Positions 1 to 64,000 of a DNA stretch of 64,000 bases are shown here, piece by piece; the first letter of the stretch is position 1, and the number at the start of each line of letters is the position of its first letter. Under the pieces are notes generated by a model. The model saw only the letters and a program-made list of their open reading frames with translations, had not been told where the DNA came from and ran no database searches. The stretch is from positions 1-64,000 of the IMG/VR virus record IMGVR_UViG_3300033183_000491; one strand, given 5' to 3'. Both the position numbers and the translations under genes were made by a program.

Positions 1-9
1 ATTATTCCT

Positions 10-64
10 AATCTATTAGCTGACTTGAGTTTCATACGTCTTGTTTCGTCAATCTCAGTCTAGA
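10..64 (-). repeat. Copy 1 of a ~56-bp dispersed intergenic element (copy 2 at 1550-1606)
   Basis: Shared blocks AATCTATTA..TGACTT....TCATAC.TC...TTCGTCAAT..CTC.GTCTAGA are present at both sites. Confidence 0.75.
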
Positions 65-66
65 CA

Positions 67-678
67 CTAAACGAATATAATAGCGATTATGACAATTATA
101 AACACCCAAAATAAATTCTCTCTTCTATTTTGATCACAACCTTGTTCATCAAAATCTTCTTTGTCTTTCGGTATATAGAATATACCTTCATTTGTAACAT
201 TATTTTGATCTCTGTTAAATGTTTTTTCAATTTCTAAGGAATTACATAAGTCACCCCATAAACGAGGACAGACATCATTTGAGTTATTAATATAGTCTCC
301 ATCCAAATCGTCGTCACAATGATCGCCTAAACCGTCTCCATCTAGGTCTTCTTGATAAGGATTATAATAATCTAAACAATTGTCACATAAATCTCCTATT
401 CCATCTCCATCCATATCATATTGATAAGGATTACCTTGTCTCATACAATTATCAGATGGGTCTTCTATCCCGTCATCATCATAGTCGTCTGCATGTTGAT
501 ATGAATCTCCTAAATCTGTATTTGCAATTAATACAGACCCTTTTCCTCCTCCTCCTCCTCCACTTTGATTTGGTGTGCCACAATCCTCATATTGTTTGTC
601 ACATTCATAACTTTGACCATATGATACATTATTCATAAAAACAAAGATCATTAAACAGAAGAAAAAATATGATTTCAT
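67..678 (-). CDS. Secreted or membrane-anchored thrombospondin type-3 repeat (Ca-binding) protein
   Basis: N-terminal signal peptide; repeats NPYQYDMDGDGIGDLCD, NPYQEDLDGDGLGDHCD and DLDGD; C-terminal GC followed by a hydrophobic helix. Confidence 0.8.
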   Translation of the reverse strand: MKSYFFFCLMIFVFMNNVSYGQSYECDKQYEDCGTPNQSGGGGGGKGSVLIANTDLGDSYQHADDYDDDGIEDPSDNCMRQGNPYQYDMDGDGIGDLCDNCLDYYNPYQEDLDGDGLGDHCDDDLDGDYINNSNDVCPRLWGDLCNSLEIEKTFNRDQNNVTNEGIFYIPKDKEDFDEQGCDQNRRENLFWVFIIVIIAIIFV

Positions 679-679
679 T

Positions 680-1504
680 TTAATATCCTTTGATTAGGTG
701 AATCCACCCAGGTAAATATGATGACCCATTTGAAGTGAAAACAGCCTTTTCAAATTCTGCTTTATGATATTTTGTTATACCATTATAACTCCCTGAATAG
801 CCACATTTAAAGCACTCGTCCCATTTTCCAGCAGGATCATTGACATAATAAAAGTTATCTTTATATCCTCTAACAACAAGAACATGTCCTGCTGATGTGA
901 AATATCCATGAACAATAGCAATATACCCTTGTTGTAATGAATCGATTAAATCTTCTGGAGATGCGTTAGTATAAGTATTTATTGTACTATTAGCTGCATA
1001 GTTTCGATAAACAGAGTTTAATCCCGAAGGTGACTGTGCTGTATTTTTTCCATATCTTAAAAAAATTTCATCAGGAGAAATTGTGTATTGGAAATGACTA
1101 AGAATCATTGCAACTGAAGTGTTTTGACAAGTAGATGATGGTGAATATTCGTTGTCATATTGATTATAGTACGGGATGTCTAATATTTCTTCATTGTCTA
1201 AATTATTTGTATCAATATTACTCCAAAGATTTTCTGGACTAGATTCAATATCACAAAGTATAGAAGGATCTCCTAAAATAACACATGCACAAGGTCCTTC
1301 TACACAATCTTTTTGTTTTTCTTGGAAATTGTATTTAACAGCATGCAATGAGTATATACATCCGACATCACATGTAGACCCAGCGTGAAAAGTTTCAGAA
1401 TATGATTTATCTCTAAAGTCTGTTGTGTATCCTTTATAATCATCTAATTCTGAAGAGCATGATAAAACGAATAATGCATTTAATAGTAAAACTAATATTT
1501 TCAT
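680..1504 (-). CDS. Lipoprotein with C39-like (papain-fold) peptidase domain
   Basis: Lipobox-like VLSC; IPYYNQ...STCQNTSVAM (catalytic Cys), GHVLVVRGY (His), YVNDP (Asp). Confidence 0.8.
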   Translation of the reverse strand: MKILVLLLNALFVLSCSSELDDYKGYTTDFRDKSYSETFHAGSTCDVGCIYSLHAVKYNFQEKQKDCVEGPCACVILGDPSILCDIESSPENLWSNIDTNNLDNEEILDIPYYNQYDNEYSPSSTCQNTSVAMILSHFQYTISPDEIFLRYGKNTAQSPSGLNSVYRNYAANSTINTYTNASPEDLIDSLQQGYIAIVHGYFTSAGHVLVVRGYKDNFYYVNDPAGKWDECFKCGYSGSYNGITKYHKAEFEKAVFTSNGSSYLPGWIHLIKGY

Positions 1505-1549
1505 AAGACTCCTAACTAATTCAATTATATCTATTGCTAGACTATGTTA

Positions 1550-1606
1550 AATCTATTAAGTGACTTACATGTCATACCTCTCGCTTCGTCAATTTCTCGG
1601 TCTAGA
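1550..1606 (-). repeat. Copy 2 of the dispersed intergenic element
   Basis: Aligns with 10-64; lies between the terminator at 1622-1646 and the peptidase start codon. Confidence 0.75.
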
Positions 1607-1621
1607 TCTTTTTTTAGATAC

Positions 1622-1646
1622 AAAAAAACCAGCATGAAGCTGGTTT
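1622..1646 (-). terminator. Rho-independent terminator
   Basis: On the minus strand, AAACCAGC-ttcat-GCTGGTTT runs into a T tract, just downstream of the 1671-2015 stop. Confidence 0.8.
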
Positions 1647-1670
1647 AATAAGTTATCTATTTACTTAGAA

Positions 1671-2015
1671 TTAATAATCAATTCCTGGAATGTGACCTTT
1701 TGCACGATATGCTGGAGGCCTTCTTTCAGCTCTCATGCGAGCTCTTTCTTCTCTTTCTTGATCTAATCTTTTTGCGTCTTCTTTTGAATAACTTCCTGCA
1801 ACATTACCTGGTTTAATGTTGTTTCTTGTTTCCCAATCGAATAAATCGTTTTCAAATTCTACTTGTCCCATTTCTGTCGGGGAATATTGATCTCTAACAG
1901 GTTTAGGATCATCAGAAAAATCTAGTTGAGATTCGTCAAACTCATCATGAAATTGAGTTGACTCTTTAATAACACTTCTAATGATTTGTCTAAGACGTCT
2001 TTCAGTAATTTTCAT
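1671..2015 (-). CDS. Hypothetical protein with MKITERRLRQIIRSVIKE leader (putative virion-internal protein)
   Basis: Leader is shared with 45385-45750 and 45811-46209. Confidence 0.7.
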   Translation of the reverse strand: MKITERRLRQIIRSVIKESTQFHDEFDESQLDFSDDPKPVRDQYSPTEMGQVEFENDLFDWETRNNIKPGNVAGSYSKEDAKRLDQEREERARMRAERRPPAYRAKGHIPGIDY

Positions 2016-2072
2016 ATTATCTCCAGTTTAATAAACGTTTATATAGTATTATATATTACTTTATAGACAAGT

Positions 2073-2279
2073 TTATTCTATAACTGTTAAAGAAGATCTT
2101 GAAGCAACATCGATAGAGCCATCTTCAAACATAATATCATACTTTGATTGTAACTCTAGATTATCTGATATCGGGAAAGAAAATTTATATTTTCTAATTA
2201 CTAGTACTGTGTTTCCTCTAAAGTTGCACATTTTTCCTGTTAAGTCTTCTTTAGTATTAGAATTTTCTTTCATTTCCAT
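2073..2279 (-). CDS. Small hypothetical protein (SH3-like beta barrel)
   Basis: ORF track; overlaps the ligase stop; alternating beta-strand pattern. Confidence 0.5.
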   Translation of the reverse strand: MEMKENSNTKEDLTGKMCNFRGNTVLVIRKYKFSFPISDNLELQSKYDIMFEDGSIDVASRSSLTVIE

Positions 2280-3549
2280 GAATTACCTTTATAACTGGGA
2301 ATCTTAGTGAATAATCACCATTTTGATTTTGAGTTTCTTCAAAATACTGAACTGTAATAGTTTTATTTAAGATGTCGTTAGGATTTTTATAAAGATGTTT
2401 TCTTTGATCAATAGTAAATCCGCTTCCAACTCGAACTTCATTTCCTTTGTGTTCGATAGAGATGCCACTTAGCATTTCTTCTTCAACTTCAATGCCTTCT
2501 TTAATATATCTAATAGGACCAAAGAAAGCTTGCTTAACAATATACTCATCATCATAAAAAGTTTTTACTTTTAAGATATCATCAGATCTTTTACCTTTAT
2601 ATGTAGAATCCTTTCTAATCATTATTCCTTCCCATCCTTTTTCAGAAGCTTTAGTATTTAATTGTTCTAATTCGCTGAATGATGTTATGGGTGTTTGTTC
2701 AAGGAAGTCAAGATGCTTTAATTTTTTTCCTAAAAGAAGGTTTTGTAACGCTAGAATTCTTTGAGAGAATATACCTGTTTCACTATAACCTTTTGAAAAT
2801 ATTTTGTATGGGATGAAGTCAAAAATCTGAAATAGACCATTATGAATAGTATGGTCTTTTCTTCCTATTTCTTTCATTATGTCTTGAAAGTCTTCGTTTC
2901 CTTCTTCATCTACAATACACATTTCTCCGTCATAAACAATATTTTTTACGCCAAGATTTTCAATTTCTTTTTCTATTAGAGATAAAGTGTGAAATTGTTT
3001 TCCAGACCTAGCAAAAGATTTAGCCTTTCCTTTTTCATCTACGATGATTAAACATCTGACTCCATCAAGTTTTCTTGAGACGTACCAAACATCTTTTTCT
3101 AGATTAATTTTTTTCTTTGTTTTTTCGTCATATTTATTTGCCAAAGCAACATTGAAAGTCGGAATTAATCCAGGACAGGCTTTATTAATAAGTTTTGATG
3201 ATACTCTAATTTTTAAGTTTCTATCTAATATAAGATAGAATAATTCCTTATACTCAGGATTATTCAGAATGAACCCGTTTGATTCTTTTATTGCTTTATG
3301 ACCAGTAATTAATCTTTGGTTTAAAGAGTCAAGCAGATCAAAAATAGAAACAAATTTAGTATCTAAATTAGCTAAGTCTTTTCTTTTTTCTAAGTTTTTA
3401 GAAGTAATATTATATTGCATAAAAGTATTATAGGTATAGTATAAAACTTTTCTTACTTCATGACTTGATGATCTCATAATATCTACTTTATCATTTGAAG
3501 AAGTAGAACAATTCATTTTTAAAATAAAGTCGTTAATATCTTCGATCAC
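2257..3549 (-). CDS. lig: ATP-dependent DNA ligase
   Basis: Motif I SRKLDGVR, YDGE, FQIFD, GWEGIMIR, LKVK; C-terminal OB fold with VGSGFT and SLRFP. Confidence 0.95.
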   Translation of the reverse strand: MIEDINDFILKMNCSTSSNDKVDIMRSSSHEVRKVLYYTYNTFMQYNITSKNLEKRKDLANLDTKFVSIFDLLDSLNQRLITGHKAIKESNGFILNNPEYKELFYLILDRNLKIRVSSKLINKACPGLIPTFNVALANKYDEKTKKKINLEKDVWYVSRKLDGVRCLIIVDEKGKAKSFARSGKQFHTLSLIEKEIENLGVKNIVYDGEMCIVDEEGNEDFQDIMKEIGRKDHTIHNGLFQIFDFIPYKIFSKGYSETGIFSQRILALQNLLLGKKLKHLDFLEQTPITSFSELEQLNTKASEKGWEGIMIRKDSTYKGKRSDDILKVKTFYDDEYIVKQAFFGPIRYIKEGIEVEEEMLSGISIEHKGNEVRVGSGFTIDQRKHLYKNPNDILNKTITVQYFEETQNQNGDYSLRFPVIKVIHGNERKF

Positions 3550-3746
3550 TTGAAAACCTCGACAATTTTTATTGCTGTAACGTAAGCCATACTAAAAAAT
3601 ATCATTTCAAGAATACAAAACAAGCTCATCGTAATAAAGAAAACAATCTGATTTAATTTATAAATTTCTTTATTATGTTGAGCTTGATCATATGCTATAG
3701 CAATATTAAATAGTAGGATAAAAAATAATCCTAACGGATATATCAT
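3546..3746 (-). CDS. Small membrane protein
   Basis: Two hydrophobic segments; tight overlaps with both neighbours. Confidence 0.55.
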   Translation of the reverse strand: MIYPLGLFFILLFNIAIAYDQAQHNKEIYKLNQIVFFITMSLFCILEMIFFSMAYVTAIKIVEVFK

Positions 3747-3970
3747 TATTTAATATTATCAATGTCAGCTTCAGCTGAAATTGCAACGGCTTCTAAAAAG
3801 ATTTTAGAATTATATGGGATTCTCTTGTTAGTTTGTGCGCATCTATCATAAACAGCTTGTACCCTTCTTAGTGCATCCTTTGGAGAAGTCGCTTCAAAAA
3901 CGTAATCTACAACGCTTTTCTCGTATTCACCTAGTCCATGTCGATCAATTGTAATTTTATATCTCATCAT
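3746..3970 (-). CDS. Hypothetical protein
   Basis: ORF track; AAGGA SD upstream; operon packing. Confidence 0.6.
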   Translation of the reverse strand: MMRYKITIDRHGLGEYEKSVVDYVFEATSPKDALRRVQAVYDRCAQTNKRIPYNSKIFLEAVAISAEADIDNIK

Positions 3971-3987
3971 AATATTTTTCCTTTTTA

Positions 3988-4152
3988 TTAATTAGTGTAA
4001 AGTTTTGCTGCGTTTTCTGCTAGTTGTTTTGATTTGTACTTTCCAATATAGGTCCAACCTTGGGACCATTTATTTTCAGCCTTATGATAAAGTTTAATTT
4101 GGTTGTTGTCTTTAACCATCTTAAAAGTTTCTGTGTTAAAATTATATAACAT
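3988..4152 (-). CDS. Small hypothetical protein (54 aa, absent from the ORF track)
   Basis: Manual translation MLYNFNTETFKMVKDNNQIKLYHKAENKWSQGWTYIGKYKSKQLAENAAKLYTN fills the intergenic gap. Confidence 0.6.
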   Translation of the reverse strand: MLYNFNTETFKMVKDNNQIKLYHKAENKWSQGWTYIGKYKSKQLAENAAKLYTN

Positions 4153-4176
4153 AAATTTCTCTTTTATAAAAAAGTT

Positions 4177-5457
4177 TTACATATTAATGACAATGTCTGA
4201 TCTGTCATTTTCAAAAATTAGTTTGCAATTTTTAGCAAGAACCCAACATCTTTTAAGCCCTCGTGATAAAGAAGGTTTTGGAGCACCACCATCAGTAAGA
4301 ATAATATATCCATCAAATTTTTTCTTGTTTTTAATAGCATGTTTAGTTACAGCCTCAAAACAAGTTCCTCCAGATAATTGTCTTTTAATATGAGGTCTTT
4401 TGTTTTTCTTCCACAAAAATCCATTTTTATCATCTACTATGGAATCAAACCTGTAAAGATAGAAGTCTGTATTTTTAGATAATACATCTAATTCAGAATA
4501 GAACTTTGATAATTCTTCATTGGACACAGAACCGCTTTCATCAATATAAACAGCAATCATTGGACGATAGATTTTTTTATAACCAGGATAAACTCCCATA
4601 TATTTTTTATTTAATTTTCTGATAGATGATTGTCTTTCATCTTTTTTTGTATATCCACAAAATCTTTTTAGAAGAGACTCCCATTTGATTTTACTAGATA
4701 GCATTTTATAAATTTCTTGTCTTGCTTCAGAAGATACTGACCCCCAATGTCTATTTTCTGCTTCTTTGACTGCCTCTTTAACTAATTCTTTAATTTTACC
4801 TTGAAATAATTCTTTCTCACCTTCAGACATTTCGTCCCATCCATCATGATCATCAAATCCGATCATAACACTGTTTTCCATACCTTCAAGGAATTCTTTG
4901 ATTTCTGGGTCTGAAATTAGTTTTTCAAAATAATATTCTGATGTTTTATTTCTTGGTAAACTTTCGATTAAGCTTGATATCTTATTAAAATTATCGATCT
5001 CATCTTGTTTCATGTTTTTGATTTGATCTTTTGTTAAAGATAATTTTTTCCCGGGTATTAATCCACCTTTTGGAAGTTCTCTTTCTGGGATTGTAGAATT
5101 AATAGCTAAGTCTGTTCCATAATTCCAGATAATGCGTGGATCTCTTCTTCTATCAGTTGTATGTCCAAAAACTAAATGTAAACATTCATGTTTTAAAAGA
5201 CCAATAATTTCTTGTGTTTTAAGACTCGCTAGAAACTCTCTATTCCAATAAAGAGTAATATCACCATCGACACATGTAACACCAGCTGTTGGAATATCAG
5301 TAGTTTCTTGTTTATTTAAAGATCTAAGAATTCTACTATAAAAAGGTTCAGTCCAGAGAAAGTCTACTAAATACTTTGTAATATCAAAATTATCAATCTC
5401 CTCTTGAGAAACATCACGTTTAGAATAAAGATTATTGTTATTATCAGACTTACTCAT
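4177..5457 (-). CDS. Metallopeptidase-like/vWA protein (DUF2201 type), partner of the MoxR ATPase
   Basis: HECLH zincin motif, WNYGTDLAIN, MIDAS-like IDESGS, GGTCF and ILTDG. Confidence 0.88.
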   Translation of the reverse strand: MSKSDNNNNLYSKRDVSQEEIDNFDITKYLVDFLWTEPFYSRILRSLNKQETTDIPTAGVTCVDGDITLYWNREFLASLKTQEIIGLLKHECLHLVFGHTTDRRRDPRIIWNYGTDLAINSTIPERELPKGGLIPGKKLSLTKDQIKNMKQDEIDNFNKISSLIESLPRNKTSEYYFEKLISDPEIKEFLEGMENSVMIGFDDHDGWDEMSEGEKELFQGKIKELVKEAVKEAENRHWGSVSSEARQEIYKMLSSKIKWESLLKRFCGYTKKDERQSSIRKLNKKYMGVYPGYKKIYRPMIAVYIDESGSVSNEELSKFYSELDVLSKNTDFYLYRFDSIVDDKNGFLWKKNKRPHIKRQLSGGTCFEAVTKHAIKNKKKFDGYIILTDGGAPKPSLSRGLKRCWVLAKNCKLIFENDRSDIVINM

Positions 5458-5466
5458 TATATAGCC

Positions 5467-6549
5467 TTATTTGTTTAAGAGATCTTTGTTATTATTAACA
5501 ATGTCAACAACATATTGACCAATTTCTTTATGGAATTTCTGAATTGAATTCATATTCTTGCCTTTAGTCACGCAAGACCAAAAGTGGATCATCATCTCTT
5601 GAGAAATTGTCTTGCCTAGTTTTGCAGCGTTCCTAGCTTGGTCTACTGTCCAATCATTTGAAGATGAATGTTCACCAAGTCTTTCAATTAAAGAATTAAT
5701 TCTATCGTTGGACATTGATTCAATCTTCTTTTTACATTTATTAAAGCTACTTAGAAGATCTTCTGGTGTAACAACAATTTCATATTTATTAACAAAATCT
5801 GTAAATTCTACAGCGGTTTCTTGACCAATAAATCCAATTGCTGTATTAAAAATATCAAAATTTTCTCTGTTGTCAATTAAATTGATATTGTTGTATTTTA
5901 GTACTTCATCAAACCTTGCCCATGAAGCAGGTGTTGGAAATACATTCCCTGGATTAACTTTACTAAGATCAACAAATAGATGAGATGAACGTGTCTTTAA
6001 GAATTCAATGATTAAATTATCTACATTTTTAGATTTAGCCCAATCAATCCAATCTTCTTTTGTAGGTTCTAAATCGATAGTCCAAAACCTTCGTAAAAGA
6101 GCAGGATCCATTTCGTTTACATCATATTCATTACCATGGTTAATAGCAGCAAATATTCTTGTTTCTGGATGGATATTATATGGATTACCTTCTTCATCAT
6201 TTCCTAATTGCCTATCTAAAACAATTTGAAAGAATGATTGTTGAACTGTCGGAAGACCTCGGTTAAACTCATCTAAGAAAAGAATAACTGGTTCATTACA
6301 TGCCCTAACAAACCATGAAGGCATGCAAAAAGTCATAATGCCTTTTTCCTTCATACCTTCAATATCAGGAAAACCTTGAACATCACCTTCAGACATAATT
6401 GAAGCACGAACATCAATTAAAGGTAAAGATGTATTTAGAGAAATTTGATTAACTAGAGAAGATTTACCAACGCCAGTCATAGCTCTCATTAGAATAGCAT
6501 GATGAGGAGGAAGAGTTTCTACAATTTTCATGAAACTTTTAATATTCAA
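5467..6549 (-). CDS. MoxR-family AAA+ ATPase
   Basis: Degenerate Walker A AMTGVGKS, Walker B LFLDEFNR, MDPALLRRF and FPTPASW. Confidence 0.88.
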   Translation of the reverse strand: MNIKSFMKIVETLPPHHAILMRAMTGVGKSSLVNQISLNTSLPLIDVRASIMSEGDVQGFPDIEGMKEKGIMTFCMPSWFVRACNEPVILFLDEFNRGLPTVQQSFFQIVLDRQLGNDEEGNPYNIHPETRIFAAINHGNEYDVNEMDPALLRRFWTIDLEPTKEDWIDWAKSKNVDNLIIEFLKTRSSHLFVDLSKVNPGNVFPTPASWARFDEVLKYNNINLIDNRENFDIFNTAIGFIGQETAVEFTDFVNKYEIVVTPEDLLSSFNKCKKKIESMSNDRINSLIERLGEHSSSNDWTVDQARNAAKLGKTISQEMMIHFWSCVTKGKNMNSIQKFHKEIGQYVVDIVNNNKDLLNK

Positions 6550-6604
6550 TTTTTAGTCCTTTAAAAGTAAAGGGTTGAAGTTTAATTTATTATTATTATG
6601 GTTT

Positions 6605-6633
6605 ATTATAACTTTATTAATTTAAATTTACAC
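6605..6633 (-). promoter_or_regulatory. Promoter GTGTAA-N17-TATAAT
   Basis: Exact motif upstream of the MoxR gene; one of 15 copies. Confidence 0.75.
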
Positions 6634-6635
6634 AT

Positions 6636-6983
6636 TTATAATCTATACTGAATTAGCATTATCAATACACTAAGAAGAGTACAAAGTGCTGTCTTTAAAG
6701 TAAAAGGTGATTCACCTAATGTGACATATGTTAAAATAGGATATACAAGATAAGATAGACCAAAAAATATAAATCTAGCAGACCATATTGATCCTCCTGA
6801 ATTGTTTACAAAATGTGTCCAAGCAAAGAGATATAGATAAGCTATAGGTAAACTAAAGACTATAATTATATAGTGATGTTTATCTTTGTAATAAGGATTT
6901 ATAAACTGGAGATTTTGTTGCAAAAATGTCAATGTTGCAGCAAAGACATATGCCAACAAAGCATGAATCATATTATTTAACAC
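6636..6983 (-). CDS. Small multi-pass membrane protein
   Basis: Four hydrophobic helices, SMR/EamA-like in size. Confidence 0.6.
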   Translation of the reverse strand: MLNNMIHALLAYVFAATLTFLQQNLQFINPYYKDKHHYIIIVFSLPIAYLYLFAWTHFVNNSGGSIWSARFIFFGLSYLVYPILTYVTLGESPFTLKTALCTLLSVLIMLIQYRL

Positions 6984-7722
6984 CTACCCGAGCGACTTCG
7001 TTAAAACCTTCTTTTTTAAGATCCAAGAAGAAAGTCCAACCCGCCCCACCAAATCTGTTTTTAATTGTTTCTAGTACCCTAAGACCTTTAAAGTCTTCAT
7101 CCTTTCTCTCAATAGAAAGATGTAACATAGCATCTACCATATGCTTAAGCTTTTGAGAACCAGCCATATTTCCACTTTTGTTTACTTGACCAATACAAAT
7201 TATATTTACATAATGTTCTTTTGCATAGTCAGTTAACATTTGAAGAGATCTAACAGCAGACTGACTGTTTGTATGATCTTCACCGTATTTTCCGTCATTA
7301 AGTGTTTGAAGAGAATCTACAATTAAGAAGAAAGGTTTATTAGGATTTTTTCTTCTTAAAGCATCACAATTTTTAATAAGCCTAGGGACATAAGATTCTT
7401 GCCCTGCAATAAAACCACTTTCTAAGTCGAGTCTTTCACATGTCATCTTTACCTGATATAAACTTTCTTCAGCTGTATTAAAGAGACATACATAACCTTG
7501 TTGAGTTAATGCATTCGCCAAAGTAAGCATTAGAGTAGTTTTACCTGCACCAGGTTCACCAGTAAAAAGTGTCATTGTAGAAGGTGTAAAACCTTCACCT
7601 CCAAAAGCAGCATCAATATAGTCTACACCACATGGATGTCTTTCTCGGAGTTTTGAAGGAATGTTAATGTCAAGAATGTTTGTTCCAAATGAAATGTTAT
7701 CTCTTTTAATATTGAGCTTCAT
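6973..7722 (-). CDS. radA: RadA/Sms-like RecA-fold ATPase (core domain only)
   Basis: GEPGAGKTT, AEES, IVDSLQT, QVNKSGNMAGSQKLKHMVDA and KNRFG; lacks the Zn finger and the Lon-like domain. Confidence 0.85.
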   Translation of the reverse strand: MKLNIKRDNISFGTNILDINIPSKLRERHPCGVDYIDAAFGGEGFTPSTMTLFTGEPGAGKTTLMLTLANALTQQGYVCLFNTAEESLYQVKMTCERLDLESGFIAGQESYVPRLIKNCDALRRKNPNKPFFLIVDSLQTLNDGKYGEDHTNSQSAVRSLQMLTDYAKEHYVNIICIGQVNKSGNMAGSQKLKHMVDAMLHLSIERKDEDFKGLRVLETIKNRFGGAGWTFFLDLKKEGFNEVARVGVK

Positions 7723-7767
7723 TTTTTATTTTCCTTTTAAAGGTTTAAAGGTTTTTATTTATGGTTT

Positions 7768-7796
7768 ATTATACCCTAAATTTATTAATTATACAC
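7768..7796 (-). promoter_or_regulatory. Promoter GTGTAT-N17-TATAAT
   Basis: Upstream of the radA-like gene. Confidence 0.7.
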
Positions 7797-7803
7797 ATTT
7801 ATA

Positions 7804-8130
7804 TTAAATTTGCCTTAAAAATCTTCCATCTACTTGTTTTACAGAATTTTCGACAAGAACAAAGAAACAATTTTTTTCTACTCTTTTTGAAAAATATTCA
7901 TAGTCAGAAACAATAAGGCCAATAATATTATCTCCGTAAGTGAGTCTTACTAAATCATTTATTTTATAATTCCATCTTACAACAGACTTTTTTCTTTCAA
8001 ATCCTTCAGACTTAGTTACAGAATTTTTAGTTACTTTTGTTTTTGCGTTTCTGATTCTTGAAATAGCATCTTGATCTTTCGCTACAAGCTTATTCTTTAT
8101 TTCTTTTAATTGTTTTTTTGAAAGTGACAT
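7804..8130 (-). CDS. Hypothetical protein with C-terminal SH3-like domain
   Basis: GGAGG SD; YKINDLVRL...IGLIV pattern. Confidence 0.6.
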   Translation of the reverse strand: MSLSKKQLKEIKNKLVAKDQDAISRIRNAKTKVTKNSVTKSEGFERKKSVVRWNYKINDLVRLTYGDNIIGLIVSDYEYFSKRVEKNCFFVLVENSVKQVDGRFLRQI

Positions 8131-8147
8131 GTAAACCTCCTATTAGT

Positions 8148-8176
8148 ATAATATATAGTTTTTATAAGATTTACAC
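8148..8176 (-). promoter_or_regulatory. Promoter GTGTAA-N17-TATTAT
   Basis: The -35 box is the GTG TAA end of the upstream gene. Confidence 0.55.
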
Positions 8177-8641
8177 GAATCTTGTCCTTATTGATTCTGC
8201 ATTAACATGTTTCCCATATAAAGATAAAAGACCAGATTTAATATATGACATAATACAATCAGACATATAAATATCGAATCTATCTTCTTCAATATAGAAT
8301 CCTAATTGCTGTGCAAGACTTTTTCCATAATTCCAAGCTAGAATTTCCTCGTTTAATGTGTGAACATATCCTTTTTTAGATCTAATATGATGAGGAGAGT
8401 TTTTGTTAAAACATGTTACATTTTTATGTCTTATATCATTATCAATAACTGCATGACCACTTTCGTGTAACAAACAAAATAATCTCTCTCTATATTTGAG
8501 ATTTTTATTGATATAAATAAGATTTAAATGTGGATACCATGCATCTTCAACAAAAGGTTCTTCAATAACCTTAATATTATAGTGGCTAATAAGGTGGCAT
8601 AAAAGGGTGTTATAATATTCTTTATAATTTGGTAATGACAT
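8171..8641 (-). CDS. ImmA/IrrE-like zinc metallopeptidase
   Basis: RLFCLLHESGHAV and a downstream EEILAWNYG; start reassigned to the ATG at 8641 behind a GGAGG SD. Confidence 0.75.
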   Translation of the reverse strand: MSLPNYKEYYNTLLCHLISHYNIKVIEEPFVEDAWYPHLNLIYINKNLKYRERLFCLLHESGHAVIDNDIRHKNVTCFNKNSPHHIRSKKGYVHTLNEEILAWNYGKSLAQQLGFYIEEDRFDIYMSDCIMSYIKSGLLSLYGKHVNAESIRTRFV

Positions 8642-8659
8642 TTTGTTTCCTCCAAACAT

Positions 8660-8689
8660 ATTATACAATTAAAAATTTATTAATTACAC
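8660..8689 (-). promoter_or_regulatory. Promoter GTGTAA-N18-TATAAT
   Basis: Exact motif. Confidence 0.7.
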
Positions 8690-8699
8690 TTAAGAATCT

Positions 8700-9218
8700 T
8701 TATAGTTTTTTATAAATCTTTTTCTTCAAGATTGATTTAATCTTCTTTCTGCTTTTTAAAACATCTTTAACATAAGGAGATTTATATTCATATTTTTTAT
8801 TGCATTCTTTGTTTCTAGAATTGTTGTAATAACATAATGATTTATTTAATGGTTTAAATCTTTTAACATAATATTTGAGTGCTCTTATACCATGATAAAA
8901 TAAATCACAATTTTTAAGTAATCCATCTCTTTTAATTGCTGATATTTTATTTTTTTTGTTTGGGCACCAATATTGATATTTTATTTGAAGAGGGCCTACA
9001 CATTTATACGGATTAGGTTTTTCTTGTAATGTTAGCCCTGATTCAACCCAGGCTGTTGCTAGTACTAAAGAAGTATCAATATTGAAATTTTTTGACTCTT
9101 CGATCAAAATTGAACAAACTGCTAAATTTTCTTCTGAAGGTTTAAATGTCGATAACTTTTCATAAACTTCAGAACAAAAATTATATTGTAGAAATATAGC
9201 TAAAAATAATTTAGTCAA
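8700..9218 (-). CDS. Lytic transglycosylase-like (SLT/lysozyme fold) protein
   Basis: LVLATAWVESG (catalytic Glu), GPLQI, YYN...YVKDVL. Confidence 0.7.
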   Translation of the reverse strand: MTKLFLAIFLQYNFCSEVYEKLSTFKPSEENLAVCSILIEESKNFNIDTSLVLATAWVESGLTLQEKPNPYKCVGPLQIKYQYWCPNKKNKISAIKRDGLLKNCDLFYHGIRALKYYVKRFKPLNKSLCYYNNSRNKECNKKYEYKSPYVKDVLKSRKKIKSILKKKIYKKL

Positions 9219-9408
9219 AACTCTTTTGAACGTCTCCTGATCTATAAATTTCTATTGAATCATCAGGGTATTTTATCTTGTAAAAGATTCTTACATCTGA
9301 TGTTCCGCCTACTGTCATTTGATTATTTGACTCAGTCAAAATTTCTACAACAATACCGATTCTGTTCATTTTTTGCCAATGATAAACTCTATCACCTTTT
9401 TTTATCAT
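9211..9408 (-). CDS. Small SH3/KOW-like protein
   Basis: IKKGDRVYH...IGIVVEI pattern. Confidence 0.6.
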   Translation of the reverse strand: MIKKGDRVYHWQKMNRIGIVVEILTESNNQMTVGGTSDVRIFYKIKYPDDSIEIYRSGDVQKSFD

Positions 9409-9424
9409 TTAAATTCCTCGTTTT

Positions 9425-9453
9425 ATAATAAATTATTTTTTAAAAATATACAC
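9425..9453 (-). promoter_or_regulatory. Promoter GTGTAT-N17-TATTAT
   Basis: Variant copy in the intergenic gap. Confidence 0.5.
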
Positions 9454-9459
9454 TAAAAT

Positions 9460-10002
9460 TTATCCAAGTACACCACATTTAATTAGTGATTGTAAAACAT
9501 CTAAAAGAGCTTTCGTAGAAGACTCTCTACAAGATGAACCAGTAAAATCCATTAAAGGTTTTAAGCACAAGTCAATATCATGTGGATTAGACATTAAGTG
9601 CTGAGAACAATTATCATATGATGATGTACACGGAACTGTCTGATGAGATTGACTTCTTAAACCACGATAGTGGTCTAAAGCTTCTGGGTGTTTTGCGTGG
9701 TATTCAATATGATCAACATATTCTTGAGGGGTTACTACACCGTCGTCATTTAAGTCAAAATGATGATGTAGCTCTTCAGGAGAAATATTACCTTGATGAT
9801 CAAATTCAATGTCGTGATGAGCTTCACCACTTTCTAAAGAATGAAAATCATAACTTGATTCCTCTACGTTTTCAGGGCATTGACATATTTCGCATCCACA
9901 ACAATCGCATAAAGCTTCACATCTGCATGGGCTATATCCACACCCAGAACATGTGTTTGATGCTAAATCAAGAAATTCTCTTATTAATTTTCTTTCGCTC
10001 AT
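9460..10002 (-). CDS. Cys-rich, His-rich protein with an EF-hand-like loop
   Basis: CSGCGYSPCRCEALCDCCGCEICQC cluster; DLNDDGVVTPQE loop. Confidence 0.65.
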   Translation of the reverse strand: MSERKLIREFLDLASNTCSGCGYSPCRCEALCDCCGCEICQCPENVEESSYDFHSLESGEAHHDIEFDHQGNISPEELHHHFDLNDDGVVTPQEYVDHIEYHAKHPEALDHYRGLRSQSHQTVPCTSSYDNCSQHLMSNPHDIDLCLKPLMDFTGSSCRESSTKALLDVLQSLIKCGVLG

Positions 10003-10039
10003 TACAAACCTTTCTAAAGTTTTTATATAAGTCTAATTA

Positions 10040-11200
10040 TTACTTAAAAGATTTATTTTTTTGTGTATAATCATGTGCTTCTTTTCTACTCATTCCATTA
10101 AAAATTAAATCGGATAATTCTTTTTGAGAGTTGACAATATTCTCCAAAGAATGACATCGACTCTCAGATTCTTCAGAAAGTATTTTTAAATTTTGAATTA
10201 CATAATTTAATCTATCAAGAGTAAAACATGCAATATGTGCAGCATCTTTAAAAATAATTCTTTCTGAAGATGAGTGAGAAATATCTCTTTCTAAAAGAGA
10301 AGTACAATTTTCTACAGCAGTAGAAAAATAAGATTTAAATAATCTAACTAATCCGCAAATATTTTCTGTTAAAATTGGATTCTTTTTATGTGGCATTGCA
10401 CTTGAACCTTTTTGTTTTTCCCTGAAAGGCTCAGACATTTCGTTTATTCCGTCAATACTATAGATTCTTATATCATAAGCTATTTTTTCAACAGCTAGCA
10501 TTAGTTGTAATATACCATAGAAATAATCAAGATAATATTGACGTGGAATGATTTGCGAAGAAACAACTGGTTTTAAGCCTAAAATATCTAATGCTATTTT
10601 TTCATTCATTATAGAATTAAAAGTATAGTTTCCTGATGTTCCACTAAGTTTTCCTAATTTAATTTTAGCATTAGCTTCAATTAAGGAATCATATCCTTTT
10701 CTCAATAGAGAAAGCCATCTATAAAATACATCATAATATGTTTGTATTTCAGCAGCTCTTCCATGAGTTCTAGATAAAATCCTTGATTTAGACTCTTCAG
10801 ATTTTAAGAGTCTATTTAGGTTATAAATAAGATTTGCAGCATAACCACAAATGACATTTAAACTTTCACTACACATTAAAGACAAAGATGTATCTAAAAT
10901 ATCTGAAGATGTTAGACCATAATGAATCCATCTTCCACTATTATCAGGAATAGATTCTTCTAACATTTGAACAAATGCTTGAACGTCATGATGAGTTTCT
11001 GACTCTATCTCTTTCCAACGGTCAATGTCAATTTTAATATTTTCTTTAATAGAATTAAATTCATCATCAACGATAGTTGGATCTGTAATGTTTAAAGTTA
11101 AAGACTCTAAGTGAGCTAATTCTACTTTAAGCCATGTTTTTAGTTTGTTTTCTGTTTTCCAAATATCATGAATTTTTTGAACTTTATACCTTGGTATCAT
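10040..11200 (-). CDS. purB: Adenylosuccinate lyase
   Basis: MIPRY start, HYGLTSSDILDT, RTHG, signature GSSAMPHKKNP and ERDISHSSSER. Confidence 0.95.
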   Translation of the reverse strand: MIPRYKVQKIHDIWKTENKLKTWLKVELAHLESLTLNITDPTIVDDEFNSIKENIKIDIDRWKEIESETHHDVQAFVQMLEESIPDNSGRWIHYGLTSSDILDTSLSLMCSESLNVICGYAANLIYNLNRLLKSEESKSRILSRTHGRAAEIQTYYDVFYRWLSLLRKGYDSLIEANAKIKLGKLSGTSGNYTFNSIMNEKIALDILGLKPVVSSQIIPRQYYLDYFYGILQLMLAVEKIAYDIRIYSIDGINEMSEPFREKQKGSSAMPHKKNPILTENICGLVRLFKSYFSTAVENCTSLLERDISHSSSERIIFKDAAHIACFTLDRLNYVIQNLKILSEESESRCHSLENIVNSQKELSDLIFNGMSRKEAHDYTQKNKSFK

Positions 11201-11375
11201 TTTTTACCTTACTTATATTTTTTGTACTTACAACAATTAGTCTTTTATTATCATAGACTAAACAATAGTTTTTTATTTTTGAATCTATCTTGCTTGGACT
11301 ATAGTTTAAAAAAACCATGTATGATTTATAACTTTTATGATAAACCAAGTCTCCTTCTTTAAGATCATTTATCAT
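11184..11375 (-). CDS. Small SH3/KOW-like protein
   Basis: LKEGDLVYH; overlaps both purA and purB. Confidence 0.55.
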   Translation of the reverse strand: MINDLKEGDLVYHKSYKSYMVFLNYSPSKIDSKIKNYCLVYDNKRLIVVSTKNISKVKNDTKV

Positions 11376-12573
11376 TATTAGACCAGACTATTTCGCCTCT
11401 CTTCGGTCCTGTTGTAAATGATATCTGATTTACTCCTGTATGCATTTCAATGTTATGTAATAGTTCAACAAATCCTAAGTCAGAAAGACTTACTGAGTTA
11501 ATCTTGTATGTTTTATATTTTCTTCCATGAACATAAAAATGTGGGTTGTCAATATGTGTCATAACGTCTGTTTTAACAACACATAAATGAGATACTCCAT
11601 TTTGTTTGACAGCTGTTCTGATTTCGTCTAAATCAATCCAACCACATTGTCTTGGTCTTCCCGTTGTTGCACCAAATTCTTGACCAACTTCAGATAATAT
11701 TTTTTCTTGGCCGTCTGTTATAATACTTGGAAAATCTCCACTTCCTACTTTTGTCTTATAAGACTTGATAACACCAATAACTTCATCGATCTGAGTGTGG
11801 TTAAGACCCGTTGAATTTAAAGCTCCTCCAATTGAAGGAGATGATGAAGTTACGTCAGGATAATTGTTAGAATAAATACTAAGTCCACTTCCTTGTGCAC
11901 CTTCTAAAAGAATATTATAGTTTCTATCATAATAATCTTGAATTAAATCAAATTCATCCTCAACAACATATCCCTTTAAAATAGAAGACATTTCCATAAA
12001 TTTTTCTTGCCAAGAATTAAAATTATTAAAATCTTTTTGTAAGTCTTCTAAAGTTTCTCCGTTCTGTGCTCTTTTTTCTTGAAGATCAAAAAACTTAGAT
12101 TGTATATTCATTAAAGATTTTTCAGGACTATTAATAATATCTTTAACTAAGATAGAATCTCTAGCATAAAAATCTGAATATGCTGGACCAATTCCTTTTG
12201 CAGTTGTTCCTAGTTTCTTTTGATACTTAAGTCTATCAATAATCTTATGTGTTGGTTCAATAATTGGACAAAATCCAGAAACTGTAAGGTTTTGTAGTGG
12301 CTTTACATTAAGATCCATGATTTCATCACAAAAATCTTCGATATCAAGAACGCATCCACGAGAAATTACATTTAATACTTCCTTTGATAAGACACCAACT
12401 GGAAGTATATGAGTTACAAATTTGTTTCCTTTTTTATCATATACAGTATGTCCTGCATTTCCTCCCCCTTGGAATCGAATAACGACATCTGCCCAAGTTT
12501 GAACTAAGTCATCTACGATTCTACCTTTTCCTTCGTCTCCATGTTGAAGACCTAAAACTAATTTAACTGGCAT
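11365..12573 (-). CDS. purA: Adenylosuccinate synthetase
   Basis: GLQHGDEGKG (Asp retained), RFQGGGNAGHT, GIGPAY, LLEGAQG and GATTGRPR. Confidence 0.95.
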   Translation of the reverse strand: MPVKLVLGLQHGDEGKGRIVDDLVQTWADVVIRFQGGGNAGHTVYDKKGNKFVTHILPVGVLSKEVLNVISRGCVLDIEDFCDEIMDLNVKPLQNLTVSGFCPIIEPTHKIIDRLKYQKKLGTTAKGIGPAYSDFYARDSILVKDIINSPEKSLMNIQSKFFDLQEKRAQNGETLEDLQKDFNNFNSWQEKFMEMSSILKGYVVEDEFDLIQDYYDRNYNILLEGAQGSGLSIYSNNYPDVTSSSPSIGGALNSTGLNHTQIDEVIGVIKSYKTKVGSGDFPSIITDGQEKILSEVGQEFGATTGRPRQCGWIDLDEIRTAVKQNGVSHLCVVKTDVMTHIDNPHFYVHGRKYKTYKINSVSLSDLGFVELLHNIEMHTGVNQISFTTGPKRGEIVWSNNDK

Positions 12574-13631
12574 TATTTACCCTTATTAAAAATATGTGGA
12601 TTACCTTCTGTATGTGAAGATGAAGTTTGTTTTCTAAAAACAGCTAACTCTTTAAGTTCTAAAAGGTTTGATGCGCCGCTATAAGACATACCACTTCTTA
12701 CATTCGACATGATTTCATTAATAACTTTAGATGTTGTTCCTTTATAAGGAACGAAGGAAGCGACTCCTTCAATTGAATTATAGGAACCTTTCCAATTTTT
12801 TTGTGCAGCTTTTGAAGCCATCCCGTTATATCTTTTAACTTTTCTTCCTTCTTGAGTAATTATTTTCCCTGGTGTTTCTTTAGTTCCACTTAAAATAGAA
12901 CCAAGCATTACAAAATCTGCACCTGCAGCAAGTGATTTAACAATATCACCAGAATTTTTTATTCCACCATCAGCTACAATATAAGGAACAAAGTTTTCAC
13001 CTTGATCTATTAGATCTTTCTTAGCTTGGTCACATTCAAGTACAGCCTGAAATGTTGGGATTCCGTGTCCAGTTTGGATTCTTGTTGTACAAATACTTCC
13101 ACTACCGACAGATGTTCTAATTGCATGAGCGCCTGATTTTGCTAATCTTTTATATGCATGTCCTGTTGCAACATTTCCTGCCATTATAAAAAGATGTGGA
13201 TACTCATTTCTAATATATTCTATTGCTTTTTCCATTAAGATATGATCACCATGTGCAATATCAATACAAACAATACTTAGATCATTTTTTACTAACTCTT
13301 CTAATCTTTCTTTGTAATCACCTGATGCTCCGATTGCAGCTGCCCTATAATCTCTATGATTAACATATCCTAATAGTTTTGATTGATAATCAATTGAATT
13401 ATATCTGTGAATAATCCCTAATCCCCCATGACTTATCATTGCATTGGACATATAAGACTCAGTAACTGTTGACATAGGGGAGCTAATAATTGGGATACTA
13501 AACCTTAAACTTTTGTCATTATATAAAACTTCAATAGATGTATCAATATTTTTCCTAGATACAAGATCAGAATATTGTGGTTCTAATATTACATCATCAA
13601 AGCTTAAAACTTCTTTTTCGATTATTCTCAT
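12573..13631 (-). CDS. IMPDH/GMP reductase family enzyme without CBS domains, possibly a GMP reductase
   Basis: [44 protein letters not shown] and EGV; no Arg-Tyr dyad in the flap. Confidence 0.9.
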
Positions 13632-13652
13632 TTTATTTCCTTTATATAGAAA

Positions 13653-13681
13653 AGTATAATAAATTAAATTTCTATTTACAC
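13653..13681 (-). promoter_or_regulatory. Promoter GTGTAA-N17-TATACT
   Basis: Upstream of the purine operon. Confidence 0.7.
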
Positions 13682-13688
13682 CAAAGAA

Positions 13689-14609
13689 TTACATATCATT
13701 TAAAAAATCTTTTCTATATTTTAGTAAAGCTTTTTCTTTACATTTAGCTTCTAACATTATATCGACAGATTTTCCAACACTGTCAAAGGGTTTATAATAA
13801 TAATCAGAGTGAGCAGCTGCAGACCTAATTGAAGAGTCTTCGAATTCTTTTTTTCCATTTGAATGGTGACAAGTTGGACGAATTGTTGAAGGCCAAGAAT
13901 CATATGCCATCTCAAATGATTCTTTATAAGGAGCATCTTCTGGGCCAATACTGAAATGGTGTGAATCAAATACAATTGGAATTTTTGAAACTTTATAAAT
14001 ATTGTCATATAAAAACTTTGTACTAAACATAGCAGGTTTATCATCATTTTCTACTGTTAGTCTTGATTGAACTGAAGGTGATAGTTTTCTAAAGTTTTTA
14101 TTAAAGTTATCAGCAGCTAACTTTCTGTTGCCTCCACATGTTGACCCTAAATGAATATTAATTTTAGACCAATGATTTTGATCTAATCCCATCAAGTCAA
14201 ATATTTTACCATGAATTTCTAGATCTTTAATACACAATTCAACAACATGGTCTTTTTCTGAAGCTAGACAATTAAATTGACCAGGATGGAAAGAAACTCT
14301 TTGATTAATTACTTTAGTGTAGTCACCAGCCATTTTAAGATAATGAGCTATTTCTTCATAGTCAGGTAGATCTTGTAAATTATATTCAGATGCCCAAGGT
14401 GCAATCTCTGAAGATATTCTAAAAACTTTTACATTGTTTTTGTAATTCCAATGGAAAATAGGTAATAAGTCTTTTACATTTTGAAGAACTATTTTTGAAA
14501 CATACGGAAGACCTTTAGATTCAAAGGTTGCTTTTCTCATAGTCCTAGAGTTAAAAATATTCTTTTCTCTAAGTTCCATGTTGATACAAGCATATCCGAA
14601 TTGATTCAT
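13689..14609 (-). CDS. uvsE: UV-damage endonuclease
   Basis: FGYACIN, FRISS, SFHPGQF, NIHLG, LTVENDD, VFDSHH, HSDY and MLEAKCKE. Confidence 0.95.
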   Translation of the reverse strand: MNQFGYACINMELREKNIFNSRTMRKATFESKGLPYVSKIVLQNVKDLLPIFHWNYKNNVKVFRISSEIAPWASEYNLQDLPDYEEIAHYLKMAGDYTKVINQRVSFHPGQFNCLASEKDHVVELCIKDLEIHGKIFDLMGLDQNHWSKINIHLGSTCGGNRKLAADNFNKNFRKLSPSVQSRLTVENDDKPAMFSTKFLYDNIYKVSKIPIVFDSHHFSIGPEDAPYKESFEMAYDSWPSTIRPTCHHSNGKKEFEDSSIRSAAAHSDYYYKPFDSVGKSVDIMLEAKCKEKALLKYRKDFLNDM

Positions 14610-14640
14610 TTTAATTTCCTTAGTAAAATATTTTTTTATT

Positions 14641-14669
14641 ATAATACTTCAAAGGAAATAAAATTACAC
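14641..14669 (-). promoter_or_regulatory. Promoter GTGTAA-N17-TATTAT
   Basis: Upstream of uvsE. Confidence 0.6.
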
Positions 14670-14691
14670 TTAAAAATAAAATATATTAAAT

Positions 14692-15753
14692 CTATCTCTG
14701 TGGATCCTTATAAACTTTAGCGTCGTAGGTGTCATGTGTATATGTTAGGTCTAAAATTTTCAAACTTTCAGGTGATAATGAATTATTTTCTAAGTCAGAT
14801 TTGTCAATCCCGATATTAGCTAAGCTGAAATCGTGATAAAAATTTTCTCCTGTCATTAATAATAGATTTCTAATATCTGGAAAATTTCTTGTTCTTTCTA
14901 ATATAAAGTCATAATCTTCTTTTAAATCACTATATACAGTGGTTTTTCTATCATTTTTGATTTTGTTTCCATTTTTATCAAGTTCATATTCACCGTTTTC
15001 GTCAAGTTTATATTCAGGTTTAGTATAATCAATATAATAAACATCGTCATCTGCCATGTTTTCAATAGCTTCAATAAGATATTCTGATGTAATAGAGTCA
15101 GAAGGAATAAATGACTCTCCAAAAGTTTGTTTAAAATGGCTTGCTAAAGATTTTAGAAATAAATCTAATGTTGATACAAATTGATGAGGATTTAAATCTT
15201 CTCTGAATATTGCTGAAATTGTTGGCAATACTTTTTTAATTTGATCTTTAGTAAGATATAAAATTTCAGTAGCTACTTCTTCACCTTCACCATAAACAGT
15301 CCCAACCTTTTCAGCAAAAATCCAAACTGGATTTTCTTCCAAGTCATAATCATATAACTTTGTAAATACTTTTCTAGACCCAGACCCATAATCACTTTTT
15401 GAAACGTTTATTTCTTTTGAATTTGATCTAACACCTCTTATTCCATTTGCAATCTTTAAGATTACGTCTTCAACACCACGTATAAAGAATACAACTCTTT
15501 GAGCGCCTTCTCCTTTTATTTCAAGACCAAGTTCGTTTGATCTTTTTTCTACTGTCACTAAGAACTCGTGATATCTGTCTTGTCGAAAATTTTCTTGTGA
15601 CCAATTACTATAATCTTCAGAAAAAATTTCATTCTTAATTTTAATTAAATCGTTTTTTAATAAATCTAGTTTTTTACCTTCTTCAAAAGTTAAAGATTCA
15701 TTTAAAAAATCTTTCCAGACATTAAAGAAAAAGTTTTTATCTTTATAACTCAT
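14692..15753 (-). CDS. Protein-kinase-like fold protein (paralog of 21702-22976)
   Basis: GEGAQRVVF Gly loop, VILKIA Lys, NSKE Glu, HDFSLANIG catalytic loop and KILDL. Confidence 0.65.
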   Translation of the reverse strand: MSYKDKNFFFNVWKDFLNESLTFEEGKKLDLLKNDLIKIKNEIFSEDYSNWSQENFRQDRYHEFLVTVEKRSNELGLEIKGEGAQRVVFFIRGVEDVILKIANGIRGVRSNSKEINVSKSDYGSGSRKVFTKLYDYDLEENPVWIFAEKVGTVYGEGEEVATEILYLTKDQIKKVLPTISAIFREDLNPHQFVSTLDLFLKSLASHFKQTFGESFIPSDSITSEYLIEAIENMADDDVYYIDYTKPEYKLDENGEYELDKNGNKIKNDRKTTVYSDLKEDYDFILERTRNFPDIRNLLLMTGENFYHDFSLANIGIDKSDLENNSLSPESLKILDLTYTHDTYDAKVYKDPQR

Positions 15754-15776
15754 TGTATCCTCTTTTAAAATAATTT

Positions 15777-15793
15777 CTATAATTATATTTATA
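15777..15793 (-). promoter_or_regulatory. Candidate late promoter TATAAATATAATTATAG
   Basis: Identical 17-mer at 18603-18619 (+); contains the T4 late consensus TATAAATA. Confidence 0.5.
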
Positions 15794-15809
15794 TTTCAAA
15801 GGTATTATA

Positions 15810-16097
15810 ATGCTACCATTTAAAGAAAAAATTATTGAAGAAACAGAAACTTACGTTTTAGTTCAAAGAGATTTTAATTCTTTATCAAAAGAAGAAGATT
15901 TAAATTGGCATTTAGATGAAGAAGACAGGGAAATTTTTGTTATTAAAGGTGATGGTTGGTATCTTCAAATGGAAGATGAGTTACCTAAACCTATGCAGAA
16001 ACAATCTTTATTTAAAATACCTAGAGAAATATGGCATAGGATAATTAATAAAAACGGGACAAATTTAATAATAAACGTGAGGAAATATAAATGTTAA
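15810..16097 (+). CDS. Cupin-like small protein
   Basis: WHLDEEDRE...IP..WHRII double-stranded beta-helix motifs. Confidence 0.6.
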   Translation: MLPFKEKIIEETETYVLVQRDFNSLSKEEDLNWHLDEEDREIFVIKGDGWYLQMEDELPKPMQKQSLFKIPREIWHRIINKNGTNLIINVRKYKC

Positions 16098-16309
16098 GCT
16101 TGCTTGAAAGTTTTATATATGAAATAATCATCGAAGAAGGAAACAAACCTCCTAAGTGGTTAAAAAAATCAAAAAAAGCTATTTATAAAGGAAAAATAGT
16201 AAAAGTAATTGAAGCTGATGGTCCTGGCCCAATGTCTATTATTAAATTAAAAAATGGAAAAGGCAAGGTCAAACAAGTTTTATCTAAAGATTTAAAGCCG
16301 GTTAAATAA
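16091..16309 (+). CDS. Basic protein with LLESFIYE leader
   Basis: ORF track; leader family. Confidence 0.6.
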   Translation: MLSLLESFIYEIIIEEGNKPPKWLKKSKKAIYKGKIVKVIEADGPGPMSIIKLKNGKGKVKQVLSKDLKPVK

Positions 16310-16310
16310 A

Positions 16311-16688
16311 ATGAATATTTTGTTAGAATCATATATAAAGGAAATATTATTAAATGAAACAAAGAAAGACCCTAAAGTAGGTACAGGGAAAAAACCTAAA
16401 GGGAGTGGAAGACGTTTATATACAGATGAAAACCCAAAAGATACAGTAAGAGTTAAATTTAGAACTGCTGAAGATATAAGAAAAACTTTATCTAAAAAAT
16501 CATTTAAATCTAAGTCACATGCTAGACAATCTCAAATTATTAATTTAATACATCAAAGAGTTAGAGCAGCTTATAAAAATGCAAAAGACCCTAAAGTCAA
16601 AGCTAGACTTAAAAGAGCATATGACTATGCATGTAAAAGAAAAGAATCTTCTAAGAAAAAAACAAAAAGATTAAATAAGAAAAAGTGA
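16311..16688 (+). CDS. Basic protein with LLESYIKE leader
   Basis: Lys/Arg-rich; leader family. Confidence 0.7.
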   Translation: MNILLESYIKEILLNETKKDPKVGTGKKPKGSGRRLYTDENPKDTVRVKFRTAEDIRKTLSKKSFKSKSHARQSQIINLIHQRVRAAYKNAKDPKVKARLKRAYDYACKRKESSKKKTKRLNKKK

Positions 16689-16697
16689 GTAAGTAAA

Positions 16698-16946
16698 ATG
16701 GAATTTATTTTATTAGAAGAATTTATAAGAGAATTTATATTTAAAGAGTCTAATAAATCAAAAAAGAAAAGACCCGGCAAAAAAGAATATTATAAAGGGA
16801 CAAAAGAAAGCAATAAGTCTATGGCATATGAAATAGACAAATGCAGTCCTACTGGTAAACCTAAGGGTTGGAAGGCACCTAAGTCATGTTACTCTTACTG
16901 GGATGCTGATAAAAAATACGATAAGTCAAAAAAGAAAAAGAAATGA
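16698..16946 (+). CDS. Basic protein with LLEEFIRE leader
   Basis: Lys-rich; leader family. Confidence 0.65.
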   Translation: MEFILLEEFIREFIFKESNKSKKKRPGKKEYYKGTKESNKSMAYEIDKCSPTGKPKGWKAPKSCYSYWDADKKYDKSKKKKK

Positions 16947-17281
16947 ACGATTTAATATTATTAGAAAATTTAATAAAAGAGTTAGTTTTAATTGAAGCTA
17001 AAAAAAGAAAAAAGAAAAAATCAACAACTCTTTCAGATAAAACGAGAAAAACTCTAAAGAAAAAGGCTGAAGATGCTAACATGCCTTTAGGTGCTTTGAC
17101 TGCTGTTTATAGAAAAGGATTAGCTGCTTGGCTTACTGGACATAGACAAGGAGTCTCTCAACATCAATGGGCTATGGGAAGAGTTAATTCTTTTATTAGG
17201 GGTGGAAAAACAAGATCAGTTGATAAAGCTGAATATAAAAAAGTTCAAGACTTTAGAAAAAAGAAGAGAAAGAAAAAATGA
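16943..17281 (+). CDS. Basic protein with LLENLIKE leader
   Basis: VYRKGLAAW...QWAMGRVNSF core; leader family. Confidence 0.7.
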   Translation: MNDLILLENLIKELVLIEAKKRKKKKSTTLSDKTRKTLKKKAEDANMPLGALTAVYRKGLAAWLTGHRQGVSQHQWAMGRVNSFIRGGKTRSVDKAEYKKVQDFRKKKRKKK

Positions 17282-17910
17282 GAAACAAACTATTATTAGA
17301 AAACAAAAATCTAATTTCAGAAGGTTTAAGGTTTCATTTAATCGAGGGAATTAGTATTGAGAACAATATTTACAGACCTGGTTCTATAAAGTATTTTAAT
17401 CTTTTTAAAGAAGTTAGAGAATTATCAAAACAAGGTTTATATAATTTAAACGAAGTTGAAGATTATTTTATAAATGAGACTGAAATTGGAGAATGGGGCT
17501 TGTATAAAGGAGACTTAGTTCCTTTAGATTACCCTATATTCGAGAAAGATGAATCTTTGTCATTTGATACTTCTCGAGTTATTGAAGAAAAGAAAAAAAC
17601 AAAAACAAAACTCACAAAGAAGAATTCTTATAAAGGGAAAAAAGTAAAACTTAATAAACCAATGAGATCAAGTGGTCCAGGAAAATATAAAGTTTATGTT
17701 AAAAATCCAGATACTGGAAATATCATACAAGTTAATTTTGGATCAAGAGAAATGTCTGTAGGTATTAGTGATCCTGATAGGAGAAAATCTTTTGCTGCTC
17801 GTCATAAATGTCATCTAACTAAAGATAAAACAAAACCTAGATATTGGGCTTGTAGAACTGCAAGATATCCTTATTTAACAGGTAGTAAAAAGAAATATAC
17901 TTGGTGGTGA
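17278..17910 (+). CDS. Hypothetical protein with basic C-terminal domain
   Basis: KYKVYVKNP...VNFG...RRKSFAARHKC...YWAC module. Confidence 0.7.
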   Translation: MRNKLLLENKNLISEGLRFHLIEGISIENNIYRPGSIKYFNLFKEVRELSKQGLYNLNEVEDYFINETEIGEWGLYKGDLVPLDYPIFEKDESLSFDTSRVIEEKKKTKTKLTKKNSYKGKKVKLNKPMRSSGPGKYKVYVKNPDTGNIIQVNFGSREMSVGISDPDRRKSFAARHKCHLTKDKTKPRYWACRTARYPYLTGSKKKYTWW

Positions 17911-17919
17911 TTTTAATAT

Positions 17920-18435
17920 TTACTTGGTAACTTTTCTTTCAAATTCACCTTTTAGAAAGTTATTTAATTCTTTATTAATATCAAATTCATTTGGCATAAT
18001 ATCATCTTTTTTAGATTTAAATTTTTCTTTTAGGTAATCTATAAATTTATCTTCTATTTTATCGTCAAGAATCATTGAAGTCTTATCATCTAAGTCAAAC
18101 TGCCCTAGAAATCCTTTAAGACTATCATCGTCATCTCTCTGTGTAAGAACTTTAAGAGCTTCACCAGCATCCATTGTAGTACTCAATACTTCAGACCAAC
18201 CTCCTGTTGCTAGCATTAAAGCAGCTTTCATTGCTGTCTTGCCATATTTTTTAACGTTTTCTTTAGTTTTCAAATTTCCTTTTTCTTTTGTGATAATGTT
18301 TAAAGCATTAATAAAATCTCCGTAAGTCATTTGATTAGATATATCTTCTTCACCGGATACTTCTGTCGACAATTCTTCTTCTTGATTTTGTTCTAAAAGT
18401 AAAAAATTTCTAACATAATCTTTTATAACATTCAT
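17920..18435 (-). CDS. Hypothetical protein with IKDYVRNFLLLE leader
   Basis: ORF track; leader family. Confidence 0.7.
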   Translation of the reverse strand: MNVIKDYVRNFLLLEQNQEEELSTEVSGEEDISNQMTYGDFINALNIITKEKGNLKTKENVKKYGKTAMKAALMLATGGWSEVLSTTMDAGEALKVLTQRDDDDSLKGFLGQFDLDDKTSMILDDKIEDKFIDYLKEKFKSKKDDIMPNEFDINKELNNFLKGEFERKVTK

Positions 18436-18507
18436 TTAAATCTCTCTTAGCAAAATTATTATTAATTTGAATTTAATATTTACTTATTATATATAGGAGA
18501 AATTTAA

Positions 18508-18588
18508 ATGAAACCATATTATTATATTGCTGAAGTTGTATCTGTTTACGATGGAGATACATGTACTTGCGTCGTCGATTTTAAGTAA
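18508..18588 (+). pseudogene. Truncated N-terminal fragment of a thermonuclease (SNase-like) gene
   Basis: AGGAG SD, then MKPYYYIAEVVSVYDGDTCTCVVDFK-stop; matches the first 25 aa of 19569-19949 (YDGDT motif). Confidence 0.8.
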
Positions 18589-18602
18589 ATGATGATGATA
18601 CT

Positions 18603-18619
18603 TATAAATATAATTATAG
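18603..18619 (+). promoter_or_regulatory. Candidate late promoter TATAAATATAATTATAG
   Basis: Overlaps the SD of the endonuclease gene; identical to 15777-15793. Confidence 0.5.
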
Positions 18620-18628
18620 GAGTTTACA

Positions 18629-28832: not shown

Positions 28833-29643
28833 TTAATAGATTCCTTTCTAGTAAATTAAATGTTTTTATATAATTGTTCCATGACTTTTCTTTTCCTATT
28901 ATAGAATTAAATTCGAAATTTATAAATTCTTTTTTCAATTCTTCCCAATTAAATTTATTTTTCTTCGATATTTCAAATTCTTTTGATTCTTCACTTAGAT
29001 CATGAAGTTTAATCATGAAAACATTCTTGTCATATTTTTCTTTATTATTTTCTACTAACAAAAACTCATTCATTAAATTTTCATCTGAAAGGAGTTTTTG
29101 TGCTTTCTTGTTTCCTACACCATTGAATCCAATAATATTATCAGATTTGTCTCCAACTAATGCTTTCCAAGATACATAATCATATTCTGTTTTTTCAAGA
29201 AAACATTTTCTAACAGGATTGTATACCTCAGTTGTTTCATTAATACATTGGATAAAATCCGTGTCAGATGATATAATTGTTACATTGTCATCTTTATGTT
29301 TCTCAGAGCATAAATAACCAATAACATCATCACATTCATAGTCGTTATGTCTAACGGTCACAAAAGGAAGATATTCTTTTATCATTCTTATAATTTCTTT
29401 TCTTTGATGCGAGAAATTATCTTTGTCATGATAAGTTCTTGTTCCCTTATAATCAGGATCAATATTTAATCTCTTTGTTGGTCTTCCCTCTAAAACAAAA
29501 TAACATAAATCTGGATTAAACTTTTCAATTAAGGGTCTAACACTTCTAAAAAAATTAAATATTACAGAATGATCTCCTTTATTCATTCTAGAATATCTAG
29601 CTCTATAAATTAAGTTATATCCGTCAAGCAGTACTACTTTCAT
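28822..29643 (-). CDS. 5'-3' exonuclease / flap endonuclease (T4 RNase H or PolA 5'-nuclease like)
   Basis: LLDGYNLIYR, YKGTR, YECDDVIG, ISSDTDF and LVGDKSDNIIG. Confidence 0.92.
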   Translation of the reverse strand: MKVVLLDGYNLIYRARYSRMNKGDHSVIFNFFRSVRPLIEKFNPDLCYFVLEGRPTKRLNIDPDYKGTRTYHDKDNFSHQRKEIIRMIKEYLPFVTVRHNDYECDDVIGYLCSEKHKDDNVTIISSDTDFIQCINETTEVYNPVRKCFLEKTEYDYVSWKALVGDKSDNIIGFNGVGNKKAQKLLSDENLMNEFLLVENNKEKYDKNVFMIKLHDLSEESKEFEISKKNKFNWEELKKEFINFEFNSIIGKEKSWNNYIKTFNLLERNLLNDN

Positions 29644-30109
29644 TTTCCTCTTCTATTTCAGGATCATCTTTCAACAATTCTTCAGATAAGACACCTGTAT
29701 TGTCAATAATATTAGCAGTTTGACCATTTTCCAAAATAATCTTTTTTTGGTCTTTATTTATTATAACATTATTTGACTCATTTTTACACTCAAAATTATC
29801 TTTTATTTTTTCTTTCTTTTCTTCAATAAAAAACTCTTCTTCTAAAGTCATTGCATCTTCAATCATTTTGTCAATTGATTCTTTTGCTTTCTTAAGAAGA
29901 TAATCATTTACTTCGTCTAAGTCTAGAAAAATATTTTCAAGTTTTTCAATATCCACTTTTTGACTTTTTTTATTCGGTAATAAAACTTTATAGTTTGTTA
30001 CTTCACCATTCAAATCTTTAATCACAATTTGTTCTACGACTTGAACCGGCACAACTATTTGTTTGTCTTTTATAATTGTATATAAAACTTGTCCTACATC
30101 GTATGACAT
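29624..30109 (-). CDS. Hypothetical protein
   Basis: ORF track. Confidence 0.6.
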   Translation of the reverse strand: MSYDVGQVLYTIIKDKQIVVPVQVVEQIVIKDLNGEVTNYKVLLPNKKSQKVDIEKLENIFLDLDEVNDYLLKKAKESIDKMIEDAMTLEEEFFIEEKKEKIKDNFECKNESNNVIINKDQKKIILENGQTANIIDNTGVLSEELLKDDPEIEEENESSTA

Positions 30110-30116
30110 ATTGATA

Positions 30117-30446
30117 TTATTCCTCTTCTCTTAAGTTATCACTTATTTTATCATTAATCTGTTCACCAAGTTTTGCTGCTTCTTTCAAAGGCATCAAACC
30201 TAATGCAACTCTTACCACATCATAAAGGTCTTCACTCAGCTTACTTTTTAATTGCATCATATTAGCATATGAATGAAGAACTATCTCTCTCTCAAATTCT
30301 TCATCTTCAATTTTTCTTGATTCATACATAAAAAGCACAGAAGGCATATTTTGATTATCTTCTACATTAATAAAAGGCAATCCTCCTGTTATTGTCTCTT
30401 CACCCTTACTAAAATCTTCATAACAAATTTCTGGTTGTCTATTCAT
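30117..30446 (-). CDS. Hypothetical protein
   Basis: ORF track; GGAG SD. Confidence 0.6.
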   Translation of the reverse strand: MNRQPEICYEDFSKGEETITGGLPFINVEDNQNMPSVLFMYESRKIEDEEFEREIVLHSYANMMQLKSKLSEDLYDVVRVALGLMPLKEAAKLGEQINDKISDNLREEE

Positions 30447-30515
30447 TCATCATACTCCTAATATTAAGAAGTATAATAAAAATCAAACAAGTTTATAAAT
30501 TAAATTTTATATTCT

Positions 30516-32870
30516 TTAACCAGTGAGATCTTTAAACAAATCTTCAAGATCTGATTTTTTCCCTGTAAATTTTGTCATATCTGTTATTGTAAATGCATTT
30601 ATTAGTTCTTCTTTATTGAAAATTTGTTTATCACTTGTTGCCACGCCTACTATTCCACCTAATTTATTGTTGTTTAAAATATTAAGAAGTTCTAAAGGTG
30701 AAAAAGTTTTACTATTATTTTGAGAACAATAGACTACCAAGTTATAAATAAGTTGTAAACTTTCTTTTCTGATGTCACTTTGTTCATCAAATTCGTATTC
30801 TAAATCAGATTTATGTTTTTTAAGACCTTTACAAGCAAATTCTACAATTTCTTTTACAATGTTTTTATTATTTCTTAGACTATTAAAGAAAGATTTTTTA
30901 AGATCTTCAGAATCTTCTTGTTGAGAATCAGATTTTTCACTATCTTCAACTTCAGATGATTGACTATCATTTTGTTTTTCTTCTTTACTTTCTGGACTTT
31001 TAGTCTGAGTAGAACCACTTGATTGACTATCTTGGTCAAGATTTAAACTTTTCTGTTGTCCAGTCGTGTCGCCTGATTTTTCGTTTCTATTTAATTTTTT
31101 TTGTTGTTGTGAAGATTTTGGATTTCTTTGCTGATCTTCAGAAGCTTTTTCTTCTAATGATTTTATTTCTTTTTTAAACTTTTCTATTTCTCTTAATGAC
31201 TTGTTAAATACAGTATTGATCAAATTCTCTATCGATGTAGGATTAAAACTTTCTAATATCGTAACTAAACTTTGTGCATCTTCACTCAAGTATTTAGTAT
31301 TAATATTATTTTCATTTACCTGTTTTGCTAACGAGCTTATTTTCTTAAGATAAGAATCTTCACTCTTCACCTTTTTAGTAAAAATTTCATATTGTTTAGA
31401 GAAAAATTCTAAAAACAAAAGTTTAATCTTTCTTTCTAAGATTTTCTTTTCATCGCCAGTAGATTTATCTTCTTCAGATTTTAATTTGTTATAAGCTTCA
31501 GACAAAGCTTCATAGCCTGATTCATTTTTTTCAACGTGCGATTTAAGAAAATTTTCTATTATATTGTCTTTATTTAATAAATTAAAAACATTGTTTTCAG
31601 AAAGTTTTGTTTTATACGTGTTGATTAGTTCATTTTGAATATTTTCAACAGAATTTACTATAGCATTATCGTTAAAGACTTTTTTAAAGAATTCAATTTC
31701 TATATTGTAATGCTCTTTTTCAAGTTGAAGATATGCTAGAAATTTTTCTGTGTCTGACATGTCAATTTGATTTTCAACATCTTCCATATTTTCTTTAAAT
31801 TTACCAGTAGCTTCTTCAGTATTTATTTCTTCTTGAACATTCCTTTTTAAATCACCTATTAGAATTTCTTGAATATCTTCATCTAGCAGTGCAATTGCTA
31901 CAGCTAAAGAGTTAATTAGTTCTAAAAATTTATATGTCCAATCGTCTTGTTTGTAACTTTTATCAACTTCAGTTATAATACTTAAAGTGTTATTATTTAT
32001 AGAAAGAATATTTTTAGATTTAATATTAAAATTTTCATTTGAAAGTTTACCTTCTTTTGAGTCAATTTCTCTTAAAGAAGATCTTAGTTTTGTAATAAAA
32101 TCGTTTGCTTTTTTCTTGTCACCTATTTTATCTGATCTTAGTGTTGTACCACTAAGTGCTTTTGACATTATATTTAATGTTTTTTGTGACTTTGTTTTTT
32201 TAAGTTTGTTTATTTTATCTAAAGAACCTTGAAATATTTTTTTATTAAGAAAAATAGTTATTAATCTTTCTAATTGAACTTTTGTTGATCTATTTTCATT
32301 CAGGATTTTTCTTACTCTTTGATCTGAATGACTTTTATCTCTCTCTTTTCTGTTTTTTGGTAAAATATCAATTAACATAAAATATCTTATTAAATCAAGA
32401 GTATCAAACGAAAGTGGATTTAGTTTACTATATCTTGCTTTTGAGTAAGTTCTCCCAGTTAATATATTAGATATATTAATACTTTCTAAAGCAGAATATC
32501 CGGGTATACCTAAAAGATATGCTGATATTTCTGTTTCAGAAACACCCGCATCAGACATCATAGATGAAACTTTTGAATCAACACTTTTAATGACTGAATC
32601 TGTGTTATCAATAAATTTTATCCTAGATTCTTTCATTGCTTTTTCAAAATCTTCTAAAGACATTAATCCTAAACTAGCTCTTATCGTATAAATAAAATTA
32701 TTTTTTAAAAACTTAATGTTTTGAAATGCAAATTTAGCACTATCTTTTGCAAAGCTTGAAATATCTTTTGCAGTACCTATAGTCATTTTAGATAGTTCAT
32801 CAAAGTCACTATCTTCTTTTAATAACAAGTTATTTTTTCTTATTTTAAGAATCTTTTTGATTTTCTTCAT
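30516..32870 (-). CDS. Large helical protein, putative virion-internal
   Basis: 784 aa; LLLKE, ILNE and LSNE motifs; low-complexity Q/S/E/K region. Confidence 0.6.
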   Translation of the reverse strand: MKKIKKILKIRKNNLLLKEDSDFDELSKMTIGTAKDISSFAKDSAKFAFQNIKFLKNNFIYTIRASLGLMSLEDFEKAMKESRIKFIDNTDSVIKSVDSKVSSMMSDAGVSETEISAYLLGIPGYSALESINISNILTGRTYSKARYSKLNPLSFDTLDLIRYFMLIDILPKNRKERDKSHSDQRVRKILNENRSTKVQLERLITIFLNKKIFQGSLDKINKLKKTKSQKTLNIMSKALSGTTLRSDKIGDKKKANDFITKLRSSLREIDSKEGKLSNENFNIKSKNILSINNNTLSIITEVDKSYKQDDWTYKFLELINSLAVAIALLDEDIQEILIGDLKRNVQEEINTEEATGKFKENMEDVENQIDMSDTEKFLAYLQLEKEHYNIEIEFFKKVFNDNAIVNSVENIQNELINTYKTKLSENNVFNLLNKDNIIENFLKSHVEKNESGYEALSEAYNKLKSEEDKSTGDEKKILERKIKLLFLEFFSKQYEIFTKKVKSEDSYLKKISSLAKQVNENNINTKYLSEDAQSLVTILESFNPTSIENLINTVFNKSLREIEKFKKEIKSLEEKASEDQQRNPKSSQQQKKLNRNEKSGDTTGQQKSLNLDQDSQSSGSTQTKSPESKEEKQNDSQSSEVEDSEKSDSQQEDSEDLKKSFFNSLRNNKNIVKEIVEFACKGLKKHKSDLEYEFDEQSDIRKESLQLIYNLVVYCSQNNSKTFSPLELLNILNNNKLGGIVGVATSDKQIFNKEELINAFTITDMTKFTGKKSDLEDLFKDLTG

Positions 32871-33132
32871 AATGAGTATCTTCTTCAGCTAATATTAATT
32901 CTAATCCATAATTATCTTGACAAAATTTAATAAAAGAAATTTCGAATGAATTCAATGTCTGTTTAAGTGTTTTTTCATTTCTTGTCGAGAAATATTTTCT
33001 TATAGTAGGATGAGAATATCTTAAAATATATTTTTTAATAACTAACCAGTCATTATCTTCATATACATCAATTAATTCTTCAAATAATTCTATTATCTTG
33101 TCTCTATGATTAGATTGAATTTCATTAAACAC
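32845..33132 (-). CDS. Hypothetical protein
   Basis: ORF track. Confidence 0.55.
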   Translation of the reverse strand: MFNEIQSNHRDKIIELFEELIDVYEDNDWLVIKKYILRYSHPTIRKYFSTRNEKTLKQTLNSFEISFIKFCQDNYGLELILAEEDTHYEENQKDS

Positions 33133-34076
33133 TAAAAAACTCCGGGAAATAAAAAGTCATTTTTAAATTCGTTAGATTCTTTAAGAGGTTTTTCTTTATA
33201 AGATATTTCTTCAAAAAGAATATTTTTTTCTATATCTTGATCATATAAAATTATTGAATTATTGAAACCTAATTTTTTCTTTATAAATAAAAAGAATTCT
33301 TCATATAAGATATAAGGTAATAAGTTTTCTATACTATTATTAGAAATATCTTTTTCTTTTAATGATATTTTGCATTCAATTTTACTTTTATCGAATTTAA
33401 ATTTTTTTTGAATGTTATCGTATAATTTTATATTAATTTCTTTTTCTTCATAATGAAAAGTCATAGATTTATTAATAATATAAGTTTTAAACTCTCTAAA
33501 ATCTTCTATATAACTTTTTATATGATATTGATTTGGTATTATAATATTATTTGAGCCTATAATTTTACAAATTTTTTCATTAGTTGTGATAGAATTATCT
33601 ACAATAATTGATCTTTTATTTTTTATTGTAAAAACACCGGGTCTATTCTTATACTCACAAAATAAATAAATTCCTCTAATATGAAAAAGCTTATCATTTG
33701 AATATGTAACAGCTATAAATTTGTTTTCATTTTTCTTAAAATTAATACTATCCCAATACTTGTCATCTTTGTTTCTAGAAAACTCTTCTAGAATAACTTT
33801 AATTATACCATAGTCTTCAGAGTCTTCTTTATAATATTGACTTATTGTTTTTAAACATATACCATTTATATCTCGAGTTTTTTTTGTCCTGAAATCGATG
33901 ACGAATTCTTTTTTAATATTAGACCATCTAACAGGATAAATCTTATTAGAATTTAATTCTTGGCATCCCTTTTTTGATATTATTCTCAATACATTTTTAT
34001 AGAACAATAAACACTTGTCAGTAGAGTCAAGATATTTTAAATCATATGGCTTAATGCCATCAATAATGTTAAGCAT
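33132..34076 (-). CDS. Hypothetical protein
   Basis: ORF track. Confidence 0.55.
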   Translation of the reverse strand: MLNIIDGIKPYDLKYLDSTDKCLLFYKNVLRIISKKGCQELNSNKIYPVRWSNIKKEFVIDFRTKKTRDINGICLKTISQYYKEDSEDYGIIKVILEEFSRNKDDKYWDSINFKKNENKFIAVTYSNDKLFHIRGIYLFCEYKNRPGVFTIKNKRSIIVDNSITTNEKICKIIGSNNIIIPNQYHIKSYIEDFREFKTYIINKSMTFHYEEKEINIKLYDNIQKKFKFDKSKIECKISLKEKDISNNSIENLLPYILYEEFFLFIKKKLGFNNSIILYDQDIEKNILFEEISYKEKPLKESNEFKNDFLFPGVF

Positions 34077-34746
34077 TATTTCTTTTAAAGACTTCTAAAA
34101 TTCCAGATTTGTCTTGTTTGTTTTCTCCAATTTTTACAGGAGTATTACTCAACCTTTCAGCTTCTTCTTTAGATTTTTGTTTTCTTGCAATAGATTTTCT
34201 TTTTTCGCTAGTTGCAGATCCATTCTTAGTAATATCGAATTTTAAATCTCGAGGAGAATAAGCAGCACTTCCGTCAACATCCATTAAAGTAACTTGAGTT
34301 AGTCCTTTCATAAAGATATAAAGAACATATTTTTCTCCCGGAGTTAATTTGTTGAAATATTTCTTCATTTCTTCACTAACTTCTGGGTCAGATAAAGAAT
34401 GAGATGCTCTAAATTGATTTAATGATCTAACTAATTCATCAAAATTAGTTGCATTAGACAAAGAAATCGTTGAAGGTGACTCATCAGGAGTACCTACATC
34501 CATATTTACTTCCTTATCATCACTTAATTCATCATCATCACCAGAGATTTTCTTAACGATTTCTTTATCTTCTTCTTCTTCACTATCTTTGGAGTCTTCT
34601 TTAACAGAATCTTTTACAATATCTTTTGCATGAGTTCCTCTTGATCGAGAATCTGCTATAAAACTATTAGCCCTGTCTTCAGCTTTATCCCATGGAGAAT
34701 CTTCATTTAAAATCTCTTTAAGTGAGTTAATAATATCAAAATTCAT
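34069..34746 (-). CDS. Hypothetical protein with LKEILNE leader
   Basis: ORF track; leader family. Confidence 0.65.
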   Translation of the reverse strand: MNFDIINSLKEILNEDSPWDKAEDRANSFIADSRSRGTHAKDIVKDSVKEDSKDSEEEEDKEIVKKISGDDDELSDDKEVNMDVGTPDESPSTISLSNATNFDELVRSLNQFRASHSLSDPEVSEEMKKYFNKLTPGEKYVLYIFMKGLTQVTLMDVDGSAAYSPRDLKFDITKNGSATSEKRKSIARKQKSKEEAERLSNTPVKIGENKQDKSGILEVFKRNNA

Positions 34747-34916
34747 TATTGTTTCTCCCAGACAATTCTATTTTGCCATCTTTCATGATACTGTTCAGCT
34801 CTTAATCTTCGAAGTCTATCAAGTTCTTGATCTTCAACTCTTTTTTGATTCTTTTGCTGATTTTCAGCTACTCTCTTATCCAAATCAGTTACAAACTTAT
34901 CAAATTCAAATTCCAT
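34746..34916 (-). CDS. Small coiled-coil protein (56 aa, absent from the ORF track)
   Basis: MEFEFDKFVTDLDKRVAENQQ...WEKQ; stop overlaps the next start (TAATG). Confidence 0.65.
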   Translation of the reverse strand: MEFEFDKFVTDLDKRVAENQQKNQKRVEDQELDRLRRLRAEQYHERWQNRIVWEKQ

Positions 34917-34917
34917 A

Positions 34918-35286
34918 TTAGATTTCCTGTTCTTTTAATATAACTATTTTTATTTTATAATTATTTTTCGAAATGAATTTTATTTTCTTTTTAGCTAAAT
35001 GTTTATTTGAATTGATAACTTTTAATTCTTTGTTTCCTAAACACAATTTAATATTAAAATCCGAGTTTGAGATTAATGTCTGTAAAGTGTTTTGATTCGA
35101 CATGAATGTCAACTTATACTTTTTATTACATTCATCTAAAGACAAAACAGATAACTTTTGATTATTGATCTCGATATAAAACTCAAAATCTTTTTCTTGA
35201 TAAGAATTATCAGATAGATTGTTTAAATCTATTAAGTCTTCTAAATCTTCTGAAAGGAATATTCTTTCTTCATTCTTCATTTGCAT
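34918..35286 (-). CDS. Hypothetical protein
   Basis: ORF track. Confidence 0.55.
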   Translation of the reverse strand: MQMKNEERIFLSEDLEDLIDLNNLSDNSYQEKDFEFYIEINNQKLSVLSLDECNKKYKLTFMSNQNTLQTLISNSDFNIKLCLGNKELKVINSNKHLAKKKIKFISKNNYKIKIVILKEQEI

Positions 35287-35629
35287 AATAATACATGACG
35301 TCTTTTTTAATCTTATCTATTTCCTTAGAACACTCTAGTTCAAGCTCAGATATATGATTAGAATAAGCGTGAATTATAATACCTACATTTAAATCTCTAA
35401 ATCTAGTTTCAATATCGACTTCTAGATCACGTTTATATTTTATTATTTCAACTATAAAATTCTCGAAAAATTTTCTATCTTCAAACTTAAATACTTTTTT
35501 AATACTTCTTTCTTCCAAAGACCATTCAGACTTTTTTACATTTAAAGGTCTAAAACTGTTTTCAACTTCAAACTTTTTATTATTTGAAGTCTCATTTAAA
35601 TAGTCAAACATAATATTTTTTAAAATCAT
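35270..35629 (-). CDS. Pterin-4a-carbinolamine dehydratase-like fold protein (degenerate)
   Basis: EW....IKKVFKFED...F...I, then HIS.LELE.SKEID; the catalytic HHP is absent. Confidence 0.45.
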   Translation of the reverse strand: MILKNIMFDYLNETSNNKKFEVENSFRPLNVKKSEWSLEERSIKKVFKFEDRKFFENFIVEIIKYKRDLEVDIETRFRDLNVGIIIHAYSNHISELELECSKEIDKIKKDVMYYYANEE

Positions 35630-35648
35630 TTTTTAATTTTCTTCTTTT

Positions 35649-38600
35649 TTAAAAGCCATACTCGTCTTCAAGCCATTCTACGAATTGTTTGTCTGCCAAA
35701 TTTTTCTTATTTGACTTAACATATTCCGACATTGCTTTTTTAGAATCTTTTAATATATTTTGTGCCAGTTTTAAAAATTCACTTGCGTCTTCGCGATCTC
35801 TAAATTCGCTTTCTGCTAAACAGAAAGAAACTAATACGTTAAGTTCGTCCTGTGGCATTGTATTTATATGTGAAACAATCTCTTCAGATCTTGTTTTTGT
35901 TAAGACTTGATATTCTTCATAAACAGATCCAATTATAGAATTTGGTAAAGGGCTAAATGCATCTTTAAGAAGTTTTTCAACATCATCAGGTCCAAATTGT
36001 CCTCCATTGATTCCTTTTAGTTTTTCACTCTCTTCTTTACCATCATTAAACTTTGTATTAATGAATTTAGCTAAGTCTCCTCTTGAATCAGATTCTCCGA
36101 GTGCATATTGTAATTGACTTTGTCTAACTGAAGATAAATCAGAATCTGGGACTGCTCCTTTAGCGCCTGCAGATTTAATACCTACTCTTTTCATGATCAA
36201 AGCAGCGATTTTATTTAAAAGAGATGTACTAGGTTTATCGACCTTATAAAGATCAGCTAAATTTTGATTATCTTTAAAACTAGGAGCAACGATGCCTTTT
36301 CCATAATTTACATCAAAATATTTCTTAATAGCATGATGTAGTTCATCTTCAACTTCACTCCAAATATTTTTTGTATAATAATCATTACAAATCTTTGAAA
36401 CGAATCTTCTGAATCCAGTATTTCCCGATATCATACTATCCAAGATTGCTTGTGCCATTAATTGTGGATCTGTATTAGCTAAGTTTTCAAGTCTTCTTGT
36501 AACTTCATCTTCGTCACCGGCACTCATTTCAAAAATTTCATTGATTTTTTCTTCTAAAATATTACTATAACTAGTATCTGAGTTATCATCAAAGTATTTC
36601 ATTAATTTCGAAGGATTACTAATCATATCATAGATTAAATCAAAAAACGCTGATTTTTTCTGTCGTCCAGAAGAATCTTCAATATCATTGATTATCTTTA
36701 AAATTTCTGTTCGATAATCTAATTTGACTTTGTCTTCTGGAGAAATTTCACCTGATTGTTGTTTTCTTTCCAAATCTTCAACTGATGCTTTAATCGCTGC
36801 CTTGTTAGAAATCAATTTTTCTTTATTAATAGTTTTAAAGGCTTTTGGATTTTTCATATCATCAAGACTAGGTATTTTAACAATATCACTTTCGTCAAAA
36901 GATTCAATCATATCATGGACTAAATCTAATTTTATAATTGTTTCACACCACTTTTCACCAGCTGCAGCATAAATATTAGATTTTTCTTTTAAGTTACTAT
37001 TAAAGAATAATTGGTTTTCCCATGCTTTTTGCCCAGCTTGTCTTGGTCCCGCAGAACCTTTATACAATCCGTATGAAGCTCTTTGAATATCTGCCCAAGT
37101 ATATGCTTGATTTGGATTATCTAAACCTAAATCTTTTAAATGTTGCTTTATTGCATTAGGATCAATGCTATCTTCGTAGATAAGATCAGTAAACTCTCCT
37201 CTTCTTGACAGATTATAAATTTCATAACTTCTTTGATCTGCTTCTATCTCTAAGACAAGTTTTTCCATCTCTTCAATTTCTTCTTGTGTCAAACCTTCTG
37301 AAGAGATGTAGTCAGGAATATAATCATCATCTGGTTGTATAAAGTCAGATAATTTATGATCAGGATTATTTGGATTATACCCATTAGCTTTAACAACATT
37401 AAAAATATCAGGATTTACTTGTCCAGATGATTTTTTCTGTAAGTCTATTAATCTTTGAACTTTTTCTCCAATTGATTTTACTAGTCTTGCAGCAGAAATT
37501 GATGTTAACATACTATTTAGTTTTGACTCAGAACTATCAATTAAATCTTGAGTATCAATAACCTTTTTACCATTGATTATTTTTTCATGATTTATTTTTT
37601 TAATAGTTTCTTCATCAGCTTCTAAAGGCTCGCCAGTCTCTGGATCTATTTCTCCTGATCCGTCAATACTTGCCATTCTTTCTTGATAAGCTCTTTCAGC
37701 TTCTTCATCTTCTGGTGATAAAGGCTCTAATTCTTCATATTTTGGTTTGTTTAAATCACTCTCGTCTATAGGGTATTGATTATCTAAATAACTTATAAAA
37801 TATTTATAGTCTTCTTTAAGTTGACCAGCAGATAAATACAACAATTCAGATATTTCTTCTTCGGAAACAATATCTGAATCTAAATTATTTTCTACATTTG
37901 GTCCAATTCTTGAAACTAAGTCATTATATTTTTTCTGAAGGTCTTCTCTTTGTTCATGAGTTAATCCAGAGGATATAGAAGATACTTGTTGGGTTGCTAA
38001 ATAATCACTTATACTTGAGAATTTTTGTCTAATATTTAAATAAGATCTAATTTTTTCAAACATAAAGAATTTTCTTAATCCTTCGTTTGAAATTCCTTGT
38101 TCTTCTATTAGTCTATACATAGCAATTATATGAAGCTTTTCAGAGACCTTCAACTTCTCAGCATCCCAATTTGGATTTGATTTTACACTTGGAAGAAATA
38201 TTCCAAGCTTGTCTTTAATAAATTTTGTTTTTCTATGTCTTTCTGAGAGAGAATCTGTTTTCTTTGGAAATATACTTTGATATCTGTTTATTATATCTGA
38301 TATTTCTTTATTAGTATTCATTTTCGTAGAATATACATCTTCTTCATCTTCCAAGTCAATTTCTTCCAAATCTAAATCACTTGGTTCTTCTTCATACCCG
38401 TTAGATTCAATTAAGTTAATATTTTCATTAATAGACTTAACAAGAGAATTTTCTAGCTTTTTATCAAGATCTTTATTTATAAATCTTACTTTGTCTAATT
38501 CTTCGTTGATTAAATCTATTTCACTGTCTAAATTAGATGAATAATTTAAATTACATGATTCTTTAATTGAATTAACTTTTGAGTCAGAAAATAAATTACT

Positions 38601-38810
38601 AATAAATTCATAAGTATATTTTTCTGACGGGAATTCGCCATTTGATTCATTTAGAGATCTTACTAAGCACTTAAATTCTTCAAATAAATAATCATTCTTT
38701 TTAATATTACTTTCGCTTAATCTTGACAAAATATAGAACTTTTTTCTATACTCTGTGTTTTTAAATGATAAAAGCTTATTAATTCTATTTTTTAAGTTAT
38801 TATTAATCAT
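35649..38810 (-). CDS. Very large acidic protein, putative head-internal or ejected protein
   Basis: 1053 aa; N-terminal 160 aa dense in LNE, IKE, INE and LIE motifs. Confidence 0.6.
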   Translation of the reverse strand: MINNNLKNRINKLLSFKNTEYRKKFYILSRLSESNIKKNDYLFEEFKCLVRSLNESNGEFPSEKYTYEFISNLFSDSKVNSIKESCNLNYSSNLDSEIDLINEELDKVRFINKDLDKKLENSLVKSINENINLIESNGYEEEPSDLDLEEIDLEDEEDVYSTKMNTNKEISDIINRYQSIFPKKTDSLSERHRKTKFIKDKLGIFLPSVKSNPNWDAEKLKVSEKLHIIAMYRLIEEQGISNEGLRKFFMFEKIRSYLNIRQKFSSISDYLATQQVSSISSGLTHEQREDLQKKYNDLVSRIGPNVENNLDSDIVSEEEISELLYLSAGQLKEDYKYFISYLDNQYPIDESDLNKPKYEELEPLSPEDEEAERAYQERMASIDGSGEIDPETGEPLEADEETIKKINHEKIINGKKVIDTQDLIDSSESKLNSMLTSISAARLVKSIGEKVQRLIDLQKKSSGQVNPDIFNVVKANGYNPNNPDHKLSDFIQPDDDYIPDYISSEGLTQEEIEEMEKLVLEIEADQRSYEIYNLSRRGEFTDLIYEDSIDPNAIKQHLKDLGLDNPNQAYTWADIQRASYGLYKGSAGPRQAGQKAWENQLFFNSNLKEKSNIYAAAGEKWCETIIKLDLVHDMIESFDESDIVKIPSLDDMKNPKAFKTINKEKLISNKAAIKASVEDLERKQQSGEISPEDKVKLDYRTEILKIINDIEDSSGRQKKSAFFDLIYDMISNPSKLMKYFDDNSDTSYSNILEEKINEIFEMSAGDEDEVTRRLENLANTDPQLMAQAILDSMISGNTGFRRFVSKICNDYYTKNIWSEVEDELHHAIKKYFDVNYGKGIVAPSFKDNQNLADLYKVDKPSTSLLNKIAALIMKRVGIKSAGAKGAVPDSDLSSVRQSQLQYALGESDSRGDLAKFINTKFNDGKEESEKLKGINGGQFGPDDVEKLLKDAFSPLPNSIIGSVYEEYQVLTKTRSEEIVSHINTMPQDELNVLVSFCLAESEFRDREDASEFLKLAQNILKDSKKAMSEYVKSNKKNLADKQFVEWLEDEYGF

Positions 38811-38814
38811 TAAT

Positions 38815-39192
38815 TTAATCCTGATTTTTGTTTAATATTTTTGTTACTGATGTCCAAACAGCTTTAGCTACTTCGTCTGTTAAATTTTCATTATCACAAT
38901 CGTCAATTATAGAATACAAAGCAGATTGTAATTCTACACTTTTTGGAATGTATTGATTGTCTCTTGTATTAATGTTTCTTACATTTAAATTTATATCAAC
39001 AAAGTTATCACCAGTAATAGGCGGGATGAACTCTTTTTCATGTTCAACCCCATTACCATCGGAGTTTGACTTTTTAATATTTGGTATATCTCTGCTACTA
39101 GTATAGTCATCTGGCATAAACATTTCTTTTAAATGATTTTCAAACAAAATGTCTTTGACAAAACTTCTAAAGTCTTCTTTATTAATACTCAT
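38815..39192 (-). CDS. Hypothetical protein with VKDILFE..LKE leader
   Basis: ORF track; TATAAATA upstream. Confidence 0.65.
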   Translation of the reverse strand: MSINKEDFRSFVKDILFENHLKEMFMPDDYTSSRDIPNIKKSNSDGNGVEHEKEFIPPITGDNFVDINLNVRNINTRDNQYIPKSVELQSALYSIIDDCDNENLTDEVAKAVWTSVTKILNKNQD

Positions 39193-39238
39193 AAAACCCT
39201 CTTTTTAATATAAATATTTATATTAACTGATTTTATTA

Positions 39239-39556
39239 TTAATGATATTTAATTTTGTTTTTTAAATCAAGAATATCTTCTTCACCATAAATAATGTTTT
39301 CAACAACAATGTTTAAAACACTTACAGAATAGACTATACTAGACATATCTTTTTCTAATAATGAATTTTTTTCTTGAATAGATTTAATTTGATCTGATTT
39401 AATTCTATTTTCTTCTTCAAGTAAATCTATTTTTTCTTTTAGTAAATCAACTTCAGAGTTAAAATTCTCGATATAACTAATAATATTATTAAGATTATTT
39501 TTAATCTTCTTTAAAGGGAGAGTTTTGTTCAATAGCATTGTACAAGTCCTTTTCAC
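39239..39556 (-). CDS. Coiled-coil hypothetical protein
   Basis: Heptad pattern; start uncertain. Confidence 0.5.
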   Translation of the reverse strand: MKRTCTMLLNKTLPLKKIKNNLNNIISYIENFNSEVDLLKEKIDLLEEENRIKSDQIKSIQEKNSLLEKDMSSIVYSVSVLNIVVENIIYGEEDILDLKNKIKYH

Positions 39557-39803
39557 TTATTTCTTTTAAATTGTCAATTTTTTTGTTTTTAAGTTCTTCA
39601 ACCCGTTCAGATACTAAGTCTTTTATGTAAGTGTCGTCATAAACATATTTTTCTGCCATTAGTCTGAAAAATTTTTGAATTGACATTTCATCAAGAAATA
39701 ACTTAACTTTAAGTTTTTTATGTATCTCCCCAGGAAGTTCAATATGAACTGTTTTATTATTAACAATTTTCCTGACTTGTTTATTTATGCTTTTTCTATT
39801 CAT
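39501..39803 (-). CDS. Ribbon-helix-helix-like DNA-binding protein
   Basis: KTVHIELPGEIHKKLK.....MSIQKFF pattern. Confidence 0.55.
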   Translation of the reverse strand: MNRKSINKQVRKIVNNKTVHIELPGEIHKKLKVKLFLDEMSIQKFFRLMAEKYVYDDTYIKDLVSERVEELKNKKIDNLKEISEKDLYNAIEQNSPFKED

Positions 39804-40576
39804 TAGCCTTGTTTAACTGCACCTGTTGCTACGTTTTGTTTGACGTTAACGAGCGCATATTCTGGATAATCAATACCAAAGATTTTACTTAGTTCTTCAT
39901 GGAAAAGTTCTTCAAAGTCTTTAACATTCTGTTCAGCTTTAGCGCCACTATCTAATACTAATACGTTAATAGCAGCTTGTTTAACAATATTTTCTTTTGA
40001 AAATAAGTTATCAAAGTTTCGATATGCATTTATAGCAGCATTGACATATTTTTTAATATCTACTTCTTTTGGGCTATTAAATTGATCTACTAGTTGAGAT
40101 CCTTTTGACAATATATTTTGTAATGTATCAATATCGTCCTCAACTTTCTTTAAATCTTTATCTTCTTTAATTAAAAAATCTTTAATAGAAGATCTACTGT
40201 AAGAGAAAGACTCAGACAAATAATTTCTTATTGTACCTTCTACTTCCCAAGTTAAGCTGTCTTGATTTAGCATATCAAATATTTTATCAATTTTAGAAGA
40301 CAAATCTTTTATTGCTTTATCGTCAATTTGTTTATTTTCATCTGCAGATAAGTTATCATCTGTCGTCAAATCATCTTCCTGAGATTCGCTATCTAAAGCG
40401 CCTTCATCACCTCCTCCTTCTTCTTCTGTTTCATTATCTTCTTCATCACCTTCAGGATCAGGCATATCAAAAGAAACTTCATTACTACTTTCTTCTTCGT
40501 CTTTTTCTAAAATTAGTTTTGACAAATTTAATTGATTATTCTCTAACATGAATTCTATTTTATCTGAATATTTCAT
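39803..40576 (-). CDS. Acidic protein, putative scaffold or head-internal
   Basis: MLE, ILE, LSE and LIKE motifs plus an acidic linker; start reassigned to the ATG at 40576 behind AAGGA. Confidence 0.55.
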   Translation of the reverse strand: MKYSDKIEFMLENNQLNLSKLILEKDEEESSNEVSFDMPDPEGDEEDNETEEEGGGDEGALDSESQEDDLTTDDNLSADENKQIDDKAIKDLSSKIDKIFDMLNQDSLTWEVEGTIRNYLSESFSYSRSSIKDFLIKEDKDLKKVEDDIDTLQNILSKGSQLVDQFNSPKEVDIKKYVNAAINAYRNFDNLFSKENIVKQAAINVLVLDSGAKAEQNVKDFEELFHEELSKIFGIDYPEYALVNVKQNVATGAVKQG

Positions 40577-40586
40577 TTTAATTTCC

Positions 40587-41303
40587 TTAAAGTATTTTTG
40601 AAACACTATCAGCTTTTTTAATTCTGTCTTCAATAACAGACCAGTTCAACTCTTTCATCATTCCAAAAACATAGGTTTTTCTATCTTTTAGATAATCTCT
40701 ATAATAACTATGTTCCCAACAATCCATAACTATTACTGGAATCATACCAACCATTACATTTTGACTATGAAGATCTATAATTGTGTTTACAAATCTTTTT
40801 AGATAAATGTCATAGTAAGTAATTGCCCAACCATTTCTAGCAGAAAGACAACATGCTACAAAATCTTCTTGCCAAGAATCAAATGTACCAAAATCTCTAG
40901 ATAATCTCATATAAGAAAGAGAATCCATAGTAATACTACTATTTAAATCACTTATATTTTCAAAATATAGGCCGTGTAGAAAAGCTGCGTTGTGATTATA
41001 AGACTCATCTATTTTAAGACTTCTAAAATTAGAATTATTAAGATTAGCTGATGTTTTATCTACGCCGTCTAATGAAGAAGATATTTTATTTAATTTTTCA
41101 ATATAACCTTCAAGTAATTCTTGATGAGCTTTTTTTGTTTTAGAAGATAACAATTCAGTCTGTAAACTAAAACTTCCAGGTTCTACAACGTAAGATTCAT
41201 TTAAACTTTCTTTTTTTGATTCACTATCACTATGGTTTATAGAGCTTTGATCATTCATAGTATTATCAATAGCTTCTTTTATTATTTGATCTAAACTTTT
41301 CAT
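40587..41303 (-). CDS. sod: Fe/Mn superoxide dismutase with N-terminal extension
   Basis: AHQELLEGY, NAAFLHGLYF, GWA and MDCWEHSYYRDY. Confidence 0.88.
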   Translation of the reverse strand: MKSLDQIIKEAIDNTMNDQSSINHSDSESKKESLNESYVVEPGSFSLQTELLSSKTKKAHQELLEGYIEKLNKISSSLDGVDKTSANLNNSNFRSLKIDESYNHNAAFLHGLYFENISDLNSSITMDSLSYMRLSRDFGTFDSWQEDFVACCLSARNGWAITYYDIYLKRFVNTIIDLHSQNVMVGMIPVIVMDCWEHSYYRDYLKDRKTYVFGMMKELNWSVIEDRIKKADSVSKIL

Positions 41304-41779
41304 AGACTAAACTCTTTCTCAAATATATCAATTTCAACATCTAAATATGGACCATCAGAATTATATTGTTTCATCGCGCTAGGATTTTTAATATTTGGTT
41401 TATTTGACTTTTTAAATGCAGCTTTTTTATTGGGAGGGAATATATCACCATTTAATCTTTTAAGATTCATTGAATCTTCGTCTTCTTCTGAAGTTTCTTC
41501 TTTTTCGTCCATTCTAGAAAAAGATTTTTGTTTTATATCTTCTAATGGTTCTCCCGGACCGAGAAGTCTTACAAAAATCTTTCCATCTTTTTCTATTACA
41601 TCTTCAACAGTGTATCTAAATCCAGCTCTATCTGATACTTTTAATCCTTTTGCTGAAGATATTAAATCATTGTCGCTTTTATCTTTTACTTCTATTTCAC
41701 TTAGATTAGCATAATGATTTATTCTTTTTTCATACTCTTCTTTAAGGATATGAATCATTTCTCTTTTATTTAAAGACAT
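41300..41779 (-). CDS. Hypothetical protein with MIHILKEE leader
   Basis: ORF track; leader family. Confidence 0.6.
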   Translation of the reverse strand: MSLNKREMIHILKEEYEKRINHYANLSEIEVKDKSDNDLISSAKGLKVSDRAGFRYTVEDVIEKDGKIFVRLLGPGEPLEDIKQKSFSRMDEKEETSEEDEDSMNLKRLNGDIFPPNKKAAFKKSNKPNIKNPSAMKQYNSDGPYLDVEIDIFEKEFSL

Positions 41780-41807
41780 ATTAATACCTACTTAATTTTA
41801 TTATATT

Positions 41808-42230
41808 CTAATTATCAATATATGATGTAACTTCAATATTAGAAGATTCTAACATTTTAATTCCTGTTTCATCTCTATATCTTTCTTTGTAAACAACTTT
41901 TTTAATTCCACTATTTATTATAGCCATTGCACAGTTTTCACATGGGCTCAATGTTAAATACATAATTTTATCTTTTGGATTATTATAATCTAATTTTAAC
42001 AAAGCATTAATTTCAGCATGCAATAATCCACTGCAACCAGGTTCATCAGATTGAGGTACGTTTGACATTCCTGCTGCATTTCCATTATACCCTAAAGAAA
42101 GAACTTGTGTATTATCTGATGTAACTATTAATGATCCTACCTTAAAATTAGGATGATGACTTCTTTGTGATATTGTTTCTGCCATTGTCATCCAAACTTT
42201 ATCCCAGCTTGGCCTATTTATTTCTAACAC
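41808..42230 (-). CDS. dcd: dCMP deaminase
   Basis: RPSWD, VGSLIV, GYNG, LHAEINAL and TLSPCENCA. Confidence 0.92.
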   Translation of the reverse strand: MLEINRPSWDKVWMTMAETISQRSHHPNFKVGSLIVTSDNTQVLSLGYNGNAAGMSNVPQSDEPGCSGLLHAEINALLKLDYNNPKDKIMYLTLSPCENCAMAIINSGIKKVVYKERYRDETGIKMLESSNIEVTSYIDN

Positions 42231-42248
42231 TATATACTCCGAGGTTTT

Positions 42249-42704
42249 ATGAATAATCTACTTAAAGAATATGTTTATAATATTATATTAGAAAATAAAA
42301 AAAATACAAGAAATTTATATGTCTTTGATTTTGACATGACTTTATATGATCCAAATAATAAATTATGGATTGATAAATCGATAAGCGAACTTAACAAAGT
42401 CAAAAATAACAATTTGATTGTTTTATGTACAGCAAGATTAAACTCTAGCGAAATCATAAAAGAAACAAAAAAACTTCTTAAAGAAAAAAATATAAAGTTT
42501 GATTATTACTATTTTAAACCTAGATCTATTACAATGTCTACACATGAATATAAAAAAGGAGTAATTGAAAAGTTAATAAATGAAAACAATATCGAAGAAA
42601 TTTATTTCTGGGAAGATAATTTAAAAAATCTAAGTGCAGTTAAAGATATAAAAGAAATTAAATCAGGAAAAATAAAATACTATCCTAAATTAGTTAAAAT
42701 ATAA
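42249..42704 (+). CDS. HAD-family phosphatase-like protein
   Basis: VFDFDMTL, CTAR, K and FWEDN; carries the LLKEY leader. Confidence 0.75.
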   Translation: MNNLLKEYVYNIILENKKNTRNLYVFDFDMTLYDPNNKLWIDKSISELNKVKNNNLIVLCTARLNSSEIIKETKKLLKEKNIKFDYYYFKPRSITMSTHEYKKGVIEKLINENNIEEIYFWEDNLKNLSAVKDIKEIKSGKIKYYPKLVKI

Positions 42705-43571
42705 TTCTTTTTTCCATGACGCGATTTTTCTTTCTAATTTTAACTTTTTTTCTTCTTCAAGGCAATCTTCAATTGTAATTCTATTCCAAGGGTAAACTTT
42801 TCCTGTATTTGTTTTTGCCTGAATTGTTTTTATTCCTTTTATAGAGTAAAGATATATCTTTGAGTCTTCTATAATAACGTTTCTTTTAAATCTTAATAAT
42901 TTAGGAGGTCTTCCCAAATCAGACATTTCTTGATCCTTATAAAGTAAATCTTTACTATCCCATGGTATGGCAAATTTAATCGCATCTTCTTTGTAAGGAG
43001 TTACGTAAGAATACTTTTTTAAGATACTAAACCTTTTTTGACTCCCATGATAAAATATTCTTTTGCTAATTTCAGGTATATAATACTGAGGTTTTACTTT
43101 AAACGGAATAAAAACTTCTATGTCGTTTATAGGTCTATCAATAAATTGTAAATCTTCTTTAGATTCATCTTCATACCAAACTTTATATGTATTAACAAAT
43201 CCTTGAATACCTTTTGAAAAAACAGTTTCTCCATTTAATGTCAAAGAAAATAAACATTTTTCAATTTCATGAGGTAAAAGTTTAAAATAATAAGTATACT
43301 CTTTTCTTTCTAAAATTTGATCTGGCCTGTGAGAGTTAGTAGCATTAAATAATGATGCTCTTACAAAAGAAGTATTTTTTTCATGATACGGAAAGTATTC
43401 TCTAACTTCAGACTCGATAATTTTTAATTTATCACCTTGATCTATATTATTATATCTTTTTGGCCTTAGACATTTTTTGTATTTTAAATCACTACAAACA
43501 AACCAAATATCAGAAGTCAAGAATTTTGCTCCTAAATCTTTTACTTCGAAAGGAACATTAATTTTTTTCAA
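42690..43571 (-). CDS. Hypothetical protein with C-terminal ADP-ribosyltransferase-like motif
   Basis: IFYHGS.....KKYSYVTP..EDAIKFA resembles Arr-type ARTs. Confidence 0.45.
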   Translation of the reverse strand: MKKINVPFEVKDLGAKFLTSDIWFVCSDLKYKKCLRPKRYNNIDQGDKLKIIESEVREYFPYHEKNTSFVRASLFNATNSHRPDQILERKEYTYYFKLLPHEIEKCLFSLTLNGETVFSKGIQGFVNTYKVWYEDESKEDLQFIDRPINDIEVFIPFKVKPQYYIPEISKRIFYHGSQKRFSILKKYSYVTPYKEDAIKFAIPWDSKDLLYKDQEMSDLGRPPKLLRFKRNVIIEDSKIYLYSIKGIKTIQAKTNTGKVYPWNRITIEDCLEEEKKLKLERKIASWKKELYFN

Positions 43572-44140
43572 ATATATCTCTCTTTAAAAGTAGTATAATG
43601 TTTAGCACATCTTGGTTCATACATTCCTTTTGATCCTATTCTCTCTTCAGCTGAAGCGTTGTTGATATCAAACATAGCTTCAGTAAAATATGCGTCTTGA
43701 TCACAGTCAGTACAAACAGCAGGACAAACTTCTATTCTTGTTGCCCAAGGCATCATATTTTTTATATTCTCAAAAGGTATCTCGTTTGCATCTAATTGAA
43801 TTGAAGACACTATTATATTAATACCTTTGCGATATAAAGAAATCAAAACAGAATCAATATCTTGAATCATAAAAGCCTCATCAACAGCTATAACTGTATT
43901 TGAGTTAAACATTTCTTCATTAACATAACATAAAATCTCTTCTGCATGATTAATACAAAACGCTGGATAAGAAGCTCCAGTATGAGTACTAATCGATTCT
44001 TTTGTATATCTATTGTCTCTCTTAGCTTTAAAAGCAAGAACATTTCGTCCTTTATATAAAGATCGATCGATGTCCGACATTAACTTTGTTGTTTTTGACC
44101 CAAACATTGGTCCTGTATATATTGTAAATTGAGGATTCAT
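43568..44140 (-). CDS. tdk: Thymidine kinase (type II)
   Basis: GPMFGSKTT, AVDEA, C..C..DAYFT and YEPRCAKH. Confidence 0.93.
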   Translation of the reverse strand: MNPQFTIYTGPMFGSKTTKLMSDIDRSLYKGRNVLAFKAKRDNRYTKESISTHTGASYPAFCINHAEEILCYVNEEMFNSNTVIAVDEAFMIQDIDSVLISLYRKGINIIVSSIQLDANEIPFENIKNMMPWATRIEVCPAVCTDCDQDAYFTEAMFDINNASAEERIGSKGMYEPRCAKHYTTFKERYI

Positions 44141-44154
44141 ATTGTTTCCTTGAA

Positions 44155-45039
44155 CTAAATAAATGCAGATCTTATATGAATATTTAATTCAATATCGACA
44201 TCTTTAGGTAAAGACATTTCTTTAGCAGATTTTATACTAAGTATTTTTAAGAATTGATAATCACACCACAAATCCTTAGATACATTAGATTGAGTTAATG
44301 TTGCTGAAACCTGTAGTTTATTTTTTCTCCAAAGAAAATGAATTAAATTTATATTTCCATCATTACAAATAAAGAATCTTTTACTGTCATGTTTTTGTGG
44401 AAATCCAATATCATTAATCCCTGTAAATTCTCTAAATATTTTATTAAAAAATTCATTTTCAATATTTAGATAATAATTTGACCGACTTGGATGATACATT
44501 ATAGTATAATCAATAGTATTTTTATCGATTACTTCAGAAGTTCTAATATCAATTAGTTCATTATTTCCACTATTGATTACCAAAGACTTGATCAATTCAT
44601 CAGTTGGTATATCATTTAAAGAATTAATAAAATTAATAGATTTTTCAACATTCTCTTCTAAAGAATCATCTTCAAGTAAAAGAACATTAGGATAATTTCC
44701 TAAATTATATTTACAAAGTTTTTCATAATGACTCCTTACCTGAAGTATACTTTTTTCATCTTGGATTTCATCTCCTCTTATTTTATACCTTTCTAAGATT
44801 GTTTTCTCACTCGGGAGCAAAACAATATATAAAATATCTAATCTTTTAAGTTCATTAATGATTTTATCATACCACTTAGATTCTATTCCACGATTATACA
44901 TTTTAGAATAAACAATCATTGACATACAACTTCTATCTTGTATGTTATAAACATAATTTGTTTTCTTGTGGATTTCATTAAACAAAGTTGATTTTCCTGC
45001 ACAATCAGGACCTTCAATAATAATATGAGAAAAACGCAA
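44155..45039 (-). CDS. dNMP (dTMP) kinase-like domain fused to a degenerate thymidylate-synthase-like domain
   Basis: IIIEGPDCAGKST, QDRS and RGDE; C-terminus IHFLWRKNKLQVSATLTQSN resembles the ThyA QF...L...RSxD strand without its catalytic residues. Confidence 0.65.
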   Translation of the reverse strand: MRFSHIIIEGPDCAGKSTLFNEIHKKTNYVYNIQDRSCMSMIVYSKMYNRGIESKWYDKIINELKRLDILYIVLLPSEKTILERYKIRGDEIQDEKSILQVRSHYEKLCKYNLGNYPNVLLLEDDSLEENVEKSINFINSLNDIPTDELIKSLVINSGNNELIDIRTSEVIDKNTIDYTIMYHPSRSNYYLNIENEFFNKIFREFTGINDIGFPQKHDSKRFFICNDGNINLIHFLWRKNKLQVSATLTQSNVSKDLWCDYQFLKILSIKSAKEMSLPKDVDIELNIHIRSAFI

Positions 45040-45091
45040 ATTTAATTACAAAACCTTTAAATTTAAAATTAATAAAATATCGACAATATTT

Positions 45092-45120
45092 ATTATATTA
45101 TTTAGTAGTTATATTTACAA
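45092..45120 (-). promoter_or_regulatory. Promoter TTGTAA-N17-TATAAT (variant)
   Basis: Upstream of the kinase/TK operon. Confidence 0.6.
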
Positions 45121-45136
45121 TATAAAGAGAACAACA

Positions 45137-45385
45137 ATGAAAAATTTAATAGAGACTTATATAAATTTTTTTCTAGAAAATAACAATTCAGATGATAGAC
45201 CTTTTGTAGACTTCATGAAAGATATTGAAAAAGAAGAAAAAGACAAAAAAAATAATGATCGTGTTGAAAATACTAAACCTAACATCAAAAAAGAAGATAA
45301 TATTAATATCTTAAGAAATCCTAATGATAATCTTTTATTTTACAGAAAAATTAAAAATAAGAAAAATAAGCCTGGAGAAAACTAA
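45137..45385 (+). CDS. Hypothetical protein with LIETYINFFLE leader
   Basis: ORF track; leader family. Confidence 0.6.
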   Translation: MKNLIETYINFFLENNNSDDRPFVDFMKDIEKEEKDKKNNDRVENTKPNIKKEDNINILRNPNDNLLFYRKIKNKKNKPGEN

Positions 45386-45750
45386 TGAAAATTACAGAAA
45401 CAAAATTAAGAAATTTAATAAGGAAAGTTATCTTAGAAAATAACATGACTTATTTAGAATTTGGTCAAAATCTAATTGAAGGTGAACCTATTGATAGAAT
45501 AAATCCCGGTTATGGTTTATATCTTGTAACTGGTGAAGACTTTTATGAAGAAACTGTTGGTGGAAGAGTTATCGAAAAATTTGATGTTTATGTTTGCGAA
45601 GGACCATATAAACAGATTGATGAACTTGAAGTAAGAAAGTATGACGATAGTTCATTATTAAAATTGAGGAATAATTTAGTTTTTGTAAAACAATCAGATA
45701 AAGAATATCGCATCCCAGTTTCAGAAGCTAAAACACCTGAATTTGATTAA
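45385..45750 (+). CDS. Hypothetical protein with MKITETKLRNLIRKVILE leader
   Basis: Leader family. Confidence 0.7.
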   Translation: MKITETKLRNLIRKVILENNMTYLEFGQNLIEGEPIDRINPGYGLYLVTGEDFYEETVGGRVIEKFDVYVCEGPYKQIDELEVRKYDDSSLLKLRNNLVFVKQSDKEYRIPVSEAKTPEFD

Positions 45751-45789
45751 AAACATATTTAAAAACATATTTAAAAACATATTTAAAAA
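45747..45789. repeat. Tandem repeat, 3.6 x TTAAAAACATAT
   Basis: Three exact 12-bp units plus a partial unit. Confidence 0.9.
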
Positions 45790-45810
45790 TAATCTTAAAG
45801 GAAAATTAAA

Positions 45811-46209
45811 ATGAAAATTACAGAAAGACGTTTACGCTCAATTATTAAGAACATTATTAAAGAACAAAGCGATATAAATCCTCGTGGCGCCCGTGCAGCA
45901 GGACCAGATCTTCAACAAAAGTATTCTGTAGATCTTATTAACACTCTTAGACAATGTAACACACTCTCAGATATTCATGCCCTAATGAAAAAAGACGGAT
46001 TTAGCGAAGAAGATTTCGAAGATGAAAGAAGTAATTCATACCAATATTTTTGGTTTTTATATATATCAGTATGTCAAACTTTAGAGGATTTACAACGCGA
46101 AGGTTATAAAGTAGGATTTGTTATGAAACTTGATCAATGGCCTTGGTATACAGCAGATGCAAAGGAACCTTCTTCAGGAGAAGATTATTGTGCAATCTTG
46201 TTAAAATAA
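45811..46209 (+). CDS. Hypothetical protein with MKITERRLRSIIKNIIKE leader
   Basis: Leader family. Confidence 0.7.
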   Translation: MKITERRLRSIIKNIIKEQSDINPRGARAAGPDLQQKYSVDLINTLRQCNTLSDIHALMKKDGFSEEDFEDERSNSYQYFWFLYISVCQTLEDLQREGYKVGFVMKLDQWPWYTADAKEPSSGEDYCAILLK

Positions 46210-46240
46210 TTAATCAAACTTGTTAAAATAATTAATCAAA
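46197..46240. repeat. Exact 22-bp tandem duplication CTTGTTAAAATAATTAATCAAA
   Basis: Copies at 46197-46218 and 46219-46240 span the convergent stops. Confidence 0.9.
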
Positions 46241-47308
46241 AGCATTAATCTTTTTAAGCTTAGCAAGATTTGAAGACATACCCCACCCTACATCATTCTT
46301 CACGTCAGCAAGCCAAGTACTAAACTCAATATCATCATCAAGATTACCCCATACTCTTAACCAACCACTACGATTATCTGAATCGACACATTTCCAACGC
46401 ATAAATGCTTTACCATTTTTTGTTGTTTTTCTAATAACTTCAGTCACGGTAAACCATCCGATTCCACGATCACCTGGATTAATATCAAAAACACTACTAA
46501 TTTGCTTCTGTTTTAACTTTTTAAGAAGACTAGGTGGAAACAATAAGTCATCATTTGCGTCGTTACTGAGTTCAAAATAATTTTTAATTTTTTCTGATCT
46601 TTTCCAGTCAGACACAATTTTATATTTTGATAATAAATCTTCGACGATAGGTGTTAATTCCTCACCTTTTTTAAGGGCGCGTTTAATAGCTGTCTTAGTC
46701 ATTCCAAATCTTCCCTTTTTAAGTAATACATAGTTATCGAGAATTAAATCATGGAGTTGCTTATGATTATCAAGTTTATCGTCTTTAAATTCACTGAGAG
46801 ATTTAAATGCTTCCATCTTTGTTAGGGATGAAAAAGCTGTTTTATTCATCTTTGAATGCTTCCATTCTCCTTCTTCATTATAAAATAGATCTTCTAAATT
46901 ATTGTATGGTCTATTTGCAAATATTTCTTCAACAGCTTTATCACCTACTCCTTTAAGAGACGTTAAAGGTGGAACAAAAGCTTTCAAATCTTCAGAATAT
47001 TCCCATTCTGAACCAGAGTGATTTACATCAATTGCTGAAATGTCATATCCTAATGCTTTTATTTCAGCAATAACTTTTGACATACCTTTAGGGCTGCCAT
47101 TTTCAGATTGTAAAACTGTTGCTAACCATTCTGTTTCGTAGTGTGTGTGTAACCATGCAGCGTAATAAGAATCAATTGCATATGAAACAGCGTGAGAGTT
47201 AGATTGCAAAATACCATTACTTAAGTAATATTGATGATCATGATGTGAAACTTCTAGATCATACGTTTGTTGCTTACCAGTAAATTCAATTGATAAAATA
47301 CGAGGCAT
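46232..47308 (-). CDS. dnaE: DNA polymerase III alpha, C-terminal half (IntC + extein)
   Basis: The 37-aa IntC is followed by SHAVSY, IDVNHS, LTSLKGVG.KAVEEI (HhH), and the OB fold KTTKNGKAFM. Confidence 0.93.
   Translation of the reverse strand: MPRILSIEFTGKQQTYDLEVSHHDHQYYLSNGILQSNSHAVSYAIDSYYAAWLHTHYETEWLATVLQSENGSPKGMSKVIAEIKALGYDISAIDVNHSGSEWEYSEDLKAFVPPLTSLKGVGDKAVEEIFANRPYNNLEDLFYNEEGEWKHSKMNKTAFSSLTKMEAFKSLSEFKDDKLDNHKQLHDLILDNYVLLKKGRFGMTKTAIKRALKKGEELTPIVEDLLSKYKIVSDWKRSEKIKNYFELSNDANDDLLFPPSLLKKLKQKQISSVFDINPGDRGIGWFTVTEVIRKTTKNGKAFMRWKCVDSDNRSGWLRVWGNLDDDIEFSTWLADVKNDVGWGMSSNLAKLKKINAFD
47198..47308 (-). mobile_element. Split intein C-fragment (37 aa)
   Basis: MPRILSIEFTGKQQTYDLEVSHHDHQYYLSNGILQSN|S: block F YDLEV, terminal Asn, +1 Ser. 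Confidence 0.92.
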
Positions 47309-47330
47309 TATAAACCTTTCTTTTTAATTT

Positions 47331-47359
47331 ATTGTACATAATTAATTTTTTGTTTACAC
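47331..47359 (-). promoter_or_regulatory. Promoter GTGTAA-N17-TACAAT for dnaE-C
   Basis: The -35 box coincides with the endonuclease's last codon and stop (GTG TAA). Confidence 0.65.
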
Positions 47360-48340
47360 ATAAGACTTTCCAAATAACCATAATCCTCTTGTTTTATTAA
47401 GAATAATACTTTCTATTTTGTCTAATGTTTCTTTATTAAACGTACCATTTTCTTTATATTCATATTCATCATGAGAAATCCTAATTACAGTCCAACCTTC
47501 TTCTATTAAGACTTCATTTAATTCTTTGTCTTTTTTTGTAACTTCACTAAGATTTCCTTTTTTCTTAAACACGTCTTTAAAATGATGTATACCGTCAAAT
47601 TCAATAACTATTTTATTTTCTAATGACATAATATCAATCTGTCTAGTGTTTGTCTTAGTTGATAAAAACTTTCCTGTTCTTTTAAGTGTTTGATTTCTTT
47701 TAAAAGTATTAGGAAAGTTTTTATCAACAATGTTAAATAAATCACCTTCAGGTTTAGACTGCCAAGATTTATGCATAACTGAGGTGCATTTTTTATAAAA
47801 TTCTCCCGGGTTATTCTTTCGCCATTCTGCAAGTCTATTTGATCTTTCTTTTTGGATATCTTTCCTACTTGAAGTTTTTTTAGCAGTCCTCGAAGATCTT
47901 TCTCTAAATTCTTGCGTTTTGTTTAAATTAGAAAGATTTTTTCTTCTTGATTCTCTAGCAAACTCTGAATTCATAATTCCTTTAGAAATAGATTTTCCTA
48001 ATTTTTCAATGTATTCTGAAAGATCCTCGCCTTTTTCTTTTTTTCTAGATATCCATGCTCCGTTTTTCTTTCCTGACATTGAATATTTATTTTTAGATTT
48101 TTCACACATCGCTAAGCCATATTTTAATTCATATTCTTCTTTACTTAAATTATGATTTTTAATATGTAATTTTATATTTTTTCTTACAAATCCACAAATT
48201 TGACATTTTACATAATCAATATTTTCTTTGTAATTTTCTAATATAAATTTACATTTTTCTTGATGGCTTTTTAATGTCGATTCTTTTATATAAGATTTTC
48301 CACACACACAATCGAAAGATCTTCTTGAATTATCAACCAT
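47354..48340 (-). mobile_element. Free-standing homing endonuclease (Zn fingers + Vsr/EDxHD-like nuclease) between the dnaE halves
   Basis: CVCGK...HQEKC, CQICG...H; SKPE, QIDI, IEFDGIHH, KDKELN and GWTVIRI. Confidence 0.88.
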
Positions 48341-51258
48341 AATGGAAGCATCCTTCCATCTTCAACTCTAAACTTGTGATGCATTGTACATTCAACACTT
48401 TTATCATTTTCCAGCGTAATCTTGAATGTTGGAACTTCTCCATGATCATGGTTTGCCAAAACCTGTGTAAATATATCTTCCTTTTTTTCTTCATCTCTTG
48501 ACTTAACGTAAACTCCAGGGACAACATCTTTAATCTCTTTCGTAGATAAATAATTTCCTTCGTGATCATAAGTATCTATTAAAGTATTAAATAGTAAACT
48601 TTTATTGAAGCCGTAAACAGCGAAACCTTCTATCTCTTCCCAAAGTTTTCTTGATATGTGTTCAGGAACATCATTAATTTCTTTTGCGCCTTTAATAAAC
48701 TTTTCTCTTGCAATTGTTTTTTCATCTTTTTTATTTCCCATAGTTGCAAGATTGTTTTTAACAAGTGTTTTTCTTAACTTGTCAGCTTCACCAGGGTCAA
48801 AACCAGATAGTTTTTGTGCAAGAAGCATAAATTGCTCTTGAAAAACAACATAAGAGAAAGTTGGTCCTAAAACTTCTTCAATAATTGGATGGTCATATTT
48901 AATCTGGTCAGCATTTTGTTTAGATTTAACATATTTCTTGTGAACGTTAGCTTTAAGAGGTCCTGGTCGATAAATTGCTGTAAGTGCAGCTAGTTCTTCA
49001 ATATTCTCTGGTTTTGCTTCTAGAGAGAAGTTTCTTGCGCCAGAATTTGTAAATTGAAATATTCCTACAAATCTTCCATCGTGATATACATGTTTCCAAA
49101 CCTCTTGATCATTTTGGTCGTGAAATCTACAGTTAAGATGTTTGTCAAAAAATTCTTTTGCATCTGAAAAAGTTGGGTTTTTATTGCCTTGTTTTTTCAA
49201 GATTTTATAGATACAATTTTCAATGTCTTTTAGTAATGATAACCCCAAGAAATCAAACTTAATAAATCCATTATCTTCTAGATTTCTAAAGTTTAATCCT
49301 TCTGACCAAGGAGTTTGTAATTCGCCACGAACACCGACAATAGGCATTGTTGTTTCTAAATGTTCTGGATCAGCTACAAGAACTCCTCCTGCGTGACGTC
49401 CAATTGCTCTATTTTGCATAAACAAAGAAGCAATATGCGTTTCTACTTCAGGATACCTTTCCATAAAGTCTTTATATTCAGACGAATATTTTTTACAATC
49501 TTCATGTTTAAGAACAAACACAGATTTTTCTTGATCATCACCTTTAGCCATTTTCATGACTTGTTCTTGAAGAGGTCCAGTAACTTTATTAACTTCATCA
49601 AAAGGAATATCGTAAAATTTTGAAATATCTTTAACTAGAGATTTAAGTTTAAGAGTATTAAAATTTGAAACAGGAATAACAGCATCATTACCATATAATT
49701 CTTTTGCTGCGTTAATTAATTCATCACGATCACCTGCATCCGTATCAATGTCAGGCCAACTAACTCTATGTCGCCCTAAAAATCTAGCCCAAAGAAGATC
49801 GTATGGCAAAGGATCAACTTGCGTAATACCTAACAAATAATTAACTAAAGATCCCGCACCTGAGCCTCTTCCTGGACCAAGTAATGTTTTCTTTTCAGCA
49901 CGTTTAAATATTTCATACATCGTAATAAAATAAGCTTCATGTCCAAGATATTTTATATCTGAAAGTTCTTCTTTAGCTCTTTCAACATATTCTTTATTCG
50001 TATGAAGATTATGTTCGATAAGAGATTCTTTAACTAAAGAAGACAAATGCTGAAATGGTGTTTTGTTTGGTACGTTAATTGTTGGAAGTTTAACTCCTGT
50101 ATCAATCCATGTATCTTCAAACTCATTCCAAACAATATCGTGAGTTCTATTAATAGCATCACTAACAAGTTGCTCATTACCTTTATAAAAATCATATAAT
50201 GGATATGAATCTAAAAATTCATCCCACATTTGTGATGCATTCTTTGGATATAATTCGCATTTAAGGTCTTCAAACTCAGGTAAAGTAAGATTGTCTCTTT
50301 TACCTAACCATCCAAGTTTTTTATATAGTTCTCTTGCTTGCCATTTTTCATTTGAAGGATAATGCGAATCTGCTGTACAGATAAGTGGAATACCTGTTAA
50401 CTTGTGATGTTCAATAAGATAGTCATTAACAGTATGCTGTTTTTCTAATTTATTAAATTGAAGTTCTAATTTAAAATTATTTTCGCCAACGCAAGAAACA
50501 AATCTATCTGTTAGGTTTAATAATTCTTTTTGAATTTGCTCGCGAGATTGATTATGTACTTCACCTCTTAGAATACGATTACTAAAAAGTCCGCCAAGAC
50601 ATGCGGTTGATATATGTAATCCTTCACCATGTTCTTGAAGCATTTGAAAATCAATACGAGGATATCTATAAAACCCGTATTTATAAGATTTTTTAACTAA
50701 AGTAAATAAATTGTGAAGACCTTTTTGGTTTCTTGCAGTTACGACAAGATGATAGCGTCGTTTCCATTCGTCTTTAAGAATATCTACGTTTTTTGTTTCG
50801 TCTTCGTCCTCGACAACTAAACCACCACTTTCATCATCTGCATCAATGTCAATTTTCTCTTTAGACTTCTTTTCAGCTGCAGCAGCTGTCTTAGCATCTT
50901 GAATAGCTTGTTTATGTGCGGCATAATCTTCTTTCCATTGCTGAAGAGATGGAACAAAATAAAATTCAACACCATAAATTTGTCTAAATTTTCTTCCAGA
51001 CTTTTGCATTCTAACTGCATGAGATCGTGCATGCGCAAGTCCATTACCATTACCATGATCAGTTAATGCCCATGCATCCATACCTTGAGATTCTGATATT
51101 ACAAAATCAATGTGGTCTGAAGGATATCCTAATCCATCAAATGTAGATACCTAGGAGAAGGTTGAATGGGCATGCAAACCAACGAATCTGTCGGGTCTAA
51201 GCATATCAAGTTCAACCTTCTCTAGGTACCTCCTTTCTGTTTTAAATGTATTATTCAT
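48286..51258 (-). CDS. dnaE: DNA polymerase III alpha, N-terminal half (PHP + polymerase + IntN), with in-frame TAG at 51151-51153
   Basis: An ATG at 51258 (or 51204) is in frame with the 931-aa ORF; FVGLHAHSTFS-TAG-VS-TFDG, LTDHG, GVE, TADSHY, GRGSGAGSL, WPDIDTD, FDFLGL and YGFNK. Confidence 0.9.
48289..48600 (-). mobile_element. Split intein N-fragment (104 aa)
   Basis: Begins after YGFNK with Ser1 (SLLFNT); block B CTMHHKF; ends at a TAA. Confidence 0.9.
51145..51231 (-). other. 21-bp hairpin in dnaE mRNA enclosing the premature UAG
   Basis: Arms at 51211-51231 and 51145-51166: 12 bp, a bulged C, then 9 bp with one G-U pair; 44-nt loop. Confidence 0.9.
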
Positions 51259-51292
51259 TATATACCTTTTTAATATGTTTAAATTGTGATTT

Positions 51293-51322
51293 ATTATATC
51301 AATGTAATGTTTATATTTACAC
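51293..51322 (-). promoter_or_regulatory. Promoter GTGTAA-N18-TATAAT for dnaE-N
   Basis: Exact motif 35 nt upstream of the ATG at 51258. Confidence 0.75.
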
Positions 51323-51359
51323 ATAAAAGATATAATAAGGTTTAACTAATAAAAAATTT

Positions 51360-52553
51360 TTATAGACTTGCTTCATCATTTAAAAGTTTAAAAGTTCTTT
51401 GTTCATTGAATCTCATTACTTTACCATATTTGAGACGCATACTTTCTACACAACTTATTATATTATTTGGACTCTGTGCGTCTTCACTATATCTATTAAA
51501 AAACTCTATTAAAGCATCTAAAGATTTAAATCCTCCTCCAAGACCCCAGTAACATTCGCCTGCAAACCACATTCTTGCTCTATTTGGCATCCATCTATTT
51601 TTAATACACAGATTAATCTCTCTATCAAGACTTTCTAAACCTGTGTTTCCATTAAACAATTGTTCTTTTGTGAAAACAGGGTCAAATAGGTTATTAGTAA
51701 GATTATTTATAGATTCTTTATCAAGTACTTTATTACAAATTGATTTTGTTTCTTCACAAAGACTTATATTTTTAGATCTTATTTTATTAATACAAATTTC
51801 TCTAAAAGCCAATTGTCGTAATATAGGGACATGTTTATTTTCTTTGGTTAACCCTAACGAAGTTTGAGATAAAATTATGTGTATTAATTCTCGACTATCT
51901 ATTACTCCATGATGTAGATACTTAGAAATCTTTGTACTTCCATTTCTACTATTTCTAGTATTAGAATAATTCTCAACAACACTCTTTAAAGAAGATAAAT
52001 GATCTTTTAAAATTAATCCAAAGTTTTGAGCCATTTCAAAATTAACATAGTATTTTTCTCCAAAAGGTTTATAAAAAGAAAAATCTTTTTCTTTAATAAA
52101 AACTTTATCTTTTGACAATCTATTTCGATCCCAAAAAATCCATCTACTCTTTGCAGACATTTTCTCACATTCAGGAATATAAGAATCATTGTCTATTTCT
52201 AATACATTAACGTTTTTAGAGAAATTAATTTTTTTACTGAAAAGTGGTTTGTCATATAAAACTGTATCAACTTTATTTTCTATACAGAAATCTTCTATTT
52301 CTTTTTCTGGATTTTTTGTCTTAAGAATATAAAGACTTTGTCCATATTTTTTTTCTAGTTTATATGCAAAATAGTTTATTGTTTCTTTGAAAAAAGAAGA
52401 GCCAAATTCAGTATATAATTTCTTTGCATTTGAATCGTAATACCAGTTAGAAACATATACTATAGATATTTCTTTATACGTAGAAAAAGCAAATTTAATC
52501 ATAAGACTATTTAATCTAAAACTATGATCTAATACAATTAAACATTTAGACAT
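51360..52553 (-). CDS. phr: DNA photolyase/cryptochrome-like protein
   Basis: TKISKYLHHG, LRQLAFRE, GNTG..SLD, WMPNRARMWFA and DAQSPNN; divergent, with a short C-terminus. Confidence 0.75.
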   Translation of the reverse strand: MSKCLIVLDHSFRLNSLMIKFAFSTYKEISIVYVSNWYYDSNAKKLYTEFGSSFFKETINYFAYKLEKKYGQSLYILKTKNPEKEIEDFCIENKVDTVLYDKPLFSKKINFSKNVNVLEIDNDSYIPECEKMSAKSRWIFWDRNRLSKDKVFIKEKDFSFYKPFGEKYYVNFEMAQNFGLILKDHLSSLKSVVENYSNTRNSRNGSTKISKYLHHGVIDSRELIHIILSQTSLGLTKENKHVPILRQLAFREICINKIRSKNISLCEETKSICNKVLDKESINNLTNNLFDPVFTKEQLFNGNTGLESLDREINLCIKNRWMPNRARMWFAGECYWGLGGGFKSLDALIEFFNRYSEDAQSPNNIISCVESMRLKYGKVMRFNEQRTFKLLNDEASL

Positions 52554-52573
52554 AATAATCCTTTTTTTGTTTT

Positions 52574-52603
52574 ATTATATTGAATTAATATTTATATTTA
52601 CAC
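52574..52603 (-). promoter_or_regulatory. Promoter GTGTAA-N18-TATAAT
   Basis: Upstream of the photolyase-like gene. Confidence 0.75.
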
Positions 52604-52621
52604 AAATAAAAAAGGATTATT

Positions 52622-54991
52622 ATGAATACAAAAAATTTATTAAGAGAATGGAAGACTTTTCTTCTCAATGAACATAAAGTTTTTTCTTTACAAGAAATTA
52701 TTCAAACATTAATACAATCTCAAAGAAGTGAAAAAGAAGTTGCTTATCTTAAAGATTTTTGGATTAATAATAGATTTATTACAAAATATACACAAGTCAT
52801 TCGAGACGAAATTAAATATACTCATGAACCGATTGAAGAAATATTAGATGTTTGCGAGTTACATTACGAAAAAATATATCAATCTGCAGGCCCAGATATT
52901 AAAGATCAAATAGGCAGCGGAAATATTACTATAGACGATCTTAGAAAGCAAATAGATTTTAATTTTAATTTTAATAAAAATGAAATTAGACAACAATGTG
53001 ACTACCAGAATAATAGACCTGTGGTTGGAAATTATCAAGATTTTGATATAGTATATAGTGAATCAGATTTTATAGTGATAGAGCCTAAAACAACAAAAGG
53101 TTCAATAGCTTGGGCTCATGGTAAACCTGACGGTTCAGAAGAAACTGATCAAGATAGAAGAGTAGGTTGGTGCACAGGAGTCTCTTCAGTCAACAATATG
53201 TTTCAAAACTATGCAGGTGATTTACACATGTTTTATGTTATTAATACAGATTATGATAATGATAATTCTAAGAATAGAAGAATATGTTTGTCATTCGTCG
53301 TTATAAATGGTGAGCCTTCCCTTAAAGAAGAATCTTTTTCAACTGTTAATGCTTTAAATAAATCGATAGACAAAGAAGACATAGAAAATATTAAAAATCA
53401 AAAATTCTATCAGAACATCTTAGAAAGACTTCAAGGTAGAAAAGAAACCTCATATCAAAATATTTATAGTAAAGCTTCTATAGGACAAATTATAAGAATT
53501 ATAAAACAGATGAAAAGAAACAATCTTAGTGATAATTTATTAGACGAAGAAATAAAAAATTATATAAGATATACTGAATTTGACGATGTGCTATTACATT
53601 TTTTTCAAGATAAAAAATACGAAGAAATAATTACACGTAAAGTTTCTAAAGATAATGTAAGATTTGATAATACATTTAAAAAAGTATTAGAAATAGACGA
53701 ACTTTTACCGATAGTTGCAAAATATACTCAAGATCAAGATATAATTAAATTTTTAATTTCAAAAAAAATGTTTAATATAAATTGGGAACTTTTCCATAAT
53801 GAAAATGTTGACGAATCAATAAAAAAAGAATTATCTGACTATATTGTTCCTCCTTATGAGACTTTTAATAAAGAAACTCCCATACAAGATTTAATTCATT
53901 TTATAGGACTTTTTCTCAAAAGCCAAAGCACAAAATCTACTATTTTAGAAAATATCTTTAAAAATGTTTCATATGATAATTTAAAAAATATATTTTATTT
54001 ATTATTTATAGAAAAAGACGCAGATGAAATTATTGGTAAATCATTCATTGGAAATGACCATAGTCTTAAAAGCAAAAAAAATCTTTATTGTCAAATCATT
54101 TTATATATTAAAAAAATCAATCCAGAAAAATTTTCTCAAAATTTTGATTTTTGGCTTGACTTATTAATAAATAACTTCTTCACAGATAAAATTCTGGAAA
54201 ACTTTGAAATAAGTTATTTATTATCCGATGTAAATCTAAACGATAGACAAGTAAACAAACTCATCAGACTTTCTATGAGTTTAACAGCAATACCAAATAA
54301 TCGATCAAATGTTAAGTTAATAACATGCTTATATAGTCTCGATCTTAGTGACACTCAAAATAAAAAAATTAACAGCATAATAGAATTTGAAAATGAATAT
54401 TTTTCTAGCAAAATATTCAATAATATTTATTATAACTTAGATAAGTTAAATAACTTTGATATATATGATTTTTCTTTAGAGTTGTTTAATAGTTCAAACG
54501 AATCTCAAAAAAGTTATCTATCACTTGCTGTTCAAAAAGCTCTTGGTGAGTTTTGTCCAGAACTAATTAGTAATTATACAAATAATAGTATTCCTAACTA
54601 TTTAAAACTTTTGTCTGAAGAATGTCTAGATTTACCTTATGAAGAATATAGCAAACTATTTCATCAAGCTAATTTTGATGATTTTGTAAAAGAATTCAAT
54701 AGCGAAAGTTATGAATTTTATGACAAATACATTGAATTCATAGAATATTTTCGTGAATGTAATATAGTTCAAGAAAACCCTGAAGGTGTGTATAATCTTT
54801 TTAAATCAATAGGAATAGATCTTTCTAGTGAAAGATCACTTGAATATTTCTTTTATGGTTTTGAATTTGATGATGTGGAGGAATGTAAAGAGATGTTTGA
54901 GAATGAGCCTTACTTAAAACCAATTTTTGGTCGAAACATAGACTTAAATGAATCTTTATTGAAAAAATATATTAGCTTACTAATTTTTTAA
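52622..54991 (+). CDS. Large hypothetical protein with LLREWKTFLLNE leader and a leader-like C-terminus
   Basis: IVIEP....SIAW....GWCT core; ends LNESLLKKYISLLIF. Confidence 0.7.
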   Translation: MNTKNLLREWKTFLLNEHKVFSLQEIIQTLIQSQRSEKEVAYLKDFWINNRFITKYTQVIRDEIKYTHEPIEEILDVCELHYEKIYQSAGPDIKDQIGSGNITIDDLRKQIDFNFNFNKNEIRQQCDYQNNRPVVGNYQDFDIVYSESDFIVIEPKTTKGSIAWAHGKPDGSEETDQDRRVGWCTGVSSVNNMFQNYAGDLHMFYVINTDYDNDNSKNRRICLSFVVINGEPSLKEESFSTVNALNKSIDKEDIENIKNQKFYQNILERLQGRKETSYQNIYSKASIGQIIRIIKQMKRNNLSDNLLDEEIKNYIRYTEFDDVLLHFFQDKKYEEIITRKVSKDNVRFDNTFKKVLEIDELLPIVAKYTQDQDIIKFLISKKMFNINWELFHNENVDESIKKELSDYIVPPYETFNKETPIQDLIHFIGLFLKSQSTKSTILENIFKNVSYDNLKNIFYLLFIEKDADEIIGKSFIGNDHSLKSKKNLYCQIILYIKKINPEKFSQNFDFWLDLLINNFFTDKILENFEISYLLSDVNLNDRQVNKLIRLSMSLTAIPNNRSNVKLITCLYSLDLSDTQNKKINSIIEFENEYFSSKIFNNIYYNLDKLNNFDIYDFSLELFNSSNESQKSYLSLAVQKALGEFCPELISNYTNNSIPNYLKLLSEECLDLPYEEYSKLFHQANFDDFVKEFNSESYEFYDKYIEFIEYFRECNIVQENPEGVYNLFKSIGIDLSSERSLEYFFYGFEFDDVEECKEMFENEPYLKPIFGRNIDLNESLLKKYISLLIF

Positions 54992-55002
54992 AAAATTTAA
55001 TA

Positions 55003-55227
55003 TTATATTTTTTTGACCCATATTCCATCTTGATTTTCCAAATCTATTGTTTCTTTTGAAGTTCCGTTTAAATAGACAATTAAACCTTTTACAAAGTAAT
55101 GATCTTGAATAATTTCTAAAATCAAGCAATTATTTTTTATTTTTTCACCATAGAAAAATATATCAATTATATCACCTTTTTTTAATTGTGAAACAAAACG
55201 TATTTCTTTTTCATGATCATCGGACAT
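55003..55227 (-). CDS. Small SH3/KOW-like protein
   Basis: LKKGDII...CLILEI. Confidence 0.55.
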   Translation of the reverse strand: MSDDHEKEIRFVSQLKKGDIIDIFFYGEKIKNNCLILEIIQDHYFVKGLIVYLNGTSKETIDLENQDGIWVKKI

Positions 55228-56428
55228 CTAAATTTGGTCTTCCCCATCTTAAAGTTATTTTTGCATTGTTATTAAGCATGTTTGTACATATATTAAAAGG
55301 ATCAACATCATAAAATTTTAAAATTTTATAAAGATCATCATACAAATAATCAACTCCTTCTTCTAAAATTTGTAAATCATTAAAAACATTTAAATCACCA
55401 TCAGCTATGACAGGTCCTATTCTACACATAATCTCTTCAATAATCGCATTAAAAGCTTCGGCTACTTGATTTGCGTTAACAACAAAAGAAAATTCATTAG
55501 GCGCAGTATTAAGAGTATTTCCGCTTATAGATTGTAATGCATTTGTATTTGCATTGTCTACACCTAATGTATAAACTGTAATGCAAGGATTTATATTCGT
55601 TGAATAAATGCAGTTATCATCGTTAAGATTCATTATGTGATTTTGTACAAAATTTTGCGAAGGACCAATCCCTTCATTTGGAGAACCATCTGATATTAAC
55701 AGTATGTAGTATGCTTCGTAATCAGATGACAATACTTGTTGTATTGCTTTATTTAAAGGAGCTAAGAAATTTGTGCCTCCGCCTGGTGATCTATTATTAA
55801 TCATAGAAGCCACAGTTTGTTTGTGTTGAGGGCTTTTACCAATATTTGATGAAACTATTATGTCACTACTATAAAGAATAACAGAGTAACTCAGATTAAA
55901 ATCTGAATTTATAAATTGATTGACTGTGTCTTTAAGTTGTTGTATTCTATTACCTCTCATAGATCCACTATAATCTAATAGCATTATTACAGCAGCATCT
56001 ATTAGGTCAACGTCGTGAGTTTCTTCAGAAACAGATATTTTAATTGACTTTGACGTTTCTCCTCTACCCGGATTATAGCTTGAAGATATTCCAAACTTTC
56101 TTTCACAAACGTTTTCGAAATTACATTCAAGACCTAGATCAATACATGTAAAGTCTGGCGTAACATTATTTGAAAGACTTGATGCACATTCATTAAGATA
56201 ATCTGGTGAACAAATATCTTCAATATTATTTGTTTTAATAATAGACGATCCTAAACCAATACCACAAGAGTTTAAGACTTGCTTTTCTTCCATCACATTT
56301 AAAGATATTCTTCCATATTGTATTGTGATAAAAGACAAAATTGCTAATACAGCAGATACTAATACTATTGTAATAGCTGCAAAACCTTTATTTTTTCTTT
56401 TTTGTATATATGAGATGTCTTGTTCCAT
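55217..56428 (-). CDS. TadG-like protein: N-terminal pilin-like helix plus vWA domain
   Basis: KG-FAAITIVLV hydrophobic helix; MIDAS LLDYSGS, GGTNF, LISDG and VYTLGV. Confidence 0.75.
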   Translation of the reverse strand: MEQDISYIQKRKNKGFAAITIVLVSAVLAILSFITIQYGRISLNVMEEKQVLNSCGIGLGSSIIKTNNIEDICSPDYLNECASSLSNNVTPDFTCIDLGLECNFENVCERKFGISSSYNPGRGETSKSIKISVSEETHDVDLIDAAVIMLLDYSGSMRGNRIQQLKDTVNQFINSDFNLSYSVILYSSDIIVSSNIGKSPQHKQTVASMINNRSPGGGTNFLAPLNKAIQQVLSSDYEAYYILLISDGSPNEGIGPSQNFVQNHIMNLNDDNCIYSTNINPCITVYTLGVDNANTNALQSISGNTLNTAPNEFSFVVNANQVAEAFNAIIEEIMCRIGPVIADGDLNVFNDLQILEEGVDYLYDDLYKILKFYDVDPFNICTNMLNNNAKITLRWGRPNLDVR

Positions 56429-57140
56429 GATAATTTTTATTTTCTATATTGTCAATTGTCCAATAATGATTACTTTGTTTTATTTGTTTATAAAAGTCTC
56501 TCATTAGCAAAATATCTATGTTGATTCCTTCTTGTTTTAATAAGTCAACAGCCAATATATTTGAATTAAATTTTCGATCTCTTCTGATTGCCTTTAACTC
56601 AACATATTTGTCTTCATCAGGATGATAGAAGTCTGGAGTATATTGTTTATCTTTTCCTCCGTAATTCACAGTAAAAGTTTTATGTTCATAAATATAACTT
56701 TTATTTGTTGCTTCACACCATCTTGCATAGTCTGCTTCTAAAGATGACTTAAAAAAATAATTGTTTGGAAGATCATATCGATATCCTAATCTTCCATTTG
56801 AAGGTATTTCATGCATTCCGCTACTTTGTGCACTATTTTGACATTTCTTTCCACAGTATTTTGTTTCTCTCCCGATAGGTTTTTCATAATTAATACCACA
56901 ATAATTACAATTTAATTGCACTCTTTCAGTTTTTGTTTTTAAGAGATAGCATTCTCTTGAACAAAATTTAACGCCTCTTTTAGAGTTAAAACTTTTATTA
57001 CAATTTTCACATGAAGAGACTATTGAATTATTTTTTGATGAGTCTTTACAAGATTTAGAACAATATTTTGAAGACTTTATTCTGGATTTAGGTCTCTCAT
57101 ATTCAGAATTACATTTTTCACATATTAAGGTAACTGGCAT
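56388..57140 (-). mobile_element. Free-standing homing endonuclease (CxxC/YCSxxC repeats + PD-(D/E)XK nuclease)
   Basis: Three CxxC...KxCSxxC units; FKSSLE..YA, YEHKTF, YTPDFY and YVELKA. Confidence 0.75.
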
Positions 57141-57199
57141 ATTTTCTCCTTTTTAGATAAATATGACTCAGCGTATGTACCTTAAGCATTGTAAATATA

Positions 57200-57457
57200 T
57201 TATAATTTAGAGATATGTTTGATTTTTACTCTTTTATTTCTACTAATATTTAATTTTCTTATTTTATTATTAAATAAAATTTCGATAGAGTGTGGTCTTA
57301 TATCGTTCTCTTTATATAGAACTTTTGTGATTAAACAATTTTCATATTTAGAGTTTTTTAGTATTTGTCTGTATTCTAAAACGACGTCGATTAAATCTCC
57401 AATATTTTTTTCGTCTAAGTAGTAATCATTAGTCAGATAAAAAAAGTTTTCTTCCAT
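57200..57457 (-). CDS. Small SH3/KOW-like protein
   Basis: IGDLIDV...CLITKV. Confidence 0.55.
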   Translation of the reverse strand: MEENFFYLTNDYYLDEKNIGDLIDVVLEYRQILKNSKYENCLITKVLYKENDIRPHSIEILFNNKIRKLNISRNKRVKIKHISKL

Positions 57458-57671
57458 AAATATTCTCGTTTATTATTGTATAATCCATTATACTAAAAGG
57501 GATAAGATCAACTTCGTTTAATTCATTTAAAATTGATATCATATAAGAAAAATTTAAATCTTCTTTGATTTTTAAGATAATGCCAAATTTATCATCTTCA
57601 TTAGAAAATAAAAAATTATATCTAACAAGTTGGCCTTTTTTAAGATCTAAAATTTTAGATTTATCTTTCAT
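57429..57671 (-). CDS. Small SH3/KOW-like protein
   Basis: LKKGQLVRY...FGIILKI. Confidence 0.55.
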   Translation of the reverse strand: MKDKSKILDLKKGQLVRYNFLFSNEDDKFGIILKIKEDLNFSYMISILNELNEVDLIPFSIMDYTIINENIYGRKLFLSD

Positions 57672-57879
57672 GAAACTCCGATATTATTTTTGCATAAATT
57701 ATCAACTCAGAATCAATCTTCTGAATTTCTTTTCCATTAAGTAAATAAACATTAGTGATACCATTCCAGTAATCAGTTTTAATATCTAGAACTAAACAAA
57801 TATTTGGAGTACCTTCTATAAACTTGTCTTTTCTATAGTAAGAAATTAAACTTCCTTTTTTAAATCTCTTTTGATCCAA
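57661..57879 (-). CDS. Small SH3/KOW-like protein
   Basis: FKKGSLISY...CLVLDI. Confidence 0.55.
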   Translation of the reverse strand: MDQKRFKKGSLISYYRKDKFIEGTPNICLVLDIKTDYWNGITNVYLLNGKEIQKIDSELIIYAKIISEFHER

Positions 57880-58663
57880 AAGTTTGTCTTTCTTTTACCC
57901 AATGCGTAGTTCTTCCATCTAACGTTGTTTCTTTTAACACTGGTTTTCTATTGTAGTCATAGTTTTTTCCATATACAACGAATCCTTCTACAGCATTTCC
58001 AGATTCTCCATCAAAAGTATAATAACTTTGTATTGATGCACCTTGTTCTTGATATGACTTATTCATGACAAATCTTATTGCCTTATCTAGGGTGTTTAAA
58101 TTTTCTTCTGTTAAGTCTTTTATAAAAGAATGAGGATTTATACGTGAATACCATAAAGACTCTGCTTTAATATAATTTCCAACTCCAGAAATAATACTTT
58201 GATTCATTAATACCTCACAAATATTTTTATGATTATATTTTCTTAAACGAGAAATAAAATCGTTAGGAGGATTAGAAAGCATATCAGGACCAATCGACTT
58301 AAGTTTTTTTTCTAAGTCTAAAGGCGTCTTTATCTGAAAAGTTCCAAAGTTTCTAATGTCATTAAAATAAAGATTATCTCCATCTTTAAAAGATATCTCT
58401 ATTCTACTATGTTTTGTTTTAAATTTGTTCCAAGAACCTGTCATACCTAAAGTATTAAAAACTATAATTTTATCGATATCTATCCAAATAAACTTTCCTT
58501 TGCAATTAAAAGATTTGATTGTTTCACCTGACAGGGTTTCAATTTTTTCTATTGGTTTTTTAACATATCTGCCACTTAAAATTTCAACTTTGTCAATTGT
58601 TTTTTCTTTATAAAAAGAATTTAACTTGTCAACAAATAATTTAACTTCTGGAGCTTCTGGCAT
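57860..58663 (-). CDS. mutM: Fpg/Nei DNA glycosylase with zincless finger
   Basis: MPEAPEV, KGKF, LGMTG, DIRNFG, H2TH motif LMNQSIISGVGNYIKAESL and GRTTHWV. Confidence 0.92.
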   Translation of the reverse strand: MPEAPEVKLFVDKLNSFYKEKTIDKVEILSGRYVKKPIEKIETLSGETIKSFNCKGKFIWIDIDKIIVFNTLGMTGSWNKFKTKHSRIEISFKDGDNLYFNDIRNFGTFQIKTPLDLEKKLKSIGPDMLSNPPNDFISRLRKYNHKNICEVLMNQSIISGVGNYIKAESLWYSRINPHSFIKDLTEENLNTLDKAIRFVMNKSYQEQGASIQSYYTFDGESGNAVEGFVVYGKNYDYNRKPVLKETTLDGRTTHWVKERQTFGSKEI

Positions 58664-58665
58664 TT

Positions 58666-58878
58666 TTAATCCTTTAGAATAGTTCTATTGATTTCCGGAA
58701 CATCATTTTCTGTATTGGCAGTTTTTGATTCTTCAACACCTTCTTTAGGTAATGTATTATCATGAATCTTATCAGCTAGTTCTGGTTTTCCAAACCATTG
58801 TAGGATTTGCATTAATGGATGAGCAACAATATTATGAAAAGCATAGCTTTTAATAAACTTTTCGTATTTAAGATTCAA
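58666..58878 (-). CDS. Hypothetical protein
   Basis: HNIVAHP...HDNTLP; GAGGTG SD. Confidence 0.6.
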   Translation of the reverse strand: MNLKYEKFIKSYAFHNIVAHPLMQILQWFGKPELADKIHDNTLPKEGVEESKTANTENDVPEINRTILKD

Positions 58879-58886
58879 GTATCACC

Positions 58887-59336
58887 TCATTCGATAGCAT
58901 CTGCATAAGGTTCAATAGGTAATTCTCCTGACTCAATAGCTCTATCTAAATAATCTTCTAGTTCTTCGAAGGATGTACATACCTTAATACCGCTTCTTGC
59001 AAGCATTAGATTAAACTTAGCTCCCGAAGGAAGTCCTGCACAGAAATATACAATTGGTCGTCCAAAAGCAAAAGCATATCCGGCTTCCCAAATAGTTCCA
59101 ATATCTTTGTCACGAGTATTAACTATAAGAAAGTCAGATGTCTTAATATGATGAAGGTTACCTTCAAATGTTTCATCTTGAACTTCTTTAGGAGCGTTTG
59201 GCGGACAAATAAAGATTCGTCGAGGTGATGCAAGCTCAAAGTGTTCTGCGCGATCGTCAAAAATCTTTTCAAGCTGTGTAAGCTCTGCATCTTGTGTTGG
59301 GTTAAACCATCCGCTAGCTAGGTAAATCTTTCTCAT
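58887..59336 (-). CDS. Nucleoside 2-deoxyribosyltransferase / nucleotide N-glycosidase-like protein
   Basis: KIYLASGWF, SDFLIV and DIGTIWEAGYA. Confidence 0.82.
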   Translation of the reverse strand: MRKIYLASGWFNPTQDAELTQLEKIFDDRAEHFELASPRRIFICPPNAPKEVQDETFEGNLHHIKTSDFLIVNTRDKDIGTIWEAGYAFAFGRPIVYFCAGLPSGAKFNLMLARSGIKVCTSFEELEDYLDRAIESGELPIEPYADAIE

Positions 59337-59400
59337 TAAAATGTTCCTTTTGTAAATAAATTTTATATTTTTTGTTTGTTTTTATTAGAGGTTATATTCG

Positions 59401-60372
59401 TTAAAATTCATCAGTTAGCTTCTGGCGAATATCGTTTACAATTTCAACATCTTCTCTCCACATTCGAGTAAAGATTTTTTCTTGTCCTGATTTATTACCG
59501 TTAATCTCCTCTCTTCTACACTGATAAATTGAATCATTTTCATTAAATTCAAAAAGATCATTCTTAGGCTCAGGATGATATAAGTTTGTTCCTTTCGATG
59601 TATAAGATCCATCAGGTAGTTTCACTCTAAATGTTCGGACATAATGCATGTCAGGTTTATCAAAGTCAAGACATGTTGAAACTTCAGGAATAGCTTGACA
59701 TACGAGTGTAGCAATTCTAGTAGCAATAATATTATCAACTTCAGGTTGAATTTGAACATCTTGTCGCTGTTTAATAAGGCCAATTAGATCTTTTAGATTA
59801 AATCTTGCAACATAAAATGTTTCAATAGACTTTGGGAGAATAACACGTGCATCCATAAGGGAAACTAATCTTGAGTCAACCATGTCTGAATATAGTTGTT
59901 TTGCTGCAGCTGCAACTTCAATAAATCTGTGATGAAAGCTAGAATTTTCAATTGACTCAGGAACTAAAATATTGTCATTTCTAAGATCTCGATCTCCTGT
60001 ACATTGAGCTGCAAATGATCCTGCCCTATGTCTGATTAGATGTGTAACAGTTTGTGTGTCAATCCCACTGATTTTAAATGTAAACCCTAAACATTCCATA
60101 GGTGTTGGAAGAGCTCTAAAGTTTAAGACATCTTGAAGATTTTCAGATTTCTCTTGTGGTGAAGCATTTTCAAAAGGTGTTTGATCTGGTGTGTCATCCC
60201 ACGTTGCTTTAGTCATATGCCAAGCAATTCTTTGTGCTTGTTCTCTTGTCGGAGCATCAATAACTTCAATTTTAAGAGACTCTAGATTGTTAATGTAATT
60301 TGTTACAGGTACTTGATTAAATTTAAGATCCATAGGAAGAGTGATAGGCTCTAAAGTATTATTAATTGGCAA
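59401..60372 (-). CDS. Divergent flavin-dependent thymidylate synthase (ThyX) paralog
   Basis: FTFKISGI, HLIRHRAGSFAAQC and DARVILP; the motif Ser is replaced by Cys. Confidence 0.78.
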   Translation of the reverse strand: MPINNTLEPITLPMDLKFNQVPVTNYINNLESLKIEVIDAPTREQAQRIAWHMTKATWDDTPDQTPFENASPQEKSENLQDVLNFRALPTPMECLGFTFKISGIDTQTVTHLIRHRAGSFAAQCTGDRDLRNDNILVPESIENSSFHHRFIEVAAAAKQLYSDMVDSRLVSLMDARVILPKSIETFYVARFNLKDLIGLIKQRQDVQIQPEVDNIIATRIATLVCQAIPEVSTCLDFDKPDMHYVRTFRVKLPDGSYTSKGTNLYHPEPKNDLFEFNENDSIYQCRREEINGNKSGQEKIFTRMWREDVEIVNDIRQKLTDEF

Positions 60373-60399
60373 ATTTTTTCTCCTTGTTATTTACCATTT

Positions 60400-60428
60400 A
60401 TTATAATTTTTTTTTGTATTATTTACAC
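60400..60428 (-). promoter_or_regulatory. Promoter GTGTAA-N17-TATAAT
   Basis: Upstream of the ThyX-like/NDT operon. Confidence 0.75.
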
Positions 60429-60437
60429 AAAATGAGT

Positions 60438-61091
60438 TTAAATATTTTTTATAATTTGTCTAATCAAATCTTTATTATCTTTGCATATTCTGTTTGATTG
60501 ACAAAGATAGTCTAAAGAGTCTTCTGTTTTAAGTCTCTTAAGAAAACTATATGTTCTTGTTATTTCATAGTCACTATCAATTTCTGCAATAACAGAGTCA
60601 TAATCGTGAATATCTAAATTCAAGATGTTTCTATTAATAGCATATTGGATTTCTCTAACTAGATTAAGAAATATATTAATTTTAAAATCGTTATAATTTA
60701 TTACATTTAAGTTAACTGATGATGAATATTCTATTATTCCTTCGTCACCTAAATTATTTTTTAAAAAATATAATTTACACGATTCATTTTCGCATAAAAA
60801 ATATTTTTTTGAATTTATAATACATAATTCTATTTCAATAGAAAAATCTTCGCAGTAGTTAATAGAATGCTGAAAGTTGTAGTGATATTTTTGGTCAAAT
60901 ATATGATTAAAATTACTAGTAACAGTCATAAAACATATACCTGGATCAATTACAATAGTTATATTCCCATTATTAATTAATCCAATTGAGTATATTAAAT
61001 CATTTTCTAAAAGATTCCATATCTGATTGATGTATTCATAAGATCTAAAATTAGGATTTTTATATAAATTTAGATCTTCATGAAAAAACAT
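60438..61091 (-). CDS. Hypothetical protein
   Basis: ORF track. Confidence 0.55.
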   Translation of the reverse strand: MFFHEDLNLYKNPNFRSYEYINQIWNLLENDLIYSIGLINNGNITIVIDPGICFMTVTSNFNHIFDQKYHYNFQHSINYCEDFSIEIELCIINSKKYFLCENESCKLYFLKNNLGDEGIIEYSSSVNLNVINYNDFKINIFLNLVREIQYAINRNILNLDIHDYDSVIAEIDSDYEITRTYSFLKRLKTEDSLDYLCQSNRICKDNKDLIRQIIKNI

Positions 61092-61092
61092 T

Positions 61093-61467
61093 TTAATAGC
61101 CTTTTTGTAATCTCCTTCTAATTATGTCATCTTTTACATTAAAGGCATTATAAAATTCATCAACATTAACACCCATTAAAATCATTAGTGAAAAGAAATA
61201 ATTAAATGCATCGACTATTTCTTCTAGAAATTCTTCTCTATTAATCTCAGGCATTTCTGTTTCTCTATGAGGCTTCCAATTCTTAAGATGTTGTAAAGCT
61301 TCAAACATTTCTTCAACGCCTTTTAAAGCCGTTTCTCTTAGTATGTTTTGACTTGATTTATCGCTAATGTCTACAGGCCAGTTATTAGGATAAGAATCAG
61401 GAAATTTTTCCTGAATTAGAGACATAAACTGTTCTCTTTTATTAAAAATATTTTCTAACTTGTCCAA
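61093..61467 (-). CDS. MazG / dimeric dUTPase-like all-alpha NTP pyrophosphatase
   Basis: EEMFEAL..LKNWKPH...EEIVDAFNY. Confidence 0.8.
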   Translation of the reverse strand: MDKLENIFNKREQFMSLIQEKFPDSYPNNWPVDISDKSSQNILRETALKGVEEMFEALQHLKNWKPHRETEMPEINREEFLEEIVDAFNYFFSLMILMGVNVDEFYNAFNVKDDIIRRRLQKGY

Positions 61468-61698
61468 TTAGTCACCTTGTTGTGTGTCTTGAGGTTGCGA
61501 TTGAAGTGCTTGATTATCTAACATTTTTTTGATTTGTTCTTCGAATACATCAGAATATTCTTGATTTATTCTAATCTTATCATCTTCGCCAATTTCAAAC
61601 TGAGCCATCCTAAGATGATCAACAATATCAGTTCCAGTTAAAATAGCAATTTGAATTAGTTTTGCAACGTGTGCAATTGATGAATCATGTAGTACCAA
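61468..61698 (-). CDS. Hypothetical protein
   Basis: TTG start with AGGAG SD. Confidence 0.6.
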   Translation of the reverse strand: MVLHDSSIAHVAKLIQIAILTGTDIVDHLRMAQFEIGEDDKIRINQEYSDVFEEQIKKMLDNQALQSQPQDTQQGD

Positions 61699-61709
61699 AA
61701 TTTTCTCCT

Positions 61710-62081
61710 TTAAATTATAATTGGTGATCTTTCGATTTTTTTATTAATCGCGTCAGTATCGTGTTCTAAAACTTTTATCATAGATACTCCATCAATAGTC
61801 TTTAAAGACTTAAGAACTGTCATAAATTTGTTTTTAGAATCAACGAACTTTTCAATATAAGAAACATTCATTTCTATTATTCTATGTCCATAAGAAGAAA
61901 CTATATCAGATATAGGTCGAGTTTGTCTAACTGTGACTATTCCTGGTAAAGCTCTCATGTCTGTCATTATATCGAGAACAGTAGGGTCTTCTCTTTCTTC
62001 GATTTTTATTCTGCATCTAATAAGCATATTGACAAGATCATCATGTCTTTCTAATAATATTTGTTCTTTTTTGTTAGTCAT
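61710..62081 (-). CDS. Hypothetical protein (ferredoxin/ACT-like alpha-beta pattern)
   Basis: ORF track; GAGG SD. Confidence 0.55.
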   Translation of the reverse strand: MTNKKEQILLERHDDLVNMLIRCRIKIEEREDPTVLDIMTDMRALPGIVTVRQTRPISDIVSSYGHRIIEMNVSYIEKFVDSKNKFMTVLKSLKTIDGVSMIKVLEHDTDAINKKIERSPIII

Positions 62082-62120
62082 TTTAACCTCACAGATATAT
62101 ACTTATAAATATGATAACAA

Positions 62121-62825
62121 TTAACTTCTGTTAATAAAAGAATTAACTGTTACAGGCCATAATTCAGAAATTATATTTAACATTTCGTTTGCTAATTGTT
62201 GAATTTCCCATTGTGCACCTTCATGAGTTCTAAGTTCAATAAACTTAAGAATATTATTTAAATTAGCTGTAGCATAATATTCAGTATATAAATTTTGTGG
62301 AAGAATTCCTCTTGCTTGCTCTCTACAAACACCCACTGACAGAAGAGTATCAAATAATTTTAATGAATCTTTATGATAATTTTTAATAGCTTCTGAAACT
62401 GTAACTGTTAACGGAGTTGAGCTATAATCTGTATTAAACGAAATTTCTGGATTAATTAAATCTTCAATGTTAGACGATTGTCTATTGGATTTATGTTGAG
62501 TCCTAAAAGACTCAGGTTGATAGAATTCTAAATTAGAATCTGTATATCTTCGGCTGATTTCGTTATAAGACCATGTTCTATGCCTATGATGTTGAGATCT
62601 AACAAAAAGTGGGACTTTAATTCTAAAGGTTGCAATATTATGCTCAAGAGTTGAAGTATGTTTATGATTAATAAGATAATTGATTAGTTTTTCATCTTTT
62701 TGGTCTAAAGAGTCTTTATGAACTCCGAAAGAAACTCTTGCTGAATTTACTACGGTGATATCTTCTCCGACATGTTGTACTAATTCAATTTTACCAATAT
62801 TATCATCATATAAATAATTTGTCAT
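62121..62825 (-). CDS. thyX: Flavin-dependent thymidylate synthase
   Basis: VNSARVSF, HTSTLEH, RHRTWSYNEISRRY, EQARGILP and LR....AQWEI. Confidence 0.95.
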   Translation of the reverse strand: MTNYLYDDNIGKIELVQHVGEDITVVNSARVSFGVHKDSLDQKDEKLINYLINHKHTSTLEHNIATFRIKVPLFVRSQHHRHRTWSYNEISRRYTDSNLEFYQPESFRTQHKSNRQSSNIEDLINPEISFNTDYSSTPLTVTVSEAIKNYHKDSLKLFDTLLSVGVCREQARGILPQNLYTEYYATANLNNILKFIELRTHEGAQWEIQQLANEMLNIISELWPVTVNSFINRS

Positions 62826-62847
62826 TAAATTTCCTCTGTTTTAATGA

Positions 62848-62877
62848 ATTATAAATTTATAATTAAACCAATTACAC
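62848..62877 (-). promoter_or_regulatory. Promoter GTGTAA-N18-TATAAT
   Basis: Upstream of thyX. Confidence 0.75.
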
Positions 62878-62880
62878 TTA

Positions 62881-63645
62881 TTAATCTTCACTATCAGTGT
62901 CATTTAATGGTTTTTCAAAGTGATAAAATGCTCCACCTGTATGTCCATCATGGATCAAAGTTGCAAAGCATCTAGCAACAGGACCTCCAAGTTTATCTTT
63001 TAGAGCTTTGTAGTAAGGATGGTTTTTAATTTCTTTCGGGATTCTCCACGAAGAAGAAGTTGAATACCCCGTATCGTACTTAATAAAATTAAATCCTGTA
63101 TTTGTACCTAGTTCGATAAAGTCTTCGTGAACTGGAAAATTTACGTGTCCAATTTTATGCTCTTTTTCAGGGGAATGAAACTGAGTATCTTTTGTGTTCA
63201 TTGGAAATCCTAATACCATTTTTCCGCCAGGACGAAGTATTCGATAAAGCTCTTTCATAATATAAGGATAGTTATGATCTTCAATATGCTCAAAAACTTC
63301 AGATGAAACCATAATATCAAACATTTCATCGTCATAAGGAAGTCCTGTTGTAATATCATGCTGTTTTAGCTGAAATTTGTTACTTTGTTTACTCCATGCC
63401 ATATCGATGTATTTTTGTTGATAATCAATACCATAATACTCTGTAAAGACAAAAAGACTTTTCATAAAGGTCCATAAACGTCCATTATAACATCCGATAT
63501 CTAAGAGTTTAGGTTGATTTTTTCCATCATATCCATTCTCTACACACCATTTCCTTACAGCTTCAACTAGGTAATTCTGTGAAAAAACAATAAATTGACA
63601 ATCAATAAGAGTTTGAGGATGTGATTTTTTTTGGATAGCAACCAT
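62881..63645 (-). CDS. Class I SAM-dependent methyltransferase
   Basis: LLDIGCYNG, YGID, HDI, FDIMVSSEVFEHI and LRPGG. Confidence 0.88.
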   Translation of the reverse strand: MVAIQKKSHPQTLIDCQFIVFSQNYLVEAVRKWCVENGYDGKNQPKLLDIGCYNGRLWTFMKSLFVFTEYYGIDYQQKYIDMAWSKQSNKFQLKQHDITTGLPYDDEMFDIMVSSEVFEHIEDHNYPYIMKELYRILRPGGKMVLGFPMNTKDTQFHSPEKEHKIGHVNFPVHEDFIELGTNTGFNFIKYDTGYSTSSSWRIPKEIKNHPYYKALKDKLGGPVARCFATLIHDGHTGGAFYHFEKPLNDTDSED

Positions 63646-63691
63646 TTAATTATATAACCTTTCATGATTTATTTGTTAATAAGATTATATA

Positions 63692-63720
63692 ATTTTAATA
63701 ATTAATGTTTAAATTTACAC
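63692..63720 (-). promoter_or_regulatory. Promoter GTGTAA-N17-TAAAAT
   Basis: The -35 box is the GTG TAA end of the upstream gene. Confidence 0.55.
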
Positions 63721-63999
63721 TAAATTTTCATCAAGGCCGTAATATAATTTTTCTGCCCATGGAATAACATCCCATTTTTTATCTGAAATGTTGTGGTGAC
63801 CTACAATACTGTAATTAGATGCTTCCTTAACAGACATAACATCTAAACTTTCACAAACAGGTTTGTCTTCTAATCCAGTAGCTTCTCTTAATGATTGTAA
63901 AAATTGTCGACAAATATCAGCAAATTCATCACCAATCATTACCGTTTTGCGACCTTTTACTCTAGAATCAGGAATATTGCAAACTTGAAGTTGTGCATC
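63715..63999 (-). CDS. C-terminal part of an N-acetylmuramoyl-L-alanine amidase-like protein (runs off the window edge)
   Basis: Frame is open to the edge; IVGHHNIS..KWD resembles the amidase_2 GH...K.D motif. Confidence 0.6.
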   Translation of the reverse strand, partial: DAQLQVCNIPDSRVKGRKTVMIGDEFADICRQFLQSLREATGLEDKPVCESLDVMSVKEASNYSIVGHHNISDKKWDVIPWAEKLYYGLDENLV

Positions 64000-64000
64000 T

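Follow-up and report, generated by a model that had tools for sequence, protein, structure and literature searches.

Why should a phage genome encode two members of the flavin-dependent thymidylate synthase (ThyX) family, one of which carries a rewritten active-site loop? We addressed this question for a window of 64,000 nucleotides, the first 64 kb of a complete 239.5-kb marine jumbo phage genome (IMG/VR record IMGVR_UViG_3300033183_000491). The original prediction held that a canonical ThyX and a second copy with Ser replaced by Cys are clustered with NDT-like, MazG-like, Fpg and SAM methyltransferase genes, and that together these form a candidate pathway for a modified nucleotide. All of the named open reading frames are present at the stated coordinates on the minus strand, and the observation itself is confirmed. 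The genes of the cluster are as follows.

57860–58663, minus strand: Fpg/Nei-family DNA glycosylase/AP lyase without a zinc finger.
58666–58878, minus strand: 70-aa ORF (phrog_36447) between Fpg and NDT.
58887–59336, minus strand: NDT-type nucleoside 2'-deoxyribosyltransferase-like protein of 149 aa.
59401–60372, minus strand: divergent ThyX-fold protein of 323 aa, here termed ThyX-C.
60438–61091, minus strand: variable 217-aa ORF of unknown function between the MazG-like gene and ThyX-C.
61093–61467, minus strand: MazG/dimeric-dUTPase-like all-alpha NTP pyrophosphohydrolase of 124 aa.
61468–61698, minus strand: conserved 76-aa protein of unknown function.
62121–62825, minus strand: canonical FAD-dependent thymidylate synthase ThyX of 234 aa.
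62881–63645, minus strand: class I SAM-dependent methyltransferase.

We first assigned these proteins to families by profile searches. The canonical ThyX, the presumed source of dTMP, matches PF02511 at 6.8e-49 and the TIGR02170 thyX equivalog model at 170 bits against a cut-off of 88, carries the motif RHRTWSYNEISRRY, and matches the solved ThyX 6J61 at 2e-40. ThyX-C matches PF02511 at 1.3e-18 but reaches only 47 bits on TIGR02170, and its motif reads RHRAGSFAAQCTGDR. The NDT-like protein matches PF05014 (2.5e-13) and phrog_7995 (1.6e-25), and the methyltransferase matches PF08241 (5e-18). The MazG-like protein matches phrog_12184 (1e-15), whereas its score on PF08761 (18.4 bits) lies below the Pfam cut-off of 22.9. 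The Fpg/Nei protein matches PF01149 (6e-21) and PF06831 (2e-14) but falls below the TIGR00577 cut-off (170 versus 203 bits); its N-terminal Pro2-Glu3 is present and its C-terminal part has no Cys pairs. The 70-aa ORF matches phrog_36447 at 1.1e-12, and the 76-aa and 217-aa proteins have no family hit. A search of the whole genome found exactly two Thy1 genes and no ThyA. The genes share one strand with short gaps and no terminator-like site in the intergenic gaps, but a promoter scan did not exceed shuffled controls, so that the co-transcription of ThyX-C with its neighbors, which had been asserted from the sequence, is plausible but not shown.

To define how ThyX-C departs from canonical ThyX, we aligned it to the T. 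maritima and M. tuberculosis enzymes. In T. maritima numbering, C124 falls on Ser88, G126 on Arg90, and D127 on Tyr91, such that the canonical S-x-R-Y loop reads C-T-G-D, and His53 is replaced by L88. The four nucleotide/flavin-binding arginines R78, R80, R147, and R174 are kept as R114, R116, R176, and R203. ThyX-C has about 45 extra N-terminal and about 90 extra C-terminal residues, both conserved and confidently folded in the AF2 model (pLDDT 95.7). The top Foldseek hits of this model are M. tuberculosis ThyX, PolB, and T. maritima ThyX. The altered residues matter in canonical ThyX, as S88A, R90A, and Y91A slow the dUMP-dependent step by up to more than 100-fold and mutation of Y91 slows flavin oxidation about 1000-fold (PMC8316439, PMC11940539), and in PolB the equivalent Arg binds pyrimidine O4 and the phosphate (PMC5003785).

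ThyX-C is not a decaying paralog. It belongs to a large phage clade (135 clusters at 50% identity with E<1e-10), and in a tree it falls in a clade of 84 rows with SH support of 96; all C-G-D sequences form one clade with no S-x-R ThyX inside. Among 110 representative relatives, the residue at the S88 position is Cys in 62, that at R90 is Gly in 64 and Ala in 15, and that at Y91 is Asp or Glu in 77, whereas R78, R147, and R174 are kept in 106–108. The Cys emphasized in the original prediction is thus not universal in the clade, being replaced by Gly, Thr, Ala, or Ser in a dozen subclades, and the Asp that replaces Tyr91 is the better conserved change. The dN/dS of ThyX-C, about 0.09, is the lowest in the cluster, compared to about 0.42 for the 76-aa protein and about 0.43 for the 217-aa ORF. 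ThyX-C has also coexisted with canonical ThyX throughout this phage lineage: 16 of 20 lineage records carry both types, the four that do not are fragments of 18–53% completeness, and the ThyX-C copies of the lineage have diverged to 58% identity. In the complete 284-kb relative the two genes lie far apart, and a further genome (G035) also has both.

Gene-neighborhood analysis, which had been proposed in advance as a means of examining the idea, allowed the partners of ThyX-C to be separated from its incidental neighbors. The NDT-like gene, the conserved downstream neighbor, is adjacent to ThyX-C in every related locus with enough flank (77 of 80) and is linked again in relatives of only 26–43% identity. 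The MazG-like gene is conserved upstream of ThyX-C in all related loci, and the 76-aa gene is always upstream of the MazG-like gene in this lineage (66 related loci). The 217-aa ORF is present in 36 of 80 related loci and absent in the others, the 70-aa ORF is present in 32, and Fpg is a variable neighbor, present in 43 loci at varying position. The methyltransferase was found only in the window and one other (L030) of the related loci that cover that position; it is not an ortholog of the methyltransferase next to ThyX-C in locus L099, and we regard it as accessory rather than as part of the conserved module.

The most specific partner lies outside the cluster and had been missed by the original prediction. 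The kinase and its surrounding nucleotide-metabolism genes are located as follows.

41808–42230, minus strand: dCMP deaminase (PF00383, 1.5e-23).
43568–44140, minus strand: thymidine kinase (PF00265, 1.8e-32), adjacent to the next gene.
44155–45039, minus strand: two-domain protein with an N-terminal YorR/dNK/Tmk-like nucleotide kinase (P-loop EGPDxxGKST) and a C-terminal ThyA-fold-like domain of about 145 aa that is degenerate in this copy.

This protein is the homolog of the small kinase that sits beside ThyX-C in other phages, as shown by phmmer hits to the kinases next to ThyX-C in phage GR1 and in loci L005, L099, L101, and L102. Its profile hits are to YorR (2AXP, 6.7e-16) and to Tmk (2.6e-7), and its AF2 model (pLDDT 93.8) matches 3KB2 with a VIA Z of 14.9. 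The C-terminal domain, to which the kinase is fused in this lineage, gives Foldseek hits to 9IQU, the T4 dCMP hydroxymethylase, and TS, as well as a Z of 12 to MilA, and so resembles the phage dCMP hydroxylase, the T4 dCMP hydroxymethylase, and MilA, although a motif comparison showed that it has lost its catalytic-type residues. UDG-like domains are fused to the kinase in several loci.

We then compared 12 dereplicated ThyX-C clusters with 24 other phage ThyX clusters. Within 5 kb, NDT occurs in 7/12 versus 1/24 (p = 6e-4), the YorR/Tmk-like kinase in 9/12 versus 2/24 (p = 1e-4), and either one in 12/12 versus 3/24 (p = 4e-7); further kinase forms that the first profile missed were also found. 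MazG-like genes, in contrast, are common next to any phage ThyX (8/12 versus 8/24, p = 0.06), and this link is not specific. The same kinase type (top hit 3KB2 YorR/Tmk) sits next to the proven 5hodCMP (5-hydroxy-dCMP) synthases of phages DLP3, RB69, and RL38J1 (PMC13326640, Table 1). Distant members are also linked to glycosyltransferases in three unrelated contexts: a TET-associated glycosyltransferase (PF20691, 1.2e-19) lies 0.9 kb downstream of ThyX-C in L102, with no TET gene in the locus; P0134 is a GT2-like::ThyX-C fusion; and phage GR1 has an annotated glycosyltransferase in the module. The genome studied here has no TAGT or GT2 glycosyltransferase.

The interpretation originally offered is therefore partly supported. 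A functional, specialized second ThyX with a family-wide conserved C-[TS]-G-D loop, rather than a duplicate, its genuine linkage to the NDT-like gene, and a wider context favoring a modified-nucleotide pathway are upheld, whereas the methyltransferase, Fpg, and a specific MazG link are not supported. The suggested kinship of the NDT-like protein with the nucleotide hydrolases MilB and DNPH1 is likewise not favored. Its best solved relative is the N-deoxyribosyltransferase 6EVS (E = 9.6e-12 over the full length), with DNPH1 only at E = 0.015. The catalytic Glu in D-x-G-T-x-W-E, the N-L-M motif, and a C-terminal [IV]-E are conserved among ThyX-C-linked copies, and the protein has Asp at −6 from the catalytic Glu and Asn in the NLM motif; DNPH1 has phosphate-binding serines at both positions, of which the Ser at −6 is visible in the rat DNPH1 alignment.

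We propose, with no more than moderate confidence, that ThyX-C is the catalytic core of a conserved phage module that makes a C5-modified pyrimidine deoxynucleotide other than dTMP, before replication, for incorporation into phage DNA. In this model, the MazG-like pyrophosphatase, a candidate supplier of the substrate, would turn a dNTP into a dNMP, ThyX-C would modify C5 of that dNMP as a flavoenzyme on the ThyX scaffold with its nucleotide-contacting loop rewritten from S-x-R-Y to C-[TS]-G-D, and the dedicated YorR/Tmk-like kinase would phosphorylate the non-canonical dNMP. The NDT-type enzyme would work beside this, exchanging or removing bases at the nucleoside level, either to salvage deoxyribose or to drain the competing canonical nucleoside, while the canonical ThyX goes on making dTMP. 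Our analysis establishes the fold, the conserved motif, purifying selection, the gene linkages, and the coexistence with canonical ThyX; the substrate and product are inferred only and untested. No biochemical or DNA-composition data exist for any member, and phage GR1 has been published without DNA analysis. The loss of the O4-binding Arg90 and the gain of a conserved Asp suit cytosine, and we lean slightly toward dCMP over dUMP. The glycosyltransferase links suit a hydroxymethyl or hydroxyl product, but methyl is not excluded. The roles of Cys124 as nucleophile and of Asp127 as acid or N4/N3 ligand are also inferred, and the replacement of Cys in a dozen subclades argues against an obligatory Cys nucleophile. 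Moreover, the NDT-like protein looks like a nucleoside enzyme, and its role in a nucleotide-level pathway is not explained.

The main rival, which we consider possible but less likely, is that ThyX-C is a genuine but divergent flavin-dependent thymidylate synthase that forms an ordinary dUTP to dUMP to dTMP to dTDP supply line with the MazG-like dUTPase and the Tmk-like kinase, and that in jumbo phages it is a second TS tuned to a different reductant, oxygen level, or timing. The ThyX fold and the retained arginines fit this view, as does the trio of dUTPase-like enzyme, ThyX-like enzyme, and Tmk-like kinase, which is also what an ordinary dTTP pathway looks like. In GR1 and in six complete small phage genomes, ThyX-C is the only thymidylate-synthase-superfamily gene, as expected of a normal phage TS. 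A basic residue recurs 1–4 positions after the Asp, which together with the retained arginines makes dUMP methylation chemically conceivable, and an Asp could replace Tyr91 as the general acid. A solved T. maritima S88C mutant exists (3G4C) and retains activity, and the phage genome is 72% A+T and needs much dTTP. However, Arg90 and Tyr91 are both lost family-wide although R90A and Y91A cripple canonical ThyX, and the score below the equivalog cut-off, the stable retention beside a canonical ThyX, the rarity of the NDT or kinase partners near other phage ThyX types, and the glycosyltransferase links all weigh against it.

We regard as unlikely a deoxyribose-salvage and base-exchange route at the nucleoside or base level, in which a nucleotidase makes deoxynucleosides, NDT swaps bases, and thymidine kinase plus the YorR-like kinase re-phosphorylate, while ThyX-C acts on a nucleoside, on a ribonucleotide as PolB does, or on a pyrimidine in a polymer as TrmFO does. 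The true-transferase residues of the NDT-like protein, the HD/YfbR-like 5'-deoxynucleotidases or NT5C in the module in GR1, L006, L099, L102, and L007, the thymidine kinase next to the kinase in the window, the UDG-like fusions, the changes at the phosphate-contacting Ser88 and Arg90, and the precedent of PolB for a substrate shift are compatible with it. Nevertheless, R147 and R78, which bind the nucleotide phosphate, are nearly invariant, no nucleic-acid-binding domain was detected, and the tight coupling to an NMP-type kinase and an NTP pyrophosphatase points to mononucleotides. Very unlikely, in our view, is a non-catalytic nucleotide- or flavin-binding subunit, such as a regulator or scaffold of a dNTP-synthesizing complex. 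Three catalytically important residues are replaced, and the degenerate ThyA-like domain of the partner kinase in this very genome shows that such domains are tolerated in the system, but the replacement motif is itself conserved across hundreds of clusters, dN/dS is the lowest in the cluster, and all flavin- and nucleotide-binding arginines are kept. Inteins and homing endonucleases have also invaded homologs, which is typical of essential catalytic genes.

Compared to canonical ThyX (T. maritima TM0449, M. tuberculosis Rv2754c), ThyX-C shares the fold (Foldseek E of about 1e-11, target-normalized TM up to 0.77), the Pfam Thy1 domain, the R-x-R motif, Arg147, and Arg174, but differs in the C-[TS]-G-D loop, the Leu at His53, the two extensions, the equivalog score, and the linkage to NDT and a kinase. 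PolB/SVIThyX2, the UMP/dUMP C5-methylases of polyoxin biosynthesis (PMC5003785), are likewise neofunctionalized ThyX paralogs that coexist with a housekeeping ThyX, with substrate choice governed by the same “substrate recognition peptide,” and 4P5B is a structural match at E = 1.2e-10. PolB, however, keeps E-x-S-x-R-Y and derives its specificity from two other loops, whereas ThyX-C replaces the peptide itself, is viral, and has no link to antibiotic clusters. The pathway logic matches that of T4-type pre-replicative pyrimidine modification (gp56 dCTPase, gp42 dCMP hydroxymethylase, gp1 dNMP kinase, and glucosyltransferases) and of the ThyA-homolog 5hodCMP synthase clusters of RB69, DLP3, and RL38J1 (PMC13326640), with an NTP pyrophosphatase, a thymidylate-synthase-superfamily modifier, and a dedicated nucleotide kinase, of the same type as in the 5hodC clusters, together with glycosyltransferases in some members; these phages also keep a normal TS. 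Here the modifier has the unrelated ThyX fold rather than the ThyA fold, no modified base has been detected, and an NDT-type enzyme is a regular partner, which the known systems lack. MilA/MilB (a TS-like hydroxymethylase with an NDT-fold nucleotide N-glycosidase) and DNPH1 (an hmdUMP hydrolase) offer the parallel of a C5-modifying pyrimidine enzyme paired with an NDT-superfamily protein, with the catalytic Glu conserved, but the phage protein is much closer to true nucleoside 2'-deoxyribosyltransferase than to DNPH1.

The virus record of which the window forms the beginning (G000, an IMG/VR record of 239,550 bp) has 141-bp direct terminal repeats and is estimated to be complete, with a G+C content of about 28%. 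The window encodes a DnaE-type polymerase, a GroEL-like chaperonin and an ATP-dependent ligase. A nucleotide search of the cluster against 50,697 phage records returned no match, and the DnaE polymerase likewise has no close cultured relative, whereas near-identical sequence occurs in marine, seawater and estuary metagenomes from 12 studies. The source is an uncultured marine jumbo phage. Its DnaE-type polymerase appears split (46232-51081, minus strand), with the PHP, pol III alpha and finger domains in 48286-51081, the HHH_6 part in 46232-47308, and a DUF559/endonuclease-like ORF (47354-48340) between them, which suggests a homing-endonuclease insertion.

The original prediction, that two ThyX paralogs are clustered here with NDT-like, Fpg, MazG-like and SAM methyltransferase genes, was correct as an observation. 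Every ORF that it named is present on the minus strand:

62121-62825, minus strand, canonical ThyX
59401-60372, minus strand, a second Thy1-domain protein, here called ThyX-C
58887-59336, minus strand, an NDT-family protein
57860-58663, minus strand, an Fpg/Nei protein
61093-61467, minus strand, a MazG-like protein
62881-63645, minus strand, a class I methyltransferase

The genome has two Thy1 genes and no ThyA. Co-transcription, which had also been proposed, is plausible from strand and spacing, although a promoter and terminator scan did not differ from shuffled sequence and was uninformative, and the sequencing runs found for this phage were DNA metagenomes kept as contigs, with no RNA run among them. 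The suggestion that the cluster is a modified-nucleotide pathway was supported only in part, as described below.

We compared both proteins with the curated models for FAD-dependent thymidylate synthase. The protein encoded at 62121-62825 is a textbook ThyX (PF02511, 6.8e-49; TIGR02170, 170.3 bits; 2e-40 to a solved ThyX). ThyX-C carries the Thy1 domain (PF02511, 1.3e-18), and its AlphaFold2 model matches 3GWC, 4P5B and 1O26, but it reaches only 47.2 bits on the TIGR02170 equivalog model against a cut-off of 87.9. Alignment to T. maritima and M. tuberculosis ThyX shows that the RHR and the first Ser of the ThyX motif RHRxxSxxxxSxRY are present, while Ser88, Arg90 and Tyr91 of the active-site loop are replaced by C124, G126 and D127, respectively. 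The arginines involved in flavin and dUMP binding and activation (Arg78, Arg80, Arg147 and Arg174) are retained as R114, R116, R176 and R203 and are kept in 103–108 of 110 relatives. We did not assay conversion of dUMP to dTMP with FAD, NADPH and CH2-THF or complementation of thyA. A change of His53 to Leu at first seemed diagnostic of ThyX-C, but this was dropped because many S-x-R phage ThyX also have Leu or Ile at that position.

ThyX-C is a member of a large and distinct clade. A word search found more than 1,000 relatives, of which the top 120 are at 83–97% identity and derive from ENA, JGI, Tara and Logan marine data, and an exhaustive search of 50%-identity representatives found 552 clusters at E≤1e-3 and 135 at E≤1e-10. 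In these, the canonical S-x-R-Y is replaced by C-[TS]-G-D, usually followed by x-D-x-R-H or by R/K. Among 110 representatives, the Ser88 position is Cys in 62, the Arg90 position is Gly in 64 and Ala in 15, and the Tyr91 position is Asp or Glu in 77, whereas Arg78, Arg147 and Arg174 are kept in 106–108. On a FastTree phylogeny with other phage ThyX types, which is a quick estimate rather than a bootstrapped tree, all 59 C-G-D sequences and their derived variants form one clade of 84 rows (SH-like support 96), with no S-x-R ThyX inside it. The Cys has been replaced several times within the clade, so the Gly/Ala-Asp pair is the more constant change. Another atypical group of untested function is formed by the Pbunavirus “ThyX” proteins (for example Pseudomonas phage crassa, locus L088, 6968-7885), which depart from the canonical loop in a different way (…QQETSRA…) and lack the NDT and kinase neighbours.

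The AlphaFold2 model of ThyX-C, built on 62 relatives, has a mean pLDDT of 95.7, with the N- and C-terminal extensions included in that confidence, and its best structural matches are M. tuberculosis ThyX, PolB and T. maritima ThyX. Within the phage lineage ThyX-C has the lowest dN/dS of the cluster, about 0.09 compared to 0.15 for canonical ThyX, although dS is near saturation and these ratios are approximate. Some homologs have been invaded by mobile elements: one (P0250, 700 aa) carries an intein with Hint/Intein_splicing domains, and another (P0151, 515 aa) carries an HNH/His-Me endonuclease domain.

The residues replaced in ThyX-C are important in canonical ThyX, where S88A, R90A and Y91A strongly slow the dUMP-triggered step and mutation of Y91 slows flavin oxidation about 1000-fold (PMC8316439, PMC11940539). 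In PolB the equivalent Glu, Ser, Arg and Tyr form the “substrate recognition peptide,” and the Arg binds pyrimidine O4 and the phosphate (PMC5003785). A family-wide, conserved replacement of this peptide therefore points to altered substrate recognition or chemistry and not to drift. Beyond this point we can only infer. An Asp in place of the O4-binding Arg/Tyr pair would suit the N4-amino/N3 face of cytosine, in parallel with the Asn-to-Asp switch that distinguishes dCMP-specific ThyA homologs; whether Cys124 or Asp127 faces the pyrimidine was not measured on the model. A Cys at the Ser88 position could act as a C6 nucleophile, and we first favoured Cys124 as an obligatory one, but its absence from several subclades weakens that idea.

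Analysis of the gene neighbourhood had been named in advance as a way of testing the proposed pathway, and we carried it out first within the phage's own lineage. Because no stretch of the 62-sequence alignment was conserved enough to serve as a search pattern, related loci were collected with subclade alignments, which yielded eighty IMG/VR loci with ThyX-C at 58–86% identity. The order u76 (a 76-residue protein), MazG-like, u217 (a 217-residue protein, not always present), ThyX-C, NDT is kept throughout, and NDT follows ThyX-C in every locus with downstream flank (77 of the 80). Fpg is present in about half of the loci and at varying positions. The methyltransferase occurs only in the window and one other locus, and is rejected as part of the module. 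Of 20 lineage records, 16 carry both canonical ThyX and ThyX-C, and the four with ThyX-C alone are fragments of 18–53% completeness; in the complete 284-kb relative the two genes lie far apart. Long-term retention of both genes argues against simple redundancy.

More distant relatives repeat the pattern. The cultured Geobacillus phage GR1 (locus L001; ThyX-C at 43% identity) has no other TS-like gene, and near ThyX-C it has NDT, an HD/YfbR-like nucleotidase, a glycosyltransferase, a small P-loop protein, a nitroreductase-family flavoprotein and a dUTPase. The flavoprotein (L001, 7286-7885; PF00881, 6.9e-24) lies immediately upstream of ThyX-C, with two thioredoxins nearby, and may be a dedicated flavin-reducing partner. 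Similar arrangements occur in the contigs L005, L006, L099, L102, L092 and L101. A small kinase with the thymidylate-kinase-type P-loop E-G-x-D-x-x-G-K-[ST]-T lies directly beside ThyX-C in GR1, L005, L099, L101 and L102, and has a homolog in the window at 44155-45039 (minus strand).

To measure the specificity of these links, we used a second scan with another subclade, which gave 80 more loci that split naturally into ThyX-C types and ordinary S-x-R ThyX types, the latter serving as controls. After dereplication at 50% identity, and requiring at least 5 kb of flank, NDT was found within 5 kb in 7/12 ThyX-C clusters compared to 1/24 other ThyX clusters (p = 6e-4), the kinase in 9/12 compared to 2/24 (p = 1e-4), either NDT or the kinase in 12/12 compared to 3/24 (p = 4e-7), and a MazG-like gene in 8/12 compared to 8/24 (p = 0.06). 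The control set came from the same pattern scan and is not a random sample of phage ThyX. Longer kinase forms missed by the first profile raise the kinase count further. Some of these (L092:8879-9754, L107:4564-5547, L108:11130-12017) carry a C-terminal UDG-superfamily-like domain (PF03167 at 19–23 bits, just under the cut-off), while L101 has a separate UDG gene (9899-10492, 38.5 bits) two genes downstream. Downstream of ThyX-C, the kinase and the UDG gene in L101 (11183-16460) lie two radical SAM proteins and a DHO_dh/4Fe-4S-like protein, which hints at further nucleobase chemistry.

A profile of the kinase family hits SPbeta YorR (2AXP/3KB2) at 6.7e-16 and thymidylate kinases at about 1e-6 to 1e-7. 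The AlphaFold2 model of the window protein (pLDDT 93.8) has two parts: an N-terminal YorR/dNK/Tmk-like domain (Z 14.9 to 3KB2), and a C-terminal half of about 145 residues that gives Foldseek matches to the phage HY126 dCMP hydroxylase, the T4 dCMP hydroxymethylase and thymidylate synthases, and Z 12 to MilA. In sister-clade phages (L073:16773-17681 and the relatives L074–L087) this predicted ThyA-fold domain keeps ThyA-like RR, Cys, R-S-x-D and His motifs, whereas in the window copy they are replaced, so this copy is degenerate. A kinase::TS-like fusion of this kind was not found in the literature searched. Weak ThyA-profile hits (25–32 bits), some with stops inside the match, lie immediately next to ThyX-C in three phages (G030:16207-16587, G031:22234-22443 and G033:79435-79836, the IMG/VR records behind loci L114, L115 and L117), and may be small ThyA-like ORFs comparable to the fused domain. 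The experimentally validated 5-hydroxy-dCMP clusters of phages DLP3, RB69 and RL38J1 each contain a “nucleotide kinase” next to the ThyA-homolog synthase, with YorR and thymidylate kinase as its best structural hits (PMC13326640, Table 1), and the ThyX-C partner is the same kind of kinase. A TS-superfamily modifying enzyme paired with a dedicated dNMP kinase characterizes pre-replicative pyrimidine hypermodification of the T4, 5hmdU and 5hodC type; here a ThyX-fold candidate and a YorR/Tmk-like kinase are linked, but with neither activity shown the pairing does not settle whether the module belongs to that type. Protein complexes were not modelled, as we claim no specific protein-protein contact.

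Glycosyltransferases occur in distant ThyX-C contexts. In L102 a TET-associated glycosyltransferase (TAGT; PF20691, 1.2e-19, above cut-off) lies 0.9 kb downstream of ThyX-C, with no TET/JBP hit recorded in the 17-kb locus; the Logan and ENA contigs (L099, L102 and others) were not searched for ThyA over their whole records, so absence of a TET or ThyA gene elsewhere in this phage is not proven. The homolog P0134 is a fusion of a GT2-like domain to ThyX-C (23.9 bits against a cut-off of 23.3), and GR1 has a depositor-annotated glycosyltransferase with no Pfam support. These links fit a hydroxyl-bearing product in those phages. The window genome itself has no TAGT or GT2 gene (PF20691 and PF00535 are absent), and neither LC-MS nor native-signal data on its DNA bases were available; the metagenome runs consist of assembled contigs, which cannot show modification or transcripts.

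The NDT-like protein, for which the original prediction had pointed to a family that includes the nucleotide hydrolase DNPH1, instead resembles nucleoside 2'-deoxyribosyltransferases. It scores 50.6 bits on PF05014 (cut-off 28.8), and its best solved relative is a bacterial N-deoxyribosyltransferase (6EVS, 9.6e-12, full length), whereas DNPH1 chains match only marginally (E 0.015–0.9). The catalytic Glu, the Asp six residues before it (D-x-G-T-x-W-E) and the Asn of the F-N-L-M motif are conserved in six ThyX-C-linked copies. In the Rcl/DNPH1-type nucleotide hydrolases the last two positions are serines, including the phosphate-binding Ser at −6, and the phage protein has neither. The protein therefore looks like a nucleoside-level enzyme. 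Together with the HD/NT5C nucleotidases seen in other modules and the thymidine kinase at 43568-44140, it suggests a nucleoside-level branch, for salvage or for removal of a canonical nucleoside, although its exact role is the least explained part of the module.

The evidence for the identity of two other neighbours is mixed. The MazG-like protein matches phrog_12184 (1e-15) and displays EExxE and EExxD motifs, but its scores on PF08761 (18.4 bits against 22.9) and PF01503 (16.7 bits against 21.3) fall below the cut-offs, which leaves its assignment to the MazG/dimeric dUTPase all-alpha pyrophosphohydrolases undecided. Similarly, the Fpg/Nei protein has the N-terminal domain and H2TH, but no zinc-finger Cys pattern, and scores 170 bits against the TIGR00577 cut-off of 203; this fits the zincless Nei-like variants without deciding its membership of the family. 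The genome also encodes a dCMP deaminase (41808-42230) and a ribonucleotide reductase just beyond the window, the large subunit of which matches in three pieces (G000, 67492-70118), one with an in-frame TAA, and which may be interrupted by an intron, an intein or an endonuclease. It has no Pfam-level thymidylate kinase. At 40587-41303 (minus strand), 26980-28611 (minus strand) and G000 230721-231026 (plus strand), the phage encodes an Fe/Mn superoxide dismutase C-terminal domain protein, the GroEL-like chaperonin and a second, weak cytidine/dCMP deaminase-like gene.

Taken together, the conserved rewriting of the recognition loop, the failure of the equivalog test, the stable coexistence with canonical ThyX, the partners found near only 3 of 24 other phage ThyX clusters, the kinase type shared with proven hypermodification clusters and the glycosyltransferase links favour a modified-nucleotide pathway, which we hold with moderate confidence. 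These features are results of the analysis; the substrate and product are inferred, and we lean slightly towards dCMP over dUMP, and towards hydroxymethyl or hydroxyl over methyl. That ThyX-C is an ordinary, if divergent, thymidylate synthase is less likely, but has in its support the retained arginines, the fact that a dUTPase-like enzyme, a TS-like enzyme and a Tmk-like kinase together describe dTTP synthesis, and the fact that ThyX-C is the only TS-superfamily gene in GR1 and in six complete small phage genomes. A salvage role or a substrate other than a dNMP is unlikely, and a non-catalytic role very unlikely.

In its broadest form, which we put forward only tentatively, ThyX-C would define the first ThyX-fold (intrinsically flavin-dependent) enzyme family dedicated to making a non-canonical pyrimidine deoxynucleotide, such as 5-hydroxymethyl-, 5-hydroxy- or 5-methyl-dCMP/dUMP, and together with an NDT-type enzyme and a YorR-like kinase it would form a previously unrecognised DNA-modification pathway, widespread in abundant marine jumbo phages and present in GR1. 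A second, unrelated scaffold for such chemistry would widen the known routes to modified DNA and would flag hundreds of uncultured phage lineages as candidates for non-canonical DNA, including an abundant marine, seawater and estuarine jumbo-phage group, which matters for how such phages escape restriction and CRISPR, for how well they are recovered by sequencing, and for enzyme tools. If ThyX-C instead proves to be a thymidylate synthase, it would show that Arg90 and Tyr91, held to be key ThyX residues, are dispensable in a natural enzyme. Either way, the label “thymidylate synthase ThyX” under which source databases list the family is unsafe, and phage GR1 offers an immediate experimental handle.

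Literature searches for ThyX homologs in base modification, and for the DNA of phage GR1, found no description of this clade. All characterised phage enzymes that make modified pyrimidine nucleotides before replication (5hmdC, 5hmdU, 5mdC, 5hodC) have the ThyA fold, and the known phage routes to these nucleotides use ThyA homologs (PMC8989533, PMC13326640). The module described here is unproven biochemically. Compared to those routes, it would represent a known pathway logic on a different enzyme scaffold, with an added NDT partner.
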